Shown here one piece after another: positions 1 through 64,000 of a DNA stretch of 64,000 nucleotides. The notes beneath the pieces were generated by a model. That model did not search any database, was not told the DNA's origin, and saw nothing but the letters and a program-made list of their open reading frames with translations. The stretch lies in NCBI RefSeq assembly GCF_039654945.1, contig NW_027361964.1:2294001-2358000 (forward strand), written 5' to 3'. How positions within the stretch are numbered: position 1 is the first letter of the stretch; each line of letters starts with the position of its first letter. A program made the translations under genes and the position numbers. The stretch is from Dendrobates tinctorius (Eukaryota).

Positions 1-82
1 GGTGATTGTGCCTGGGACCCATCTCAGCCAACTGGCTCAGGAAGCCCATGAGAAGGGGGCTCACTTTGGTGCTTAAAAGACT

Positions 83-1540
83 TTGCAATGGTTGCAGCAG
101 ATAGTGTACCATCCACGTTTGCACGCTGCTGTGGAAGAAGTTTGTCGAACCTACCGCCCGTGCGAGCTCGCTAAACCTCCCGCTCAACGAGCCCCGGTGC
201 AGACAATTGTAATATCATCTCCCCTGCAGCTCCTCACGGTAGACTATCTGACCATCGACCCTGCCTACCAGGGGTATGAACATTGTCTCTTTATGGTGGA
301 CCATTTCACCACGTTCGCCGTGGTCACCCCCACCCGAGACCAGACAGCGGAAAAGGCCGCCTATGCGATCTGTAAAAACTTTATCCAAGTGTACGGCTGC
401 CCGCAACGAATACATTTGGACCAAGGAGCGTGCTTCCTAGTAAGAGTCATGGAAGAGCTACACCATCTCTACGGTATCGATAAGTCTCGGACTACACCGT
501 ACCACCCGCAGGGGAACGGAGCCTGTGAACGATTCAATCGGACACTAATTCAAATGCTGCGCACCCTGGAGAACGACCGAAAGGCCTGCTGGCCTGAATA
601 TGTCCCTGAGCTGGTGTGGGTATATAATAACCGGGTGCAGCGAGAGACTGGGTACACCCCCTACTCATTGCTGTTCGGACGGGAGGGCAAAGGAATTACG
701 GGAGTGGAGTTAAACCCGGAGGAACCCCAACCCTGGACCGGAATATCCTCGTGGGTCCGAAACCACCGGCACCGACTGCAGACCCTCCACCGAATCGTCC
801 ATACAAAGCACCAGGATCTAGAACACCCGGGGGGAGCGCTGCCCCCACCCATTGACTTCCAGACTGGGGATCGGGTACTCGTACTAGACCAACGCCCCCA
901 GAACAAGTTAGAACCAAGGTGGGAGGAGAACCCGTACAGAGTGCTGCGCCAGATAAGCCCCGACGGGCCTGTGTATGAAATACAATCCAAAGGAAACAAC
1001 GCACCTCTCACGAGTGTTGTGCACCGTAACATGTTACGGCCTTGTGTGTCCACTGATCCCCTGCAGCCCAAACTGGCCCCCGCCCCCCCGCCCACGGTCT
1101 GGGACCTGGATGACGAAGAGGACTTCCCAACCGCATCCGCGGGGCACCCAAGTAGTGGCACTACAGTGGACCCGGACAGCCCACCAGAATCGACTATCCG
1201 ACCACCCTCCACCACCCCAGAAGACTTCACTGTACCCGAGCTTCGACGTTCCGAGCGGTCAACAGCTGGCAAACCCCCTGAACGTTACGAACAGGACCAG
1301 TTCGTATGGCGACAAGGACTATCGTCTCGAAAGACTAACCTGAGTCTACCAAAACCCTCGCCCGAGGACTGGCGAGCATACAGGGTGGGGGAGTGTGGGA
1401 AGAACGGCCCCCACCAAGTGTCCGGGCCGGAACCAAGGGGACCGTCATCTAGGTTCCGGGGGAAACTGTTCCCGGGGGGGACAGAGTTCAGGGACGGACC
1501 GCTGAGATGGACAGATGGGCTGGGGGAGGAGTCAGTATAA
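83..1540 (+). CDS. Gypsy pol integrase fragment (zinc-binding remnant, rve DDE core, GPY/F-like tail); reads through into the LTR and is probably defective
   Basis: Motifs VDHFT.FA, GCPQRIHLDQG, RTTPYHPQGNGACERFNRTL and TGYTPYSLLFGR; an in-frame TAA lies just upstream of the ORF start. Confidence 0.85.
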   Translation: MQWLQQIVYHPRLHAAVEEVCRTYRPCELAKPPAQRAPVQTIVISSPLQLLTVDYLTIDPAYQGYEHCLFMVDHFTTFAVVTPTRDQTAEKAAYAICKNFIQVYGCPQRIHLDQGACFLVRVMEELHHLYGIDKSRTTPYHPQGNGACERFNRTLIQMLRTLENDRKACWPEYVPELVWVYNNRVQRETGYTPYSLLFGREGKGITGVELNPEEPQPWTGISSWVRNHRHRLQTLHRIVHTKHQDLEHPGGALPPPIDFQTGDRVLVLDQRPQNKLEPRWEENPYRVLRQISPDGPVYEIQSKGNNAPLTSVVHRNMLRPCVSTDPLQPKLAPAPPPTVWDLDDEEDFPTASAGHPSSGTTVDPDSPPESTIRPPSTTPEDFTVPELRRSERSTAGKPPERYEQDQFVWRQGLSSRKTNLSLPKPSPEDWRAYRVGECGKNGPHQVSGPEPRGPSSRFRGKLFPGGTEFRDGPLRWTDGLGEESV

Positions 1541-2434
1541 AAGGGGCAGGGAGCGCGAGTCACGATGAGTCAGCAGACCGGGACAGAAGTAGCAGGAGAC
1601 CGTGGGAGCGACTGAGAGCAATAGCGACTCACCAGTGCCAGGGGAGACGCTCACCTATGACATCAGAGAGACGGCGCCCAGACGACCGTCCGAGACCTGC
1701 TGCCCTGCTTCAGCCCGTGGCAGCCGCCGCCTCACCTCAGCTCGAGGCCGTTGCCGCCTCACCCCAGCCCACGCTGCGGCCTGCCCGCCGTCGCTCGCGG
1801 CCGTTGCCGCCTCGCTCCAGCCCATGGCTGCAGCCTGTCTCCCACCACCCGCAGCCGCTCTGCCCTCACCCATGGTCGCAGCAAGTCCAGTGCCGAAGGC
1901 GGCCACCACTGTCCCGCTCTGATCCGCAGCTGGGGCTGAGCCTCTGCTTGCCGCGGATTCCCGTTGCAACTGCTAGCTGCACAGGTGGCCTGCCACTCGC
2001 CACCCCGCCCTGCTACCGCGGCCCACTCTTCCAAGGACTCCTCCTGATCCGGAGGTGCCCCAGTGTCACTGGAGCGTCGGACCGCTCGAAGACTACATCG
2101 ACTCTTCAGCAGCTGGGCCCAGCGGCTGCTCCGCCGAAGAACCACCGTCCAGGACGCCGAGGGACGTCAGGACGGCTAAGTTGACTATATAGTTAAGGAC
2201 CCGTAGTCGGCCATACCGCGGCCCTATAGTGACTGGCTTTCGCCGGACGTAGTCGTGTTCTACTGTGGTTGTGTTTGCTTGTATTGAGCCCCTGCAAGGG
2301 CAACCCTTGTTACCCCTTTGGTTGGTCAGGCTGTGACTGAGGAAAGTTACCTCTAAGCCCATAAACGTTATTATAAAAAGCACCAAAACGTCTCGCGACT
2401 CGTCACTGCATCCTGCGTACCTGCAAGTACCACA
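1394..2434 (+). repeat. 3' LTR with putative TATA box (TATAAAA, ~1536) and AP-1-like TGAGTCA (~1566)
   Basis: TG...CA termini with a 5-bp inverted repeat, immediately after the polypurine tract. Confidence 0.8.
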
Positions 2435-2524
2435 GTTATACTAAAAGTTTAACTCTGGAGCTAAAGATCAGTGTCCAGGAACATTAAAAGACATTTTCCA
2501 TATGTGCTGGTGACTTTATGATGT

Positions 2525-4015
2525 AATGAAAATGAGATGACTTTGCTGGTCTTGCCCTCTAAGAATGATGAGATGACTCTAATGACCCTGCACTCTAAGG
2601 ATGATGAGATAACTCTAATAACCCCACCCTCTAAGGATAATGAGATGACTCTAATGACTCCGCCATCTAAGGATGATGAGATTATTCTAATGACCCCACC
2701 CTCTAAGAATGATGAGATGACTAATGACTCCACCATCTATGAATGATGAGATGACTCTAATGACCTTGTCTTCTAAGGATGATGAGATGACTGTAATGAC
2801 CCCGCCCTCTAAGAATGAGATGACTCTAATGACCCCGCCCTCTAAGAATGATGAGATGACTCTAATGACCCCACCCTCTAAGGATGATGAGATGACTCTA
2901 ATGACCCCACCCTCTAAGGATGATGAGATGACTCTAATGACCCCGTCCTCTAAGGATGATGAGATGACTCTAATGTCCCCACCCTCTAAGGATGATGAGA
3001 TGACTCTAATGACCCCGTCCTTCAAGGATGATGAGATGACTAATGACCCCACCCTCTAAGGAGGATGAGATGACTCTAATGACCCCACCCTCTAACGATC
3101 ATGAGATGAATCTAATGACCCCGCCCTCTAAGGATCATGAAATAACCCTGGCCTTTAACGATAATGAAATGACTCTAATGACTGCACCCACTAATGATAA
3201 TGAGATGACCCTGATGACCCTGCCCTCTAAGGATAATGAGATGACTATGCTTACCAAGCCCTCTAAGAATAATGAAATGACTCTAATAACCACGACCTCT
3301 AATGATAATGAGATGACTCTAATGACCGCACTCTTCAATGACAATAAGATGACTTTAATGACTCCATCCTCAAAGGATAATGAGATGACTCTAATGATCC
3401 CACACTCTAATGATAATGAAATGACTCTGCTGACCCCGCCCTTCAATGATAATGACATGATTCTAATGATCCTTCCCTCTAATGATAATGGGATGACTGC
3501 TGATCCCGACCACTAATGATAATGAGATAATTCTAATGATCCCCTACTCTAATAATAACAAGATGATTCTGCCAACCCCGCTCTCTAATGATAAAGAGAT
3601 GACTCTGCTTACCTTGCCATCTAAGGATAATGAGATGACTCTGCTGATCCCGTCCTCTAATGACAATGAGATGACTCAGCAGACCCAGCACTCTAAGGAT
3701 AATGACATTACTTTGCTAACCCCGCCCTTTAATGATAACAAGATGACTCTAATGCCCCTGTCCTTAATGACAATGAGATGACTTTGCTGACCATGACCTC
3801 TAAGGATAATGAGATGTCTCTGTTGACATGCTCTCCAATGGTAATGAGATGACGATGCTGACCCCACTTTGTAAACATAATGAAATGACTCTGCTGACCC
3901 CACCCTCTAAGTATAATATGATTCTGTTGACCCCACCCTCTAATGATAATGAGACTACTTTGCTGACCCCACCCCCTCTAAGGATAATGAAATGACTGCT
4001 GACCCCACCCTCTAA
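2525..4015. repeat. 36-bp minisatellite array (CTCTAAGGATGATGAGATGACTCTAATGACCCCACC)n, more diverged towards the right
   Basis: Direct 36-bp periodicity; produces repeated MTLMTPPSKDDE pseudo-ORFs. Confidence 0.95.
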
Positions 4016-4570
4016 GCACCTGCCTCACAGTATTCCCCATACTACCTGCCTCACAGCAGTCACAATCATCCTCTGCCCCAATATCCCCTACATTGAAGGC
4101 TTCACACATCCGTCTGTGATCTGATGCTCCAAAAAAAATTTTATTACATAATGTAGACTTTTCTTCTGGTCCATTACAGCACTTGTCCACCTTTGGGGAC
4201 ATTTGTGTTTTACAGAAATACATGTAATTGGGGCTAAAATTATGTTTTACAATTGGGTTTCACCAAAAACGTTGCAGTTTTTTCCGTCTTTAGCCGTGGG
4301 TGCTGGCTGAGGAATCAGTCACCTGAGAACCTGTCTGCCAGAGATTTTTTTAACTCTCTTATCTGTCTTTTTCTAAGCTTCTGATTTATGACCACAGAGG
4401 ACATCAAAGTTGAAAGTTCAGGGAAATAAAGAGCCTGTAAAAGCCAATCTGCAAAATATGTAAAGAAAGCCAATTGCAACATTGATTATCAGTCCCAAAC
4501 ACATGCATTAAAGTACAGTTTATGTCTCCAAAGGTGGACAGTCCCTTCAAGCATTAACTGTTCTTTGTCC

Positions 4571-5560
4571 TCAAGGATGCTTCTTCCAAAAACCCAAAAA
4601 TTTGCTGGTAGATTCTTGAATTTCCAATCCAGGCTGGCTTCCATGAAGCGTCAGATGCCGGTTTCCAGGTTGCTTGATGATACGATTTGCAGATGTCCTC
4701 AGTTTGGAGTTTCCCTGTATTATTACTACGCCCTGTAAGGTGGAGTAGGAGAATATGACAAACCAGCTGAAGTGCTGTGAGAGATCCTCCACATTAAATG
4801 AGTGCAATATAATGGAGATGGAAGAGAAGTAGAAAGACATAAGGAGAGTGAGGAGAAGCACCATGGTCCTGGCAGCTGTGACGTGGGCATGTGTCCGGGC
4901 AGTACTTGACCCTAGGATGTTCTTCTTCATCATCATGACGTGTCTCCAGAGAGAGTTCAGAGTCAGTACTGTGGGGATGAGGGTTAAAATTAAGGGTGTA
5001 ATTGTCCCACATATAAGAGTCACTTTGTAGGCAAATGTTATGGCGATGATGTCGTGTGAAGAAGAAGAGGTGTTCACCACAAGCTCGCGAGGAGGCACCA
5101 GGTACATAGTCCAAGCTGCAGGCACTGCAACACAGAATGACTGAACAGCCGATATCACCAGCAAAGTGGGCAGATATCTGGATATTCTCATCTTCAGGAG
5201 GAACAGGAAGCCACTGCTGAAGTTGACGATTCTTAAGCAATAGTAGGTACAGAGCAAGACTGTGAACCAGTAATTACAGGAGGCCAAAAACACCAGGATC
5301 TGGAGGACCCTTAAGTGAATTTCTATAGACAATTTTATGTAAGTTTGAAATGCACTGAAGATCATTTCCAAGACCAAATCCATCTGGAAAAGGACATTAA
5401 TTAACCCAATCAAACTCAAAACGAAGTCACAAGAACTCAGGTGGATGCCAACGTGCCAGTCCCTGAGGTTGACTGCTACGATCATTGAGTTCAGGCAGAT
5501 CCCTGTGAATCCTGTGACCAAACCAATGGCCACTCGAGACAAATCCCGAGCAAACAACAT
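4571..5560 (-). CDS. TAS2R: Taste receptor type 2 (bitter receptor), intronless, 329 aa from the first ATG
   Basis: Seven hydrophobic segments; family motifs LSSCDFVL, YYCLRIVNFS, LNSLWRH, TAARTMVLL, IIQGNSKLR; ECL2 sequon NTS. The ORF-track start at 5611 is GTG; the first ATG is at 5560. Confidence 0.9.
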   Translation of the reverse strand: MLFARDLSRVAIGLVTGFTGICLNSMIVAVNLRDWHVGIHLSSCDFVLSLIGLINVLFQMDLVLEMIFSAFQTYIKLSIEIHLRVLQILVFLASCNYWFTVLLCTYYCLRIVNFSSGFLFLLKMRISRYLPTLLVISAVQSFCVAVPAAWTMYLVPPRELVVNTSSSSHDIIAITFAYKVTLICGTITPLILTLIPTVLTLNSLWRHVMMMKKNILGSSTARTHAHVTAARTMVLLLTLLMSFYFSSISIILHSFNVEDLSQHFSWFVIFSYSTLQGVVIIQGNSKLRTSANRIIKQPGNRHLTLHGSQPGLEIQESTSKFLGFWKKHP

Positions 5561-6861
5561 GATTTCTGGGGAAAATGAGAAGATGGCGGTTGTCTCACTG
5601 CTGCTAACCACACAATGTGTTAACTAAACCAGCTGTGAGAATAAAGGAACCAATGCAAATCTAGGAGGGGTTTGGTTTCCACGTTCATTTGGTTTTCCTG
5701 ATGGAAGATGACGAGGTCCATTAATCTAACAACAAATCTCATTGTTTCCAATGAACCAATCATAGGTGATAATGGAGCCATCATCAGAGCTGATGATGAG
5801 GTTGGTGAGTTACTCTATCATAAAAATGAGAAAGGACAATAACTAGCAGTCATGGTGACCTGACAGGTGCTAATCCTGTCTCTTATTGACACAGAGGCTC
5901 TGGTCACATGTCCATGGTGCATCAGGTATATATAATTCGATCATGTCAGTATGTAGGATGGGATCGTCTCTCCATTCAAGGGGAACATCTGGTATAATGG
6001 GATCCTGGCTCCATCCAGGAGCTATGTACAATATGGCCATGCATCTGTCTAGGAAGATTTTATGGTGTGATCATGTCCTTGCTATATAAAAGTTTGAAAT
6101 ATGAGAAGCTCAGACCGTAAGTCACTAATACAATGTAGGTCTATGGAGCCTCTTTCTGAAAAACGCCACTTCCGGCTCTCTAATAGAGCGCAGGGAGATC
6201 AAGAGAGTCGGAAGAGTCAACGCATGGCCAAGAAGAAGACTGGAGCAGTGCTGGAAACTGGGGAAGACGGCAATCGGTGACCACATTACTGTACTGACAC
6301 TACACTCACATTTACACTGGTTTAGGCAATATTAAGTTTGGTGGGAGCTTTTCAAATAGAAGATTATGCTATCATTACCATTCGTCGGTTAATTAGAAGC
6401 TGCAGGTCTCAACATAAAATAAAAATATACCGCTAGAATGAAGACTCTACTGATGAAGCTCACTACAGATGGACTGCAGTGAGGGATAGAAGGACAACAA
6501 AAATCAGAAAAATGATCATTAATTAAGATAAGAAGATAAGGAATCCTGACAGTAGGTCTACAGATCCAGAACATATTATCATTGTAAACAGACTGTTAGC
6601 CTAAGGACTTCCCTTTAGGATATGTGGAAAGTTACCAAGAAGGTAAAGAGCTGTCCTGGGCAAAGCAAATAATACAACCCCAGATTATTATCATAAATGT
6701 CACCAGTCACACCTGAACTACAATCCCAATCTACTCATCCCCTATATGAATATGGCGCAAGAGGATGAACCATTTCATTCATTAGTAAGAGGCCACTAAT
6801 AAGTGTGTGAAAGCTACAGTGCTCCTCCTAGTTGAACTCCTAGTTGAACTCTTCACAGGTG

Positions 6862-6976
6862 AATGAGCTTGGGATCTGGTGGATGAGCTTGGGATCTGGT
6901 GGTTGAGCTTGGGATGAGTTTGGGATTTGGTGGATGAGCTTGTGATGAGCTTGGTATCCAGTGGATGAGCTTAGGA
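6862..6976. repeat. Short ~20-bp tandem repeat (GGATGAGCTTGGGATCTGGT) directly 3' of the TAS2R stop codon
   Basis: About 5-6 imperfect copies visible. Confidence 0.75.
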
Positions 6977-7927
6977 TCAATGTTCAGCCTCTTGGGTTAA
7001 GTTCAAGGTTCCCAAATTCTTATTGTTCTCCATCAATTTGCTTGGACAGATTGCCCCCTGAAATGCCTTCCTCAGTTTGGGGCTGGCCTGGATCATGATG
7101 ATGGCTTCTATTGTGGGAAAGACAAATATTAGACACCAGCAAACCACGGTCCTCATGTCACTCAATGACTGGGTGTAGAAGAGAATGGTCTCTGCCGTGT
7201 AGAATATTCCTGACAACGTTAATAACAGGACCATTGTTCCTATAGCATTGACATGGGGCTGCAGTTTAGGATGAAGAGATTGCGGATTGTTGAGTTTTAT
7301 GTTGCACATGTGTCTTAGAAGAGATGAAACCGATGTGATGAGAGAGACGAGAATTACCATGAAGGGCGCACAACATCCCAGCATGTTGGACACCACAGTG
7401 TACTCAATGCTTGTGGATGCTATTACCACACTGGTAAAGATGAACGTCTCATTCCCTAAATCTTGTGTATGAATTTTCATTTGAAGAGTCCAAATCCCTG
7501 GAATACTGATGACCAATGAACCAAGTCCTGAAAACATGAGTAGATAAGGCAATACATTTGTAAGCCATCTCTTCATCCAAGGGAAAAATCTGTGGCTGAA
7601 ATTGGAGATGCTGGTGCAGTAGTAGATGCAGAGCCAGGCAGTCAACCAAAAGGTGTAGTGCATCAAGAAGGGCAAAGTGATAACGGTCACACTGAAGGCC
7701 ATTGTGAGATAGGAGGTAGACAGCCACAAGCCGACAAAGTGTCCGAGCAGCAGACCCCGTAGGATGATGTTAACCATTCCCATAGCCACATGGATTAGGT
7801 CAGATGGAGTCCGCTTCCAGCCTCCTTTTAGGCTTTTCACGTTAATAATGATGATGCTAGCATTCAAGGAAATTGCCACTACTCCTTCTACAAGACTAAG
7901 AGCACCAAGATGAATGAGGAACCACAT
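6977..7927 (-). CDS. TAS2R: Taste receptor type 2 (bitter receptor), intronless, 316 aa
   Basis: Seven TM segments; motifs FWLTAWLCIYYC..ISNFSH..F..MK, SSLLRHM, HVNAIGTMVLL, IQASPKLR; ECL2 sequon NET. Confidence 0.92.
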   Translation of the reverse strand: MWFLIHLGALSLVEGVVAISLNASIIIINVKSLKGGWKRTPSDLIHVAMGMVNIILRGLLLGHFVGLWLSTSYLTMAFSVTVITLPFLMHYTFWLTAWLCIYYCTSISNFSHRFFPWMKRWLTNVLPYLLMFSGLGSLVISIPGIWTLQMKIHTQDLGNETFIFTSVVIASTSIEYTVVSNMLGCCAPFMVILVSLITSVSSLLRHMCNIKLNNPQSLHPKLQPHVNAIGTMVLLLTLSGIFYTAETILFYTQSLSDMRTVVCWCLIFVFPTIEAIIMIQASPKLRKAFQGAICPSKLMENNKNLGTLNLTQEAEH

Positions 7928-9069
7928 GTTGAGGTGAGATGTTCTCCTTCCAGCTCCTCGTTACAGTCCTCAAATATATAACCTCTGGAATTTGACTAAT
8001 GCAAAATAGCTCAGCTTTCCCCGTGTCAGCAGCACCCAAATTAGTCTATTTTCTGGAGAATGGATGGGGTGAAAAGTAAAGGTCTAGACTTAGAGTGGTT
8101 ATGTCTCCCGTAGGGTAAAATGCTCACGTAGATAACATTAACATGTTCTATAATTAAGTGCTATATATCCATCACCGTCACATAATGAACAATGGGGATG
8201 GCAGACTATCGGCATGATCAACTCAAAGAGATCAGAAAAGATAGTAAAGGATTACTAGTCAGCTATGAGCGATCATCGAGGCCAGCTCTCTATCTACATA
8301 TGTAGGGAAAAGTCTGATATCTGGCTACTCGAAGGCCGGGAGAGAGGGGAACGACTGCAGCTTCTTTCTTTACTGTTCTTAGTTTAGACACATAAAAGCA
8401 ATAAACTAATAAGAAGCTCTCCATATTGGTTTTATTGCACCTCTCCATGATCAGATAGGATTAGGGCAGCAATGGTTATGCTGACAAATGGTGGTTGTAT
8501 TAATCCAGGCTGGCATAGACGATAAACGTGACTGATGCTCCAACCCATGAGATTCTGTCCAAGGGATGAGGACAAAAACAGAAAGTACCAAGAAACAAGT
8601 GGGATATCAATGGGGGTTGTCCCTCCAAAGGAGATCGAATCCAGACCCCTTCTCCAGGAACATTAAAATAGTCTAATAGCAATGTACAGCAGGTATCACG
8701 GTCAGGTTCACCTCTTCTCCAGTAGCTTCTTTTTCTTCAGGAATCTAAAGAAGATGTTAGACCAACATTTAAACATGTTGTCCACTTTTATTGAGATACA
8801 TATTGTAAGGTTATTAGAGAAATAGCCTAGACTTGGTTATTAGAGGGACGTCACCCTGGTGCTAATGGAGCCGTCCCCCAACTCATTCTTCATATTTTTG
8901 ATTCTCCTATTGCTTTGTGGCCATGTAATGAAATATATACCTCAATATAGGTCATATACCCTAGTATATACTGTAGATGCTGGCTGTAGTACCATGCAGA
9001 TCAGCCACCAGGAACTGGTGGTACCAGTGATAGCCATGGAGTCTCTTATGGTAGAACCATCTTACATCC

Positions 9070-9735
9070 AGAAGAAGACAAAAAGGAGAAGAATCAGGGA
9101 GATGAAGAATAAGCAAAGGAATGAAGAAAGTAAAAGCAGAAGAGTCAAAAAAATGAAAAAAAGATGGAGAAGGCTGAGAGGAAATGGAAGAAGAAGAAAT
9201 TTAAAAATCAGAAGAAAAATGAAAATAAAGAGGTGAAGAATGGGAAAAAAATAAAAATGAGGACAATAAGAAATGTCAGAACAATGAGGAAAACAATGTG
9301 AAAGATGGTGGACAATAGTGAGACTCAGTAATATAAGAGGTAGAAGAATGAAACAAAGAAGAATCAGAAGAACGAGGCAAAGCAGGTTAGGAATGAGAAA
9401 AACATCAAGAAGTACAATCCAAATATGAAGTAAGCAGAAGAACGAAGAGAAGAAGAAAAATCTGAAGAAATGAGGAGAACGACAAAATGATAGAGAAGAA
9501 AGAAAAGAAAAATGAAAGTGGAGAAGAAAAATCAGAAGATGAATGTGGAGAAACAGAAGAATGTGTAGAAGAATCTAAAGGCTGAGGAGAAGAAGTAACA
9601 ATGAATATAAAATGTAAAGAACAAGAAGAATGAGGAGAAAATGGCGACGAATGAGAGGAAGAAGGAGAAAAATAAAGAGAAGAATCACATGAATGAAAAG
9701 AAAAAATACAGGAGATGAATGAGGAGAAGACCTTT
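9070..9735. repeat. Purine-rich (GAA/GA) low-complexity tract
   Basis: Strong A/G strand bias with no fixed period. Confidence 0.8.
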
Positions 9736-9884
9736 ACAAATACATGACACAACCTTCTGTTTAATCCAGGACAAATGTACAATTTCCTGATAGTTCAGCT
9801 TTTTAGATGTTTAGTCATTGAAGCTCCATAAATACATGAATAGGTCATTTCTTGACTTTTTCAAGAAAAGCACATCCAGCCCAT

Positions 9885-10010
9885 GAATGGCAGCGCTTCC
9901 CAGGACTCACATCCAAAGATGATATTTCATATTTTTTATTTGATAAGTTAAAATAGAGGAGATAGAACATGTTTTGGATACAGTATATATCCTTCATCAG
10001 GCATCATAAA
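9885..10010 (-). mobile_element. Penelope-like terminal-repeat remnant with a degenerate hammerhead motif
   Basis: Minus strand reads CTGATGA-A-GGATAT..GTATCC-AAAA-CATGTT, followed by AATAAA; G12 is lost. Confidence 0.5.
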
Positions 10011-10967
10011 AAAACAGTGAAAATCCTAGTAGTATAAAATTCAGTTATACCAATGGATTGTACCCAACTAACAACCTTCAGAGTGGACGTCGGGGACAGA
10101 GGTTGATACAAAGCCCCGTTCCTGACTGGAGATGAACTGAAGTCTCTCAGTTACAGAAGAAGAATTATAACTCAAATGTTCCTACATCATATGATTAGAA
10201 CGGATGGGGCATGAACCTTCCTAATATGATAAAATGCACTGTCATTGGTCTTCACTGAAGAACAATGTCCACTGATCCACTGGATGGATTAGGACAAGAG
10301 GTTTTGGAGAACATAAGAACGTAAAGGAATATCAGACGTGACACAGTAAGAAGTATAAGAAGTAGAGGCAGGAGGTCAATCATGAGTAGGATAGACTGCT
10401 GTACAAAGTCAATGATGTTATGACAAGTCAAAAATCTTACACCAACTACAGACTTCACATCCATCCCTATCAACTGGCAATGAGAACTTTAGCCAAGACT
10501 GTGATTGAGCAAGGAACAAGAAGTGGTGAAAGCCAGCTAAACTGTTCCTTCAGCTTCTCCAGATGGACTTATGTACATGGACCTAGAACCTTCTCACGAA
10601 TGAATACATCTCAGACTCGTGTGACCAGACCTGGGACCTCTGATGAATGAATGCATCTGAGACTTGTGTGACCAGACCTGAGATCTCAGAGGAATATAAG
10701 CAATTGGGAGTTGTGTGATCAGACCTGGGAACTCAGACCAACAACTGCAACTCATCGAATGTGTGCCCTTTTTCAGGTGCCTTGATTCTGTTTGGTGATG
10801 TTTGGAGATATCAACTTACTTGTCTCCTTACTTATCAAATCATCACACAATAAAAAAAATCAGCAATATATGGAAAGCACTTGTAAAGAGCTATTCTATT
10901 GTCTGGTAAGGTATATTAATGTCAGCTGCCTATCTTTATTTAAGTAGAAGTCATCTTCACCTATTAC

Positions 10968-11902
10968 TGATGTTCAGAGCATGAGAACGAATGGGAAGCT
11001 CTAACTTTTGAGTCTTTGGGACCTCTGAGGTTGTAGCTGGAGTTTCCTACATCAAGGTTGTGAGGGGTTGACTCGCTCGGCTGCTGCAAAGGCAGACTCA
11101 GGAATGCCTCTTGAGGTAAATCACCCGCTAGTTTATTAAAACACAACATAAACCTTAGCGGGGTTGAAAAAGTAAACGTGGCCTTTCTGGCCTTAAGGAA
11201 AAACAAAACAAAGAAAAGTGCAAAAGAGTCCTTTCCCTGCATGATTCACCCGCCGATACCACAGAATGTCCTCAGCGCCTCCTGAAACCGTGTGGGAGTA
11301 TCTCCTCTCCAAGGTCACAACCCACAATGACTCTCTAGACAAGATATTTAAGCCAGACCATGTGATGATCACCTGACCGTGACATCATTCCAGGTCCTGT
11401 CAGTACACATGCTGGTGTCGGCTTTGCAGGTGGAGATATGGTGAGCACCCTCCCACCCGCACTATGGATGCCCACATAAAACCAGCCCATGTATGCAACT
11501 TTAATTTAACCCTCTCAACACTAAACCCCTTAACGACCAGGGGTATTTTTGGTTTTGCATTTTCATTTTTCCCTCCCCTTCTTTCCAGAGCCATAACTTT
11601 TTTATTTTTCCGTTTATATGGCCATGTGAGGGCTTATTTTTTGCGGGACGAGTTGTACTTTTAAATGACATCATTGGTTTTACCATGTCGTGTACTCAAA
11701 AACAGGAAAAAAATTCCAAGTGCGGTGAAATTGCCAAAAAAGTGCAATCCTACACTTGTTTTTTACTTGGCTTTTTTGCTAGGTTCACTAAATGCTAACA
11801 CTGACTGGCCATTATGATTCTCAAGGTCATTACGAGTTCATAGACACCAAACATGTCTATGTCCTCTTTTATCTAAGTGGTGATAAAAAATTCCAAAGTT
11901 TG

Positions 11903-11939
<37 letters not shown>

Positions 11940-12973
11940 CGCAATTTTCCGAGTCCTGTAGCGTCTCCATTTTTCATGATCTGGGGTCGGGTGGGGGCTT
12001 ATTTATTCCGTGCCGGGCTGACGTTTTAATGATACCACTTTTGTGCAGCTACGTTCTTTTGATCGCCCGTTATTGGATTTTAATGCAATGTCTTGGCGAC
12101 CAAAAAAACGTAATTCTGGCGTTTTGAGTTTTTTTCTCGCTACGTCATTTAGCGATTGGGTTAATCCTCTTTTTTCATTGATAGATCGGGCGATTCTGAA
12201 CACGGCGATACCTAATATGTGTATGTGGGATTTTTTTGTTTACTGTTTTATTTTGATTGGGGCGAAAGGGGGGTGATTTGAACTTTTAGGTTTTTTAAAA
12301 AATTTTTATTTTTAAACATTTTTTTTTTTTACTTTTGGCATGATTCAATAGCCTCCATAGGAGGCTAGAAGCATGCGCAACCCGATCGGCTCTGCTACAT
12401 ATGGGCGATGAGCAGATCGCCCATATGTAGCAGATTTACTGCTGTGCTTTCAGCGCCGACCACCGGGTGGCGCTGAAAGCCATCAGCCTGGAACAACCAT
12501 AGAGGTCTCATAGAGACCACTGGTTGTCCAGGCAACATGACGCCGACCCCCGATCACGTGACGGGGGTCGGCGATGAGGTCATTTCCGGCCCGGCGGCAG
12601 GAAATGCTATTTAATGCCCGCTGTCAGCTTTGACAGCGGGATTTAACTAGTTAATAGGCGCGGGCGGACGGCGATTCCGCTCGCGCCTATTGCGGGCACA
12701 TGTCAGCTGTTCATAACAGCTGACATGTCCCGGCTTTGATGCGGGCTCAGCGCCGGAGCCTTCATCAAAGCAGGGGAGATGTCCGATGACGGACTGTGTA
12801 TGTCATTGGACATTAAGGGGTTAATGTGCTGGAGAAAAATATCCTGTTTTACTTCATACCACAGTCTAATCTTTACATAGTCTGAAAAAGGCAGAATGGC
12901 TCAGAACTCCATGTCCCCGACACACAGCATGTGCACACAAGTCCCACCACCCCCCCAGGAACCCACTGCCTCA
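10968..12973 (-). mobile_element. Probable old solo LTR interrupted by the 11526-12820 MITE; boundaries uncertain
   Basis: The right end reads TGAGGCAG on the minus strand; a GGTCA..GACATCA..CAGGTCCTG motif is shared with the 20974-22072 LTR; no TSD found. Confidence 0.35.
11526..12820. mobile_element. Non-autonomous TTAA-targeting DNA transposon (piggyBac/T2-type MITE)
   Basis: Termini CCCCTTAA...TTAAGGGG flanked by TAAA/TTAA; internal palindromes such as ACATGTCAGCTGT..ACAGCTGACATGT and CGCCGACCCC..GGGGTCGGCG. Confidence 0.8.
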
Positions 12974-13404
12974 TCCAATAAGAAGACCACCACTAAGAGC
13001 AGATGTCACTGACAAATGCACCTGCTGTTCTTCACGCTCAAGTCTCCAGAATTCAGCGCATCCTTGGCACTATAGAGTAATCATTATCATCATTACACTG
13101 CTGCCTTTATATCTGAAGATTTCATGCAGATAAGCTCTCCAGTTTCTTTGGTTAATTGAGGAAATATGCAAACCGTGCAGTTCTAGACTTACATTTAATA
13201 GCCTTGCATCACGTGGCTGCTCTGGGGATGGACTGCGAGTCCTGACTCATGAGCACCAACAACTGTAATTTGCAAAGGAAATGATAACTTCTATGTAATG
13301 AATCTGCTGAACTATACATACACTCCATCAAGAGAAGAGCGGATTTGCATCTTATTCTTACAGATTATTTTACGTCTAAAAATTACATTTTGTTTATGGA
13401 AATT

Positions 13405-16400
13405 AATTCATCCTCCACACTGGGCCTTTTTCATGTCCGGCTCATCCTCTATACTGAGCCCTCTTCATGTCCAGCTCGTCCTCTATACTGAGCCTTTTTC
13501 ATGTCCGGCTCATCCTCTATACTGAGCCCTCTTCATGTCCAGCTCGTCCTCTATACTGAGCCCTCTTCATGTCCAGCTCGTTCTCTATACTGAGCCCTCT
13601 TCACGTCCAGCTCATCCTCCATACTGAGCCCTCTTCATGTCCAGCTCATCCTCCATACTGAGCCCTCTTCATGTCCAGCTCGTCCTCTATACTGAGCCCT
13701 CTTCACGTCCAGCTCATCCTCTATACTGAGCCCTCTTCATGTCCAGCTCATCCTCTATACTGAGCCCTCTTCATGTCCAGCTCATCCTCTATACTGAGCC
13801 CTCTTCATGTCCAGCTCATCCTCTATACTGAGCCCTCTTCACGTCCAGCTCATCCTCTATACTGAGCCCTCTTCATGTCCAGCTCATCCTCTATACTGAG
13901 CCCTCTTCATGTCCAGCTCATCCTCCATACTGAGCCCTCTTCATGTCCAGCTCATCCTCCATACTGAGCCCTCTTCATGTCCAGCTCGTCCTCTATACTG
14001 AGCCCTCTTCACGTCCAGCTCATCCTCTATACTGAGCCCTCTTCATGTCCAGCTCATCCTCTATACTGAGCCCTCTTCATGTCCAGCTCGTCCTCTATAC
14101 TGAGCCCTCTTCATGTCCAGCTCATCCTCCATACTGAGCCCTCTTCATGTCCAGCTCATCCTCTATACTGAGCCCTCTTCATGTCCAGCTCATCCTCTAT
14201 ACTGAGCCCTCTTCATGTCCAGCTCATCCTCCATACTGAGCCCTCTTCATGTCCAGCTCATCCTCTATACTGAGCCCTCTTCACGTCCAGCTCATCCTCC
14301 ATACTGAGCCCTCTTCATGTCCAGCTCATCCTCTATACTGAGCCCTCTTCACGTCCGGCTCATCATCCATACTGAGCCCTCTTCACGTCCAGCTCATTCT
14401 CTATACTGAGCCCTCTTCATGTCCAGCTCATCCTCTATACTGAGCCCTCTTCACGTCCAGCTCATCCTCTATACTGAGCCCTCTTCACGTCCAGCTCATT
14501 CTCTATACTGAGCCCTCTTCATGTCCAGCTCATCCTCTATACTAAGCCCTCTTCACGTCCAGCTCATTCTCTATACTGAGCCCTCTTCACGTCCAGCTCA
14601 TCCTCCATACTGAGCCCTCTTCATGTCCAGCTCATCCTCTATACTGAGCCTTCTTCATGTCCAGCTCATTCTCTATACTGAGCCCTCTTCACGTCCAGCT
14701 CATTCTCTATACTGAGCCCTCTTCACGTCCAGCTCATCCTCTATACTGAGCCCTCTTCACGTCTAGCTCATCCTCTATACTGAGCCCTCTTCACGTCCAG
14801 CTCATCCTCTATACTGAGCCCTCTTCACGTCCAGCTCATCCTCTATACTGAGCCTTCTTCATGTCCAGCTCATCCTCTATACTGAGCCCTCTTCATGTCC
14901 AGCTCATTCTCTATACTGAGCCCTCTTCACGTCCAGCTCATCCTCTATACTGAGCCCTCTTCACGTCCAGCTCATCCTCTATACTGAGCCTTCTTCATGT
15001 CCAGCTCATCCTCTATACTGAGCCCTCTTCAGGTCCAGCTCATCCTCTATACTGAGCCCTCTTCACGTCCAGCTCATCCTCCATACTGGGCCTTCTTCAT
15101 GTCCAGCTCATCCTCCATACTGGGACTTCTTCATGTCAAGCTCATCCTCCATACTGGGACTTCTTCATGTCAAGCTCATCCTCCATACTGGGACTTCTTC
15201 ATGTCAAGCTCATTCTCCATACTGTGCCTTCTTCATGTCCAGCTCATCCTCTATACTGAGCCCTCTTCATGTCCAGCTCATCCTTCATACTGGGCCTTCG
15301 TCATGTCCAGCTCATCCTCTATACTGAGCCCTCTTCATACCCAGCTCATTCTCTATACTGAGCCCTCTTCATGTCCAGCTCATCCTCTATACTGAGCCCT
15401 CTTCATGTCCAGCTCATCCTCCATAATGAGCCTTCTTCATGTCCAGCTCATCCTCCATACTGGGCCTTCTTCATGTCCAGCTCATCCTCTATACTGAGCC
15501 CTCTTCATGTCCAGCTCATCCTCCATACTGTGCCTTCGTCATGTCCAGCTCATCCTCCATACTGGGCCTTCTTCATGTCCAGCTCATCCTCCACACTAGG
15601 CGTTCTTCATGTCCAGCTCATCCTTCACACTGGGCCTTCTTCATGTCCAGCTCATCCTCCACACTGGGGGTTCTTCATGTCCAGCTCATCCTCCACACTA
15701 GGCCTTCTTCATGTCCAGCTCATCCTCCACACTGGGCCTTCCACATGTCCAGCTCATCCTCCATACTGGGCCTTCTTCATGTCCAGCTCATCCTCCATAC
15801 TGGGCCTTCTTCATGTCCAGCTCATCCTCCACACTAGGCGTTCTTCATGTCCAGCTCATCCTTCACACTGGGCCTTCTTCATGTCCAGCTCATCCTCCAC
15901 ACTGGGGGTTCTTCATGTCCAGCTCATCCTCCACACTAGGCCTTCTTCATGTCAAGCTCATCCTCCACACTGGGCCTTCCACATGTCCAGCTCATCCTCC
16001 ATACTGGACCTTCTTCATGTCCAGCTCATCCTCCATACTGGGCCTTCTTCATGTCCAGCTCATCCTCCATACTGGGCCTTCTTCATGTCCAGCTCATCCT
16101 CCACACTAGGCCTTCTTCATGTCCAGCTCATCCTCCATACTAGGCCTTCTTCATGTCCAGCTCATCCTCCACACTGGGCCTTCTACATGTCCAGCTCATC
16201 CTCCACACTGGGCCTTCTTCATTTCGAGCTCATCCTCCACACTGGGCCTTTCTCATATCCAGTTCATCCTCTACACTGAGCCCTCTTCATGTCCAGCTCA
16301 TCCTCCACACTGGACCTTCTACATGTCCAGCTCATCCTCCATACTGGGCCTTCATGTCCAGCTCATCCTCCATACTGTGCCTTCTTCATGTCCAGCTCAT

Positions 16401-17195
16401 TCTCCACACTGGGCCTTTTTCATGTCCGGCTCATCCTCCACACTGGGCCTTTTTCATGTCCGGTCATCCTTCATACTGGGCCTTCTTCATGCCCGACTCA
16501 TCCTCCACAATGGGCCTTTTTCATGTCCAGCTCATCCTCCACACTGGGCCTTCTTCATGCCCGGCTCATCCTCCACACTGGGCCTTTTTCATGTCCGGCT
16601 CATCTACCATACTAGGCCCTCTTCATGTCCAGCTCATCCTCCATACTGGGCCTTTCTCATATCCAGCTCATTTTCCACACTTTGCCTTTTTTCTTGTCCA
16701 GTTCATCCACCATACTGGGCCTTCTTCACGCCCAGCTCATCCTCCACACTGGGCCTTTCTCATATCCAGCTCATCCTCTACACTGAGCCCTCTTCATGTC
16801 CAGCTCATCCTCCACACTGGGCCTTCTACATGTCGAGCTCATCCTCCATACTGTGCCTTATTCATGTCCAGCTCATCCTCCACACTGGGCCTTTTTCATG
16901 TCCGGCTCATCCTCCACACTGGGCCTTTTTCATGTCCGGTCATCCTCCATACTGGGTCTTCTTCATGCCTGACTCATCCTCCACACTGGGCCTTTTTCAT
17001 GTCCAGCTCATCCTCCACACTGGGCCTTTTTCATGTCTGGCTCATCTACCATACTAGACCCTCTTCATGCTCAGCTCATCCTCCATACCGGGCCTTTCTC
17101 ATATCCAGCTCATTTTCCACACTGAGCCTTTTTTTTGTCCAGCTCATGATCCATACTGGGCCCTCTTCATGTCTGGCTCATCCTCCCCACTGCGC
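13405..17195. repeat. 34-bp minisatellite array (ATACTGAGCCCTCTTCATGTCCAGCTCATCCTCT)n, ~3.8 kb, ~110 units
   Basis: Direct 34-bp periodicity; two subtype blocks. Confidence 0.97.
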
Positions 17196-17441
17196 ACTCA
17201 TAATTGTCACCTGTTTTTCTGGCCGATACTTAATATCAAAGAAAACATTATCTATTTCTCTCACCCACTGATGCCGGTACTAAATCGCAGGGGCAAACAC
17301 AGAAGAGGGCCTCTGTGTGAGACCAGCATATGGGCCCTTTGCATTTCAATAATGGTCAGTGATGGTTTGCTGGCTTGGAGGTGGTAGTGACTCCCGTACC
17401 TCATGGGTCCCTCTGTGACTGCACAAGTTGCACCAATGGCA

Positions 17442-19028
17442 CAGTGGAGAAAATAAGTATTTGTTTCGCTGCCGATTTTGCAAGTTTTCCGCCCTACAAA
17501 GAATGGAGAGGTCTGTAATTTTTATTGTAGGTACACTTCACTTGTGAGTGACAAAAAATAAAAACCAGAAAATCACATTGTAGATTATATAATTAATTTG
17601 CATTTTACTGCATGAAATAAGTATTTGATCAATGACCAATCAGCAAGAATTCTGGTTCTCACAGACCTGTTAGTGTTTCTGTAAGAAGCCTCCTACTCTG
17701 CACTCATTACCTGGATTAATTGCTGATTGACCTCGTTACCTGTATAAAAGAATCATAGAATCATAGAACAGACACCTGTCCACACACTCAATCACACTCC
17801 AACCTCTCCACCATGGCCAAGACTAAAGAGCTGCCTAAGGACACCAGGGACAAAATTGTAGACCTGCACAAGGCTGAGATGGGCTACAGGACAGTAGGCA
17901 AGCAGCTCAGTGATAAGGCAACAACTGTTGGCACAGTTAGAAAATGGAAGAAACACAAGATGAATGTCAATCTTCCTCAGTCTGGGGCTCCATGCAAGAT
18001 CTTGCCTCGTGTGGTAAGGACGATTCAAGGAAAGGTCAGGAATCAGCCCAGAACTACACGGGAGGACCTGGTCAATCACCTGAAGAGAGCTGGGACCACA
18101 GTCTCAAACATTACCGATAGTAAACACACTATGCTATTGTGGATTACAATCCAGCAGCCCATGCAAGGTCCCCCTGCTCACACCGCACATGTCCAGGCCC
18201 ATCTGAAGTTGGCCAATGACCATCTGGATGATGCAAAAGAGGCATGGGAGAAAGTAATGTGGTCAGATGAGACCAAAATCAAACTTTTAGGTATCAAATC
18301 CACTCGCTGTTTTGGAGGAATAAGGATTAGTACAACCCCAAGAACACCGTCCTAACCGTGAAGCATGGTGGGGGAAACATCATACGTTGGGGCTGCTTTT
18401 CTGCAAAAAGGACAGGATGACTGCACCATATTGAAGGGACGATAGATGAAATCATGTATCAGAAGATTTTGTTCAACAACCTCCTTCCCTCAGTAAGAGC
18501 ATTGAAGATGGGTCGTGGCTGGTTCTTCCAGTATGAGAATGACCCGAAACACACAGCCAGGGCAACTAAGGAACCGCTCCATAAGAAGCATTTCAAGATC
18601 CTGGAGTGGCCTATCCAGTCTCCAGACCTGATCCTAGAGGAAAATCTTTGGAGGGAGCTGAAACTCAATATTACCCATCGACAGCCCTGAAACCTGAAAG
18701 ATCTGGAGAAGATCTGTATGGAGGAGGGGGCCAAAATCCCTGCTGCAGTGTGTGCCAACCTGGTCAAGAGCTACAGGAAACGCCTGACCTCTGTAATTAC
18801 AAAGGTTTCTGCACTAAATATTAAGTTCTGTATTTCTATTATATCAAATACTTATTTCATGTAATAAAATGCAAATGAATTATGTAACAATCCTGCAATG
18901 TGATTTATTCTTAGATTCTGTCTCTCACAGGTGACATGTACCTATGATTAGAGTTACAGCCCTCTCCATTCTGTGTAGGTGGGAAAACTCACAAAATCGG
19001 CAGAGGATCAAATACTTACTCCCCACTG
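17442..19028 (+). mobile_element. Full-length Tc1-family DNA transposon (~1.59 kb) with a defective transposase
   Basis: TIRs CAGTGGAGAAAATAAGTATTTG / CAAATACTTACTCCCCACTG with extended inverted arms, surrounding transposase fragments. Confidence 0.93.
17813..18824 (+). pseudogene. Tc1 transposase pseudogene (frameshifts and stops)
   Basis: [17 protein letters not shown] paired-like HTH; VMWSDETKI; NDPKHT; [15 protein letters not shown]. Confidence 0.9.
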
Positions 19029-19299
19029 TGTGTCCACCCTTGCTATATAGTATTACGGTACTGAGAACACACAGTGAGGCAATTATCACAATACACTGTG
19101 AAGACTGGAATCTCCACAAACTCCGAGTGAATGAGATCATTATAAGTCACGAGAACGGCTAAGCCTTTAATTGCACAGAAGCTGAATAACGCTCCGAGGT
19201 CTCCTAGGATTGTGTTGAACCTTTTTAAGCTCTTGAATGCAAACACGGAAATATCAAAATGATCTCAACGTTTCTGACTACATATGTGGCAACCAACAG

Positions 19300-20738
19300 A
19301 AAAGCCCTTTATCCCTTTTCTTGGAAGATGCCTGCCTGGGGTTTACATACCGGTGGTGCATACCGACAAGGGGTAAGGAAAAAATAATCTTTTTAGGGAA
19401 GTATTAAGGTGTCTGCTCTTTATTAACATCTTAAAAGTATCTCAGTTTTGGGATCAATAACATGTTTGCTATCAGATAGAAAATAAGCAATGCCTTCACT
19501 TCATTGTCTTCTGGATACAACTCCGCAAATCATTCAGCTTACCACTCGAAAGACGGCACTCCATCATCATGGCGTCCAACTCAATTCCCAAAAAAATTAA
19601 AACCGTTATCAGTCCAACAGTTTTGTTTTTGGAGCCAGAGGAATGCCAAAATCCCTGGCGACCTGCTCCACTGTTTGCAGCACTACTGCACAAACCGGGA
19701 ACTGTGGAGGACCCGAGCATAGAAAGTCATCCAAGTAACGCATGACCGATTCCACACCTGACTCTTGTTTCACAACCAATTCCACGAACAAACTCAATTT
19801 TTCAAAGTACGTCAATGAGATAGAACAACCCATAGGCAAACAATAGTCAACAAAAAATTAGCCTTCCCAAGAACAGCCTAACAAGCCAAAAATTTCCAGG
19901 TGAACTGGAAAAGAAACACAGCTTTGGTATCCGTTTTTGCTAACAAGGCCCCTTTACCAAACCATCTGACCTGTTCAATAGCCCTGTCAAAAGAAACGTA
20001 TGACACCAAAACCAAATCTGGGTTAATCCATTCATTCACCGACGACCCTTCCAGGAATGACAAGTGATGGATTAAGCGGAACTTATTAGGTTCCTTTTTT
20101 GGCATCAAACCTAATGTAGAAATCCTCAAATTATGCAATGGGCAATCCATGAATCGCCCCGCCACCCTTCCTAATTCCACTTCCTAAACCAACTTTTCTC
20201 GAACAACATCCGGATGAACTATCGCGGATTTTAGGTTACAGGCCGAGGTGGAAATATTCTGAGCAACTGAGGGAATCTTGAAACCATAACAGAAGCTGAC
20301 CCTCAAGAAAACTGTAATTTCCTTATCAAAAAACGTATTTAGGTACAGTTTCGTGCGCCCTACTCTCACCGGCATCGTCCTTCTTACTTGCAGTTTCTCG
20401 AAACTTTCCCTTTCCTTTTTTGAATGATTTGGTGTGACTATTGGATCCCCCACATGTGGAACACTGGTGCTTGATCCGGCACAATGTCCCAAAACTACAC
20501 TCTCTTTAGTTAAAATGCCAACACAGCCCCTTTCGGGTATTTGCCCAAGATCCCTCTGTGTTAGCGACACCTCCGGCAACCCCGAGAAAGGACTGTGGCC
20601 TACCTCTCGGCGCTGTCATCAGCCACATCCATAAACTGATTTTTTATGTTCCCATCGCAAAGAAGGCTTGACAACCTTTCTATGTCTAAATTGCTTGTCA
20701 TATTGTAACTAACCCAAACCTCTTATGTGCGATAAGCA
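19300..20738 (-). mobile_element. DIRS-order (Ngaro-like) retrotransposon fragment: gag zinc finger plus RT, degenerate
   Basis: ISTLGLMPKKEPNKFRLIHHLSF..GSSVN, PMGCSIS..YFE and RYLDDFL in broken frames; Cys/His finger remnant near 20450-20530. Confidence 0.8.
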
Positions 20739-20973
20739 CAGGGTCGGACTGGGGCGTCTGGGGCCCACAGAGGGAATTGACCTTAGGGGCCCACCCTACA
20801 GCTAGATGCAAATACCTGTTAGCCATTATCCCCCTTATAGTGGCGCATCAAGTGTAAAACACAGGAGGTGCCTGCAGGGGCGGACACTTACAGCTTGGGG
20901 CCCCTTTGCAAGAAATGTGCCTGGGCTCCCCTTCCTTTTATGGCAACAAAGCTACATATATATATATATATAT

Positions 20974-22072
20974 AGTAGCGTTCCACACTGTCTGTGAACG
21001 GGGATTACTCACTTCACCAGTCTTGGAGGTAAACACTGGCACACTCAGGGTTAAAACGAGTCCATTCGGTTTATTTTCTCCATAAACCATTGAAGCATGA
21101 ACAAAAGGCAGACAAACAGTCTTAAGGCCCCGTCTCACATAACGAGATCGCTAATGTGTCACCGATTTTGTGACGCAACAGTGTGACACATAGCGGTGAC
21201 CGGCCCTCCCGCTGGATATCGCTGATCGTGCTCGAATGTCCTGGGCCATTTTTTGATCGTCGGCGTCCCGCTGGCCAGCATGCATCGCTGTGTTTGACCC
21301 CACGAGCGACCTCGTTGGTGACGCAGAACTCAGGGACGCAGGCGGGAGTCGTCAGAATAGCTGCTGTGTGACAAGGTCCCAACGACCGCTGAGGTCGTTA
21401 TACGGATCACCGCATCGTGGCTGCGTCGCTGAAGAGATCTGCCTGTTTGGCAGCTTACTAGCGATCACCAGTGATCCTTACCAGGTCGCATCGATGTCGG
21501 GATCACTGGTGCGTCGCTAAGTGAAACGGGATCCTTACAGCAACACAGAAACAGTCCTTATTTGGCTTTGTTCCCTCAGGCCCTGAGCGGACACAGGCCA
21601 GGGCAATGTCCAGCCCAGAGGCTCCGTCTTGAGCCGCACATACAGGGGGGCTTCTCCTTCCTGAACAGAGACCCCTCTGTAGTGTCCCACCTGGACACAT
21701 GGAAGTCTGTCCACACTCTGACAGACTCCTCACACTCACTGCCATGTGCTAAACACAGCCTCCATTATGTAGGCTGTAAGCGCACCCCCAGGTGAGGTAT
21801 AGATCACATGGGCTGGTCACATGGTCATGACCTCACGGCAGGTCCTGAAGGAAAACAGGGGTACAGTCAACACCCTCACCCAGAGGTGAGGCAATATGGG
21901 TAGCCAGACCCTCCCATCTCTCATAGCTACCCGCAACCTGGACCCAGTGCACTAAACGCAGTATTAGTGCTCATGTGCACTAACAACAAAATACTCCGGG
22001 TTGCATCGCAGGGAGCATCCATCCCTGTGACATATACCTCCCATTAACCACGCGACCACCAGTCACGCCACA
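20974..22072 (-). mobile_element. Probable solo LTR inserted in a (TA)n microsatellite and interrupted by a MITE
   Basis: Termini (A)GTAGCG...CGCCACA; (TA)n runs on both flanks; minus-strand AATAAA at ~21070. Confidence 0.5.
21125..21534. mobile_element. PIF/Harbinger-type MITE
   Basis: Imperfect TIRs AGGCCCCGTCTCACATA / TAAGTGAAACGGGATCC; 3-bp TSD TTA at 21122-21124 and 21535-21537. Confidence 0.75.
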
Positions 22073-22079
22073 GTATATA

Positions 22080-22111
<32 letters not shown>

Positions 22112-22479
22112 CAGCCACACACACATACATGTATATATCTTACATAGTCTCCTTTATTACGTATATTACTGTCCCTTATTACCCTGTGCCCTCTCTTGTT
22201 ATGCATAGCTCCACCCCTTAGATATCAGGTTATATAGCACCATGTCTTTATTACATACCGTTCTCTCTTGTATAATGTAATGATGGCTGATGGAGCATGG
22301 GAAAGATCTTTTTGTAAAGGAGGAGATAACGGACTGGTAGTCTGGTCAACGGCTCCTCCATCAGCAGTCAATTTATATCTAACAAGAGAGGGGACTATGT
22401 AATAAAAGAGGACACTGTGAATAACAAAAATAACAAGAATACACTATGAGACAATACTGTACATAACAGCAGAGGAAGC

Positions 22480-23233
22480 TATATAATAAGGGACGGCATC
22501 ATATATAACTAGAGAGGATGGTACATAATAAGGGACAGTGTTATATATAACAAAAGAGGAAAACTATGTAACTAAGGATGGTGTTATACATAATAGTGAG
22601 TACACTATATACTAAGAGACTGTGCTATACACAATAAGTGAGTACACTATATACTAAGGGACTGAGGTATGCATAATAAGTGATTACACTATATAATAAG
22701 GGACTGTGCTATACATAATAAGTGATTACACTATATAATAAGGGACTGTGCTATACATAATAAGATAATAAGTGAGTACACAATATACTAAGGGATTGAG
22801 CTATACATAATACGTGAGTACACTACATACTAAGGGACTGTGCTATACATAATAAGTGATTACACTATATAATAAGGGACTGTGCTATACATAATAAGTG
22901 ATTACACTATATAATAAGGGACTGTGCTATACATAATAAGTGATTACTCTATATACTAAGGGACTGTGCTATACATAATAAGTGATTACTCTATATACTA
23001 AGGGACTGTGCTATACATAATAAGTGATTACTCTATATACTAAGGGACTGTGCTATACATAATAAGTGATTACTCTATATACTAAGGGACTGTGCTATAC
23101 ATAATAAGTGATTACTCTATATACTAAGGGACTGTGCTATACATAATAAGTGATTACTCTATATACTAAGGGACCGTGCTATACATAATAAGTGATTACT
23201 CTATATACTAAGGGACTGTGCTATACATAATAA
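22480..23233. repeat. 42-bp minisatellite array (ACTAAGGGACTGTGCTATACATAATAAGTGATTACTCTATAT)n
   Basis: Direct 42-bp periodicity; near-perfect units at the right end. Confidence 0.93.
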
Positions 23234-24199
23234 AGCTACATTCCTGTATCCTTGTGAAGTGTTGGTATGCTGCCCACTTTTAAAGATGCATTGAGCATGT
23301 CCTATTCTGATCCTCAAAATTGTATCAGAACAAAACTTTCTATGACCCTCACGGATCTCATTATCAGATCCGTAATTTTCATGTATATGTGAATGGATCT
23401 ATAAAACTCCATGAATCCGTGTGCCATCTGATAAAAAAAATGGAAGCACACAAACATTTCACCCAAATGTGAGAATGTAGAATAAGGGATTTTACAAAAA
23501 AACATTATCACTCCATGTCACACAGTGCAGATACAGAATAATATCTACATCCAGGCACTTACCGCTGACCTCTCGTCTGATTAGAGCCACTTTCTGCTGT
23601 TTCTTCTCCATCTGGTCAGACCTTCATGTCGACATCTCCCAGCCACGACTCGTCACAATGGTCATCGCACCCCTGAAAATAACAAGGTCACATATATTGT
23701 ATACATACATGTGTCTCCCCCCAAATACAGATATGTATCTCACCATTAATATACTATTAGCCTCCTGTTCGTAAGTCCATTAATAAGTCCCCCTTGCTCC
23801 CTTCCCAATCCCACACAACCCTCATTGTCCTCCTCCCCCCGCATCCCATCATTGTCCTCTCCCCCTCCTCCATAATTGCTATTGTCTCCTGTAGGCAGCG
23901 GAGCTGCAGGCATCACTCTCTGCTCGCTGCACACTAGGGCAATCTGACCAGGGGCTCCCCGAGGCCCCAAAGGGCCAGATAAACAGGCCAGATTGCCCTC
24001 AGTGTTAGCTGCCAAGCAGAGTCCCCCGTGCAACTGCACCGGCTGCACACGCGGTATGTCCGCCCCTGGGCTCCTGCACATCTTCTGGTACTTTGTTATA
24101 CCAGCCTGCGGAAGGGACCTAAGAAGTCCCAAAAGCTGCTTTGTAACATCTTTTATTTTTTTGTTGCTAGCCATTAAAAAGTATCATAACTACAAGATT

Positions 24200-27100
24200 A
24201 TCTTGTTTCTCGTCGCAGCAGAAGTGGTGGACAAGAAGGTAGAAATGAAAGCAACAGCTGCATGCAAGAAGGTGGAAATGGAAGCAAGTGCCGCATGCGA
24301 GAAGGTGGAAAAGCATGCAATGGCTGCAAGTACAGCAGCAGAAGCAGCGGGCAAAAGGGCAGCAACTGAGGCTCTAGAGAAGTAATGAGAGCATGCCGCC
24401 GCCATGGCAAGGTTACAGATCCTAGAACAAGCTATCAATGGTGGTCAAAGTGACATCACCAGTTTAAGTGATCTTGATACAGGACACCCTCTGAATCGTA
24501 CAAGAGACTCTGTACTGAGCCAAAACGAGGCACCCTTGTCTCTAGCAATCAATCCTGACAACACAAACATTCCTCCAAGGATAAAGATCCTTCTCCTGCA
24601 TTCAAGGTCGGTACAACGCGCTGCCAACCCTTCATCCTGAACCTCCCTCATACACCAGAACATACCAGTCCCCTGCCCACACCCAATACACAGACTCCAT
24701 GTGCAAGCCAATATGTGGGAAAACCATCATTCATACTCTGGACAACCACACTGCTCTAGGTCCACATGTGGCAGAAACTATGCACATCAAACCAGTCACT
24801 GGACTAAAGGCCAATGCTGCACCATACTTTCCACATCTCTGTGTCAGGACGCTACCAATTACATGAATACCACTCAGCCAGCAACTGTCTTTCCAAAATT
24901 ATTAAAAATCCTGAGAGATCTGACTTTACAAGGTACATGATTCATTGTGAACTTACTAAGACTGGTCTCACAAGGTTCGATGATCAACCTGAGAACTATA
25001 GAGGTTGGAAATGTGCCTTTAGATCCGCAATTAGTGACCTCGCCATCACTGCTGCTGAAGAACTAGATCTACTGATCAGGTAGCTCAGACCACAATTCAC
25101 GGAGGAGCTCAAAAGACTGTCCACATCAGTAATCCAACGGTTCGTAGCTGCATGGGAGAGACTAGAACAAAGCTATGGTAGTCCTGAAGCCACAAGATTT
25201 TCCAAAAATATCTTGTAAGGACCAAGGAAAATTCTTAAAGCTCAATGACCTACTGTTAGAGCTCTAGCTGGCCAAGGGAGACATGAACCTACCTGGCCTC
25301 AGCTACCTGGACACTGCTCATGGGGGAGACCAGATAGTTTCTAAGCGGTCATACAATATTCAAGAAAAGTGGACCATACTTGGGCCAAGATACAAAAGAG
25401 AACACCAAGTTATTTTTCCTACGTCTTCCAACATCAGTGGGTTTATCAAAAATATTGCAGAATGTATGACTAACCCAAACATTTGCTTCAGAAAACCCAG
25501 TGGTCCTGCTTTATCGTCTCATAAATATGAGAGTTCATGATCTAATAACAGAAACCACAGCGGTCCAGTGTCAGGGAAAACGACTGATGTTCTTCCCACA
25601 CCTACAGTACATCATCAGCTCCAGACAACAGCAACAAACATGAAAAGGTTGAAAACCCTAATAGACTGTGTCCCATTCATAAGAAGTGCATCGGCTGCAG
25701 AAAGAAACCTGGAACACAAGGAGCTTCTAAAGAACTTTGGGGTGTTACAGATCTTGTACTTCCACTGAACACTTTGCTAAAGACTATGAAATTACTATTA
25801 AGTGTTTGGAGTGTGACAGTAAGGACCACATACAAGCGCTACATCCATCCCAACCTAACTCTGCAGCACTTTCACCTTCTCCCACCACAAGACATGGCGG
25901 TGAGGAAGCAGAACAAGCAGTGAGACCTACCTCAGCATCTTCTCATGCACAGAAGTCTGCGGAGAAGGCCTCTGGGGCAAATTGTGTGCAAAGATATGAC
26001 CGGTGAATGTGCATCCCGAGGATCAAGCAAATTACACCACAAAGGTGTGCATCATCCTAAATGGTCAGACCAACCGATCATTTGCAAGGTCAGGACTCTG
26101 ATCTGATCAATTTAAAGGGAAAATCTTACCTCTACACCTTGGTCACAGCAATTACATTCAGCCATGCCCACAGCATTGCTGAGTGAAGGAGAATATGAGT
26201 CACAGTAAGTGGCAGCAAGAAACCCCTGACAACATGGACACATGTTGTGAACTCATTTTCTGGTCTGCCTCTGGTTTCTGGTGAGAGAGCTGGTTGTGCT
26301 GACAGAGGAGTTGTGAGTTCTTTTTCCGGGCTCCCTCTGGTGGTGGCAGGAGGTAATGAAGCTGATCTAATTAACAGAGACCTGCCACCTGATAATGAGG
26401 AAGAGGACTGGACATCTGGAGTCTCAGACTGGATTTAAGACAGCCGACTCCATATTCCCATGCTGGTGATTTTTTCTTGCCTCCTGAGGTCTTAGTTTCC
26501 AGCTCAGTTCCTGCCTTCTCAAGCTAAGTTGTCTTTGCTAATGTTCACATTTGATTTGGTTTGGTCTATTCAGTTTTTTCTGTGGTCAGCCAGCCCCGGC
26601 TGGGGCTGTGCTGAATTTCCACTCTTATGTTACTGTATTTGCCAGTTTGCTTTTTTTGTCCCTTATTAGATTGGCCTCTTTTTGCTCTGTTCTCAGAATA
26701 TACCAGAGTGCTGATATAGTGGGTGAAGTCTAGTGACTTCAGGGCTTTTTTTGCTATCAGAAGTGTTGGACATTTTTGCAGGGTTTTTTGGCGTGATTGC
26801 AGACAGTATCTTTCCTTTCCTGTCCTTTCTAGTTAGAGTGGGCCCCATCGTTTGCTCAGCCTATTTTCCTACCTGTGTTTTTGTTTTTATCTTGTCTCAC
26901 CGACAATACATGTTTGGGGGCTATCTATTCCTTTGGGGTCTGCTCTGGGGCAGTTTTAGATCTCCCCTTTTCTTGCTTTAGGCTTATTTAGTCCTCCGGC
27001 TGTGCGTCTAGAATCATCGTAGGTACGCTCCACGGCTGCTGTTAGTTGTGTGGTTAGGATCAGGGGTCTGCAATCCGCGTAGTTACCAACCTCTCTGGTT

Positions 27101-27250
27101 TTCTATGACTTAGCTTGGTCTTGTTTTCCTCCTCGGTGAACCATTCATAACAGACACATTACTGTCCCATGATGACAACCTTGGGTCAACGATGTTTAAT
27201 TCTACAGTGAAGACAACAAGGTGGCACCTGCAAGAGAGGACAAATAATAC
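24200..27250 (+). mobile_element. BEL/Pao retrotransposon gag/protease remnant, heavily mutated, interrupted by the 26243-27152 solo LTR
   Basis: ELTKTGLTRFDDQPENYRGWK..F..AI..L....EELDLL (Pao gag type); zinc-knuckle remnants CYRSCTSTEHFAKD and CLECDSKDHIQALH. Confidence 0.75.
26243..27152 (+). mobile_element. Solo LTR, family X copy 1
   Basis: TGTTGTGAA...TTCATAACA termini; 6-bp TSD GACACA (26237-26242 / 27153-27158). Confidence 0.88.
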
Positions 27251-27257
27251 ATAAAGG

Positions 27258-27438
27258 CAGTAGCGTAGCTACCAGAGGGGCAGAGGGTGCGGTGGCCCCA
27301 GGCCCCTTGTTCTGAGGAGGCCCACCCAGAGCTACTGCCACAGGGTGTACCACCTGAGTTGTAATCAGGGTTACTGGTTATGGGCCCACTCAGAATTTTT
27401 GCTCCCGCCCCTGAGCTGAACCCCTAGCTACACCTCTG
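27258..27438. mobile_element. hAT MITE (181 bp)
   Basis: TIRs CAGTAGCGTAGCTA / TAGCTACACCTCTG; perfect 8-bp TSD CATAAAGG. Confidence 0.88.
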
Positions 27439-27469
27439 CATAAAGGTTATGGAAAGGGACTGTAACCTC

Positions 27470-27812
27470 TGATCCTCACAAGATCTCCTTCTCTACTCCC
27501 CTCTTATCTACTCTTTCCACAATCACATACAAGATTTCTCCCACACATCCCCCCTCATCTGGGACTCTCTACCCCAATATATCAGACTCTCGCCTAACGT
27601 GGCAACATTCAAAAGAAATCCTGCAGTAAACACAGATCCACCATATGACCATTTCTGCCCTCACCTACTGTATCCTCACCCATCCCTTGTAGACTGAGCC
27701 CTCGCGGGCAGGGTCCACTCTCTACCTGGACCAATAGGTGACTTGTTTTGTTCAAGATTATTGTACTTGTTTTCTATTATGTACACCCCTCCTCACACAT
27801 AAACCGCCATTG
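27470..27812 (+). mobile_element. Old L2 LINE 3' fragment
   Basis: CAAGATTTCTC..., TGTAGACTGAGCCCTCGCGGGCAGGG and TATGTACACCCCTC resemble the L2 ORF end and 3' UTR seen elsewhere in the window. Confidence 0.65.
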
Positions 27813-28430
27813 TCATTTTATTGTCCCTCTTTAGAGGTTTGTCTTTCCTCTTTCCCTGTTTTTCCTTCTAGCTCTGATGTATCTCCTCCCTTCTCCTTCA
27901 TTCTTCTTCATTCATTGTTTTTCAGTCATCCTAGAAGCTCATGTGTTTGCATCTCTGGTTCAGAAAAGTCTTTTTTACCTAATGTATTTGGGCATAACTA
28001 CAAGAATTCAAGTATCAAAAGCCTGATCATCACATTCACACTACAAGAGTTCAGCAGGAAAATAAGTCTTCTGGAATCTTCATACGTTCCTCCTGCAGTC
28101 GAGTCCAGCTGTTTGATGACGTCTCTATGTGTTAATAACAGTGTCTCAAGCGCCCCACACTCGCAGCTTAGTCATGGAGTACGAATTATCTTCTTTAACA
28201 ATCATCAGTCTGTGTGATCCTCCTTTTTTGGAATTATCTTCATGATAAACCTAATTTTATATTCTTAATTGCAGCTTTGTTCTCGCCTTTGGATGGAAAG
28301 GTACCAGACCACGTTCTCAACTTTAGGACAGGTGCACAGCACAGACACTTGTCCTGATTCTAGAAATATCTGTGCTCATCTTAGCTTTCCATGCAGAGAC
28401 TTCAGATGCATTAGGAGGCTGATATAAAAG

Positions 28431-29302
28431 TGTTATGAATGAGTCACCGAGGAGGAAAAAACAAAAAGCAAGCTAAGCCCAGAAAACCAGAGAGGTTGGT
28501 AACTAGCAGATTGCAGACCCCTGATCCTATCCACAACAACTAGCAGTAGCCGTGGAGCGTGCCTACGGTGGTCCCAGACGCCGCGTCACGGCCGGAGAAC
28601 TAAATAAGCCTAAAGAAAGGAAGGGAAAATCTAAACTGCCCCAGAGCTGACCCCAAAGCAATAGACAACCCCCAACATGTATTGTCGGTGAAACAAGATG
28701 AAAACACAGATAGAAAGATAGGCTGAGCAAACGATGGGGCCCAACTAACTAGATAGGAAAGGACAGAAAAGATGCTGGCTGCAATCCGCAAAAAACCCTG
28801 CCAAAAATGTCCAACATGTCTGATAGAAAAATGCCCTGAAGTCGCTAGACTTCAAATCACTATATCAGGACTCAGGTATATTCTGAAGACAGAGCAAAAG
28901 AGATCAACTGATCAGAGACAAAATGGAGATTCAGCCCAGACCCAACCAGGGCTGGCTGAACACAAAAACTAAGTAAACCAGACAAAACTCATATGAACAA
29001 TAGCAGAGAAAACTTAGCTTTAGGAAGGCAGGAACCAAACTGGAAACCAGAAGCCACAGTCAGGAAAAATCACCAGCAAGAAACTAGGGAGTCGGCTGCC
29101 TTAAATCCAATCAGAAACTCCTGATGTCCAATCGCAGTCCTCTTCCTCAGGTGGCCGGTCTCTGCCATTTAGATCAGCTTCATTACCTCCCTTCACCATC
29201 AGAGGGAGTCCAGATAGAGAACTCACTACATCTCTGTCAGCACAGCCAGCTCCATAACCCTCACCAGAAGCCAGAGGCAAACCCGAAAATGAGCTCACAA
29301 CA
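28431..29302 (-). mobile_element. Solo LTR, family X copy 2 (inverted relative to copy 1)
   Basis: Reverse-complement similarity to 26243-27152; 6-bp TSD TAAAAG (28425-28430 / 29303-29308). Confidence 0.88.
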
Positions 29303-29445
29303 TAAAAGGTAGGATGCGACAAAGAACAGTGGGGTCTAAATGAAGCTGCAGGGTGTAAAGGCGACTCTCCAGTCAGTCTCAGCCTATGTTTAGAGGGTGG
29401 TGGAAGTTCTCCCACAAATATGGAGGCTGAACATAACACGCTGTA

Positions 29446-30227
29446 TGTTATGATTGAGTCACCGTAGGAGGCAGACACAAAAATAGAAGCTACGTCCAGA
29501 AAACCAGAGAAGTTGGCAACTATCAGATTGCAGACCCCTGAACCTATCAACACAACTAGCAGTAGCCGTGGGGGGTTCCTACGATGCCCTATACCCCGGA
29601 GCGCTAAATAGCCTAAAGACAGAAAAGGAAATCTAAACTGCCCCAGAGCAGACCCCAAAGTAAAAGGCAGCCCCCAACATATAATGATGGTGAAGCAAGA
29701 TGAAAAAACACACACAGATAGAAAGATAGGCTGAGCAAACGATGGGGCCCAAGCTAGCTAAACAGAACAGGAAAGGAAGGTTGCTGTCTGCAATCTGCCA
29801 AAACCCTATCAAAGACATAAGCCAACAAGCTGATATGAAAAAGACCCTGAAGCAGCTAGGCTTCAAAAACTAAATCAGCACTCAGGTATTTTCAGAAGAC
29901 AGAGGTAAAGGAATTCAGCACACCCCAGCAGGGAATGGCAGAAATCCAGAAAAACAAAGCAAAACAAAGTGTAAGCACAAATGCAAAAGGCAGAGCAGAA
30001 AACTTAGCTTTAGAGGAGCAGGAATTCAGACTGGTCTCCAAGGATCCCACAGAGAAATCACCCGCAGGGCAGAAGGGCGTCGGCAGTCTTATATCCAGTC
30101 AGTAACTCCACTCAGCCAGTCATCATCATCAGACTCAGGTGTTTGATAATCAGGCTCACTACCTTTCTTTACCAGAAGAGGGAGTTCCTCGGGCCTCAGT
30201 AGTGAAGGGGAAAATGAACTCACAACA
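29446..30227 (-). mobile_element. Solo LTR, family X copy 3 (more diverged)
   Basis: TGTTATGA...CTCACAACA termini; TSD GCTGTA/GCTGTT. Confidence 0.82.
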
Positions 30228-30399
30228 GCTGTTATTGTTTACATCACATTGACATTTGATGTATTATATGATACATTACACATCTGCTGCCATCTTACAT
30301 ACTTGTATATGTTTTATGTTGCAGCTGTAAACCACATTACATAATTTATTGTGTTTCAATCAATTTTTCTTGCCGGTTCAAATCCATTATAAAACATGA

Positions 30400-31005
30400 G
30401 TATCTCATCCTGTACTGTCACCCTTCCTGGGCCCCTTTTGGAACTGATGTCCACCATCTTGTGACCCTTACTTGTATTGAATTTATTGTCTGTACATGTC
30501 CCCGCTTAATTGTAAAGTGCTGCGGAATATGTTGGCGCTATATAAATAAAAATTATTATTATTATTATTAATGACCCCATTCAGGACCCTTGCAGTAATA
30601 ATGTCCAACACAATGTGCCATTTACATGGAGAATGTTCCCCACCATTGACCCCTTGTAATAAGAATGTTCCCCATCCTGGGCCCCTTCTAATAATAATGT
30701 CCTACATCCATTACCCTTCCTGCTTCAATGTCCACCATCCTGAGGCCCTTTCTGTAATGATGTCCCCATCCAGGCCACTTCCTAGTATAATCTCCCACAT
30801 CCTGAGCACTTTCAAGTAATATATGTCCCCATCTTGGTTCCATCCTGGTATAAGGTCCCTCATTCTGGGCCACTTCCAGTAATAATATTACCCATACTTG
30901 GCACCCTCCAGTAGTAATATCTCCATTCTAGTACCATGTCCCCATTCAGTCCCATTCCAGTAATAATGTCCCCCTCTTGGGCTCATCCTGGGATAAATGT
31001 TCAAC
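30400..31005. repeat. Degenerate ~34-bp tandem repeat (CCCATCCTGGGCCCCTT..GTAATAATGT)
   Basis: Recurrent imperfect units. Confidence 0.6.
30468..30571 (+). mobile_element. Extremely 5'-truncated L2 (3' end only), same subfamily as 32651-35486
   Basis: Near-identical to ~35381-35486, including the (TTA)n tail; candidate TSD TGACCC (30462-30467 / 30572-30577). Confidence 0.85.
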
Positions 31006-32650
31006 CTTCTCCTCTAACACATTTTAAAAAATAAATGCTTCTTCTTATGTTCAGCCATTCCCAAGACGAGCAGCGTACTCCTCTATAGCTAGCACAAAGA
31101 CCGGCAGCTGACAGTCTTGCTTGCTATGAGCGACGCACAATTTATGGCTACACGATGCTGTCAGCTGCCGGCCACTGAATTACCCGTGGTATGTATTGCA
31201 ATGCAGGGACCCGGCGGGTCACTGTGCCACAACACATTTCAGGTGGATGTGATTCCTTGGACTCACATCCAGGTGAAATAGGTGTTGGTGTCGGCCGGCC
31301 CTCCTCCTGCATGGACCTGTTCATGGTCCCACCCTCTGCCACCAGGATCGCTACGCCTCTGAACCTCAAGCATGCATTGACCCAGGGGAGGAATTCTGAC
31401 TATATCACTTCTCCAATATCTATTAATAATTACAAACATTTCTTGCTTCTTTAATGTATTATGGCAACAAATGAACATGAAATTTTATCATAACATCAGA
31501 TTACTTCATAACAAAGCGTGAGTTACAATAAATCAGGAGGAGCCATAATCGTAACTTCTGCTCACTAGGGTGAAAGTGGCACGTGGTGCTTCTGATGCAT
31601 AAAATAATGCACTTTCTTGGAGGAGTGCTATGCATGGATTTCACAGACAGTACTCGTAGCTATGATATTCTATAGGGCTGTGTACATGTCCAATGTTTGT
31701 TTCTGAGACATGTCTGATTTTGATCCCTCAAAATCGGCAATGCAAGTCTATGGGTTCGTGAAACTAATCGGACCTCACTTGGATGACAGAATGAAAAAGG
31801 TGGAGGATCTTTTTTTTCCCAATGTCTGAGAAAAACCGATGCCACTCTGATCGTAGTCTGATCGTAGTCTGATCAGAATAATAGGACCGTGTTTTTTTTT
31901 CGGATGTGGAGACACTTCCCTTACCATAAATTAATCAACTCAGTATCAGACAATTATATTAATGCCAAACATTTTCAAGTCTTGAAGGAGATATTGTAGC
32001 ATCAGGTTTATGTGGACGACAGGTCTCCAGCTACTGGCTACCCAGCATGATATGACAGCCACACAGGTGGAAATCCATCGCTTGTGGTCATCTACTTCAT
32101 TTTACTGTCTATTCCCAATTCTGAGTCTTCTGTTAGATCTTTAGACCCATCCTCCACATCCTGGATTGATCTTCATTTGCTTATTTGCTTATTTCGCATC
32201 TTCCTACATGTAGATGAGCACCAGCTCTGAAGCATCTTTCTAAGCTTTGAGTTGGACTGGATGATGATGGCGACTTCGATTGTTGGGTAGGACACCCCAA
32301 AGAGCCAGTTAAGCAAATGCAGATCATCCAATTTAAAAGGGATTACTAAACCAAAGATTGCTACCAAATAATAAGATACAGAAAGCAGAATGAGCAGAGT
32401 CATTGTCCTGACAGCATTGAGGTAAATCTTCATCTGAGGGCAGGTAAAGCCCAACACTCCTTGTTTCATGTTCCGAATGTGTGCTAGCAGAAATGAAGCA
32501 GTGAATCCAGCTGAGAGGAAACTAATGATGAAGGGTGGCCAGCAACAAAGGAAGGTGAACAGCATCATGTACAGAGTATTGAAGGTGTAATCAGGGAGAA
32601 CGAAGTCCAGGGTACCATTCCCAGAAGGTTGTGGTTGGCTAATTCCACTT

Positions 32651-35486
32651 CACCACCTGGCTTACTCACTTTCTGTCCTGTGACATCCCCACCCTCATCA
32701 TGGGAGACTTTAACATCCCCATCAATGATCCGCTCTCCCAGTCTGCCTCTCATCTTCTTTCTCTAACTTCTTCATTCGGCCTCTCACAGTTTACTAATTC
32801 TCCTACACATGAGGACGGGAATACTCTGGACCTGGTTTTCTCCCGTCCCGGCTCGCTGCACAACTTTACTAATTCACCTCTCCCGCTCTCGGACCACAAC
32901 CTTCTTTCCTTCTCTGTCAAGAATTGTCTCCTCACCCGGGACACCCCCACTTACCACACTTATCGGAATACACGTACCATTAATACCCAACAGCTTAGGG
33001 ACAATCTCCACACATCTTTAGCCCCCATCTCCACCCTCTCCTGTCCAGACATAGCATTGTCACACTTCAATAATACACTGAAGAATGCCCTAGATGAAGC
33101 AGCACCTTCTATACGCAGAAAGACCCGACACAGACAAAAGCAGCCCTGGCACACAACGCAAACACGCTCTCTTCAGCGCTGCTCGAGGTGTGCAGAGCGG
33201 CAGTGGAGAAAATCTCTCTTAGCAGAAGACTTCATCCACTATAAGTTCATGCTCAAAACCTATAACTCTGCCCTTCATCTGGCCAAACAATCCTACTTCA
33301 CCACCCTCATCACCTCACTATCCAACAACCCAAGACGACTTTTTGAAACCTTAAACTCCCTCCTGAAACCTAAAGTACAGGCCCCCATCACCAACCTCAG
33401 CGGTGAGGATCTGGCCACTTATTTCCTAGAAAAAATCAACCACATACATCAGGATATCTCAGCCCTATCTCCTCAGTGCCTGGATCCCCTTCCCTGCCGC
33501 ACCTCAAGCTCACTAGACATCTTTGAGCCTGTTTCAGAAGAAGAAGTTTCCAAGCTCCTCGCTTCTGCTCGGCCTACAACCTGCAACAGTGACCCTATTC
33601 CTTCACAGCTCCTGCAGTCTCTCTCACCAGTGGTCACCACTCACCTGACTAAAATATTTAACCTCTCTCTTTCTTCAGGTATATTTCCCTCCTCATTTAA
33701 ACATGCCATCATAACCCCTTTACTTAAAAAGCCATCCCTGGACCAGAACTGCACTGCTAACTACAGACCTGTCTCTAACCTTCCCTTCATCTCTAAACTC
33801 CTGGAACGCCTGGTCCACTCCCGTCTAATCCGCTATCTCTCGGATAACTCTCTTCTCGACCCCTTACAATCTGGTTTCCGCTCTTTACACTCTACTGAAA
33901 CTGCCCTCACTAAAGTCTCTAATGATTTAATAACAGCTAAATCGAAAGGTCATTGCTCCCTGCTGATTCTCCTGGATCTCTCTGCCGCATTTGACACTGT
34001 GGATCACCAGCTCCTCCTCACTATGCTCCGCTCTATAGGCCTCAAGGACACAGCCCTCTCCTGGTTCTCCTCCTACCTCTCTGACCGCTCCTTCACTGTA
34101 TCTTTTTCCGGCTCCTCTTCCTCTTCTCGTCCCCTTACTATCGGGGTCCCGCAGGGCTCAGTCCTAGGCCCCCTCCTCTTCTCTTTATACACTGCCCCTA
34201 TTGGACAAACAATCAGCAGATTTGGGTTCCAGTATCATCTCTATGCTGATGACACCCAATTATACACTTCTTCCCCTGACATCACCCCTACCCTAATTCA
34301 AAATACCAAGGATTGTCTGTCTGCTGTCTCTAGCATCATGTCCTCCCTCTATCTGAAACTAAATCTCTCTAAAACTGAACTTCTTGTGTTTCTCCCCTCT
34401 ACTAACCTCACTCTACCTAACATCGAAATAACCCTGGAGGGTTCAACCATAACTCCCAAGCAGCATGCCCGCTGTCTTGGGGTCATATTCGACACTGAAC
34501 TTTCCTTTACTCCGTACATCCGATCACTCAGTCGCTCTTGTCACCTGCATCTTAAAAACATCTCCAGAATCCGACCTTTTCTCACCTTTGAAACTGCTAA
34601 GACTCTTACTGTCGCTCTTATTCATTCTCGTCTGGACTACTGCAACTCTCTTCTGATCGGTCTCCCTCTTACCAAACTTTCTCCTCTCCAATCCATCTTG
34701 AATGCGGCAGCCAGGGTCATATTTCTGTCCAGCCGCTTCACCAATGCCTCCATCTTGTGCCAGTCATTACACTGGCTACCTATTCGCTACAGGGTCCAGT
34801 ATAAACTCATCTCTCTCACCCACAAAGCTCTCCACTGTTCTGCACCGCCTTATATCTCCTCTCTCATCTCTGTCTATCGCCCTACACGTGCCCTCCGTTC
34901 TACAAATGACCTAAGACTAACATCCCCCGTAATCCGAACCTCGCACCTCCGTCTCCAAGACTTCTCTCGTGCTGCTCCAGCTCTCTGGAATGCACTTCCC
35001 CAGACGATCAGACTGATACCTAGCCCTGACCTATTCAAGCGCGCTTTGAAAACCCATCTCTTCAAAGAAGCCTATCACATCAACTACTCAGCAAGCTAAC
35101 TTTGCCCTGTTCCCTCCTTCCAAATATTATTCTGAATCTGCACCCTACTATTCATCTGTCTCCACACCCTTCATGCACATGATAACTGCACTTGATACTT
35201 GTCTATTGCACTTAAACACACGGGCTGATGACCGGATCATGCAGCTTTATATGAAAATCCCTATTATAATTGCCAGACCTGAATTAACAAGCATTTCTCA
35301 CCTACTGTGTCCCCCCATTTCCTTGTAGATTGTAAGCTTGCGAGCAGGGACCTCACTCCTAATGTCATTGTTTGAATTGTCTTAACTTGTATTGAATTTA
35401 TTGTCTGTACATGTCCCCGCTTAATTGTAAAGTGCTGCGGAATATGTTGGCGCTATATAAATAAAAATTATTATTATTATTATTAT
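32651..35486 (+). mobile_element. L2-clade LINE, 5'-truncated, young
   Basis: 11-bp TSD TAATTCCACTT (32640-32650 / 35487-35497); uninterrupted ORF2; 3' UTR ending in AATAAA plus (TTA)n. Confidence 0.95.
32700..35099 (+). CDS. L2 ORF2: C-terminal half of the AP endonuclease plus complete reverse transcriptase (799 aa)
   Basis: [20 protein letters not shown]; [58 protein letters not shown]. Confidence 0.95.
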
Positions 35487-36589
35487 TAATTCCACTTGGT
35501 ATAAATAGGATGCTTACAGCAAACGACAACAGTGCCGATATTAGGAGAAGATATGGCAGGAGCTGAAAAAAATTCCTCTTTAACCAAGTGAAGAATTTAT
35601 GACTGAAGGTTGTTGTGCTGGTGAAGTAGAAGAGACAGAGCCAGGTGATGAGCCAGTACTGGAAGTACATGAGGAGCGTTAGGATGGTCAAGTAAAACTC
35701 TATCACTTCCTTGATGAGAAAGGCATCTCTGAAGACCACAAAGAGCAGAGCCTCAGAGATCAATGCACTTAGCTGAAATAGGTTTACCACAGCAATGAAG
35801 AAGTGGAGCAAAGTGGACGGGTTCACTTCATTTCCAAGTCTGAAGATGTTTCTATTCACAACCATAAGGAAAGTGTTTAAAGTTATCCCAACCAGACTCT
35901 CCAGAAGACTGAAGATCATGAAGAAGAACCACAAAGAAAAATTCATGGTCAGCCTCAAGTAGGTTTCTTGTGATATTCCTGAATGTTGGATGCTTGGTGC
36001 GATGTGTCTGATGTCAGGTCCCTTGTGTTGGATTCTAGATGCTACGCACTGGATGATGGCTGCTGGATACCAAGTTTTGGTTGCTATGTACTACATGACC
36101 AATGCTGGGCATAGGAAGCTGAACATTGTGGGTCAGCAGGTGGAAGGTAGGGGATGTTAGACTTCTGCAAACCATCATTTACATGAAACTTTACATGCTA
36201 TTTGCTTATGGTGTAAGTTACAGACAACCAAAACTATAAACATAGAGGTGAAAACAAAATTAATTAGTTCAAGTATTTGTAATACGCAGATTATTAATTG
36301 GCAGTGATGGAGATATGTCGGGAAGAAAGTTTCAGTAAAACCAGGTCCTGGTGCCAGATGAGACTTCTTCACTACCTACCAAGTCATCAACAGCATGGGG
36401 CACATGTACGGTATGTGGATATATTGTAGGGGAAAATCTCAAAATGATACTGGTTGGATAGGTTCAGATTAGGTTGATGAGTTACCATCCTGTTAATGAT
36501 CTTAGTAAAGAAGTTACGGAACCAAGTAATGAAGAGCAATGTCATTGCCTCCAACAAAATTGCTGTAGTAGAAAACAAGGCGGCTCTAT

Positions 36590-37625
36590 GGGTCAACAGG
36601 GGCACATTCCTCTCCAGCGTAAACCTCTAACACCAAAGCAACAAATTTAGACTCATCCAAACAAAACTTGGCTGTGTAGCTCCAGGAATCAGCTCGTTAC
36701 TTGGCCCAATAAATAAAAGTGTGTCCACTATCCAGATGGGTAACTTCTTTGAACATAAACATGAAAAAGGTAAAAATTAACCTCCCATTAATCTTAAACC
36801 TACTAGAGTCCCATTGGCCAACTTCGTTGATCAAATCCTCACTCAATGCCATCTGTGGAGCTTCTGGAGCTGCTCCCATCCACATTGAATGTCAACTTCA
36901 ATTTATCCAAACACAGTGAAATAAGAATTTCCTTAAATTGCTACAAACCTGAAATGTAGTAAAAAAGATCGTGTGGGATCAACAAGACATCGTTAAGCTT
37001 AGATCTGACCAAAAAACACAATCTCATTAATAAACTCAGTAATCCTCAACCAAGATCCTCTACCAAATCGATCTGATTTGGATTTTCTAATTAACGCTGA
37101 GATACGATCCTGAAACAGGCGATAATCATCCACCAGGGGACCTGAAGAGGATGTTTTATTCCTAGTCACTAATTCACCAATTCTGAGGGCAACAATAAAT
37201 TAAAGTGAAAAGGCATAAAAGAAGAAAGGCAAAAACCAGACAAGACGGTCCATAACTTACCCAATATATTCCGTGATGGCTCCACAGCCATCCACACTAA
37301 AACACGTCCTACATCGTTTAAAAAGTCTTAGAGGTCTTAGAAAAGTCAAGAAATATCCTGTAAACCATTTAACCTGAGAAAAAAACATATAATTGGAAAA
37401 AGTTTTGAAATTGTAGAAGCAGAAAGATTATTCTGTAATATCATGCTGACGTAAGAAAGAGTCACACCCAACTCAGACGGCAAGTGGTCAGCGTCCATAC
37501 TACTGTAATACATTAACCAACTTCTCCATGCAACTAAACATTCCGTAGAGACAATGAATCTGGTCCAGGCGTACAATCTCATGTATCGGGACGCACAGTC
37601 GCACATAAGATGGTTAGCGCTGACA
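36590..37625 (-). mobile_element. Ngaro-like (DIRS order) fragment: tyrosine recombinase followed by the start of an SGNH-hydrolase-like ORF, degenerate
   Basis: Minus-strand remnants ALRIGELV, IRKSKSDRFGRG and MGAAPEA...VGQWDSSRFK (recombinase boxes), then GHTFIYWA. Confidence 0.7.
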
Positions 37626-38204
37626 ATGCTATAATCAGCATCACTATTCCAGTCATCTACATACTGGGGAAGACTTTGAACAATCTGCGTGAGGAGGTGC
37701 TGGCCCCAGACCAGGGCCAGACTGGGACTAAAATTCAGCCCTGGAATTTGAAGTTACACAGGCCCACTAGTCACATGGTGACTATATAATATCTTTGTAC
37801 ACTTGTAGGTTACAAGAAGTGAGAGGAGATTAACACGACTATATAACATGTAGTCAGAGCTGTGCCCAGTATTTCAGCTCAGTCCTATTTATTGCTTTTA
37901 GTTGCAGTACTCCTCCCAAAGCTCTGTCCCCTTTTGTACGCACGGTGACAGAATTCCTGGCAGAACTGCTATCCATTGGGCAACCAGACCCCCTGGTCAC
38001 AGCCGCCCCTATCATACCTCCCAACTTTTGAAGAAGGGAAAGAGGGAGAAAGACAGCAAATTTTAGGCCACGCCCCAGCCACATCCATTTCGCAACTAGT
38101 CACACCCATGTCCACGCCCAACTGCACCCATTTAGCACTGCTGATCACACTGACTGGTACTGAGGGCACAGTGGCTGGCATTATGGGCACACTGACTGGC
38201 ACTA

Positions 38205-38535
38205 AGGAAGAGAGAATACAGAGAGAGAGAGAAAAAAGAAAACGGAGAGAGAGAGAGAAAGAAAGAACAGAGAGAGAAGAAAGAACAGTGAGAGAAAGAA
38301 AGAGGGGAAAGAAAGAACAGAGAGAGACAGAGAAAGAACAGAGAGAGAAAGAAGTAAAGAAAAGAAAGAATAAAGAGAAAGAAAGAGGGAAAAGAAAGAG
38401 AAAGAAAGAGGGGAAAGAAAGAACAGAGACAGAGAAAGAAAGATTAGAGAGAGAAAGAAAATGAGGGAAAGACAGAACAGAGAATGAGAAAGAAACAGAG
38501 CGAAAGAAAGAACAGAGAGAAAGAAATAAATAAAG
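38205..38535. repeat. (GA)/(GAAA)-rich microsatellite-like tract
   Basis: Direct sequence composition. Confidence 0.9.
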
Positions 38536-38854
38536 ATTCTATAAAGATACTATAGCAGCCCGGCTCCCATTGTAATGCCCACCTGAGCCTCTCGGTGCAG
38601 GACATATCATGATCCGCTCACATGGCCGGCATCCCCGATTCCAAGGCGATCCTGCTGTCTGCGCTGTCGGAGGAGGACACGGTGATGGAACTGAAGCATT
38701 CCTAGTTCCGTCACAATCTCCTCATAAATTACCTCATTTCCGGTCAGCTTCCAGCACATCACTTCCGGTGGAACGTCATGTGTGTGTTTTAAAATGCTCC
38801 TCGGGGCTCCGCCGTGTACTCCTGTGTCCGTGGGAAAAGCCCGCTTTGTATGCT

Positions 38855-41800
38855 TTGTACACACTTGGCTCCGCTCCGTACATCCCGTACACATATGGCT
38901 CCACTCCGTACACACACGGCTCCGCTCCGTATACCCCATACACGCGCAGCTCCGCTCAGTACACCAAATACACACACGGCTCCGGTCCGTACACTTCGTA
39001 CACGCGCGGCTCCTCTCCGTACAAGCGCGGCTCCGATCCATACACCTCATACACGCACGGCTCCTCTACATACACCACATACACGCACAGCTCCACTCCG
39101 TACACCTCATACACGCACGGCTCCTCTCCATACACCTCGTACACGCGGCTCCGTTCTGTACACCTCGTACACACACGGCTCCTCTCCGTACACCTCGTAC
39201 ACACGCGGCTCCTCTCCGTACACCTCGTACACACACGGCTCCTCTCCGTACACCTCGTACACGCGGCTCTGTTCTGTACACCTTGTACACACACGGCTCC
39301 TCTCCATACACCTCGTACACACGCGGCTCCACTCCGTACACCTCGTACACGCGGCTCTGTTCTGTACACCTCGTACACACACGGCTCCTCTCTGTACACC
39401 TGGCTCCGTTCTGTACACCTCGTACACACACGGCTCCTCTCCGTACACTTCGTACACACACGGCTCCTCTCCGTACACCTCGTACACGCGGCTCAGTTCT
39501 GTACACCTCGTACACACACGGCTCCTCTCCGTACACTTCGTACACACACGGCTCCTCTCCGTACACCTCGTACACGCGGCTCTGTTCTGTACACCTCGTA
39601 CACACACGGCTCCTCTCCGTACACCTCGTACACGCGGCTCCGTTCTGTACACCTCGTACACACACGGCTCCTCTCCATACACCTCGTACACACGCGGCTC
39701 CTCTCCATACACCTCGTACACGCGGCTCTGTTCTGTACACCTCGTACACACGCGGCTCCTCTCCGTACACCTCGTACACGCGGCTCTGTTCTGTACACCT
39801 CGTACACACACGGCTCCTCTCCGTACACCTCGTACACACACGGCTCCTCTCCGTACACCTCGTACACACACGTCTCCTCTCCGTACACCTCGTACACGCA
39901 GCTCCGTTCTGTACACCTCATACACACACGGCTCCTCTCCGCACACCTTGTACACGCGCGGCTCCTCTCCATACACCTCGTACACGCGGCTCCGTTCTGT
40001 ACATCTCATACACACACGGCTCCTCTCCGTACACATCCAGCTCTGCTCCGTACACACGCGGCTCCTCTCTGTACATCCCGTACACACGCGGCTCCGCTCT
40101 GTACACACACGGCTCCTCTCCGTACACCTCGTACACGCGCAGCTCCTCTCCGTACACACGGCTCCGTTCCGTACACCTCGTACACATCCAGCTCCGCTCC
40201 TTACACCTCGTACACACGTGGCTCCTCTCCGTACACCTCGTACACGCGCGGCTCCTCTCCGTACACCTCGTACACACGGCTCCGTTCCTTACACCTCGTA
40301 CACATCCCGCTCCGTACACCTCGAACACACACGGCTCCGCTCCGTACACACACGGCTCCGTCCTGTACACCTCGTACACACACGGCTCCTCTCCGTACAC
40401 CTTGTACACACGCGGCTCCTCTCCGTACACCTCGTACACACACGGTTCCGCTCCGTACACCTCGTACACACGCGGCTCTGTTCTGTACACCTCGTACACA
40501 CACGGCTCCTCTTCGTACACCTCATACACACACAGCTCCGCTCCGTACACCTCGTACATACACGGCTCCTCTCTGTACACCTCATACACATCCAGCTCCG
40601 CTCCGTACACCTCGCACACACGTGGCTCCACTCCGTACACCTCATACACACGGCTCCGCTCCGTACACCTCGTACACATGCGGCTCCGCTCCATATAACT
40701 CGTACACACGCGGCTCCTCTCCGTACACCTCGTACACACACACGACTCCTCTCTGTACACCTCATACACATCCAGCTGCGCTCCATACACCTCGTACACG
40801 CGGCTCCGCTCTGTAACCTTATACACATGGCTCCGCTCCGTACACCTCGTACACACACGGCTCCGCTCCGTACACCTCGTACACACACGGCTCCGTTCCG
40901 TACACCTCGTACACACGCGGCTCCGTTCCCTACACCTCGCACACACGCGGCTCCGCTCCGTACACCTCGCACACACGCGGCTCCGCTCCGTACACCTCGT
41001 ACACACGCGGCTCCGCTCCGTACACCTCGTACACACGCGGCTCCGCTCCGTACACCTCGTACACACGCGGCTCCGCTCCGTACACCTCGTACACACGCGG
41101 CTCCGCTCCGTAACCTTATACACATGGCTCCGCTCCGTACACCTCGTACACACACGGCTCCGCTCCGTACACCTCGTACACACACGGCTCCGTTCCGTAC
41201 ACCTCGTACACACACGGCTCCGTTTCGTACACCTCGCACACACACGGCTCCGCTCCGTACACCTCGTACACACGCGGCTCCGCTCCGTACACCTCGTACA
41301 CACGCGGCTCCGCTCCGTACACCTCGTACACACGCGGCTCCGCTCCGTACACCTCGTACACACGCGGCTCCGCTCCGTACACCTCGTACACACACGGCTC
41401 CGCACACCTTGTACACACGCGGCTCCGCTCCGTACACCTCGTACACACACGGCTCCGTTTCGTACACCTCGCACACACACGGCTCCGCTCCGTACACCTC
41501 GTACATACACGGCTCCGCTCCGTACACCTCGTACACACAGGGCTCCTCTCCGTACGCCTCGTACACACACGGCTCCGCTCCGTACACCTCGTACACACGC
41601 GGCTCCGCTCCGTACACCTCGTACACACACGGCTCCGCACACCTTGTACACACGCGGCTCCGCTCCGTACACCTCGTACACACGCGGCTCCGCTCCGTAC
41701 ACCTCGTACACACGCGGCTCCGCTCCGTACACCTCGTACACACGCGGCTCCGCTCCGTAACCTTATACACATGGCTCCGCTCCGTACACCTTGTACACAC

Positions 41801-42240
41801 ACGGCTCCGCTCCGTACACCTCGTACACACACGGCTCCGTTCCGTACACCTCGTACACACACGGCTCCGTTTCGTACACCTCGCACACACGCGGCTCCGC
41901 TCCGTACACCTCGTACACACGCGGCTCCGCTCCGTACACCTCGTACACACGCGGCTCCGCTCCGTACACCTCGTACACACACACGGCTCCGCACACCTTG
42001 TACACACGCGGCACCTCTCCGTACACCTCGTACACACACGGCTCTTCTACGTACACCTCGTACACACGCGGCTCCGCTCCGTACACCTCGTACACACGCG
42101 GCTCCGCTCCGTACACCTTATACACACGGCTCCGCTCCGTACACACGCGGCTCCGCTCCATACACCTGATACACACGGCTCCGCTCCGTACACCTCGTAC
42201 ACACACGGCTCCGCTCCGCACACCTCGTACACACATAGCT
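38855..42240. repeat. CpG-rich 30-bp minisatellite (CTCCGCTCCGTACACCTCGTACACACGCGG)n with 28-bp and shorter variants, ~3.4 kb
   Basis: Direct periodicity; source of the 600-1100-aa repetitive ORFs. Confidence 0.97.
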
Positions 42241-42352
42241 CTGCTACATCCACCCTGTAAACCTCTCCTGACCCCACACATACTTACCTCATCCAGCACC
42301 ATGAAAACCAGCACAGCAGAGTCCGGCAGACACCAAGAGGCAGGGCTGTGCG

Positions 42353-42479
42353 CACAGGACCTGTGATGAGGTCGAGAAGGGGCGGAGTCAGGGCTCACAT
42401 GATCAGGGGTCTGGACAAAGGCTCCTGATCATGTGACCCCTGACTCCTCCCCTCCTGTGACCTCATCACAGGTCCTGTG
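42353..42479. repeat. Imperfect inverted repeat (~60-bp arms, ~6-nt loop)
   Basis: CACAGGACCTGTGATGAGGTC...TCACATGATCAGG / CCTGATCATGTGA...GACCTCATCACAGGTCCTGTG. Confidence 0.85.
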
Positions 42480-42599
42480 TACAGAGGAGAGAGCAGGCAA
42501 GCGACACTGTGAGTGGCTGGGGGGTCTCAAGCTAGGGCGAGGATGGGGTGCGTGGCTGTTTATCTCCCTGCAGTGCGTACAGAGGGCCGGTGGCAGGAA

Positions 42600-44363
42600 C
42601 AGCATATTGCCAATCTGGGCCTGCCCCAGACGAAGAGGTGGAAGCAGTGGAGGACGCGGAAGGGATAACAATATCTCATATTTCCGGACTGTCGTCGCAC
42701 AGGCAGGTGCCATGGGAGGGTGACTTAAAGCGATCGAGGGGGGCTCATGGTGCCAGACAAATTGTTTGTGAAGATGCAGGAACTGAGGAGGAACAAATGG
42801 AAGAGGACAAGGGGATGAGCGCGCAACAGTCATTAGATGAAAAGGATAATGATCCCTTCTCTGTTGTCCATGGTTAGCGGGAAGTGACAGAGGAAGCAGC
42901 CTTGAGTGTTACCGCGCCATCAACTCAGCATGGACTTGGACCCCATGGAAGGGCCTGACACACAAGCGCCTTCTTGCTGCAGCATCTTCAACACGATGCC
43001 TGTATTCTGAGAGTTAGAAATTGTGCTGACTACTGGATTGCCTCTCTGCTAGATCCACTGTACAAGAGTAAATTTAGCCAGATGCTTCCCCCTCTAGACA
43101 GGAATGCATTCATGAGGGAGTATCGAAACACGCTTGTAGACAATTTTAAGAATGATTTTCCCCAAGACATCCATGAGTCACACAGTGTGTATCACAGTTC
43201 TAGACATCCCATCCCGAGAACCTCAGGGTGTCATAAGCAATTTCTGTGAGTGGTTTCACACATCTTTAAGACCAGACTGTGCACCAGCAGAACAGAGTAC
43301 AAGTCTGGAGAGGTTGGTGAAGGAGTATCTGGAGCTCAATATCAATGCCAACGGGGGGGGGGTTTGGACCCTTTTGCATTTTGGTCTTTAAAAATGGAAG
43401 AGTTACCTGTGTGCACCTGTCATGACGTGGGTATTTTGTCATGCTCGGTAGCCAGCGTTGCCTCAGAACTTGTCTCCAGCGCTGCTGGTGGTGTCCTGAC
43501 GGATAAGCACATCCAGCTGTCCCCTGAAAGTGTAGACTGTCTGACTTTCATCAAAATGAACAAGTCATGGATCTCCAATGACATATGCACCCCAGTTGCA
43601 GATTGGACAGACTAAGCAATGGTGTTGTTTTTAGTGCCATGCATTGATCTTGCATTATTGCACCCTGTGCCATCTTTGTGGTGGCTTCTATGTCTGCTGT
43701 TGCTACTGCTGCTGATGTTTCAAACAATTTTTTGAAAAGTAGAGACTCCAAGTTGCGTCTCTACATCTGGTGGTTGCTTGTAGTAGAAGGTATGTCAGAG
43801 GCCTATTATACTGTTTCTACTCTGTGGAAATTGATGCCACTTAAGTGATGTGTGACAATTATTTTTTTAAATGTGGAGACCCCAAGTTGCATTTCCATCT
43901 GGTGGGTTGCCCTGTGTAAGTAGGGCTCTCAGACAGGCAGGCCTGCTGATGTTTGTGCCATATGAGTGTGACTGGAATAAAAAAAGGAATTTAGAGGTGT
44001 TGCATGAGATATGCGGTCTCCCAGCTTACACAGCTCCCTTAACCAAAAGTTCCTCACTGAAACTTCAATTCCAAGCTGTGAATGCTGCCTCAGACCCTGT
44101 CTCATACATGGTGCATGCCTGACTGTTGCTCCATTATAAAATTTCTACTGTGGGTCAATTGATGCCACTATTCATGGTGTCTGCCCCTAATTTGAGCTTT
44201 TTGGGCAGCTTTTTGCTCCCCTCCCCCAGAAAGTGTTGTCTATGCATTTGGTTTTGCCTCCCATTAAATTCAATGAGGCTCACATAAGTTCGACGAACTG
44301 TTCGGCAAACATCGGTCCATGTGCCGAACTGAACCAAACCTTGAAAGGGAGCTCATGAACACT
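42600..44363 (+). mobile_element. hAT transposon 3' part with a degenerate ZBED/Ac-like transposase C-terminus
   Basis: YWIASLLDPLYK; dimerisation-domain motif DPFAFW..K...ILSC..ASVASE..SAAGGVLTDK...LSPESVD.LTFIKMN.SWI; right boundary approximate. Confidence 0.75.
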
Positions 44364-45034
44364 GAGTCTCAGGTCACTGCTTCCTTCATGGCTTTTGCTG
44401 AGCCTTCCGCCTCTCCTCCATGAAGGCGGCCCAGTTAGTAGGGGATGACGGTCTCCTCCTCAGGGCTGATCAGGAAACTTTATTGGCTCGGGGTCCTCCT
44501 CCCCCATCATGACACTCGTACAGTCCACCTGAGTAGGGCCATAGCTGGTCACCCTGAATTTCTGGACCACCCACCTCGCTTTGGCCCTGCTGTCTTCCCC
44601 GGGTCCTGGCATGGTAGATCACAACTCCTCACCCTATGATTGTGAAAGGCTGGATGCCTGTGCCTCACAAGGAGATTTGGCTGTATCACAGCCCTTATGT
44701 GTGTGTTCATCTTCTTCCTCAGACTCCTCAGATCCTACCGGCGGCTGTTCAGGTGCCATCTATTCCTTGCGGGGTCCTCAGTGCCAGCAGGAACCCTTCC
44801 AGGGCCTCCCTAGCCCTCTGTTGGGCCTCTCTATTGGCACTCTGCTCAGAGACCCCCTGTCCCATTCCCATGTATCTTCCCATGTGTGGGGACACACCAC
44901 AGGCATGGAATACCAGCCCCGCTGACACTTGCACCTCACAAAGTACAGTATCTCACCGGAGTATAAGCTGTGAAGTCGTGAGGGCAGGTACCTTCACTTC
45001 ACCATATCGTGGCTCACGTACACCTCGTCCCCCA

Positions 45035-45480
45035 GGGCCAGTTTGCCATTATTAATGGAACAGTGAATTCTGAGTTTTATCAAAAATTTCTAAAGGAAAA
45101 TGTCAGGACGTTTGTAGATGAGCTAATTCTCAAGAGAACAAGGATCATAAAGCAAGACAGTGATTCAAAGCCAACAAGATGTTCTACAAAAGTTTGGGGG
45201 AATTTGGTGAAAGACCATGACCGGTCGCACAGAACCCAGACTCGAATCCCATCCTATAATGGAGACTATGAGCCCGGTCTCCCCCCAACATCAGAGTCTA
45301 ACTTCATAAATGATCTTCTGGATGAAGGAGCAAAAATTCCCACAGATGCCTTTAAAAGTCTTCTAGAAAATCAAGTAGAGTAGGAGCTGTTACATCTGTA
45401 GAGGGGCAACTCCATACTAATGTTTAAAGTTGTAGGATGAGAGGTCAGAAATGAGGTGTGAGAGGACACCTACTTTTATT
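45035..45480 (+). mobile_element. Old Tc1-family transposase 3' fragment
   Basis: IINGTVNSEFYQKFLKENVR..V.EL.LKR..I.KQD.D.K. Confidence 0.65.
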
Positions 45481-45839
45481 AATAGTGTTCCTTACCACTG
45501 TATGGAGGTAAAATATATAACCACTGAGTTGGGGATGATATGTAATTGGAGCGCCCCGCGGGCCTGGGGGTACTCGGTACCGGGCCCGTCGACTTCCATG
45601 GGGGACGGTGTCACGGCGGCGGCGACCCTGTCAGTGGCCCAGAGGCGTCCAGTAATAAAGTAGGGGAAAGTTGTGTGGTATTGATGTGGTAAAATTGAAA
45701 ATAAAGTTATTAGATGGTGAAATACGTGACGCCACCTGTGGTATTCTAGTCAGAGGTGACCAGCGCTGCGGTGTTGCTTCTCTGGGATGGATGTTGGGCG
45801 CAGCTATGATGTTGTAGTCCTCCACAGGTAGGGCTGTAG

Positions 45840-47076
45840 TGTAGGGTTCGAGCAGGCTCACAGGATGCAGTGACGAGACACGAGACTGAATGTGGGGTGA
45901 AATAAACTTTTATAAGTTTTAAAGCCGCAAGGGCTAAACTGCTTCAATCAGACAAAGGGGAAACACCTATTTGTCCTCGCAGGGACTCGTAAAACAACAT
46001 TAAAAACAAAAAGGGTCCTTATTTTCTCTATAATACACTTAGCCTTCCGGGCGTCGCTCGAGTTCACGACCACTCAGGGGTTGCAGATGTGGCTGCCTTG
46101 TAATCCACGACTTCCCGGAAGGACTTGTGCTTGTCCAGCCCCGAAGAGACCAGAACGATGGGGCGCAGCAGGCCCTGAAGAAACTGGACGGTGGGGCGCA
46201 ACGGGCCCTGTAGAAACCGGAACGATGGGGCACAACAGGCCCTGAAGAAACAGGAACGATGGGGCGCAACAGGCCCTGAAGAAACTGGACGGTGGGGCGC
46301 AACGGGCCCTGAAGAAATGGGGTCGGTGGGGCACAACGGGCCCTGAAGAAGCTGGCACGGTGGGGCACAACAGGCCCTGAAGAAATAGGAACGGTGGGGG
46401 CACAGCAGGCCCTGAAGAGACTGTTCGGGGGGTCAATCTCCCAGGCGTCCGTTTAGAGGCGCTCGTTCCCCAGCCAGGTCATGACGCAGTTTCAAAAACA
46501 TAAACGTTAACAAATTCTGCTCAGTGTCCCCTCAGTAACCGGGACGGGGCTCTGCGGCCGCCTATAGCGAGGTGACGTCCCCTGAGGTCGGTGATGACGG
46601 GGCCGCAGCTGTGGGAGAAGACAGGGGGGCAGTTTCCTGGCCACTGTACCGGATTGCTGTGTCGTCGCAGCGGTCGCCTGAGATCCCGGTCCTGTCACAC
46701 CACGGAGGGAATCAGCGGCCGTCACTTTATCTGAATGTTTGCGGGGGGAAACTCCCGGGGAGAGTCTCTTACGCGTCAACCTTCGGTCAGTCTCAAATTT
46801 TCCCTTTTCAGTCTCCTGCCTGTCTCTCTTTTCCACACCGTCAGTTGCCACAGTCCTCTCTCTGCCGCACGGCTCTCTCCTTCCTGTCAGGCTCTCCTTC
46901 AGCTGCCACCTTAGCGCGCCCCCTGCTCCTTTTACCCTCGCCCCGCCCCCTGTTGCCCTGACAACTTCAGTCGCATGTCTCCCTTTGTAATTCCCCTGAT
47001 GTGGTTTCTTCAATAACCCTGATGGCGGTCCCCCTGGTTCCAGCCCAATCACTATATAGGGGTCCTCCTCCCCACA
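45840..47076 (-). mobile_element. Solo LTR nested in the 3' LTR of the provirus; related to the 1394-2434 LTR; has an internal ~33-bp tandem repeat (46140-46420)
   Basis: TG...CA termini; 4-bp TSD GTAG; the empty site is visible in the partner LTR (GGGCTGTAGTCCCAG, ~54336); shares CTCGTCACTGCATCCTG with the first LTR. Confidence 0.9.
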
Positions 47077-47486
47077 GTAGTCCCAGAGCAAAGATGTTAA
47101 ATAGTCAAAATGGCTGTAAACGATGGGGTGCAGAGAAATGAGAGGAGGACACACAGAGAGGTGCAGTTTCTTTACCTTTTACTGGTAATAGGTTGCAGTC
47201 CGGAGCACCACATACAGGTGATGGGATGAGCCCGGCTCGCCTGGAGGCATTCAGGGGATCCACCTTGCCAGGTGGGGGTTTAGGTCCTTCCTTCTGCGCT
47301 TTGTGTGTGGGTCTCCGCTGTATATAACTATACTGTGACCCTCTATTCGTGATGGTTTCACTAACCTGTACGGCTGTCAGCGTGAGCCTATTCCACGGGT
47401 ACCGTTCTCTTCACCGTCGGCCCCGGGCTCCTTATCCGCTGAGGTGCCCTCAGGTGATTAATGTGCACAGGAATTTACAATCCTGT

Positions 47487-47550
47487 ATACCCCTCCTTAC
47501 ATGTAAAGCGCCATGGAATAAATGGCGCTATAACAATTAATAATAATAAT
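47487..47550 (+). mobile_element. L2 3'-tail micro-insertion in the 3' LTR
   Basis: TGTAAAGCGCCATGGAATAAATGGCGCTAT plus (TAA)n; absent at the matching position of the 5' LTR (~54745). Confidence 0.8.
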
Positions 47551-48526
47551 CCCCTGTACTTTCAGATTCGGCTATCAGGGTGTACAGCTCCTGTCAGCCT
47601 AGGACTCTGATGTCCCTTTTCTCTTTATTAGCGCTTCACTCAGGGGTCTGCTATATGCAGTATTTTAGCTTCCCTAGAGTCTCTCAGTCTCTGCTCTTGT
47701 CCTTTCCCTCTTCACAGATCAGCTGCCTGTCTTTATCTGACAGGATCTTCCAGAAAGACCTCTTTTCCTCACCTCATCACATTGTAACTGTCATTATCAT
47801 TTCTCCTCACAGCTCACAGCTGCTTTGTTTCCATGACAACTCCCTCAGCTGATTTCCAGCTGACTCACAAACTCCCTCTGCTGGCCAGAATTTATAAGGC
47901 ATCTCGCTTTTCTGACCTGCAGCAGGAAATTGTGATTAAATCTATGCTGTCTGGCATGGGGGTCCCTTTTCTGCCTCCAAGCATGACTTTACCCATTAGA
48001 GGGAGGTAATGTCACTGTGACAACTGGACTCTGGGGTGTCACATTCCCCCCCAGTTAAGTTCAGTACTTCTGGACTGAGGAAAATATAACAAGAATTGTT
48101 AATAACAACAATCAATGAAAATCTACAAAGTCTTAAAAATTGTAAAAATTATCAAAAACCAGACAAGAAAAAGAAAACAATAGCACAGTTACTGCAGCAA
48201 CCAGTCCTTAAGCTGCTATCCAGGAATTGTCTTTGTGCTTGTACCTGGAGTTTGGTTGGTGGGAACCGCCTTAACCCACTTTGTGTGTCATCCCTGGGCG
48301 TGGCTACAGGGCACTCTGTAGATGGGCCTGTTTTTCGGCCACGTCGGCGGCTTGTTTCCAAGGCCTTTTTGGAGTAATTATTTACAAATACAGTTCTGAC
48401 CACACATAGTCCTGTGGCCCAATTGTCCTTTAACTGGTTATTACAAATACTTAAAAAGGTTCTTACAGTAAGTCTCTGTAGGCTCTCATGCTTAACGGTT
48501 ACAACTATACATTTTTATTACTTTAT

Positions 48527-51500
48527 TTACATTACGTAATCTCTGCAACGGGCAGGAATCTGACCTCTAGTACTACGAGTGGATCTACGCAGTATAGGTA
48601 TTTCTGATGACCTGACCTGTTCTCTGATGTCTACTGTTGGTGCATTAGTCACTATGCTATAAGTAGACTTGTGTAAGATAGGTATTCTAGACTGCCTTCT
48701 CTCTACTCCGAGACTCACCATGAGATTCTCAGATTCGCTGTTAGCAGGGGACAGATTTCCGCATTCCTCTGCAGATGTGGTATCTGTTACTGGAGCCATT
48801 TCATTTAGAGTCTCTTCTTCATCTGATGCAGTAGGCCGATGAAAGGTTAGGACTGGTACTACTATTGCCTGATTTACTTGTGTCCACGTCCGAGGAAATT
48901 CTCCAAGTATAGTTTGAATCTTTTCTTCCACCTGTACTATGGGCCGTGGAGTGTCTTGGATTTCTTTCTTGTCCTTCAATTGATCAGGGCACATCTTTAT
49001 ATGATCTCTTGAGACTGCTTCGAAGGTTTCTCCTCCATCTTTGCTGATGATACATACTTTGGTGTTATTAAAGTCTGAAGGTATCACGGTGTATGGCTCT
49101 GCCTCCCATTGGTCATCTAGTTTGTGAGCTCTTCTTTTTCTTTTAAATACTTGTTCTCCTGGTGTCAAGGGAACTGCAGGGGCATGTTGGTTGTAATTTC
49201 TTTCCTGTCTCTGTCTTGCTTGGGACAAACTTTTCTCCACACATTCTTTTACTTTGCGGTATTGTTGTTGCCGCTCTGTATTCCAGTCTGCATCTGGTGA
49301 TGTTGTCTCAGGTGTTAAGACTCCCATGTCTAAATCAATAGGTAACTTGCCAGGTCTTGCTCTCATCAGATAGACCAGAGTGCAATTTGTAGAGTTTACC
49401 GGTATATGATTATATAGATCTACCAAATCTGGCAACTTCTCTGGCCACTGGTTTCTTTCTTCCAGAGGTAAGGTCTTCAATAAGTCAATGACCACTTGGT
49501 TCATCTTCTCACACATGCCATTTGTATGTGGATGGTATGGCGTCGTTCTGATTTTCTTGCAACCGTACATGTTACAGAACTCCTGAAACACTTCTGCCTC
49601 AAAGGCTGGACCTTGATCGGTGAGCACTTGTTCAGGGTATCCGTGCGGTCGACAAAAGTGTTGCTGAAATGCCTTGGCTGCTGTCTTCGCTGTTTGGTCT
49701 TTATCAGGTACGACTACCAAGAACCTTGAGTGATGGTCCACGATGGTCAAAGCATATGTGTAGCCATTCCTACTCGGAGTTAACTTCACGTAATCCAAGG
49801 CTACCAGTTCAAGCGGCTGTTTTGTGATGATCGGCTGTAACGGGGCTCTCTAGCTGCTTTGGTCTTTTCTGGGCAGGTTGCATGGGCCACATTCTCGGCA
49901 CCACTTCTCAGTGGAACTCCTCATGCCAACCCAGTAGAATCTTTCACAAAGTAGGATCTCCAACTTCTTCCAACCGAAGTGTCCTGCTCCATTGTGGTAC
50001 GCCTTTAAGACCATTGGCGCATCCCTCTTCAGGACTACCACCTGCCAGACCAGTTTGTGTGTCCTGTGCCTGCGAGTTGATGTTCCTCCAACACAGTTTA
50101 CCCTCGTAGATGAACAGCTTGCCTCTCTCCTTCCATAGCTGCTGTGCTTCCTGTGGGTCATCTGGACCAGGGTGTGCATCAGCTTCTGCCAGCCACTCCT
50201 TTACGAGTTGAACAGCTGGGTCACTGTCTTGTGTCTCTGCCCATTCATGATGGGTAATGGGTTCAACGTTACCTCTCGTACGACAAAGCGCTTATTCCTC
50301 ACTCCTTGAGAGCGCTGGTCTGCAATTGGAAGGTGGAAGGCTGGTAACTCGATTTCTTCGAGTTCTTTTGGATCTTCTCCCCCGTCTGGTGAATTGGGCA
50401 TCCTGGACAGCGCATCTGCATTAGCGTTCTTATGTCCTGCTCGGTACTTGATGGTGAACTCGTAGTTGGACAGCCGGGCCATCCATCGCTGCTCAAGTGC
50501 CCCAAGCTTTGCCGTTTCAAGGTAGGTTAGCGGATTATTGCCGGTGTAGATGGTGAACTTTGCGGAAGCCAAGTAGTGCTTGAAGCGCTCTGTTACTGCC
50601 CAGACTATGGCGAGGAACTCCAGCTTAAAGGAACTGTAGTTGTCGGGGTTCCTCTCAGTGGGATGTAGCTTCCTGCTGGCGTAAGCAATCACTCTCTCTC
50701 TCTCTCTGCCTTTCTGCACTTGTGAAAGCACTGCTCCCAATCCCATGTTGCTGGCATCAGTGTAAAGTGCAAATGGTTGGTCATAGTCAGGGTAGGCCAG
50801 GACCTCATCTCCTGTGAGGGCCAATTTCAACTTGGTAAAGGACTCTTCTATCCTTTTGTTCCACTCGAACGGAAGATTTTTGTTCTTGGCCTTCTTAGAT
50901 TGGCCCACTAGAAGATCTTGCAGCGGTGCTTCTATCTTGGTGAAGTCCTTGATAAATCTTCGGTAGTAGCCAACTAACCCAAGAAATTACCTCACTTCAT
51001 GGATAGTGCTGGGTCTTTTCCAGGCCTGGATAAAGGCGACTTTGTCAGGATAGGGTGCCACACCTTCCGCGCTCACCACATGGCCTAGGTACTGCACCTT
51101 GGGTTTCAAAAGGTGACATTTGAACAGTTTTATTTTCAGGCCAAAGTTTGACAGGGCTTCGAATACCTCGGCTAGGTGCTTCAGATGGTCTTCGTAGGTT
51201 TTGGAGAAGACGATGATGTCATCCAGGTACAGCAGAACGGTTTCAAAGTTTTTATGTCCAAGGCAGCATTCCATTAACCGCTGAAATGTTCCTGGTGCAT
51301 TGCTGAGCCCGAACGGCATGTAGTTAAACTCGCAGAGGCCCATTGGTGTTGTAAACGCTGTCTTCTCTTTGTCTGCGTCTGCCACAGGAACCTGCCAATA
51401 CCCACTGTTGAGATCTAAGGTAGAGAAATAGCAGTTCTCAGTGCAGATAGTGATTCCTCAATTCTAGGTTATGGGTAAGCGTCTTTATGTGTAATGCTGT

Positions 51501-52316
51501 TAATCCGCCTGTAGTCTACACATTCTCATAGTACCATCTTTCTTTTTAACGAGGACTAATGGAGCTGCCCAGGGGCTACAACTATCTCTGATTACCCCAG
51601 CCTCCTTCATCTCCCGTAACATACTCTTGGCACATTGATAGTGTGCTGGGGGTACAGGCCGGTGTCTCTCTTTAATGGGTGGATGATCACCGGTGGGGAT
51701 ATGATGTTGAACCCCTTTTGCCTGCCCAAAATCTAGAGGATGCTTGCTGAAGACCCGTTCAAATTCTCGAGCCACCCGGTAAGCCCCATGCTTTTGGTGC
51801 AAAGGGGTGGAGTCAGTGCCTACGTGTAGCTGCTGACACCAATCCTCCTGTTGCCCTTCAGAGCCATTCTCTTCCACCTTATCAGATGGAAGCAAGGGTT
51901 CTAGTGTCTCGATTGCATTGTTACTGACGGTGAACAATTTAGCAAGGGTGGCATACCGGGGTAACTGGACCTCTCTCTCCCCACAATTTACGATGCGTAT
52001 TGGTACTCTCCCCTTGCGGACATCAACTACCCCTCTGGCTGTCAGGATAGTGGGCCTGCTATCAGAATACATGGGTTCTACCAGGGCTTGGTAATCTTGA
52101 CCCCTTAAGCCTATAGCTGCCCGACACCAAATTAACATTTCACTTCTGGGAGGTACTGCAATGGGGAAAGGATCACTTACTCTGACTCTGCCGACTTCTC
52201 CACCAGACAGCTCTACCTGTTGTCTCTGCATCAGGGCTCTGATCTCCTTTTGCAGGACTCGCTGCTGACTGGAGCTGGCGGTCTCGGCTACCTGTTGTAA
52301 TAAAGCAATAATTTCG
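48527..52316 (-). pseudogene. Gypsy pol pseudogene (RT, RNase H, integrase; several frameshifts and stops)
   Basis: SPWAAPLVLVKKKDG; KTAFTTP.GLCEF..MPFGLSNAPGTFQRLM; YLDDIIVFS; YTDAS..GLGAVLSQ; LTDQGPAFE; TTPYHP.TNG.CE. Confidence 0.92.
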
Positions 52317-52319
52317 AAT

Positions 52320-54066
52320 TCCATAAAGAAGAAAAGGGTCGCACTCATCGGAATAAGTTTTTGCTGCTTTATTGACACATGAAATACATGTCAAGTTGGG
52401 ACCGTGACAAAAAAGAGTGCGGATAGGTTGACAACGGTCGTTTCGTGCTGTTAGAGCGCTTCTACGGGTCGACTAGTAGGAGGAAATGACGGATACATAT
52501 ACTAATCACATCTTGCCGTCTCTCCTCCTACCCCAGCTGTTGTCTAAGTGACAAGTGAAATTAAAACCATGTGAAGATGCATAAAACAAATTACAAATAC
52601 AAGAACTATATAAGTTCCACTTCATCTGGAGAGATTGATAACCGTGTGCTACTCCCTGTATGTCTGTTTTTATATATATATGCTTTTTTTTGACACAAGA
52701 CAAATTTTGTTATGTGAAAAAAGGAAATATTATTCCAACTTCGATATTTTTTCAGAAAATATTTTCATCGAAAATTATTGTATGTATGATTGTTTCTGCT
52801 GGAATATTTGTCTATCCATACTACCACTTCATTAATATTGCACGCATGAGATCTAAACTAATAAATGCGAGGAAGCATAATCTTAGACTCTCATTAAAGC
52901 TTGTTCAGTAACAAATTTGCTATTCTAATTCTGGACTAAAAGTTGTTTATTCAGCATCTATCAGACTATTATTCAGGAACGCTGCCAAAACGTGTTGATT
53001 TTGTGTGTGAAGCCATGAGGTTCATGTTAACCGTCAAAATGTGGGTACAGCGATGGGTACTCCAGTATCAGGTACATTTGCGAATCTGTTTTTGGGAGCC
53101 TTGGAAGAAAAATATGTTTACAAAGCAAATGATTATTTTAAACATATCAGATTATATCTCGGATATGTGGACGATGTGTTCAGAATTTGGGATGGTACAA
53201 AAGAAACTTTTGAGGAGTTTGTCACCTATCTTAATGAAGTGAACCCAATGAATAAGGCTTTTACATACAAGTATGAAGGTATAAGTTTAGAATTTCTGGA
53301 TGTACTATTGGAAATTAAAGATGACAGCATTTGTACATCAGTCTACAGGAAACCGTTAGCAACTAATTCCATATTACGATATGATAGCCTTCACCCTCCA
53401 CACACAGTTAATTCATTACCATATAGTCAATTTTTGAGAGTACGATGTTTGAATAATACCAAAGAGGGTTTCGAAAAACAATCTAGTGAATTATATGATT
53501 AAAACAACGGGGATACCCAAAAAGGTTGTTGGATACTACGCTCAAAAAAGTTGAATCTCAAATTGAGGAGAAAAGCGTTAGTATAATGTCACAACAACAT
53601 AGACAGAATAAGAAAGAAAAAAGATTAACTTTCTGTTTGCGTTATGGATCGGCAAATAAAATCAGCAATTAGAAAAAACTGGCGTGTTTTAGAACAGGAT
53701 AGGGACCTGGGTGACATAGTATCGAGAGGACCACTAGGCTAAGGGATATCTTGGTCCAGAACAGACTCATGACGAGACACGGGGCTTAGTAGAGGAACCC
53801 GGAAGGGAAATTATAGGTGTGGACGTTGTCAATACTGTCAATACCATTGTACTGACCGGACACTACAAATAGGGGCGGTTACACACACAGTGATGGAATT
53901 GATCACATGTAAAACGGATAATGTCGTCTATGTGATCTTTTGTACATGCCGTTTTTTCTATATAGGTAAAACAATACGCCCTCTATGTGTTAGATTTCGG
54001 GAACATTTGAAATCAATACAAACAGGAAAAGGAGTTCCACGTCTGATTAGCCACGTTAGGAATGTT
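52320..54066 (+). mobile_element. Penelope-like retroelement fragment (inverted terminal-repeat piece, RT, GIY-YIG endonuclease), defective
   Basis: 53041-53502: GTAMGTPV..TFANLFLG, YVDDVFRIW, LEFLDV, VYRKP..TNSIL.Y.S.HP...SLPYSQFLR. 53890-54060: ITC.T.NVVY.I.C.C..FYIGKT.R.L..RF.EH. Confidence 0.9.
52427..52473 (-). ncRNA. Degenerate minimal type-I hammerhead-like motif in the Penelope terminal repeat
   Basis: GTCGAC-CCGTAGA-A-GCGCT..AGCAC-GAAA-CGACCGT-T-GTCAAC: hammerhead topology with a variant core. Confidence 0.45.
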
Positions 54067-55739
54067 CAGGGCCTGGGGGTACTCGGTACCGGGCCCGTCG
54101 ACTTCCATGGGGGACGGTGTCACGGCGGCGACCCGGTCCGTGGCCCAGAGGCATCCAGTAATAAAGTAGGGGAAAGTTGTGTGGCATTTATGTGGTAAAA
54201 ATGAAAATAAAGTTATTAGATGGTGAAATACGTGACGCCACCTGTGGTTTCTGGTCAGAGGTGACCAGCGCTGCGGTGTTGCTTCTCTGGGATGGATGTT
54301 GGGCGCAGCTATGATGTTGTAGCCCTCCACAGGTAGGGCTGTAGTCCCAGGGCAAAGATGTTAAGTAAATAGTAAAAATGGCTGTAAATGTTGGGGTGCA
54401 GAGAAATGCGAGGAGGACACAGAGAGGTGCAGTTTCTTCACCTTTTACTGGTAATAGGTTGCAGTCCGGAGTACCACATACAGGTGATGGGATGAGTCCG
54501 GCTCGCCTGGAGGCATTCAGGGGATCCACCTCGCCAGGTGGGGATTTAGGACCTTCCTTTCTGCGCTTTGTGTGTGGGTCTCCGCTGTATATAACTATGC
54601 TGCGACCCTCTATTCGTGATGGTTTCACTAATCTGTACGGCTGTCAGCGTGAGCCTATTCCACAGGTACCGTTCTCTTCACCGTCGGCCCCGGGCTCCTT
54701 ATCCGCTGCCGTGCCCTCGGGTGTTCAATGTGCACAGGAATTTACAATCCCCTGTACTTTCAGATTCGGCTATCAGGGCATACAGCTCCTGTCAGCCTAG
54801 GACTCCGATGTCCCTTTTCTCTTTATTAGTGCTTCACTCAGGGGTCTGCTATATGCAATATTTCAGCTTCCCTAGAGTCTCTTAGTCTCTGCTCTTGTCC
54901 TTTCCCTCTTCACAGATCAGCTCCCTGTCTTCATCTGACAAGATCTTCCAGAAAGATCCTTTTACCTCACGTCCTCACGTTTAACTGTCATTTTTCCTCA
55001 CAGCTCACAGCTGCTTCGTTTCCATGACAACTCCCTCAGCTGATTTCCAGCTGACTTACCAACCCCCTCTGCTGGCCAGAATTTATAAGGCATCTCCCTT
55101 TTCTGACCTGCAGAAGGGAAATTGTGATTAAATATATGCTGCCTGGCACAGGGGTCCCTTTCTGCCTCCAAGCATGACTTTACCCATTAGAGGGAGGTAA
55201 TGTTACTGTGACAACTGGACTCTGGGGTGTCACATAATCACTGTTTGGAGGTAACTATTTGGACACTGTATACATATATACATTATTTGGGGAGGGAGGC
55301 GTGCAGACATTTGCTTTGAGGCTTCTTCCCCTGATCCTTGCAGTCTGTAGATTGCTCCTGGAAGCAGCAGATACCTTCTTGAGGCTTCTATGTATTCTGC
55401 TCCACCTTCTGAATTGTGTGGATGTGATATAATATTTCAGTATTTGCCCCAGCTCCTGTGTTGGGTGAAGCTGCCCGGAATGTCTTGATATTCTGTGAAG
55501 AATCTGTGCCTCTTCTGTGTGACATGTGAGAGTGAGGGGTCGGTGCACTCGTCTTACAGCACTGATATTAGACACGTCTCACATTTGCATCGCTTACCTG
55601 ATCCATCCTATTTCCTATACACCGTTGATCGTTATGACTTGTTCTGTCACTGCTCAGGTGAAGTGGGTCAGAATATATCCATAGATCTTCTTATCTCAAG
55701 CCGGGGAAGACTGCGTCCATAGATCAGCTAATGTCTGGC

Positions 55740-57060
55740 CAGTGAAGACTGTTTCCACAGCTTATCTCACCTTTGGCCAGGGCACACCATCTCCACAGCT
55801 CCTCTCGACTCTGGAAGGTGAAGACAGTATCCAAAGCTCCTCTCACATCAGATTGGGGCATATTGTGTCTACAGCTCCTCTCACCTCTGGTTGGGGAAGA
55901 CCATATCCACAGCTCCTCTCACCTCCGTTTGGGGAAGACTATTTTCACAGCTCCTCTCACCTCTGGTTGGGGCAGACCATATCCACAGCTCCTCTCACCT
56001 CTGGTTGGGGAAGACTGTATCCACAGCTCCTCTCACCTTTGGTTGGGGAAGACGTATCCACAGCTCCTCTCACCTCTGGTTGGGGAAGACCATATTCACA
56101 GCTTCTCTCACCTCTGATTGGGTAAGACTGTATCCAAAGCTACTCTCACCTCTGGCCAAGGAAGACATGTCCACAGCTCCTCTCACCTCTGGCTGGGGCA
56201 GAGTGTGTCTACAGCTCCTCTCACTCTGGTTGGGGAAGACCATATTCACAGCTCCTCTCACCTCTGGCTGGGGCAGAGCGTGTCTACAGCTCCTCTCACC
56301 TCTGGTTGGGGAAGACCATAATCACAGCTCCTCTCACCTCTGGCTGGGGCAGACCGTGTCCACAGCTTCTCTCACCTCTGGTTAGGGAAGACCATATCCA
56401 CAGCTCCTCTCACCTCTGGGGCAGACCTTGTCCACAGCAAATCTCACCTCTTGTTGGGAAAGACCATATCCACAGCTCCTCTCACCTCTGACTGGGACGG
56501 AGCGTGTCCACAGTTCCTCTCACCTCTGGCTGGGGCAGACAGTGTTTACAGCTCCTCTCACATCTGGTTGGAGAAAACCGTATCAACAGCTCCTCTCACT
56601 TCTGGCTGGGGCAGACCATATCCACAGTTCCTCTCACCTTTGGCTGGAGAAGACCGTGTCCACAGCTCCTTTCTCCTCTGGCTGGGGCAGTCCATATCCA
56701 CAGATCCTCTCACCTCTGACTAAGGCAGACTGTATCAACAGTTTCTCTCACCTCTATCTGGGTCAGACCGTGTCCACAGCGCCTCTCATCTCTGGTTAGA
56801 TAAGACCATATCCACAGCTCCTTTCACCTCTGTCTGGGGCAGACCTTGCCCACAGCTCTTCTCACCTCTGGCTGGGGCAGTCCATATCCACAGATCCTCT
56901 CACCTCTGACTAAGGCAGACTGTATCAACAGTTTCACCTCTATCTGGGGCAGACCGTGTCCACAGCCCCTCTATCTGGGGCAGACCATATCCACAGCTCC
57001 TCTCATCTCTGGTTAGAGAAGACCATATCCACAGCCCCTCTCACCTCTGGACAGGGCAGA
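55740..57060. repeat. 38-bp minisatellite (CACAGCTCCTCTCACCTCTGGTTGGGGAAGACCATATC)n, ending ~20 bp before a TAS2R ATG
   Basis: Direct 38-bp periodicity, ~35 units. Confidence 0.95.
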
Positions 57061-57081
57061 TAGTGCAAGGACAGAATCCTG

Positions 57082-57969
57082 ATGGGTCTGGAGATATTTC
57101 ACATGCTTGTTACCATCATTATGTTTGTTCCAGGAACTGCTCTGAATTCCTTCATTGTCTCCATCTACATCACCCACTCAAAAAAGAAACAACGCCTGAC
57201 TACCTGGGAGCAGATCGTCCTGTCTACAGCTGTCACTGACCTGCTTCTCCAGTGGTTCTCTGCTTTCATTGATCTAACGTACTATGTTTTTTCTAGACTT
57301 TCTCACATCGGGATGATCTACTTGTACTTATCTGTCTTCTACTTCTGTACCAGCTACTTCTTCTTCTGGAACACAGCTTGGCTCTCCATCCAATACTGCC
57401 TGAAACTCTTCAACTTCTCCAATCATTGGTTGACTTGGGTGAAGGTCCAGCTTGACACTTCCTTGAAGGTAATCCTCACCGGCTCATTAATTTGGGTATT
57501 TATTGTCAGTATTCCAGTTTATGGTACGGTCACCTTGGTTATTGACAGCGCGACTAATTACTCAATTCCAGTGGTAAACTACCATTGTCTGATAGTGAAC
57601 ATCCTTCTCGGTTGTGTTCTCCCCTTCATTAGTACCCTTGTCTGTATCAGCCTCAGTGTGATGTATCTCATAAGACACATGTGGAGGATCAAAGAGTCCA
57701 ACTTTAGTTCTTCTCCACGCGTCAGTGGCCATGTCCGAGCGATCAGGTCCATGGTCCTACAAGTCGTCCTGAACACAATTCTGCAGATGGCCATTACTGG
57801 TAACATTGCATCCGCCTTCAACCTGACCTCATTCAGTCATAAGGAAGCGTTTGTAGTGTTCTACACACTGACCATTGGAACATATCCGTCTGTGGAAGCG
57901 CTAACCTTAATCATAGGGAATCCCACATTAAAGAAGAGGTTACTGAGAAAGCTACAGGTCCTCTGCTAA
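57082..57969 (+). CDS. TAS2R: Taste receptor type 2 (bitter receptor), intronless, 295 aa
   Basis: Seven TM segments; FWNTAWLSIQYCLKLFNFSNH, YLIRHMWRIK, GHVRAIRSMVL, LIIGNPTLKK; ECL2 sequon NYS. Confidence 0.92.
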   Translation: MGLEIFHMLVTIIMFVPGTALNSFIVSIYITHSKKKQRLTTWEQIVLSTAVTDLLLQWFSAFIDLTYYVFSRLSHIGMIYLYLSVFYFCTSYFFFWNTAWLSIQYCLKLFNFSNHWLTWVKVQLDTSLKVILTGSLIWVFIVSIPVYGTVTLVIDSATNYSIPVVNYHCLIVNILLGCVLPFISTLVCISLSVMYLIRHMWRIKESNFSSSPRVSGHVRAIRSMVLQVVLNTILQMAITGNIASAFNLTSFSHKEAFVVFYTLTIGTYPSVEALTLIIGNPTLKKRLLRKLQVLC

Positions 57970-58125
57970 CAGAAGAACAATGTACAGCAATTCTAGATGT
58001 GAGTGAGGCCAGAATTCCCTCTCGTGTCGCTCAGTAGTGTTATGCTTTACAGCTTAGATTGTCTTGTGCTCAGGAGCTTAGACTCAGAGTCTGGTGTGAA
58101 GCCGCTGAGACCAGGAGCAGCATAC

Positions 58126-58321
58126 TGGTATGTGCACACGTTGAGGATTCTGCTGCGGATCCACTGCAGATGCTCCTGCGTTGTACAGTGCCATTATATT
58201 CAATGTAAAATGAAAAATCCGCAGCATAAACGCATCAAAAACGCACCTGCGTTTTCTGCAAAGAGCTGCGGATTTTGTGCGGAAAAATCCACGGCAGAAT
58301 CCGCAACGTGCGCACATACCC
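58126..58321. mobile_element. PIF/Harbinger-type MITE (196 bp)
   Basis: ~35-bp TIRs GGTATGTGCACACGTTG / CAACGTGCGCACATACC; 3-bp TSD TAC. Confidence 0.85.
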
Positions 58322-59004
58322 TACTCTGCACTCTGGCTGGATTCGGAGGATTCCTTTATACAGTAATTCTGTGCTTCCCCTGCTTTATCTTCAGACAACA
58401 TTTCATGGTATGAGCCATCTCACCTCTATACTGTCACTAAGAGATGTCCTCACTCTATGGTAATGAAAAATCACCTGGCGAATACTGTACCGAGCAGGCG
58501 GAAGCTGCAGGTTGTGAGGCACGAGGTCTGCAGGAGCACGAGGTCTGCAGGAGCCTCCTTTCGTATGTGCAGCTGCTCCACACTGCCATCCAGCAGGTCA
58601 TTACTGAGGACACACCAGGAACATGGTGCGCAAGTTAACAAAGACTTGGCTGTAGTGGACAAACACTCAGCGTCTATGTGAGGGGAGGAAGCGACAAAAG
58701 CGAAAACAAAATCAACATTTTCACAACGTATCTGAAAAGCAGAAGAAAGAAAATGTGAAATATCCTGACCGATCTTAGTGTGGAAAGTGTCGTCACTGAG
58801 CGAACCCTGGGCCACTAAAACGGAGAAAGCCCACGTAGTATTTAACCATATTCTCTAATGTCCAATATGGGCCTCTCCGTCGGTAATCTTGTAGCTCTCC
58901 TGTATTCCATGACAAGATCATAAATGTAGGCAGATCTTTTGCATGAAGATCTAAAAAAAAACCTGAAATATTTGCATGAGAAGAAGGGCAATTAATCTTC
59001 GACA

Positions 59005-60000
59005 ATGAGAACGCCCCAGCTTGACTCCTCTCAATGTCAATTCCATCAGGAGCTTGAGGAGAGCAGAGAAAAGTTCAGCGACAAGATGATGACCTTCTCT
59101 TGGAAATTCGGATTCATCTTTGCGGTGATTGAATGCATCATTGGAGTTCTCTTCAGCATCTTCATCATCATACAGAACATCCTGGACTGGAAACGAGGAA
59201 GGGGACTGAGTCTGTGTGATAAGATCCTGGTCCTCATGGCGGTGAACAATATCTGCCTCCAGTGTGATATGAATGTGGCAACCTTCCTCTACATCGTCTT
59301 CCCTTCAATGGTTCAGTATAAGAATGCCTATTCCACCTTGTCGGTTTTCCAGATATTTCAGTTTTACTTCAGTTTCTGGATCACCGCCGGACTCTGCATC
59401 TTCTATTGCCTGAGGATTGCCAGCTTCAAACATCGCCTCTTCATCCAGTTGAAGTTGAACATCTCGGATGTGGTTTCCAGGTTTCTTATGTTGGCAGCTG
59501 TGGGATCATTTGGCATTAGTGTTCTCTCCATTTGGCACATAGAAGTGGCCCCTTCCAATGAGGTTATGAATGTCTCAGGTGTCATCTCCCTGAACGATGT
59601 CTCCATCCTCCTAAGTCCATCCTATAAAGTTCTGACCATTGTGGTGGGCTGCTGCGTGCCCTTTCTACTCACCATCCTGTCCATTATTCTCACATTATTC
59701 TCCCTGTTGAGACACATTCGGACTATGAAGTACAGCCAGGCTGGATTCAGTATTCCCGGAATGGCTGCTCACATCCAAGCTGCTCGGATTATGGTTCACC
59801 CCACTGTCCTATATGCAGCATTTTACATCTCAGAGGTTTGCCTTCTGGTATCTTCACTCAATATTGACAACTTTGGGGAATTGTTGTCTTTGATTTTTGT
59901 GTTAATCTATCCTACAGCCCAATCATTAATCATCATCTTAGGGAACTCTAAGCTTCGATCTTCATGTCTACGGATGAGCCAATGTAGAAGGCATCTATAA
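59005..60000 (+). CDS. TAS2R: Taste receptor type 2 (bitter receptor), intronless; 331 aa from the first ATG, with the true start possibly the MM at 59086/59089
   Basis: Seven TM segments; LSLCDKIL, FWITAGLCIFYCLRIASFKH.LFI.LK, FSLLRHI..M, AHIQAARIMV, IIILGNSKLR; ECL2 sequon NVS. Confidence 0.92.
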   Translation: MRTPQLDSSQCQFHQELEESREKFSDKMMTFSWKFGFIFAVIECIIGVLFSIFIIIQNILDWKRGRGLSLCDKILVLMAVNNICLQCDMNVATFLYIVFPSMVQYKNAYSTLSVFQIFQFYFSFWITAGLCIFYCLRIASFKHRLFIQLKLNISDVVSRFLMLAAVGSFGISVLSIWHIEVAPSNEVMNVSGVISLNDVSILLSPSYKVLTIVVGCCVPFLLTILSIILTLFSLLRHIRTMKYSQAGFSIPGMAAHIQAARIMVHPTVLYAAFYISEVCLLVSSLNIDNFGELLSLIFVLIYPTAQSLIIILGNSKLRSSCLRMSQCRRHL

Positions 60001-61027
60001 ATGCCGGCCCATTAGCCGAGGAGCCCAGATTGTTAGTTATTGTGCTCATCAGTAATGGCTGATAAACTAAGTAGAGCACAGACACACACCAAAGACGCGC
60101 AGAACGGGAGGTGGATGTGTGGACAGTACTCCAAGAGACCGTGACTTCATGACCTTCTCCGAAATATAGATTCTGTCTTATTGACTGGAATTTACTATTG
60201 TAAGTCTATCACTTTGTGAACATCCTCAGGGACTGAACCGTTTGAGCTGCTTGTTATGAATAAAGCCGACTCTGGGGTGTCCCTCAGAACCATATTGGCC
60301 ATCGGCTTAAGAGTGTTGTCTGTGTGCTCTTCGGCCGAAACGAATGAACACTATCTAAAAAGGAGATCCTTTGTGGAGTAGATCGGGGTACCCTAAAGTT
60401 CAGAAGTGGATCTGCCACTAATACAGTCTTCTTGAATCTCTTTTCCAGTAAAAATGCAAAATCCATGACCATTAGGGCAGAGAGGCTTATACGGGAACCC
60501 TCCTTACATCCCACGTGACACTTCTCCATGTGTCTGACATGACAAGTCCCATCATGTAGTTATAACCAGTGTTGATCAAGCACTGAAATACTCAAGTGCT
60601 CGGTGCTCGAATGGAGCACGTTGGATTAAGCCCTCTTAGGGTGAAACGCGTAGGAAATTGCTCCCCTCCATACGCCTCTTTATGTCGTTTTTACCTGATG
60701 GTAAGAAGATTTTATATTCTCAATAAAGCAATTATTATTTTATCTCCTGGAGACGCCGGAAAAATCCTTCTTTATGTTGTACATGCACGTTGGACACTCG
60801 GCCTCCTTTCGACTTGAGCTGGGAGCCTATTGGAAGTGAATGGCAAACTCGGAACATTTTGGGAAAACTCTCTCTCTGTCGGTCTCTTGTCCCTTCAGTG
60901 CAGCGCCGGCTCAGATGACTCAAATGAGCTTGTCATAAAGAAAAACAGTCGCACTCAAAAAATCACATCTTAGTAAAGAAAAAGATTGATTTCAATCACA
61001 AGAAAGTGCAATAAACTGAAGAAGACA

Positions 61028-61069
61028 AAGGTAACGTTTCGACCCTATCTTGGGTCTTTTTCAAACCTT
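61028..61069 (-). ncRNA. Minimal type-I hammerhead-ribozyme candidate with a U3:A8 variant core
   Basis: Minus strand AAGGT|TTGAAAA-A|GACCC-AAGATA-GGGTC|GAAA-CG-TT|ACCTT: perfect 5-bp stems I and II, GAAA box, palindromic ACGT stem III, GUU cleavage triplet. Confidence 0.6.
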
Positions 61070-61071
61070 GC

Positions 61072-61228
61072 TCATATGGAAGGTCATGAAGAGAAATTGT
61101 GCACAAATGATACAAGAATCCCGTTAAGGGCTTGCGATACACGTTGGGGTAGACAGCTGCATATCGCAAGCCCTAACGGGATTCTTGTATCATTTGTGCA
61201 CAATTTCTCTTCATGACCTTCCATATGA
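61072..61228. repeat. Near-perfect inverted repeat (68- and 67-bp arms, 22-nt loop)
   Basis: 61072-61139 is the reverse complement of 61162-61228 apart from one indel. Confidence 0.95.
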
Positions 61229-64000
61229 ATCCACGGTCTGTATGCAACAAGCTTCCTTTCCTACACAATTACTTTCTGAAAAACTCTCTGAATTTGTTGG
61301 CCCTCACGGAAACCTGGATTCAGGATTCTGACACTGTCTCTCCTGCTGCCATTTCCCATGGTGGCTTACAATTCTCCCATTCCCCGAGACCGACAAATAG
61401 ACCTGGTGGTGGAGTCGGCATACTCCTGTCCCCACAATGCACTTTCCAGGTCATCCCCTCAGTTCCATCACTCTCATTCCCTTCTTTTGAAGTCCACACC
61501 ATCAGGCTCTTTCGTCCCCTCTCCCTCAGAGTAGCGGTCATATACCGGCCCCCAGGCTCACCCACCCACTTCCTGGACCATTTCTCTGCCTGGCTGCCGC
61601 ACTTCATGTCCTCAGAACTACCAACCCTTATCCTGGGAGACTTCAACATCCCCATTAACAGCCCCACTTCCACATCTGCATCCCAGCTTCTATCACTAAC
61701 CACTTCTCTAGGCTTCTCTCAGCTCTCAACCTCTGAAACACACAAAGACGGTAACACCCTGGACCTGGTTTTCGCCCGGCTCTGCTCAATCTCCTACCTA
61801 GATAACTCACCGCTTCCCCTCTCTGACCACAACATTCTCTCCTTTACACTCACAAATCCTCGCTCACCCCAGCACCCTCCTACCTACCATTCAGTCAGAA
61901 ATCTACAAGCCATTAACCCTCATACACTTTCAGACTCCCTACACTCATCATTGTCCCCAATCTCTTCTTTGTCCTGTCCTGATCTGGCTGTACATCACTT
62001 CAATGACACTCTTAGAAGCACCCTTGACCAAGTAGCTCCCCTCACCCTCAGAACCTCCAAACACAGAGTGAAACAGCCCTGGCTCACATCGCAAACCCGA
62101 TTTCTCCAGCGATGCTCTAGGTGTGCTGAACGCTTATGGAGGAAAACACGCACACCAGAAGACTTCATCCACTTCAAATTTATGTTAAGGACATATAACT
62201 CTGCCCTTCACCTCGCCAAACAGACCTACTTCACCACCCTGATCTCCTCACTAGCCAACAACCCCAAGAAACTTTTTGACACCTTTCACTCCCTCCTCAG
62301 GCCAAAAGCACAAGCCCCTATCACAGACATTTGCGCTGATGACCTGGCCTCCCACTTTATAGAGAAAATAGACAATATCCGTCAGGAAATCCGCTCCCAA
62401 TCACCAAGTTCAGTGACTCCCATCCCTCCCTGCATTTCCCCTGGCTCACTCTCCACATTTGCTCCCATCACAGAAGAAGAAGTCTCCAGGCTCCTCTCCT
62501 CTTCTCGTCCAACTACATGCACAACCGACCCCATTCCCTCACATCTCCTCCAGTCTCTCTCCCCAGTCGTCACAACTCACCTAACTACAATCTTTAATCT
62601 CTCCCTCTCCTCTGGCATTTTCCCCTCCTCCTTCAAACACTCTATCATTACTCCATTACTAAAGAAACCCACCCTTGACCCATCCTGCACAAACAACTAC
62701 AGACCAGTCTCCAATCTCCCCTTCATCTCTAAACTCTTGGAGCGCCTGATATACTCCCGCCTTACCCGTTACCTCTCCACTCACTCCCTCCTAGACCCTT
62801 CACAGTCCGGTTTCCGCCCCCTACATTCGACAGAAACTGCACTCATCAAAGTGACCAATGACCTTCTGACAGCAAAACGTAATGGTGACCATTCTCTGCT
62901 CATTCTTCTCGACCTTTCTGCAGCTTTCGACACTGTTGACCATCCTCTCCTACTCTCTAGGCTCCAGTCACTAGGCATTAAGGACACTGCTCTTTCCTGG
63001 TTCTCCTCCTATCTTTCCGACCGCTCCTTCAGTGTTCTGTTTTCTGGCTCCACTTCATCTCCTCTTCCTCTCACTGTTGGGGTACCTCAGGGCTCAGTCC
63101 TTGGCCCCCTTCTCTTCTCTCTCTATACAGCCCCAATTGGACAGACCATCAGCAGATTTGGCTTTCAGTACCATCTTTATGCTGATGACACACAACTGTA
63201 CACATCATCCCCTGACCTTACCTCCGCTGTACTACAGAACGCCACTGACTGTCTGTCTGCAGTCTCCAACATCATGTCTGCTCTCTATCTGAAACTCAAC
63301 CTCTCCAAAACTGAACTTCTTCTGCTCCCACCATCTACTAACCTCCCTAAATCTGACATTTCCCTCTCTGTGGGTGGCACCATAATAACACCCCGACAGC
63401 AGGTGCGCTGTCTGGGTGTTATGTTCGACTCCGATCTCTCCTTCACCTCCCATATACAATCTCTTGCCCGCTCATGCCGCTTACACCTAAAGAACATCTC
63501 TAGAATCCGCCCTTTTCTCACCATGGAAACAACAAAAACTCTCACTGTCGCCCTGATCCACTCCCGCCTAGACTACTGTAATGCTCTATTAATTGGCCTC
63601 CCTCTCACTCGACTCTCCCCTCTCCAGTCTATCCTTAATGCAGCAGCCAGGGTTGTCCATCTGGCTAATCGTTTCTCAGACGCGTCCGCTCTTCGCCAGT
63701 CGTTACACTGGCTGCCAATTCATTACAGGGTACAATTCAAAGTACTTGTTCTCACCCACAAAGCTCTCCACAGTGCGGCACCCCCTTACATCTCCTCCCT
63801 CATTTCTGTCTATCGGCCTAACCGACCGCTGCGCTCTGCAAATGACTTTCGACTAACCTCTGCCCTAATCCGTACCTCCCACTCCCGACTCCAAGACTTC
63901 TCCCGTGCTGCGCCAATCCTCTGGAATGCTCTACCCCAAAATATTAGGACCATCCACAATTTGCATAGTTTTAGGCGCTCGCTCAAAACACATTTGTTCA
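61228..64000 (+). mobile_element. Second L2 LINE (different subfamily) with a nearly full-length, apparently open ORF2; runs off the window end
   Basis: [15 protein letters not shown] (61228), YADD (63178) and the terminal [10 protein letters not shown] (to 64000) are all in the same frame. The ORF track lists no closed ORF in that frame, consistent with no stop. Confidence 0.92.

Follow-up and report, generated by a model that had tools for sequence, protein, structure and literature searches.

The window analysed here, a stretch of 64,000 nucleotides from Dendrobates tinctorius, contains a cluster of bitter taste receptor (TAS2R) genes, in which one minus-strand gene (35946..32173) has been split by a LINE on the plus strand, while four further TAS2R ORFs are intact. 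The LINE is thus antisense to the gene. The 5′ part of the receptor gene (35498..35946, minus strand) comprises the start codon, TM1-TM4 and codons 1-149 plus two nucleotides of codon 150, and matches the Pfam TAS2R family (PF05296) with E=3e-15 (56.5 bits, positions 5-145 of the 303 in the profile). The 3′ part (32173..32639, minus strand), which comprises ECL2 with its NGT site, TM5-TM7, the C-terminal tail and the stop codon (32173-32175), matches the same family with E=3e-13 (50.2 bits, positions 172-296 of 303). Both matches lie above the family cut-off of 22.2 bits and cover complementary portions of the profile. The break point is located at the start of ECL2, i.e., at the TM4/ECL2 boundary, three to four residues past the hydrophobic stretch of TM4 and between ...ILFIPSGI and SQPQPSGNGT..., with the NGT glycosylation motif lying beyond it.

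Excision of 32651-35497 (2847 bp, corresponding to the LINE and one copy of a duplicated target site) yields a frame of 927 nt with 308 codons and a stop, which contains neither internal stops nor frameshifts. Similar to other vertebrate TAS2Rs, the gene restored in this way is single-exon, encodes about 308 aa (308 aa exactly), has hydropathy windows compatible with seven transmembrane segments, carries an N-glycosylation motif in ECL2, belongs to PF05296 and is clustered; it differs from them in being interrupted by the LINE, which makes a full receptor impossible. The excised ORF would represent a putative bitter receptor, which might respond to bitter ligands and couple to gustducin. A confusion of paralogues can be ruled out, as the other four TAS2R genes of the window are just 25-36% identical to the broken one. 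An exact look-up of both broken TAS2R ORFs in public assemblies returned no record. A previous reading of the window from sequence only had described an antisense LINE of 2836 bp in ECL2 with a perfect target-site duplication of 11 bp on its two sides, the restoration of an otherwise undamaged 308-aa ORF upon removal of the LINE and one duplicate, and a LINE ORF free of stops over 799 codons, all of which was confirmed.

The orthologous locus in Phyllobates terribilis

For database and structure comparisons, the two TAS2R halves and the orthologue from P. terribilis were used as queries. The nearest protein found was P. terribilis P0001, annotated as "taste receptor type 2 member 4-like", to which the N-terminal half (35498..35946) is 81% identical over residues 3-151 and the C-terminal half (32173..32639) 89% identical over residues 156-306. 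The orthologue itself aligns over residues 5-293 to the solved structures of TAS2R4, TAS2R14 and TAS2R46. In comparison to it, the gene in the window has a start codon displaced by two codons and a C-terminal tail that lacks eight residues. An origin of the two halves from different TAS2R clades, which the sequence-only reading had named as an outcome that would contradict it, is ruled out at this locus, since both match one and the same P. terribilis TAS2R. In the Ranitomeya relative P0004, identity was 87% in the C-terminal half as opposed to 59% in the N-terminal half, a contrast indicating that N-terminal halves in this TAS2R subfamily either evolve faster or have been exchanged.

The correspondence between the two species extends into non-coding, syntenic flanks. 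In a blastn comparison, window positions 36222-35487, comprising the upstream region and the 5′ coding half, align to positions 5718-6466 of the P. terribilis locus L001 with 88.8% identity, and window positions 32650-31711 align to positions 6456-7355 of the same locus. As both halves and their flanks align contiguously to a single P. terribilis TAS2R locus, they represent one split gene and not two fragments, just as had been proposed from the window sequence. Furthermore, the two blocks overlap in L001 by exactly the 11-nt target, with both copies of the duplication aligning to the same 11 nt. This overlap implies that the uninterrupted P. terribilis orthologue constitutes an empty site with a single copy of the target, reading AAATGGAATTA. 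In the conserved upstream region of the window (35947..36222, minus strand, as delimited by the blastn block), octamer-like motifs were read about 230-270 nt upstream of the TAS2R ATG.

The LINE and its junctions

The inserted element (32651..35486, plus strand) was recognized by its match to Pfam RVT_1 and by its relatives. Its open frame (32646..35099, plus strand) spans 817 codons, or 799 when counted from the first ATG at 32700, with the initial five nucleotides lying within the duplicated target due to microhomology. Of the endonuclease it encodes a C-terminal remnant (GDFN...SDH), which is followed by the reverse transcriptase with its YADD motif and by a C-terminal domain. The stop codon at 35097-35099 is followed by a 3′ UTR (35100..35466, plus strand) and an (ATT)7 microsatellite tail (35467..35487, plus strand). 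The insert aligns with 79% identity to residues 207-1020 of an ORF2 of 1044 aa from P. terribilis; it thus lacks about 206 endonuclease residues and everything upstream of them, so that this copy is unable to move by itself. The word depth of the LINE (1e4-5e5, compared to 5-9 for the flanks) and its close relatives show that the family is very abundant and young. Besides, the last ~100 nt of the 3′ UTR reappear 2 kb away at 30470-30570 as a tail-only copy, which is 100% identical over 101 nt and indicates that the 3′ end of the LINE suffices for insertion.

With regard to its clade, the element shares 98% identity with one D. tinctorius fragment and, over 561 aa, 54% with a reverse transcriptase of the platypus that is nearly intact, both of which is compatible with the L2 clade. 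Its relatives combine PF03372/PF14529 and PF00078, i.e., an APE-type endonuclease and a reverse transcriptase in one ORF. In monotremes, no autonomous LINE other than L2 is known to have been active recently. The YADD and a 13-residue motif of the insert, together with a tail that is a microsatellite and not poly(A), are presumably traits of L2 elements. As in the L2-clade elements of platypus and other monotremes, fish and amphibians, we find one long ORF with the endonuclease preceding the reverse transcriptase, a short tandem-repeat end, variable 5′ truncation and many near-identical copies, whereas the truncated endonuclease, the absence of an Rfam UnaL2 match and the lack of a significant 3′ hairpin set the window copy apart from them. 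An Rfam scan of 31000-37000 (E<=1) gave two chance-level matches only and no UnaL2 3′ element, and, as RNA, the terminal 102 nt of the LINE folded no better than shuffled sequences did (z=0.27), revealing no notable 3′ hairpin. Since the missing UnaL2 match and uninformative database names would also suit a different LINE clade such as CR1 or Rex1, and since the assignment is based on sequence similarity, a small chance is left to such an origin; however, considering the extended identity to the platypus enzyme, L2 appears to be the most likely clade.

The target-site duplication is represented by TAATTCCACTT at 32640..32650, next to the 5′ truncation of the LINE, and at 35487..35497, adjoining its 3′ tail. 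The two copies are identical in 11 of 11 positions, and the match ends at 11 bp without extension on either side. A third occurrence of this sequence in the window, at 20172, is unrelated. At the 5′ junction, CCACTT (32645-32650) is common to target and LINE and constitutes a 6-nt microhomology: the sequence ...CAG TTT CTA GAC CAC TTC ACC... is present in other copies of the family as well as in the D. tinctorius protein, in agreement with the window from 32645 on, and family copies elsewhere extend 5′ beyond this position. At the 3′ junction, the final T of the (ATT)7 tail is shared with the duplicated target and just TA carries on the (ATT)n register. Of the microhomologies that had been suggested for both junctions, CCACTT consequently stands, while TAAT at the tail was overstated. 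Taken together, a target-site duplication, a complete 3′ end consisting of 3′ UTR and tail, a 5′ truncation and microhomology at the 5′ junction are the hallmarks of target-primed reverse transcription, and this origin, likewise put forward by the sequence-only reading, is borne out by the exact empty site in P. terribilis. The same hallmarks in an otherwise intact host frame are known from de novo and polymorphic LINE insertions in exons, such as L1 disease alleles in human and chemoreceptor pseudogenes disrupted by transposable elements, with the difference to human L1 insertions that the agent here is L2-like with an (ATT)n tail and not an L1 with poly(A).

A copy of the LINE might also have been mis-spliced into an intact gene during assembly, all the more as among the contigs listed no independent one spans either junction, and the filled state crossing both of them rests on the assembly. 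Nevertheless, a mis-join would not perfectly duplicate exactly those 11 bp which the orthologue contains once, nor would it generate a microsatellite tail and a junction with microhomology, and a contig from the source run reaches from 32553 to at least 32647, beside the 5′ junction. An assembly artefact is hence extremely improbable.

We favor, with a probability of roughly 0.88, the interpretation that an L2-clade LINE knocked out a single-exon gene in a dendrobatid TAS2R cluster by retrotransposing into it. According to the mechanism we propose, the LINE endonuclease would have nicked the sense strand of the gene between GGAATTA and GCC, and this nick would have primed reverse transcription of the LINE RNA from its (AUU)n end. 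Some 620 nt into ORF2, at the six nucleotides CCACTT that match the target, synthesis may then have ended or changed to another template, and a second, staggered nick 11 nt away would have given rise to the target-site duplication. The outcome is an antisense, 5′-truncated and non-autonomous insert at the TM4/ECL2 boundary, and the coding capacity left to the gene amounts to 153 receptor residues followed by 29 junk residues and a stop, corresponding to a four-helix stump. The event postdates the split from the Phyllobates lineage and is recent, as the LINE diverges from the active family by ~0.4% at most. What we infer is how the nicks were ordered, that function was lost and how old the insertion is in absolute terms; the anatomy of the locus, the empty site, the youth and abundance of the LINE family and a dN/dS below 1 follow directly from the sequences.

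Constraint on the receptor and its loss

Amphibians possess an expanded, clustered and very large TAS2R repertoire with rapid turnover (PMC11798467). Surveys of such repertoires tally intact ORFs and seldom reveal how single genes die, and pipelines relying on ORFs only would silently drop a gene like the one described here. In this case the mechanism is legible down to single bases, with an L2-like LINE that is active, an exactly matching empty site in a related genus and no secondary decay. While it is hardly surprising that a LINE should disrupt one gene of a large, redundant family, and the type of event is known, it is displayed very clearly at this locus, and it shows that insertion of transposable elements contributes to TAS2R loss in the TE-rich genomes of frogs.

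Comparison to the P. terribilis orthologue yielded a dN/dS of 0.43 (p=0.0009 against 1), with 0.30 for the C-terminal half and 0.63 for the N-terminal half, the latter not being significantly below 1. Values near 1 in both halves, which the sequence-only reading had considered as evidence against it if combined with a fixed insertion shared by related species, were not observed. This overall ratio suggests that the gene was constrained through most of its history, and, to judge from these substitution rates, it was under purifying selection before the insertion. Amino acid changes amount to 19 in the window lineage and 13 in the P. terribilis lineage, a difference that is not significant. Two of the window-specific changes, R220C and P127F, affect positions that are conserved in all four relatives, and a partial loss of function might accordingly predate the insertion. 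One could go further and regard the LINE as a mere passenger that entered neutral sequence after regulatory or missense changes had already abolished receptor function, a scenario to which both replacements, the shifted start codon and the ratio of the N-terminal half would lend themselves. Considering, however, the significantly reduced overall ratio, the lack of a significant excess of replacements in the window lineage, the intact 927-nt frame and the conserved upstream region, such a prior loss seems unlikely, and disruption by the LINE remains the preferred explanation.

Age and population status of the insertion

The age of the insertion was estimated from high-depth contigs of two other individuals, in which 8 of 2016 and 9 of 2417 positions, respectively, deviate from the LINE copy in the window. 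If the dominant contigs of these individuals are taken as the source sequence and a rate of 2.5e-9 per site per year is assumed, the distance to the dominant family sequence, 0.4% or less, corresponds to an insertion no older than ~1.5 Myr (range 0.7-3). As several of the differences are shared with minor subfamilies, the true age is possibly lower. A second lesion has accumulated neither in the duplicated target nor in the frames of the receptor and the LINE. The element is young, as the sequence-only reading had proposed, but an age bound of this size does not show that the gene was caught at the "moment" of its death.

In addition to reads from the source run, those of two other individuals and of organism F were aligned to 31800-36300, with 35453-35498 masked and contigs breaking at the repeat. 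For the source individual, the two others and a species about 4% divergent, an empty allele was thereby neither revealed nor excluded. The slightly more probable status of the insertion is that it is fixed in the species, perhaps common to its closest relatives as well, and represents an ordinary young pseudogene. This would agree with the upper age bound of 0.7-3 Myr, which exceeds plausible neutral coalescence times, with the fact that no empty-site joint was reported for either the source run or organism F, and with a protein database that contains D. tinctorius L2 proteins but no intact D. tinctorius counterpart of the broken TAS2R. On the other hand, a missing joint is uninformative, because two joints in organism F were dropped in the masked interval; the contig of this organism ends at 35499, and its 37 unplaced letters are compatible with the filled as well as the empty state. 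In addition, truly private changes of the LINE seem to be rarer (~0.1-0.2%), implying a younger age, and the C-half haplotype of another individual, with four differences in 215 nt, appears older than the insert.

A presence/absence allele that still segregates within this poison-frog species is conceivable in view of these observations, though we consider it the less probable state. If it were segregating, the insertion would be a natural and recent null allele of a bitter or xenobiotic receptor in an animal handling dietary alkaloids, and filled and empty haplotypes could be directly compared for receptor function, expression and selection, providing a convenient natural knockout. Close to the site, a G at position 32600 and a contig breaking off at 32582 merely hint at a second haplotype.

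A TAS2R gene split by a LINE

The TAS2R reading frame begins at 35946 on the minus strand and runs to 35498, its second part continues from 32639 to the stop codon at 32173-32175, and a plus-strand element of 2836 bp (32651-35486) lies between the two parts. TAATTCCACTT brackets this element at 32640-32650 and 35487-35497, and identity ends there on both sides, in agreement with the perfect 11-bp target site duplication (TSD) described by the sequence-only reading. Likewise, excision of 32651-35497, i.e., of the LINE and one TSD copy, restored the proposed 927-nt frame of 308 codons, which is otherwise free of lesions. Both halves passed the Pfam TAS2R threshold with complementary profile spans (5-145 and 172-296 of 303). 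The antisense insertion is indeed located at ECL2, the break lying at the start of this loop, shortly after the TM4 hydrophobic stretch and upstream of an NGT glycosylation motif. The read-through product of the broken gene comprises 153 receptor residues and 29 residues from the antisense LINE tail, followed by a stop. Every part of the initial observation is confirmed.

In a word search, the N-terminal ORF matched four proteins and no others, each of them from a dendrobatoid frog. P0001, a 316-aa TAS2R of Phyllobates terribilis, was the best match; its residues 3-151 are 81% identical to the N-half and residues 156-306 89% identical to the C-half. At the DNA level, 36222-35487 aligned with 5718-6466 of the corresponding genomic locus (L001), and 32650-31711 with 6456-7355. 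The overlap between these blocks is exactly 11 nt long, so that both TSD copies map to one unbroken copy in the orthologue, whose target reads AAATGGAATTA versus AAGTGGAATTA in gene orientation. L001 is the orthologous locus, since the non-coding flanks align as well on both sides; the proposed origin of both halves from a single TAS2R is borne out. The orthologue comparison suggested earlier thus yielded a single uninterrupted target and no LINE. This empty site is proof of the insertion and defines its ends exactly; the insertion is younger than the divergence from the Phyllobates lineage (dS = 0.17).

The inserted element and its relatives

Counted from the truncation point, the LINE frame has 817 codons without a stop; from the first ATG it is, as stated before, stop-free over 799 codons. 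Compared with a 1044-aa ORF2 of P. terribilis it covers residues 207-1020 at 79% identity, so that about 206 endonuclease residues and everything upstream are missing; with this loss, autonomous movement of the copy is impossible. A D. tinctorius fragment 98% identical to the LINE extends upstream as ...QFLDHFTTW..., and the read data contain further copies of the family that extend 5′ past 32645. As the family continues in this direction, CCACTT is common to target and element; the 5′ junction thus has 6 nt of microhomology. Nothing is missing at the 3′ end, where a UTR of 367 nt is followed by an (ATT)7 tail. The microhomology proposed there (TAAT) was generous, because the register of the tail continues into the duplicated target for TA only. 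The 11-bp TSD, the empty orthologous site, the 5′ microhomology and the complete 3′ end bear out the proposed mechanism, insertion of the LINE by target-primed reverse transcription.

The best outside evidence on the clade comes from a near-intact platypus reverse transcriptase, to which the element is 54% identical over 561 aa; L2 is the sole LINE known to have been recently active in monotremes. The element is therefore probably an L2, as had been assumed, but the Rfam scan result did not contain the UnaL2 element; the LINE tail displayed no notable fold.

Several related sequences were observed. The family's full-length ORF, represented by the D. tinctorius L2 fragment P0058, has a hydrophobic stretch at its start, after which comes the 2A/StopGo-like motif GDISPNPGP (residues ~35-55); this region is absent from the truncated copy. 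An L2-like copy at 61589-63938 (2.3 kb, 74% identical to the inserted element) belongs to a different, older subfamily. At 30470-30570, 2 kb from the broken gene, a tail-only copy comprises the final ~100 nt and (ATT)6; over 101 nt it matches 35385-35485 at 100% identity, and it has TGACCC on both sides, a possible short duplication. This second very young insertion shows that the 3′ end alone suffices for insertion.

Age and allelic state of the insertion

Word depth in Logan contigs, taken from the source sample and from organism F, a related species, was 1e4-5e5 over the element versus 5-9 over the flanks. High-depth LINE contigs from two other conspecific individuals showed 8 differences from the inserted copy in 2016 positions and 9 in 2417 (0.37-0.40%), in line with the recency claimed earlier. 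At 2.5e-9 per site per year, a rate used for D. tinctorius (PMC11152451), this sets an upper bound of ~1.5 Myr (0.7-3). Several of these differences also occur in minority copies of the same genome and thus represent subfamily variants, so that the true age is probably below this bound. At the LINE divergence, the 927-nt frame would be expected to have taken ~0.6 disabling hits; its intactness is consistent with the bound and adds little support.

The upstream flank of organism F is 3.9% divergent (31 of 802 nt). Its contig ends at 35499 with 37 letters unplaced, and 35453-35498 was masked in the comparison, with two joints dropped there; the contig is consequently compatible with either state of the site, filled or empty. 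Hints of a second haplotype adjoining the site come from the source run, which has a contig break at 32582 and, at 32600, G where the assembly has A. The C-half haplotype of another individual differs at 4 of 215 nt; if this split is older than the insertion, empty alleles should exist, though the numbers are too small for a conclusion. X24 and X28, small runs of other individuals (~75 Mb of contigs), contain contigs of the LINE (depth 45-200) and, over the broken gene, a small number that seem to be single-copy (depth 3.6). Since this far exceeds the yield of a plain genome skim, these libraries may be TE-anchored or otherwise enriched.

Constraint before the insertion and genomic setting

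Nei-Gojobori comparison with P. terribilis, tested against 1, gave a dN/dS of 0.43 for the whole gene (p = 0.0009). A ratio near 1 in both halves, named earlier as refuting evidence in combination with a fixed and shared insertion, does not apply to the C-half (0.30, p = 0.001); that of the N-half (0.63) is not significantly different from 1. When three further relatives served as outgroups, the lineage of the broken gene received 19 amino-acid changes and that of P. terribilis 13 (p = 0.38), which gives no sign of long relaxed constraint. R220C and P127F, specific to the broken gene at otherwise invariant positions, leave a small doubt about prior constraint. The N-half is more divergent than the C-half in all relatives, e.g., P0004 of Ranitomeya variabilis (59% identity over 35488-35946, 87% over 32188-32649), suggesting faster evolution of TM1-TM4 or paralogue exchange within this TAS2R subfamily.

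The TAS2R family is large and fast-turning (PMC11798467), and as a LINE knockout of one of its members the event is textbook material: a clean example, and no new kind of thing. The window, from a frog genome rich in TEs, is a TAS2R cluster with four intact TAS2R ORFs (4571-5611 and 6977-7927, minus strand; 57082-57969 and 59005-60000, plus strand) besides the broken locus. LTR or DIRS-type retroelement ORFs (integrase, RNase H, protease-like) flank TAS2R genes at 83-1540 and 48527-52378, and in long tandem-repeat arrays at 15371-17271 and 38609-42400, spurious ORFs (300-1100 aa) arise on both strands and in several frames. An octamer-like block (AAGCAAAT and twice CATGTAAA) is present on the minus strand at 36170-36215, ~230-270 nt upstream of the ATG of the broken gene, and is conserved in the P. 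terribilis orthologue (L001 ~5720-5770); elsewhere in the window, two TAS2R genes have exact ATTTGCAT at -49 and -35.
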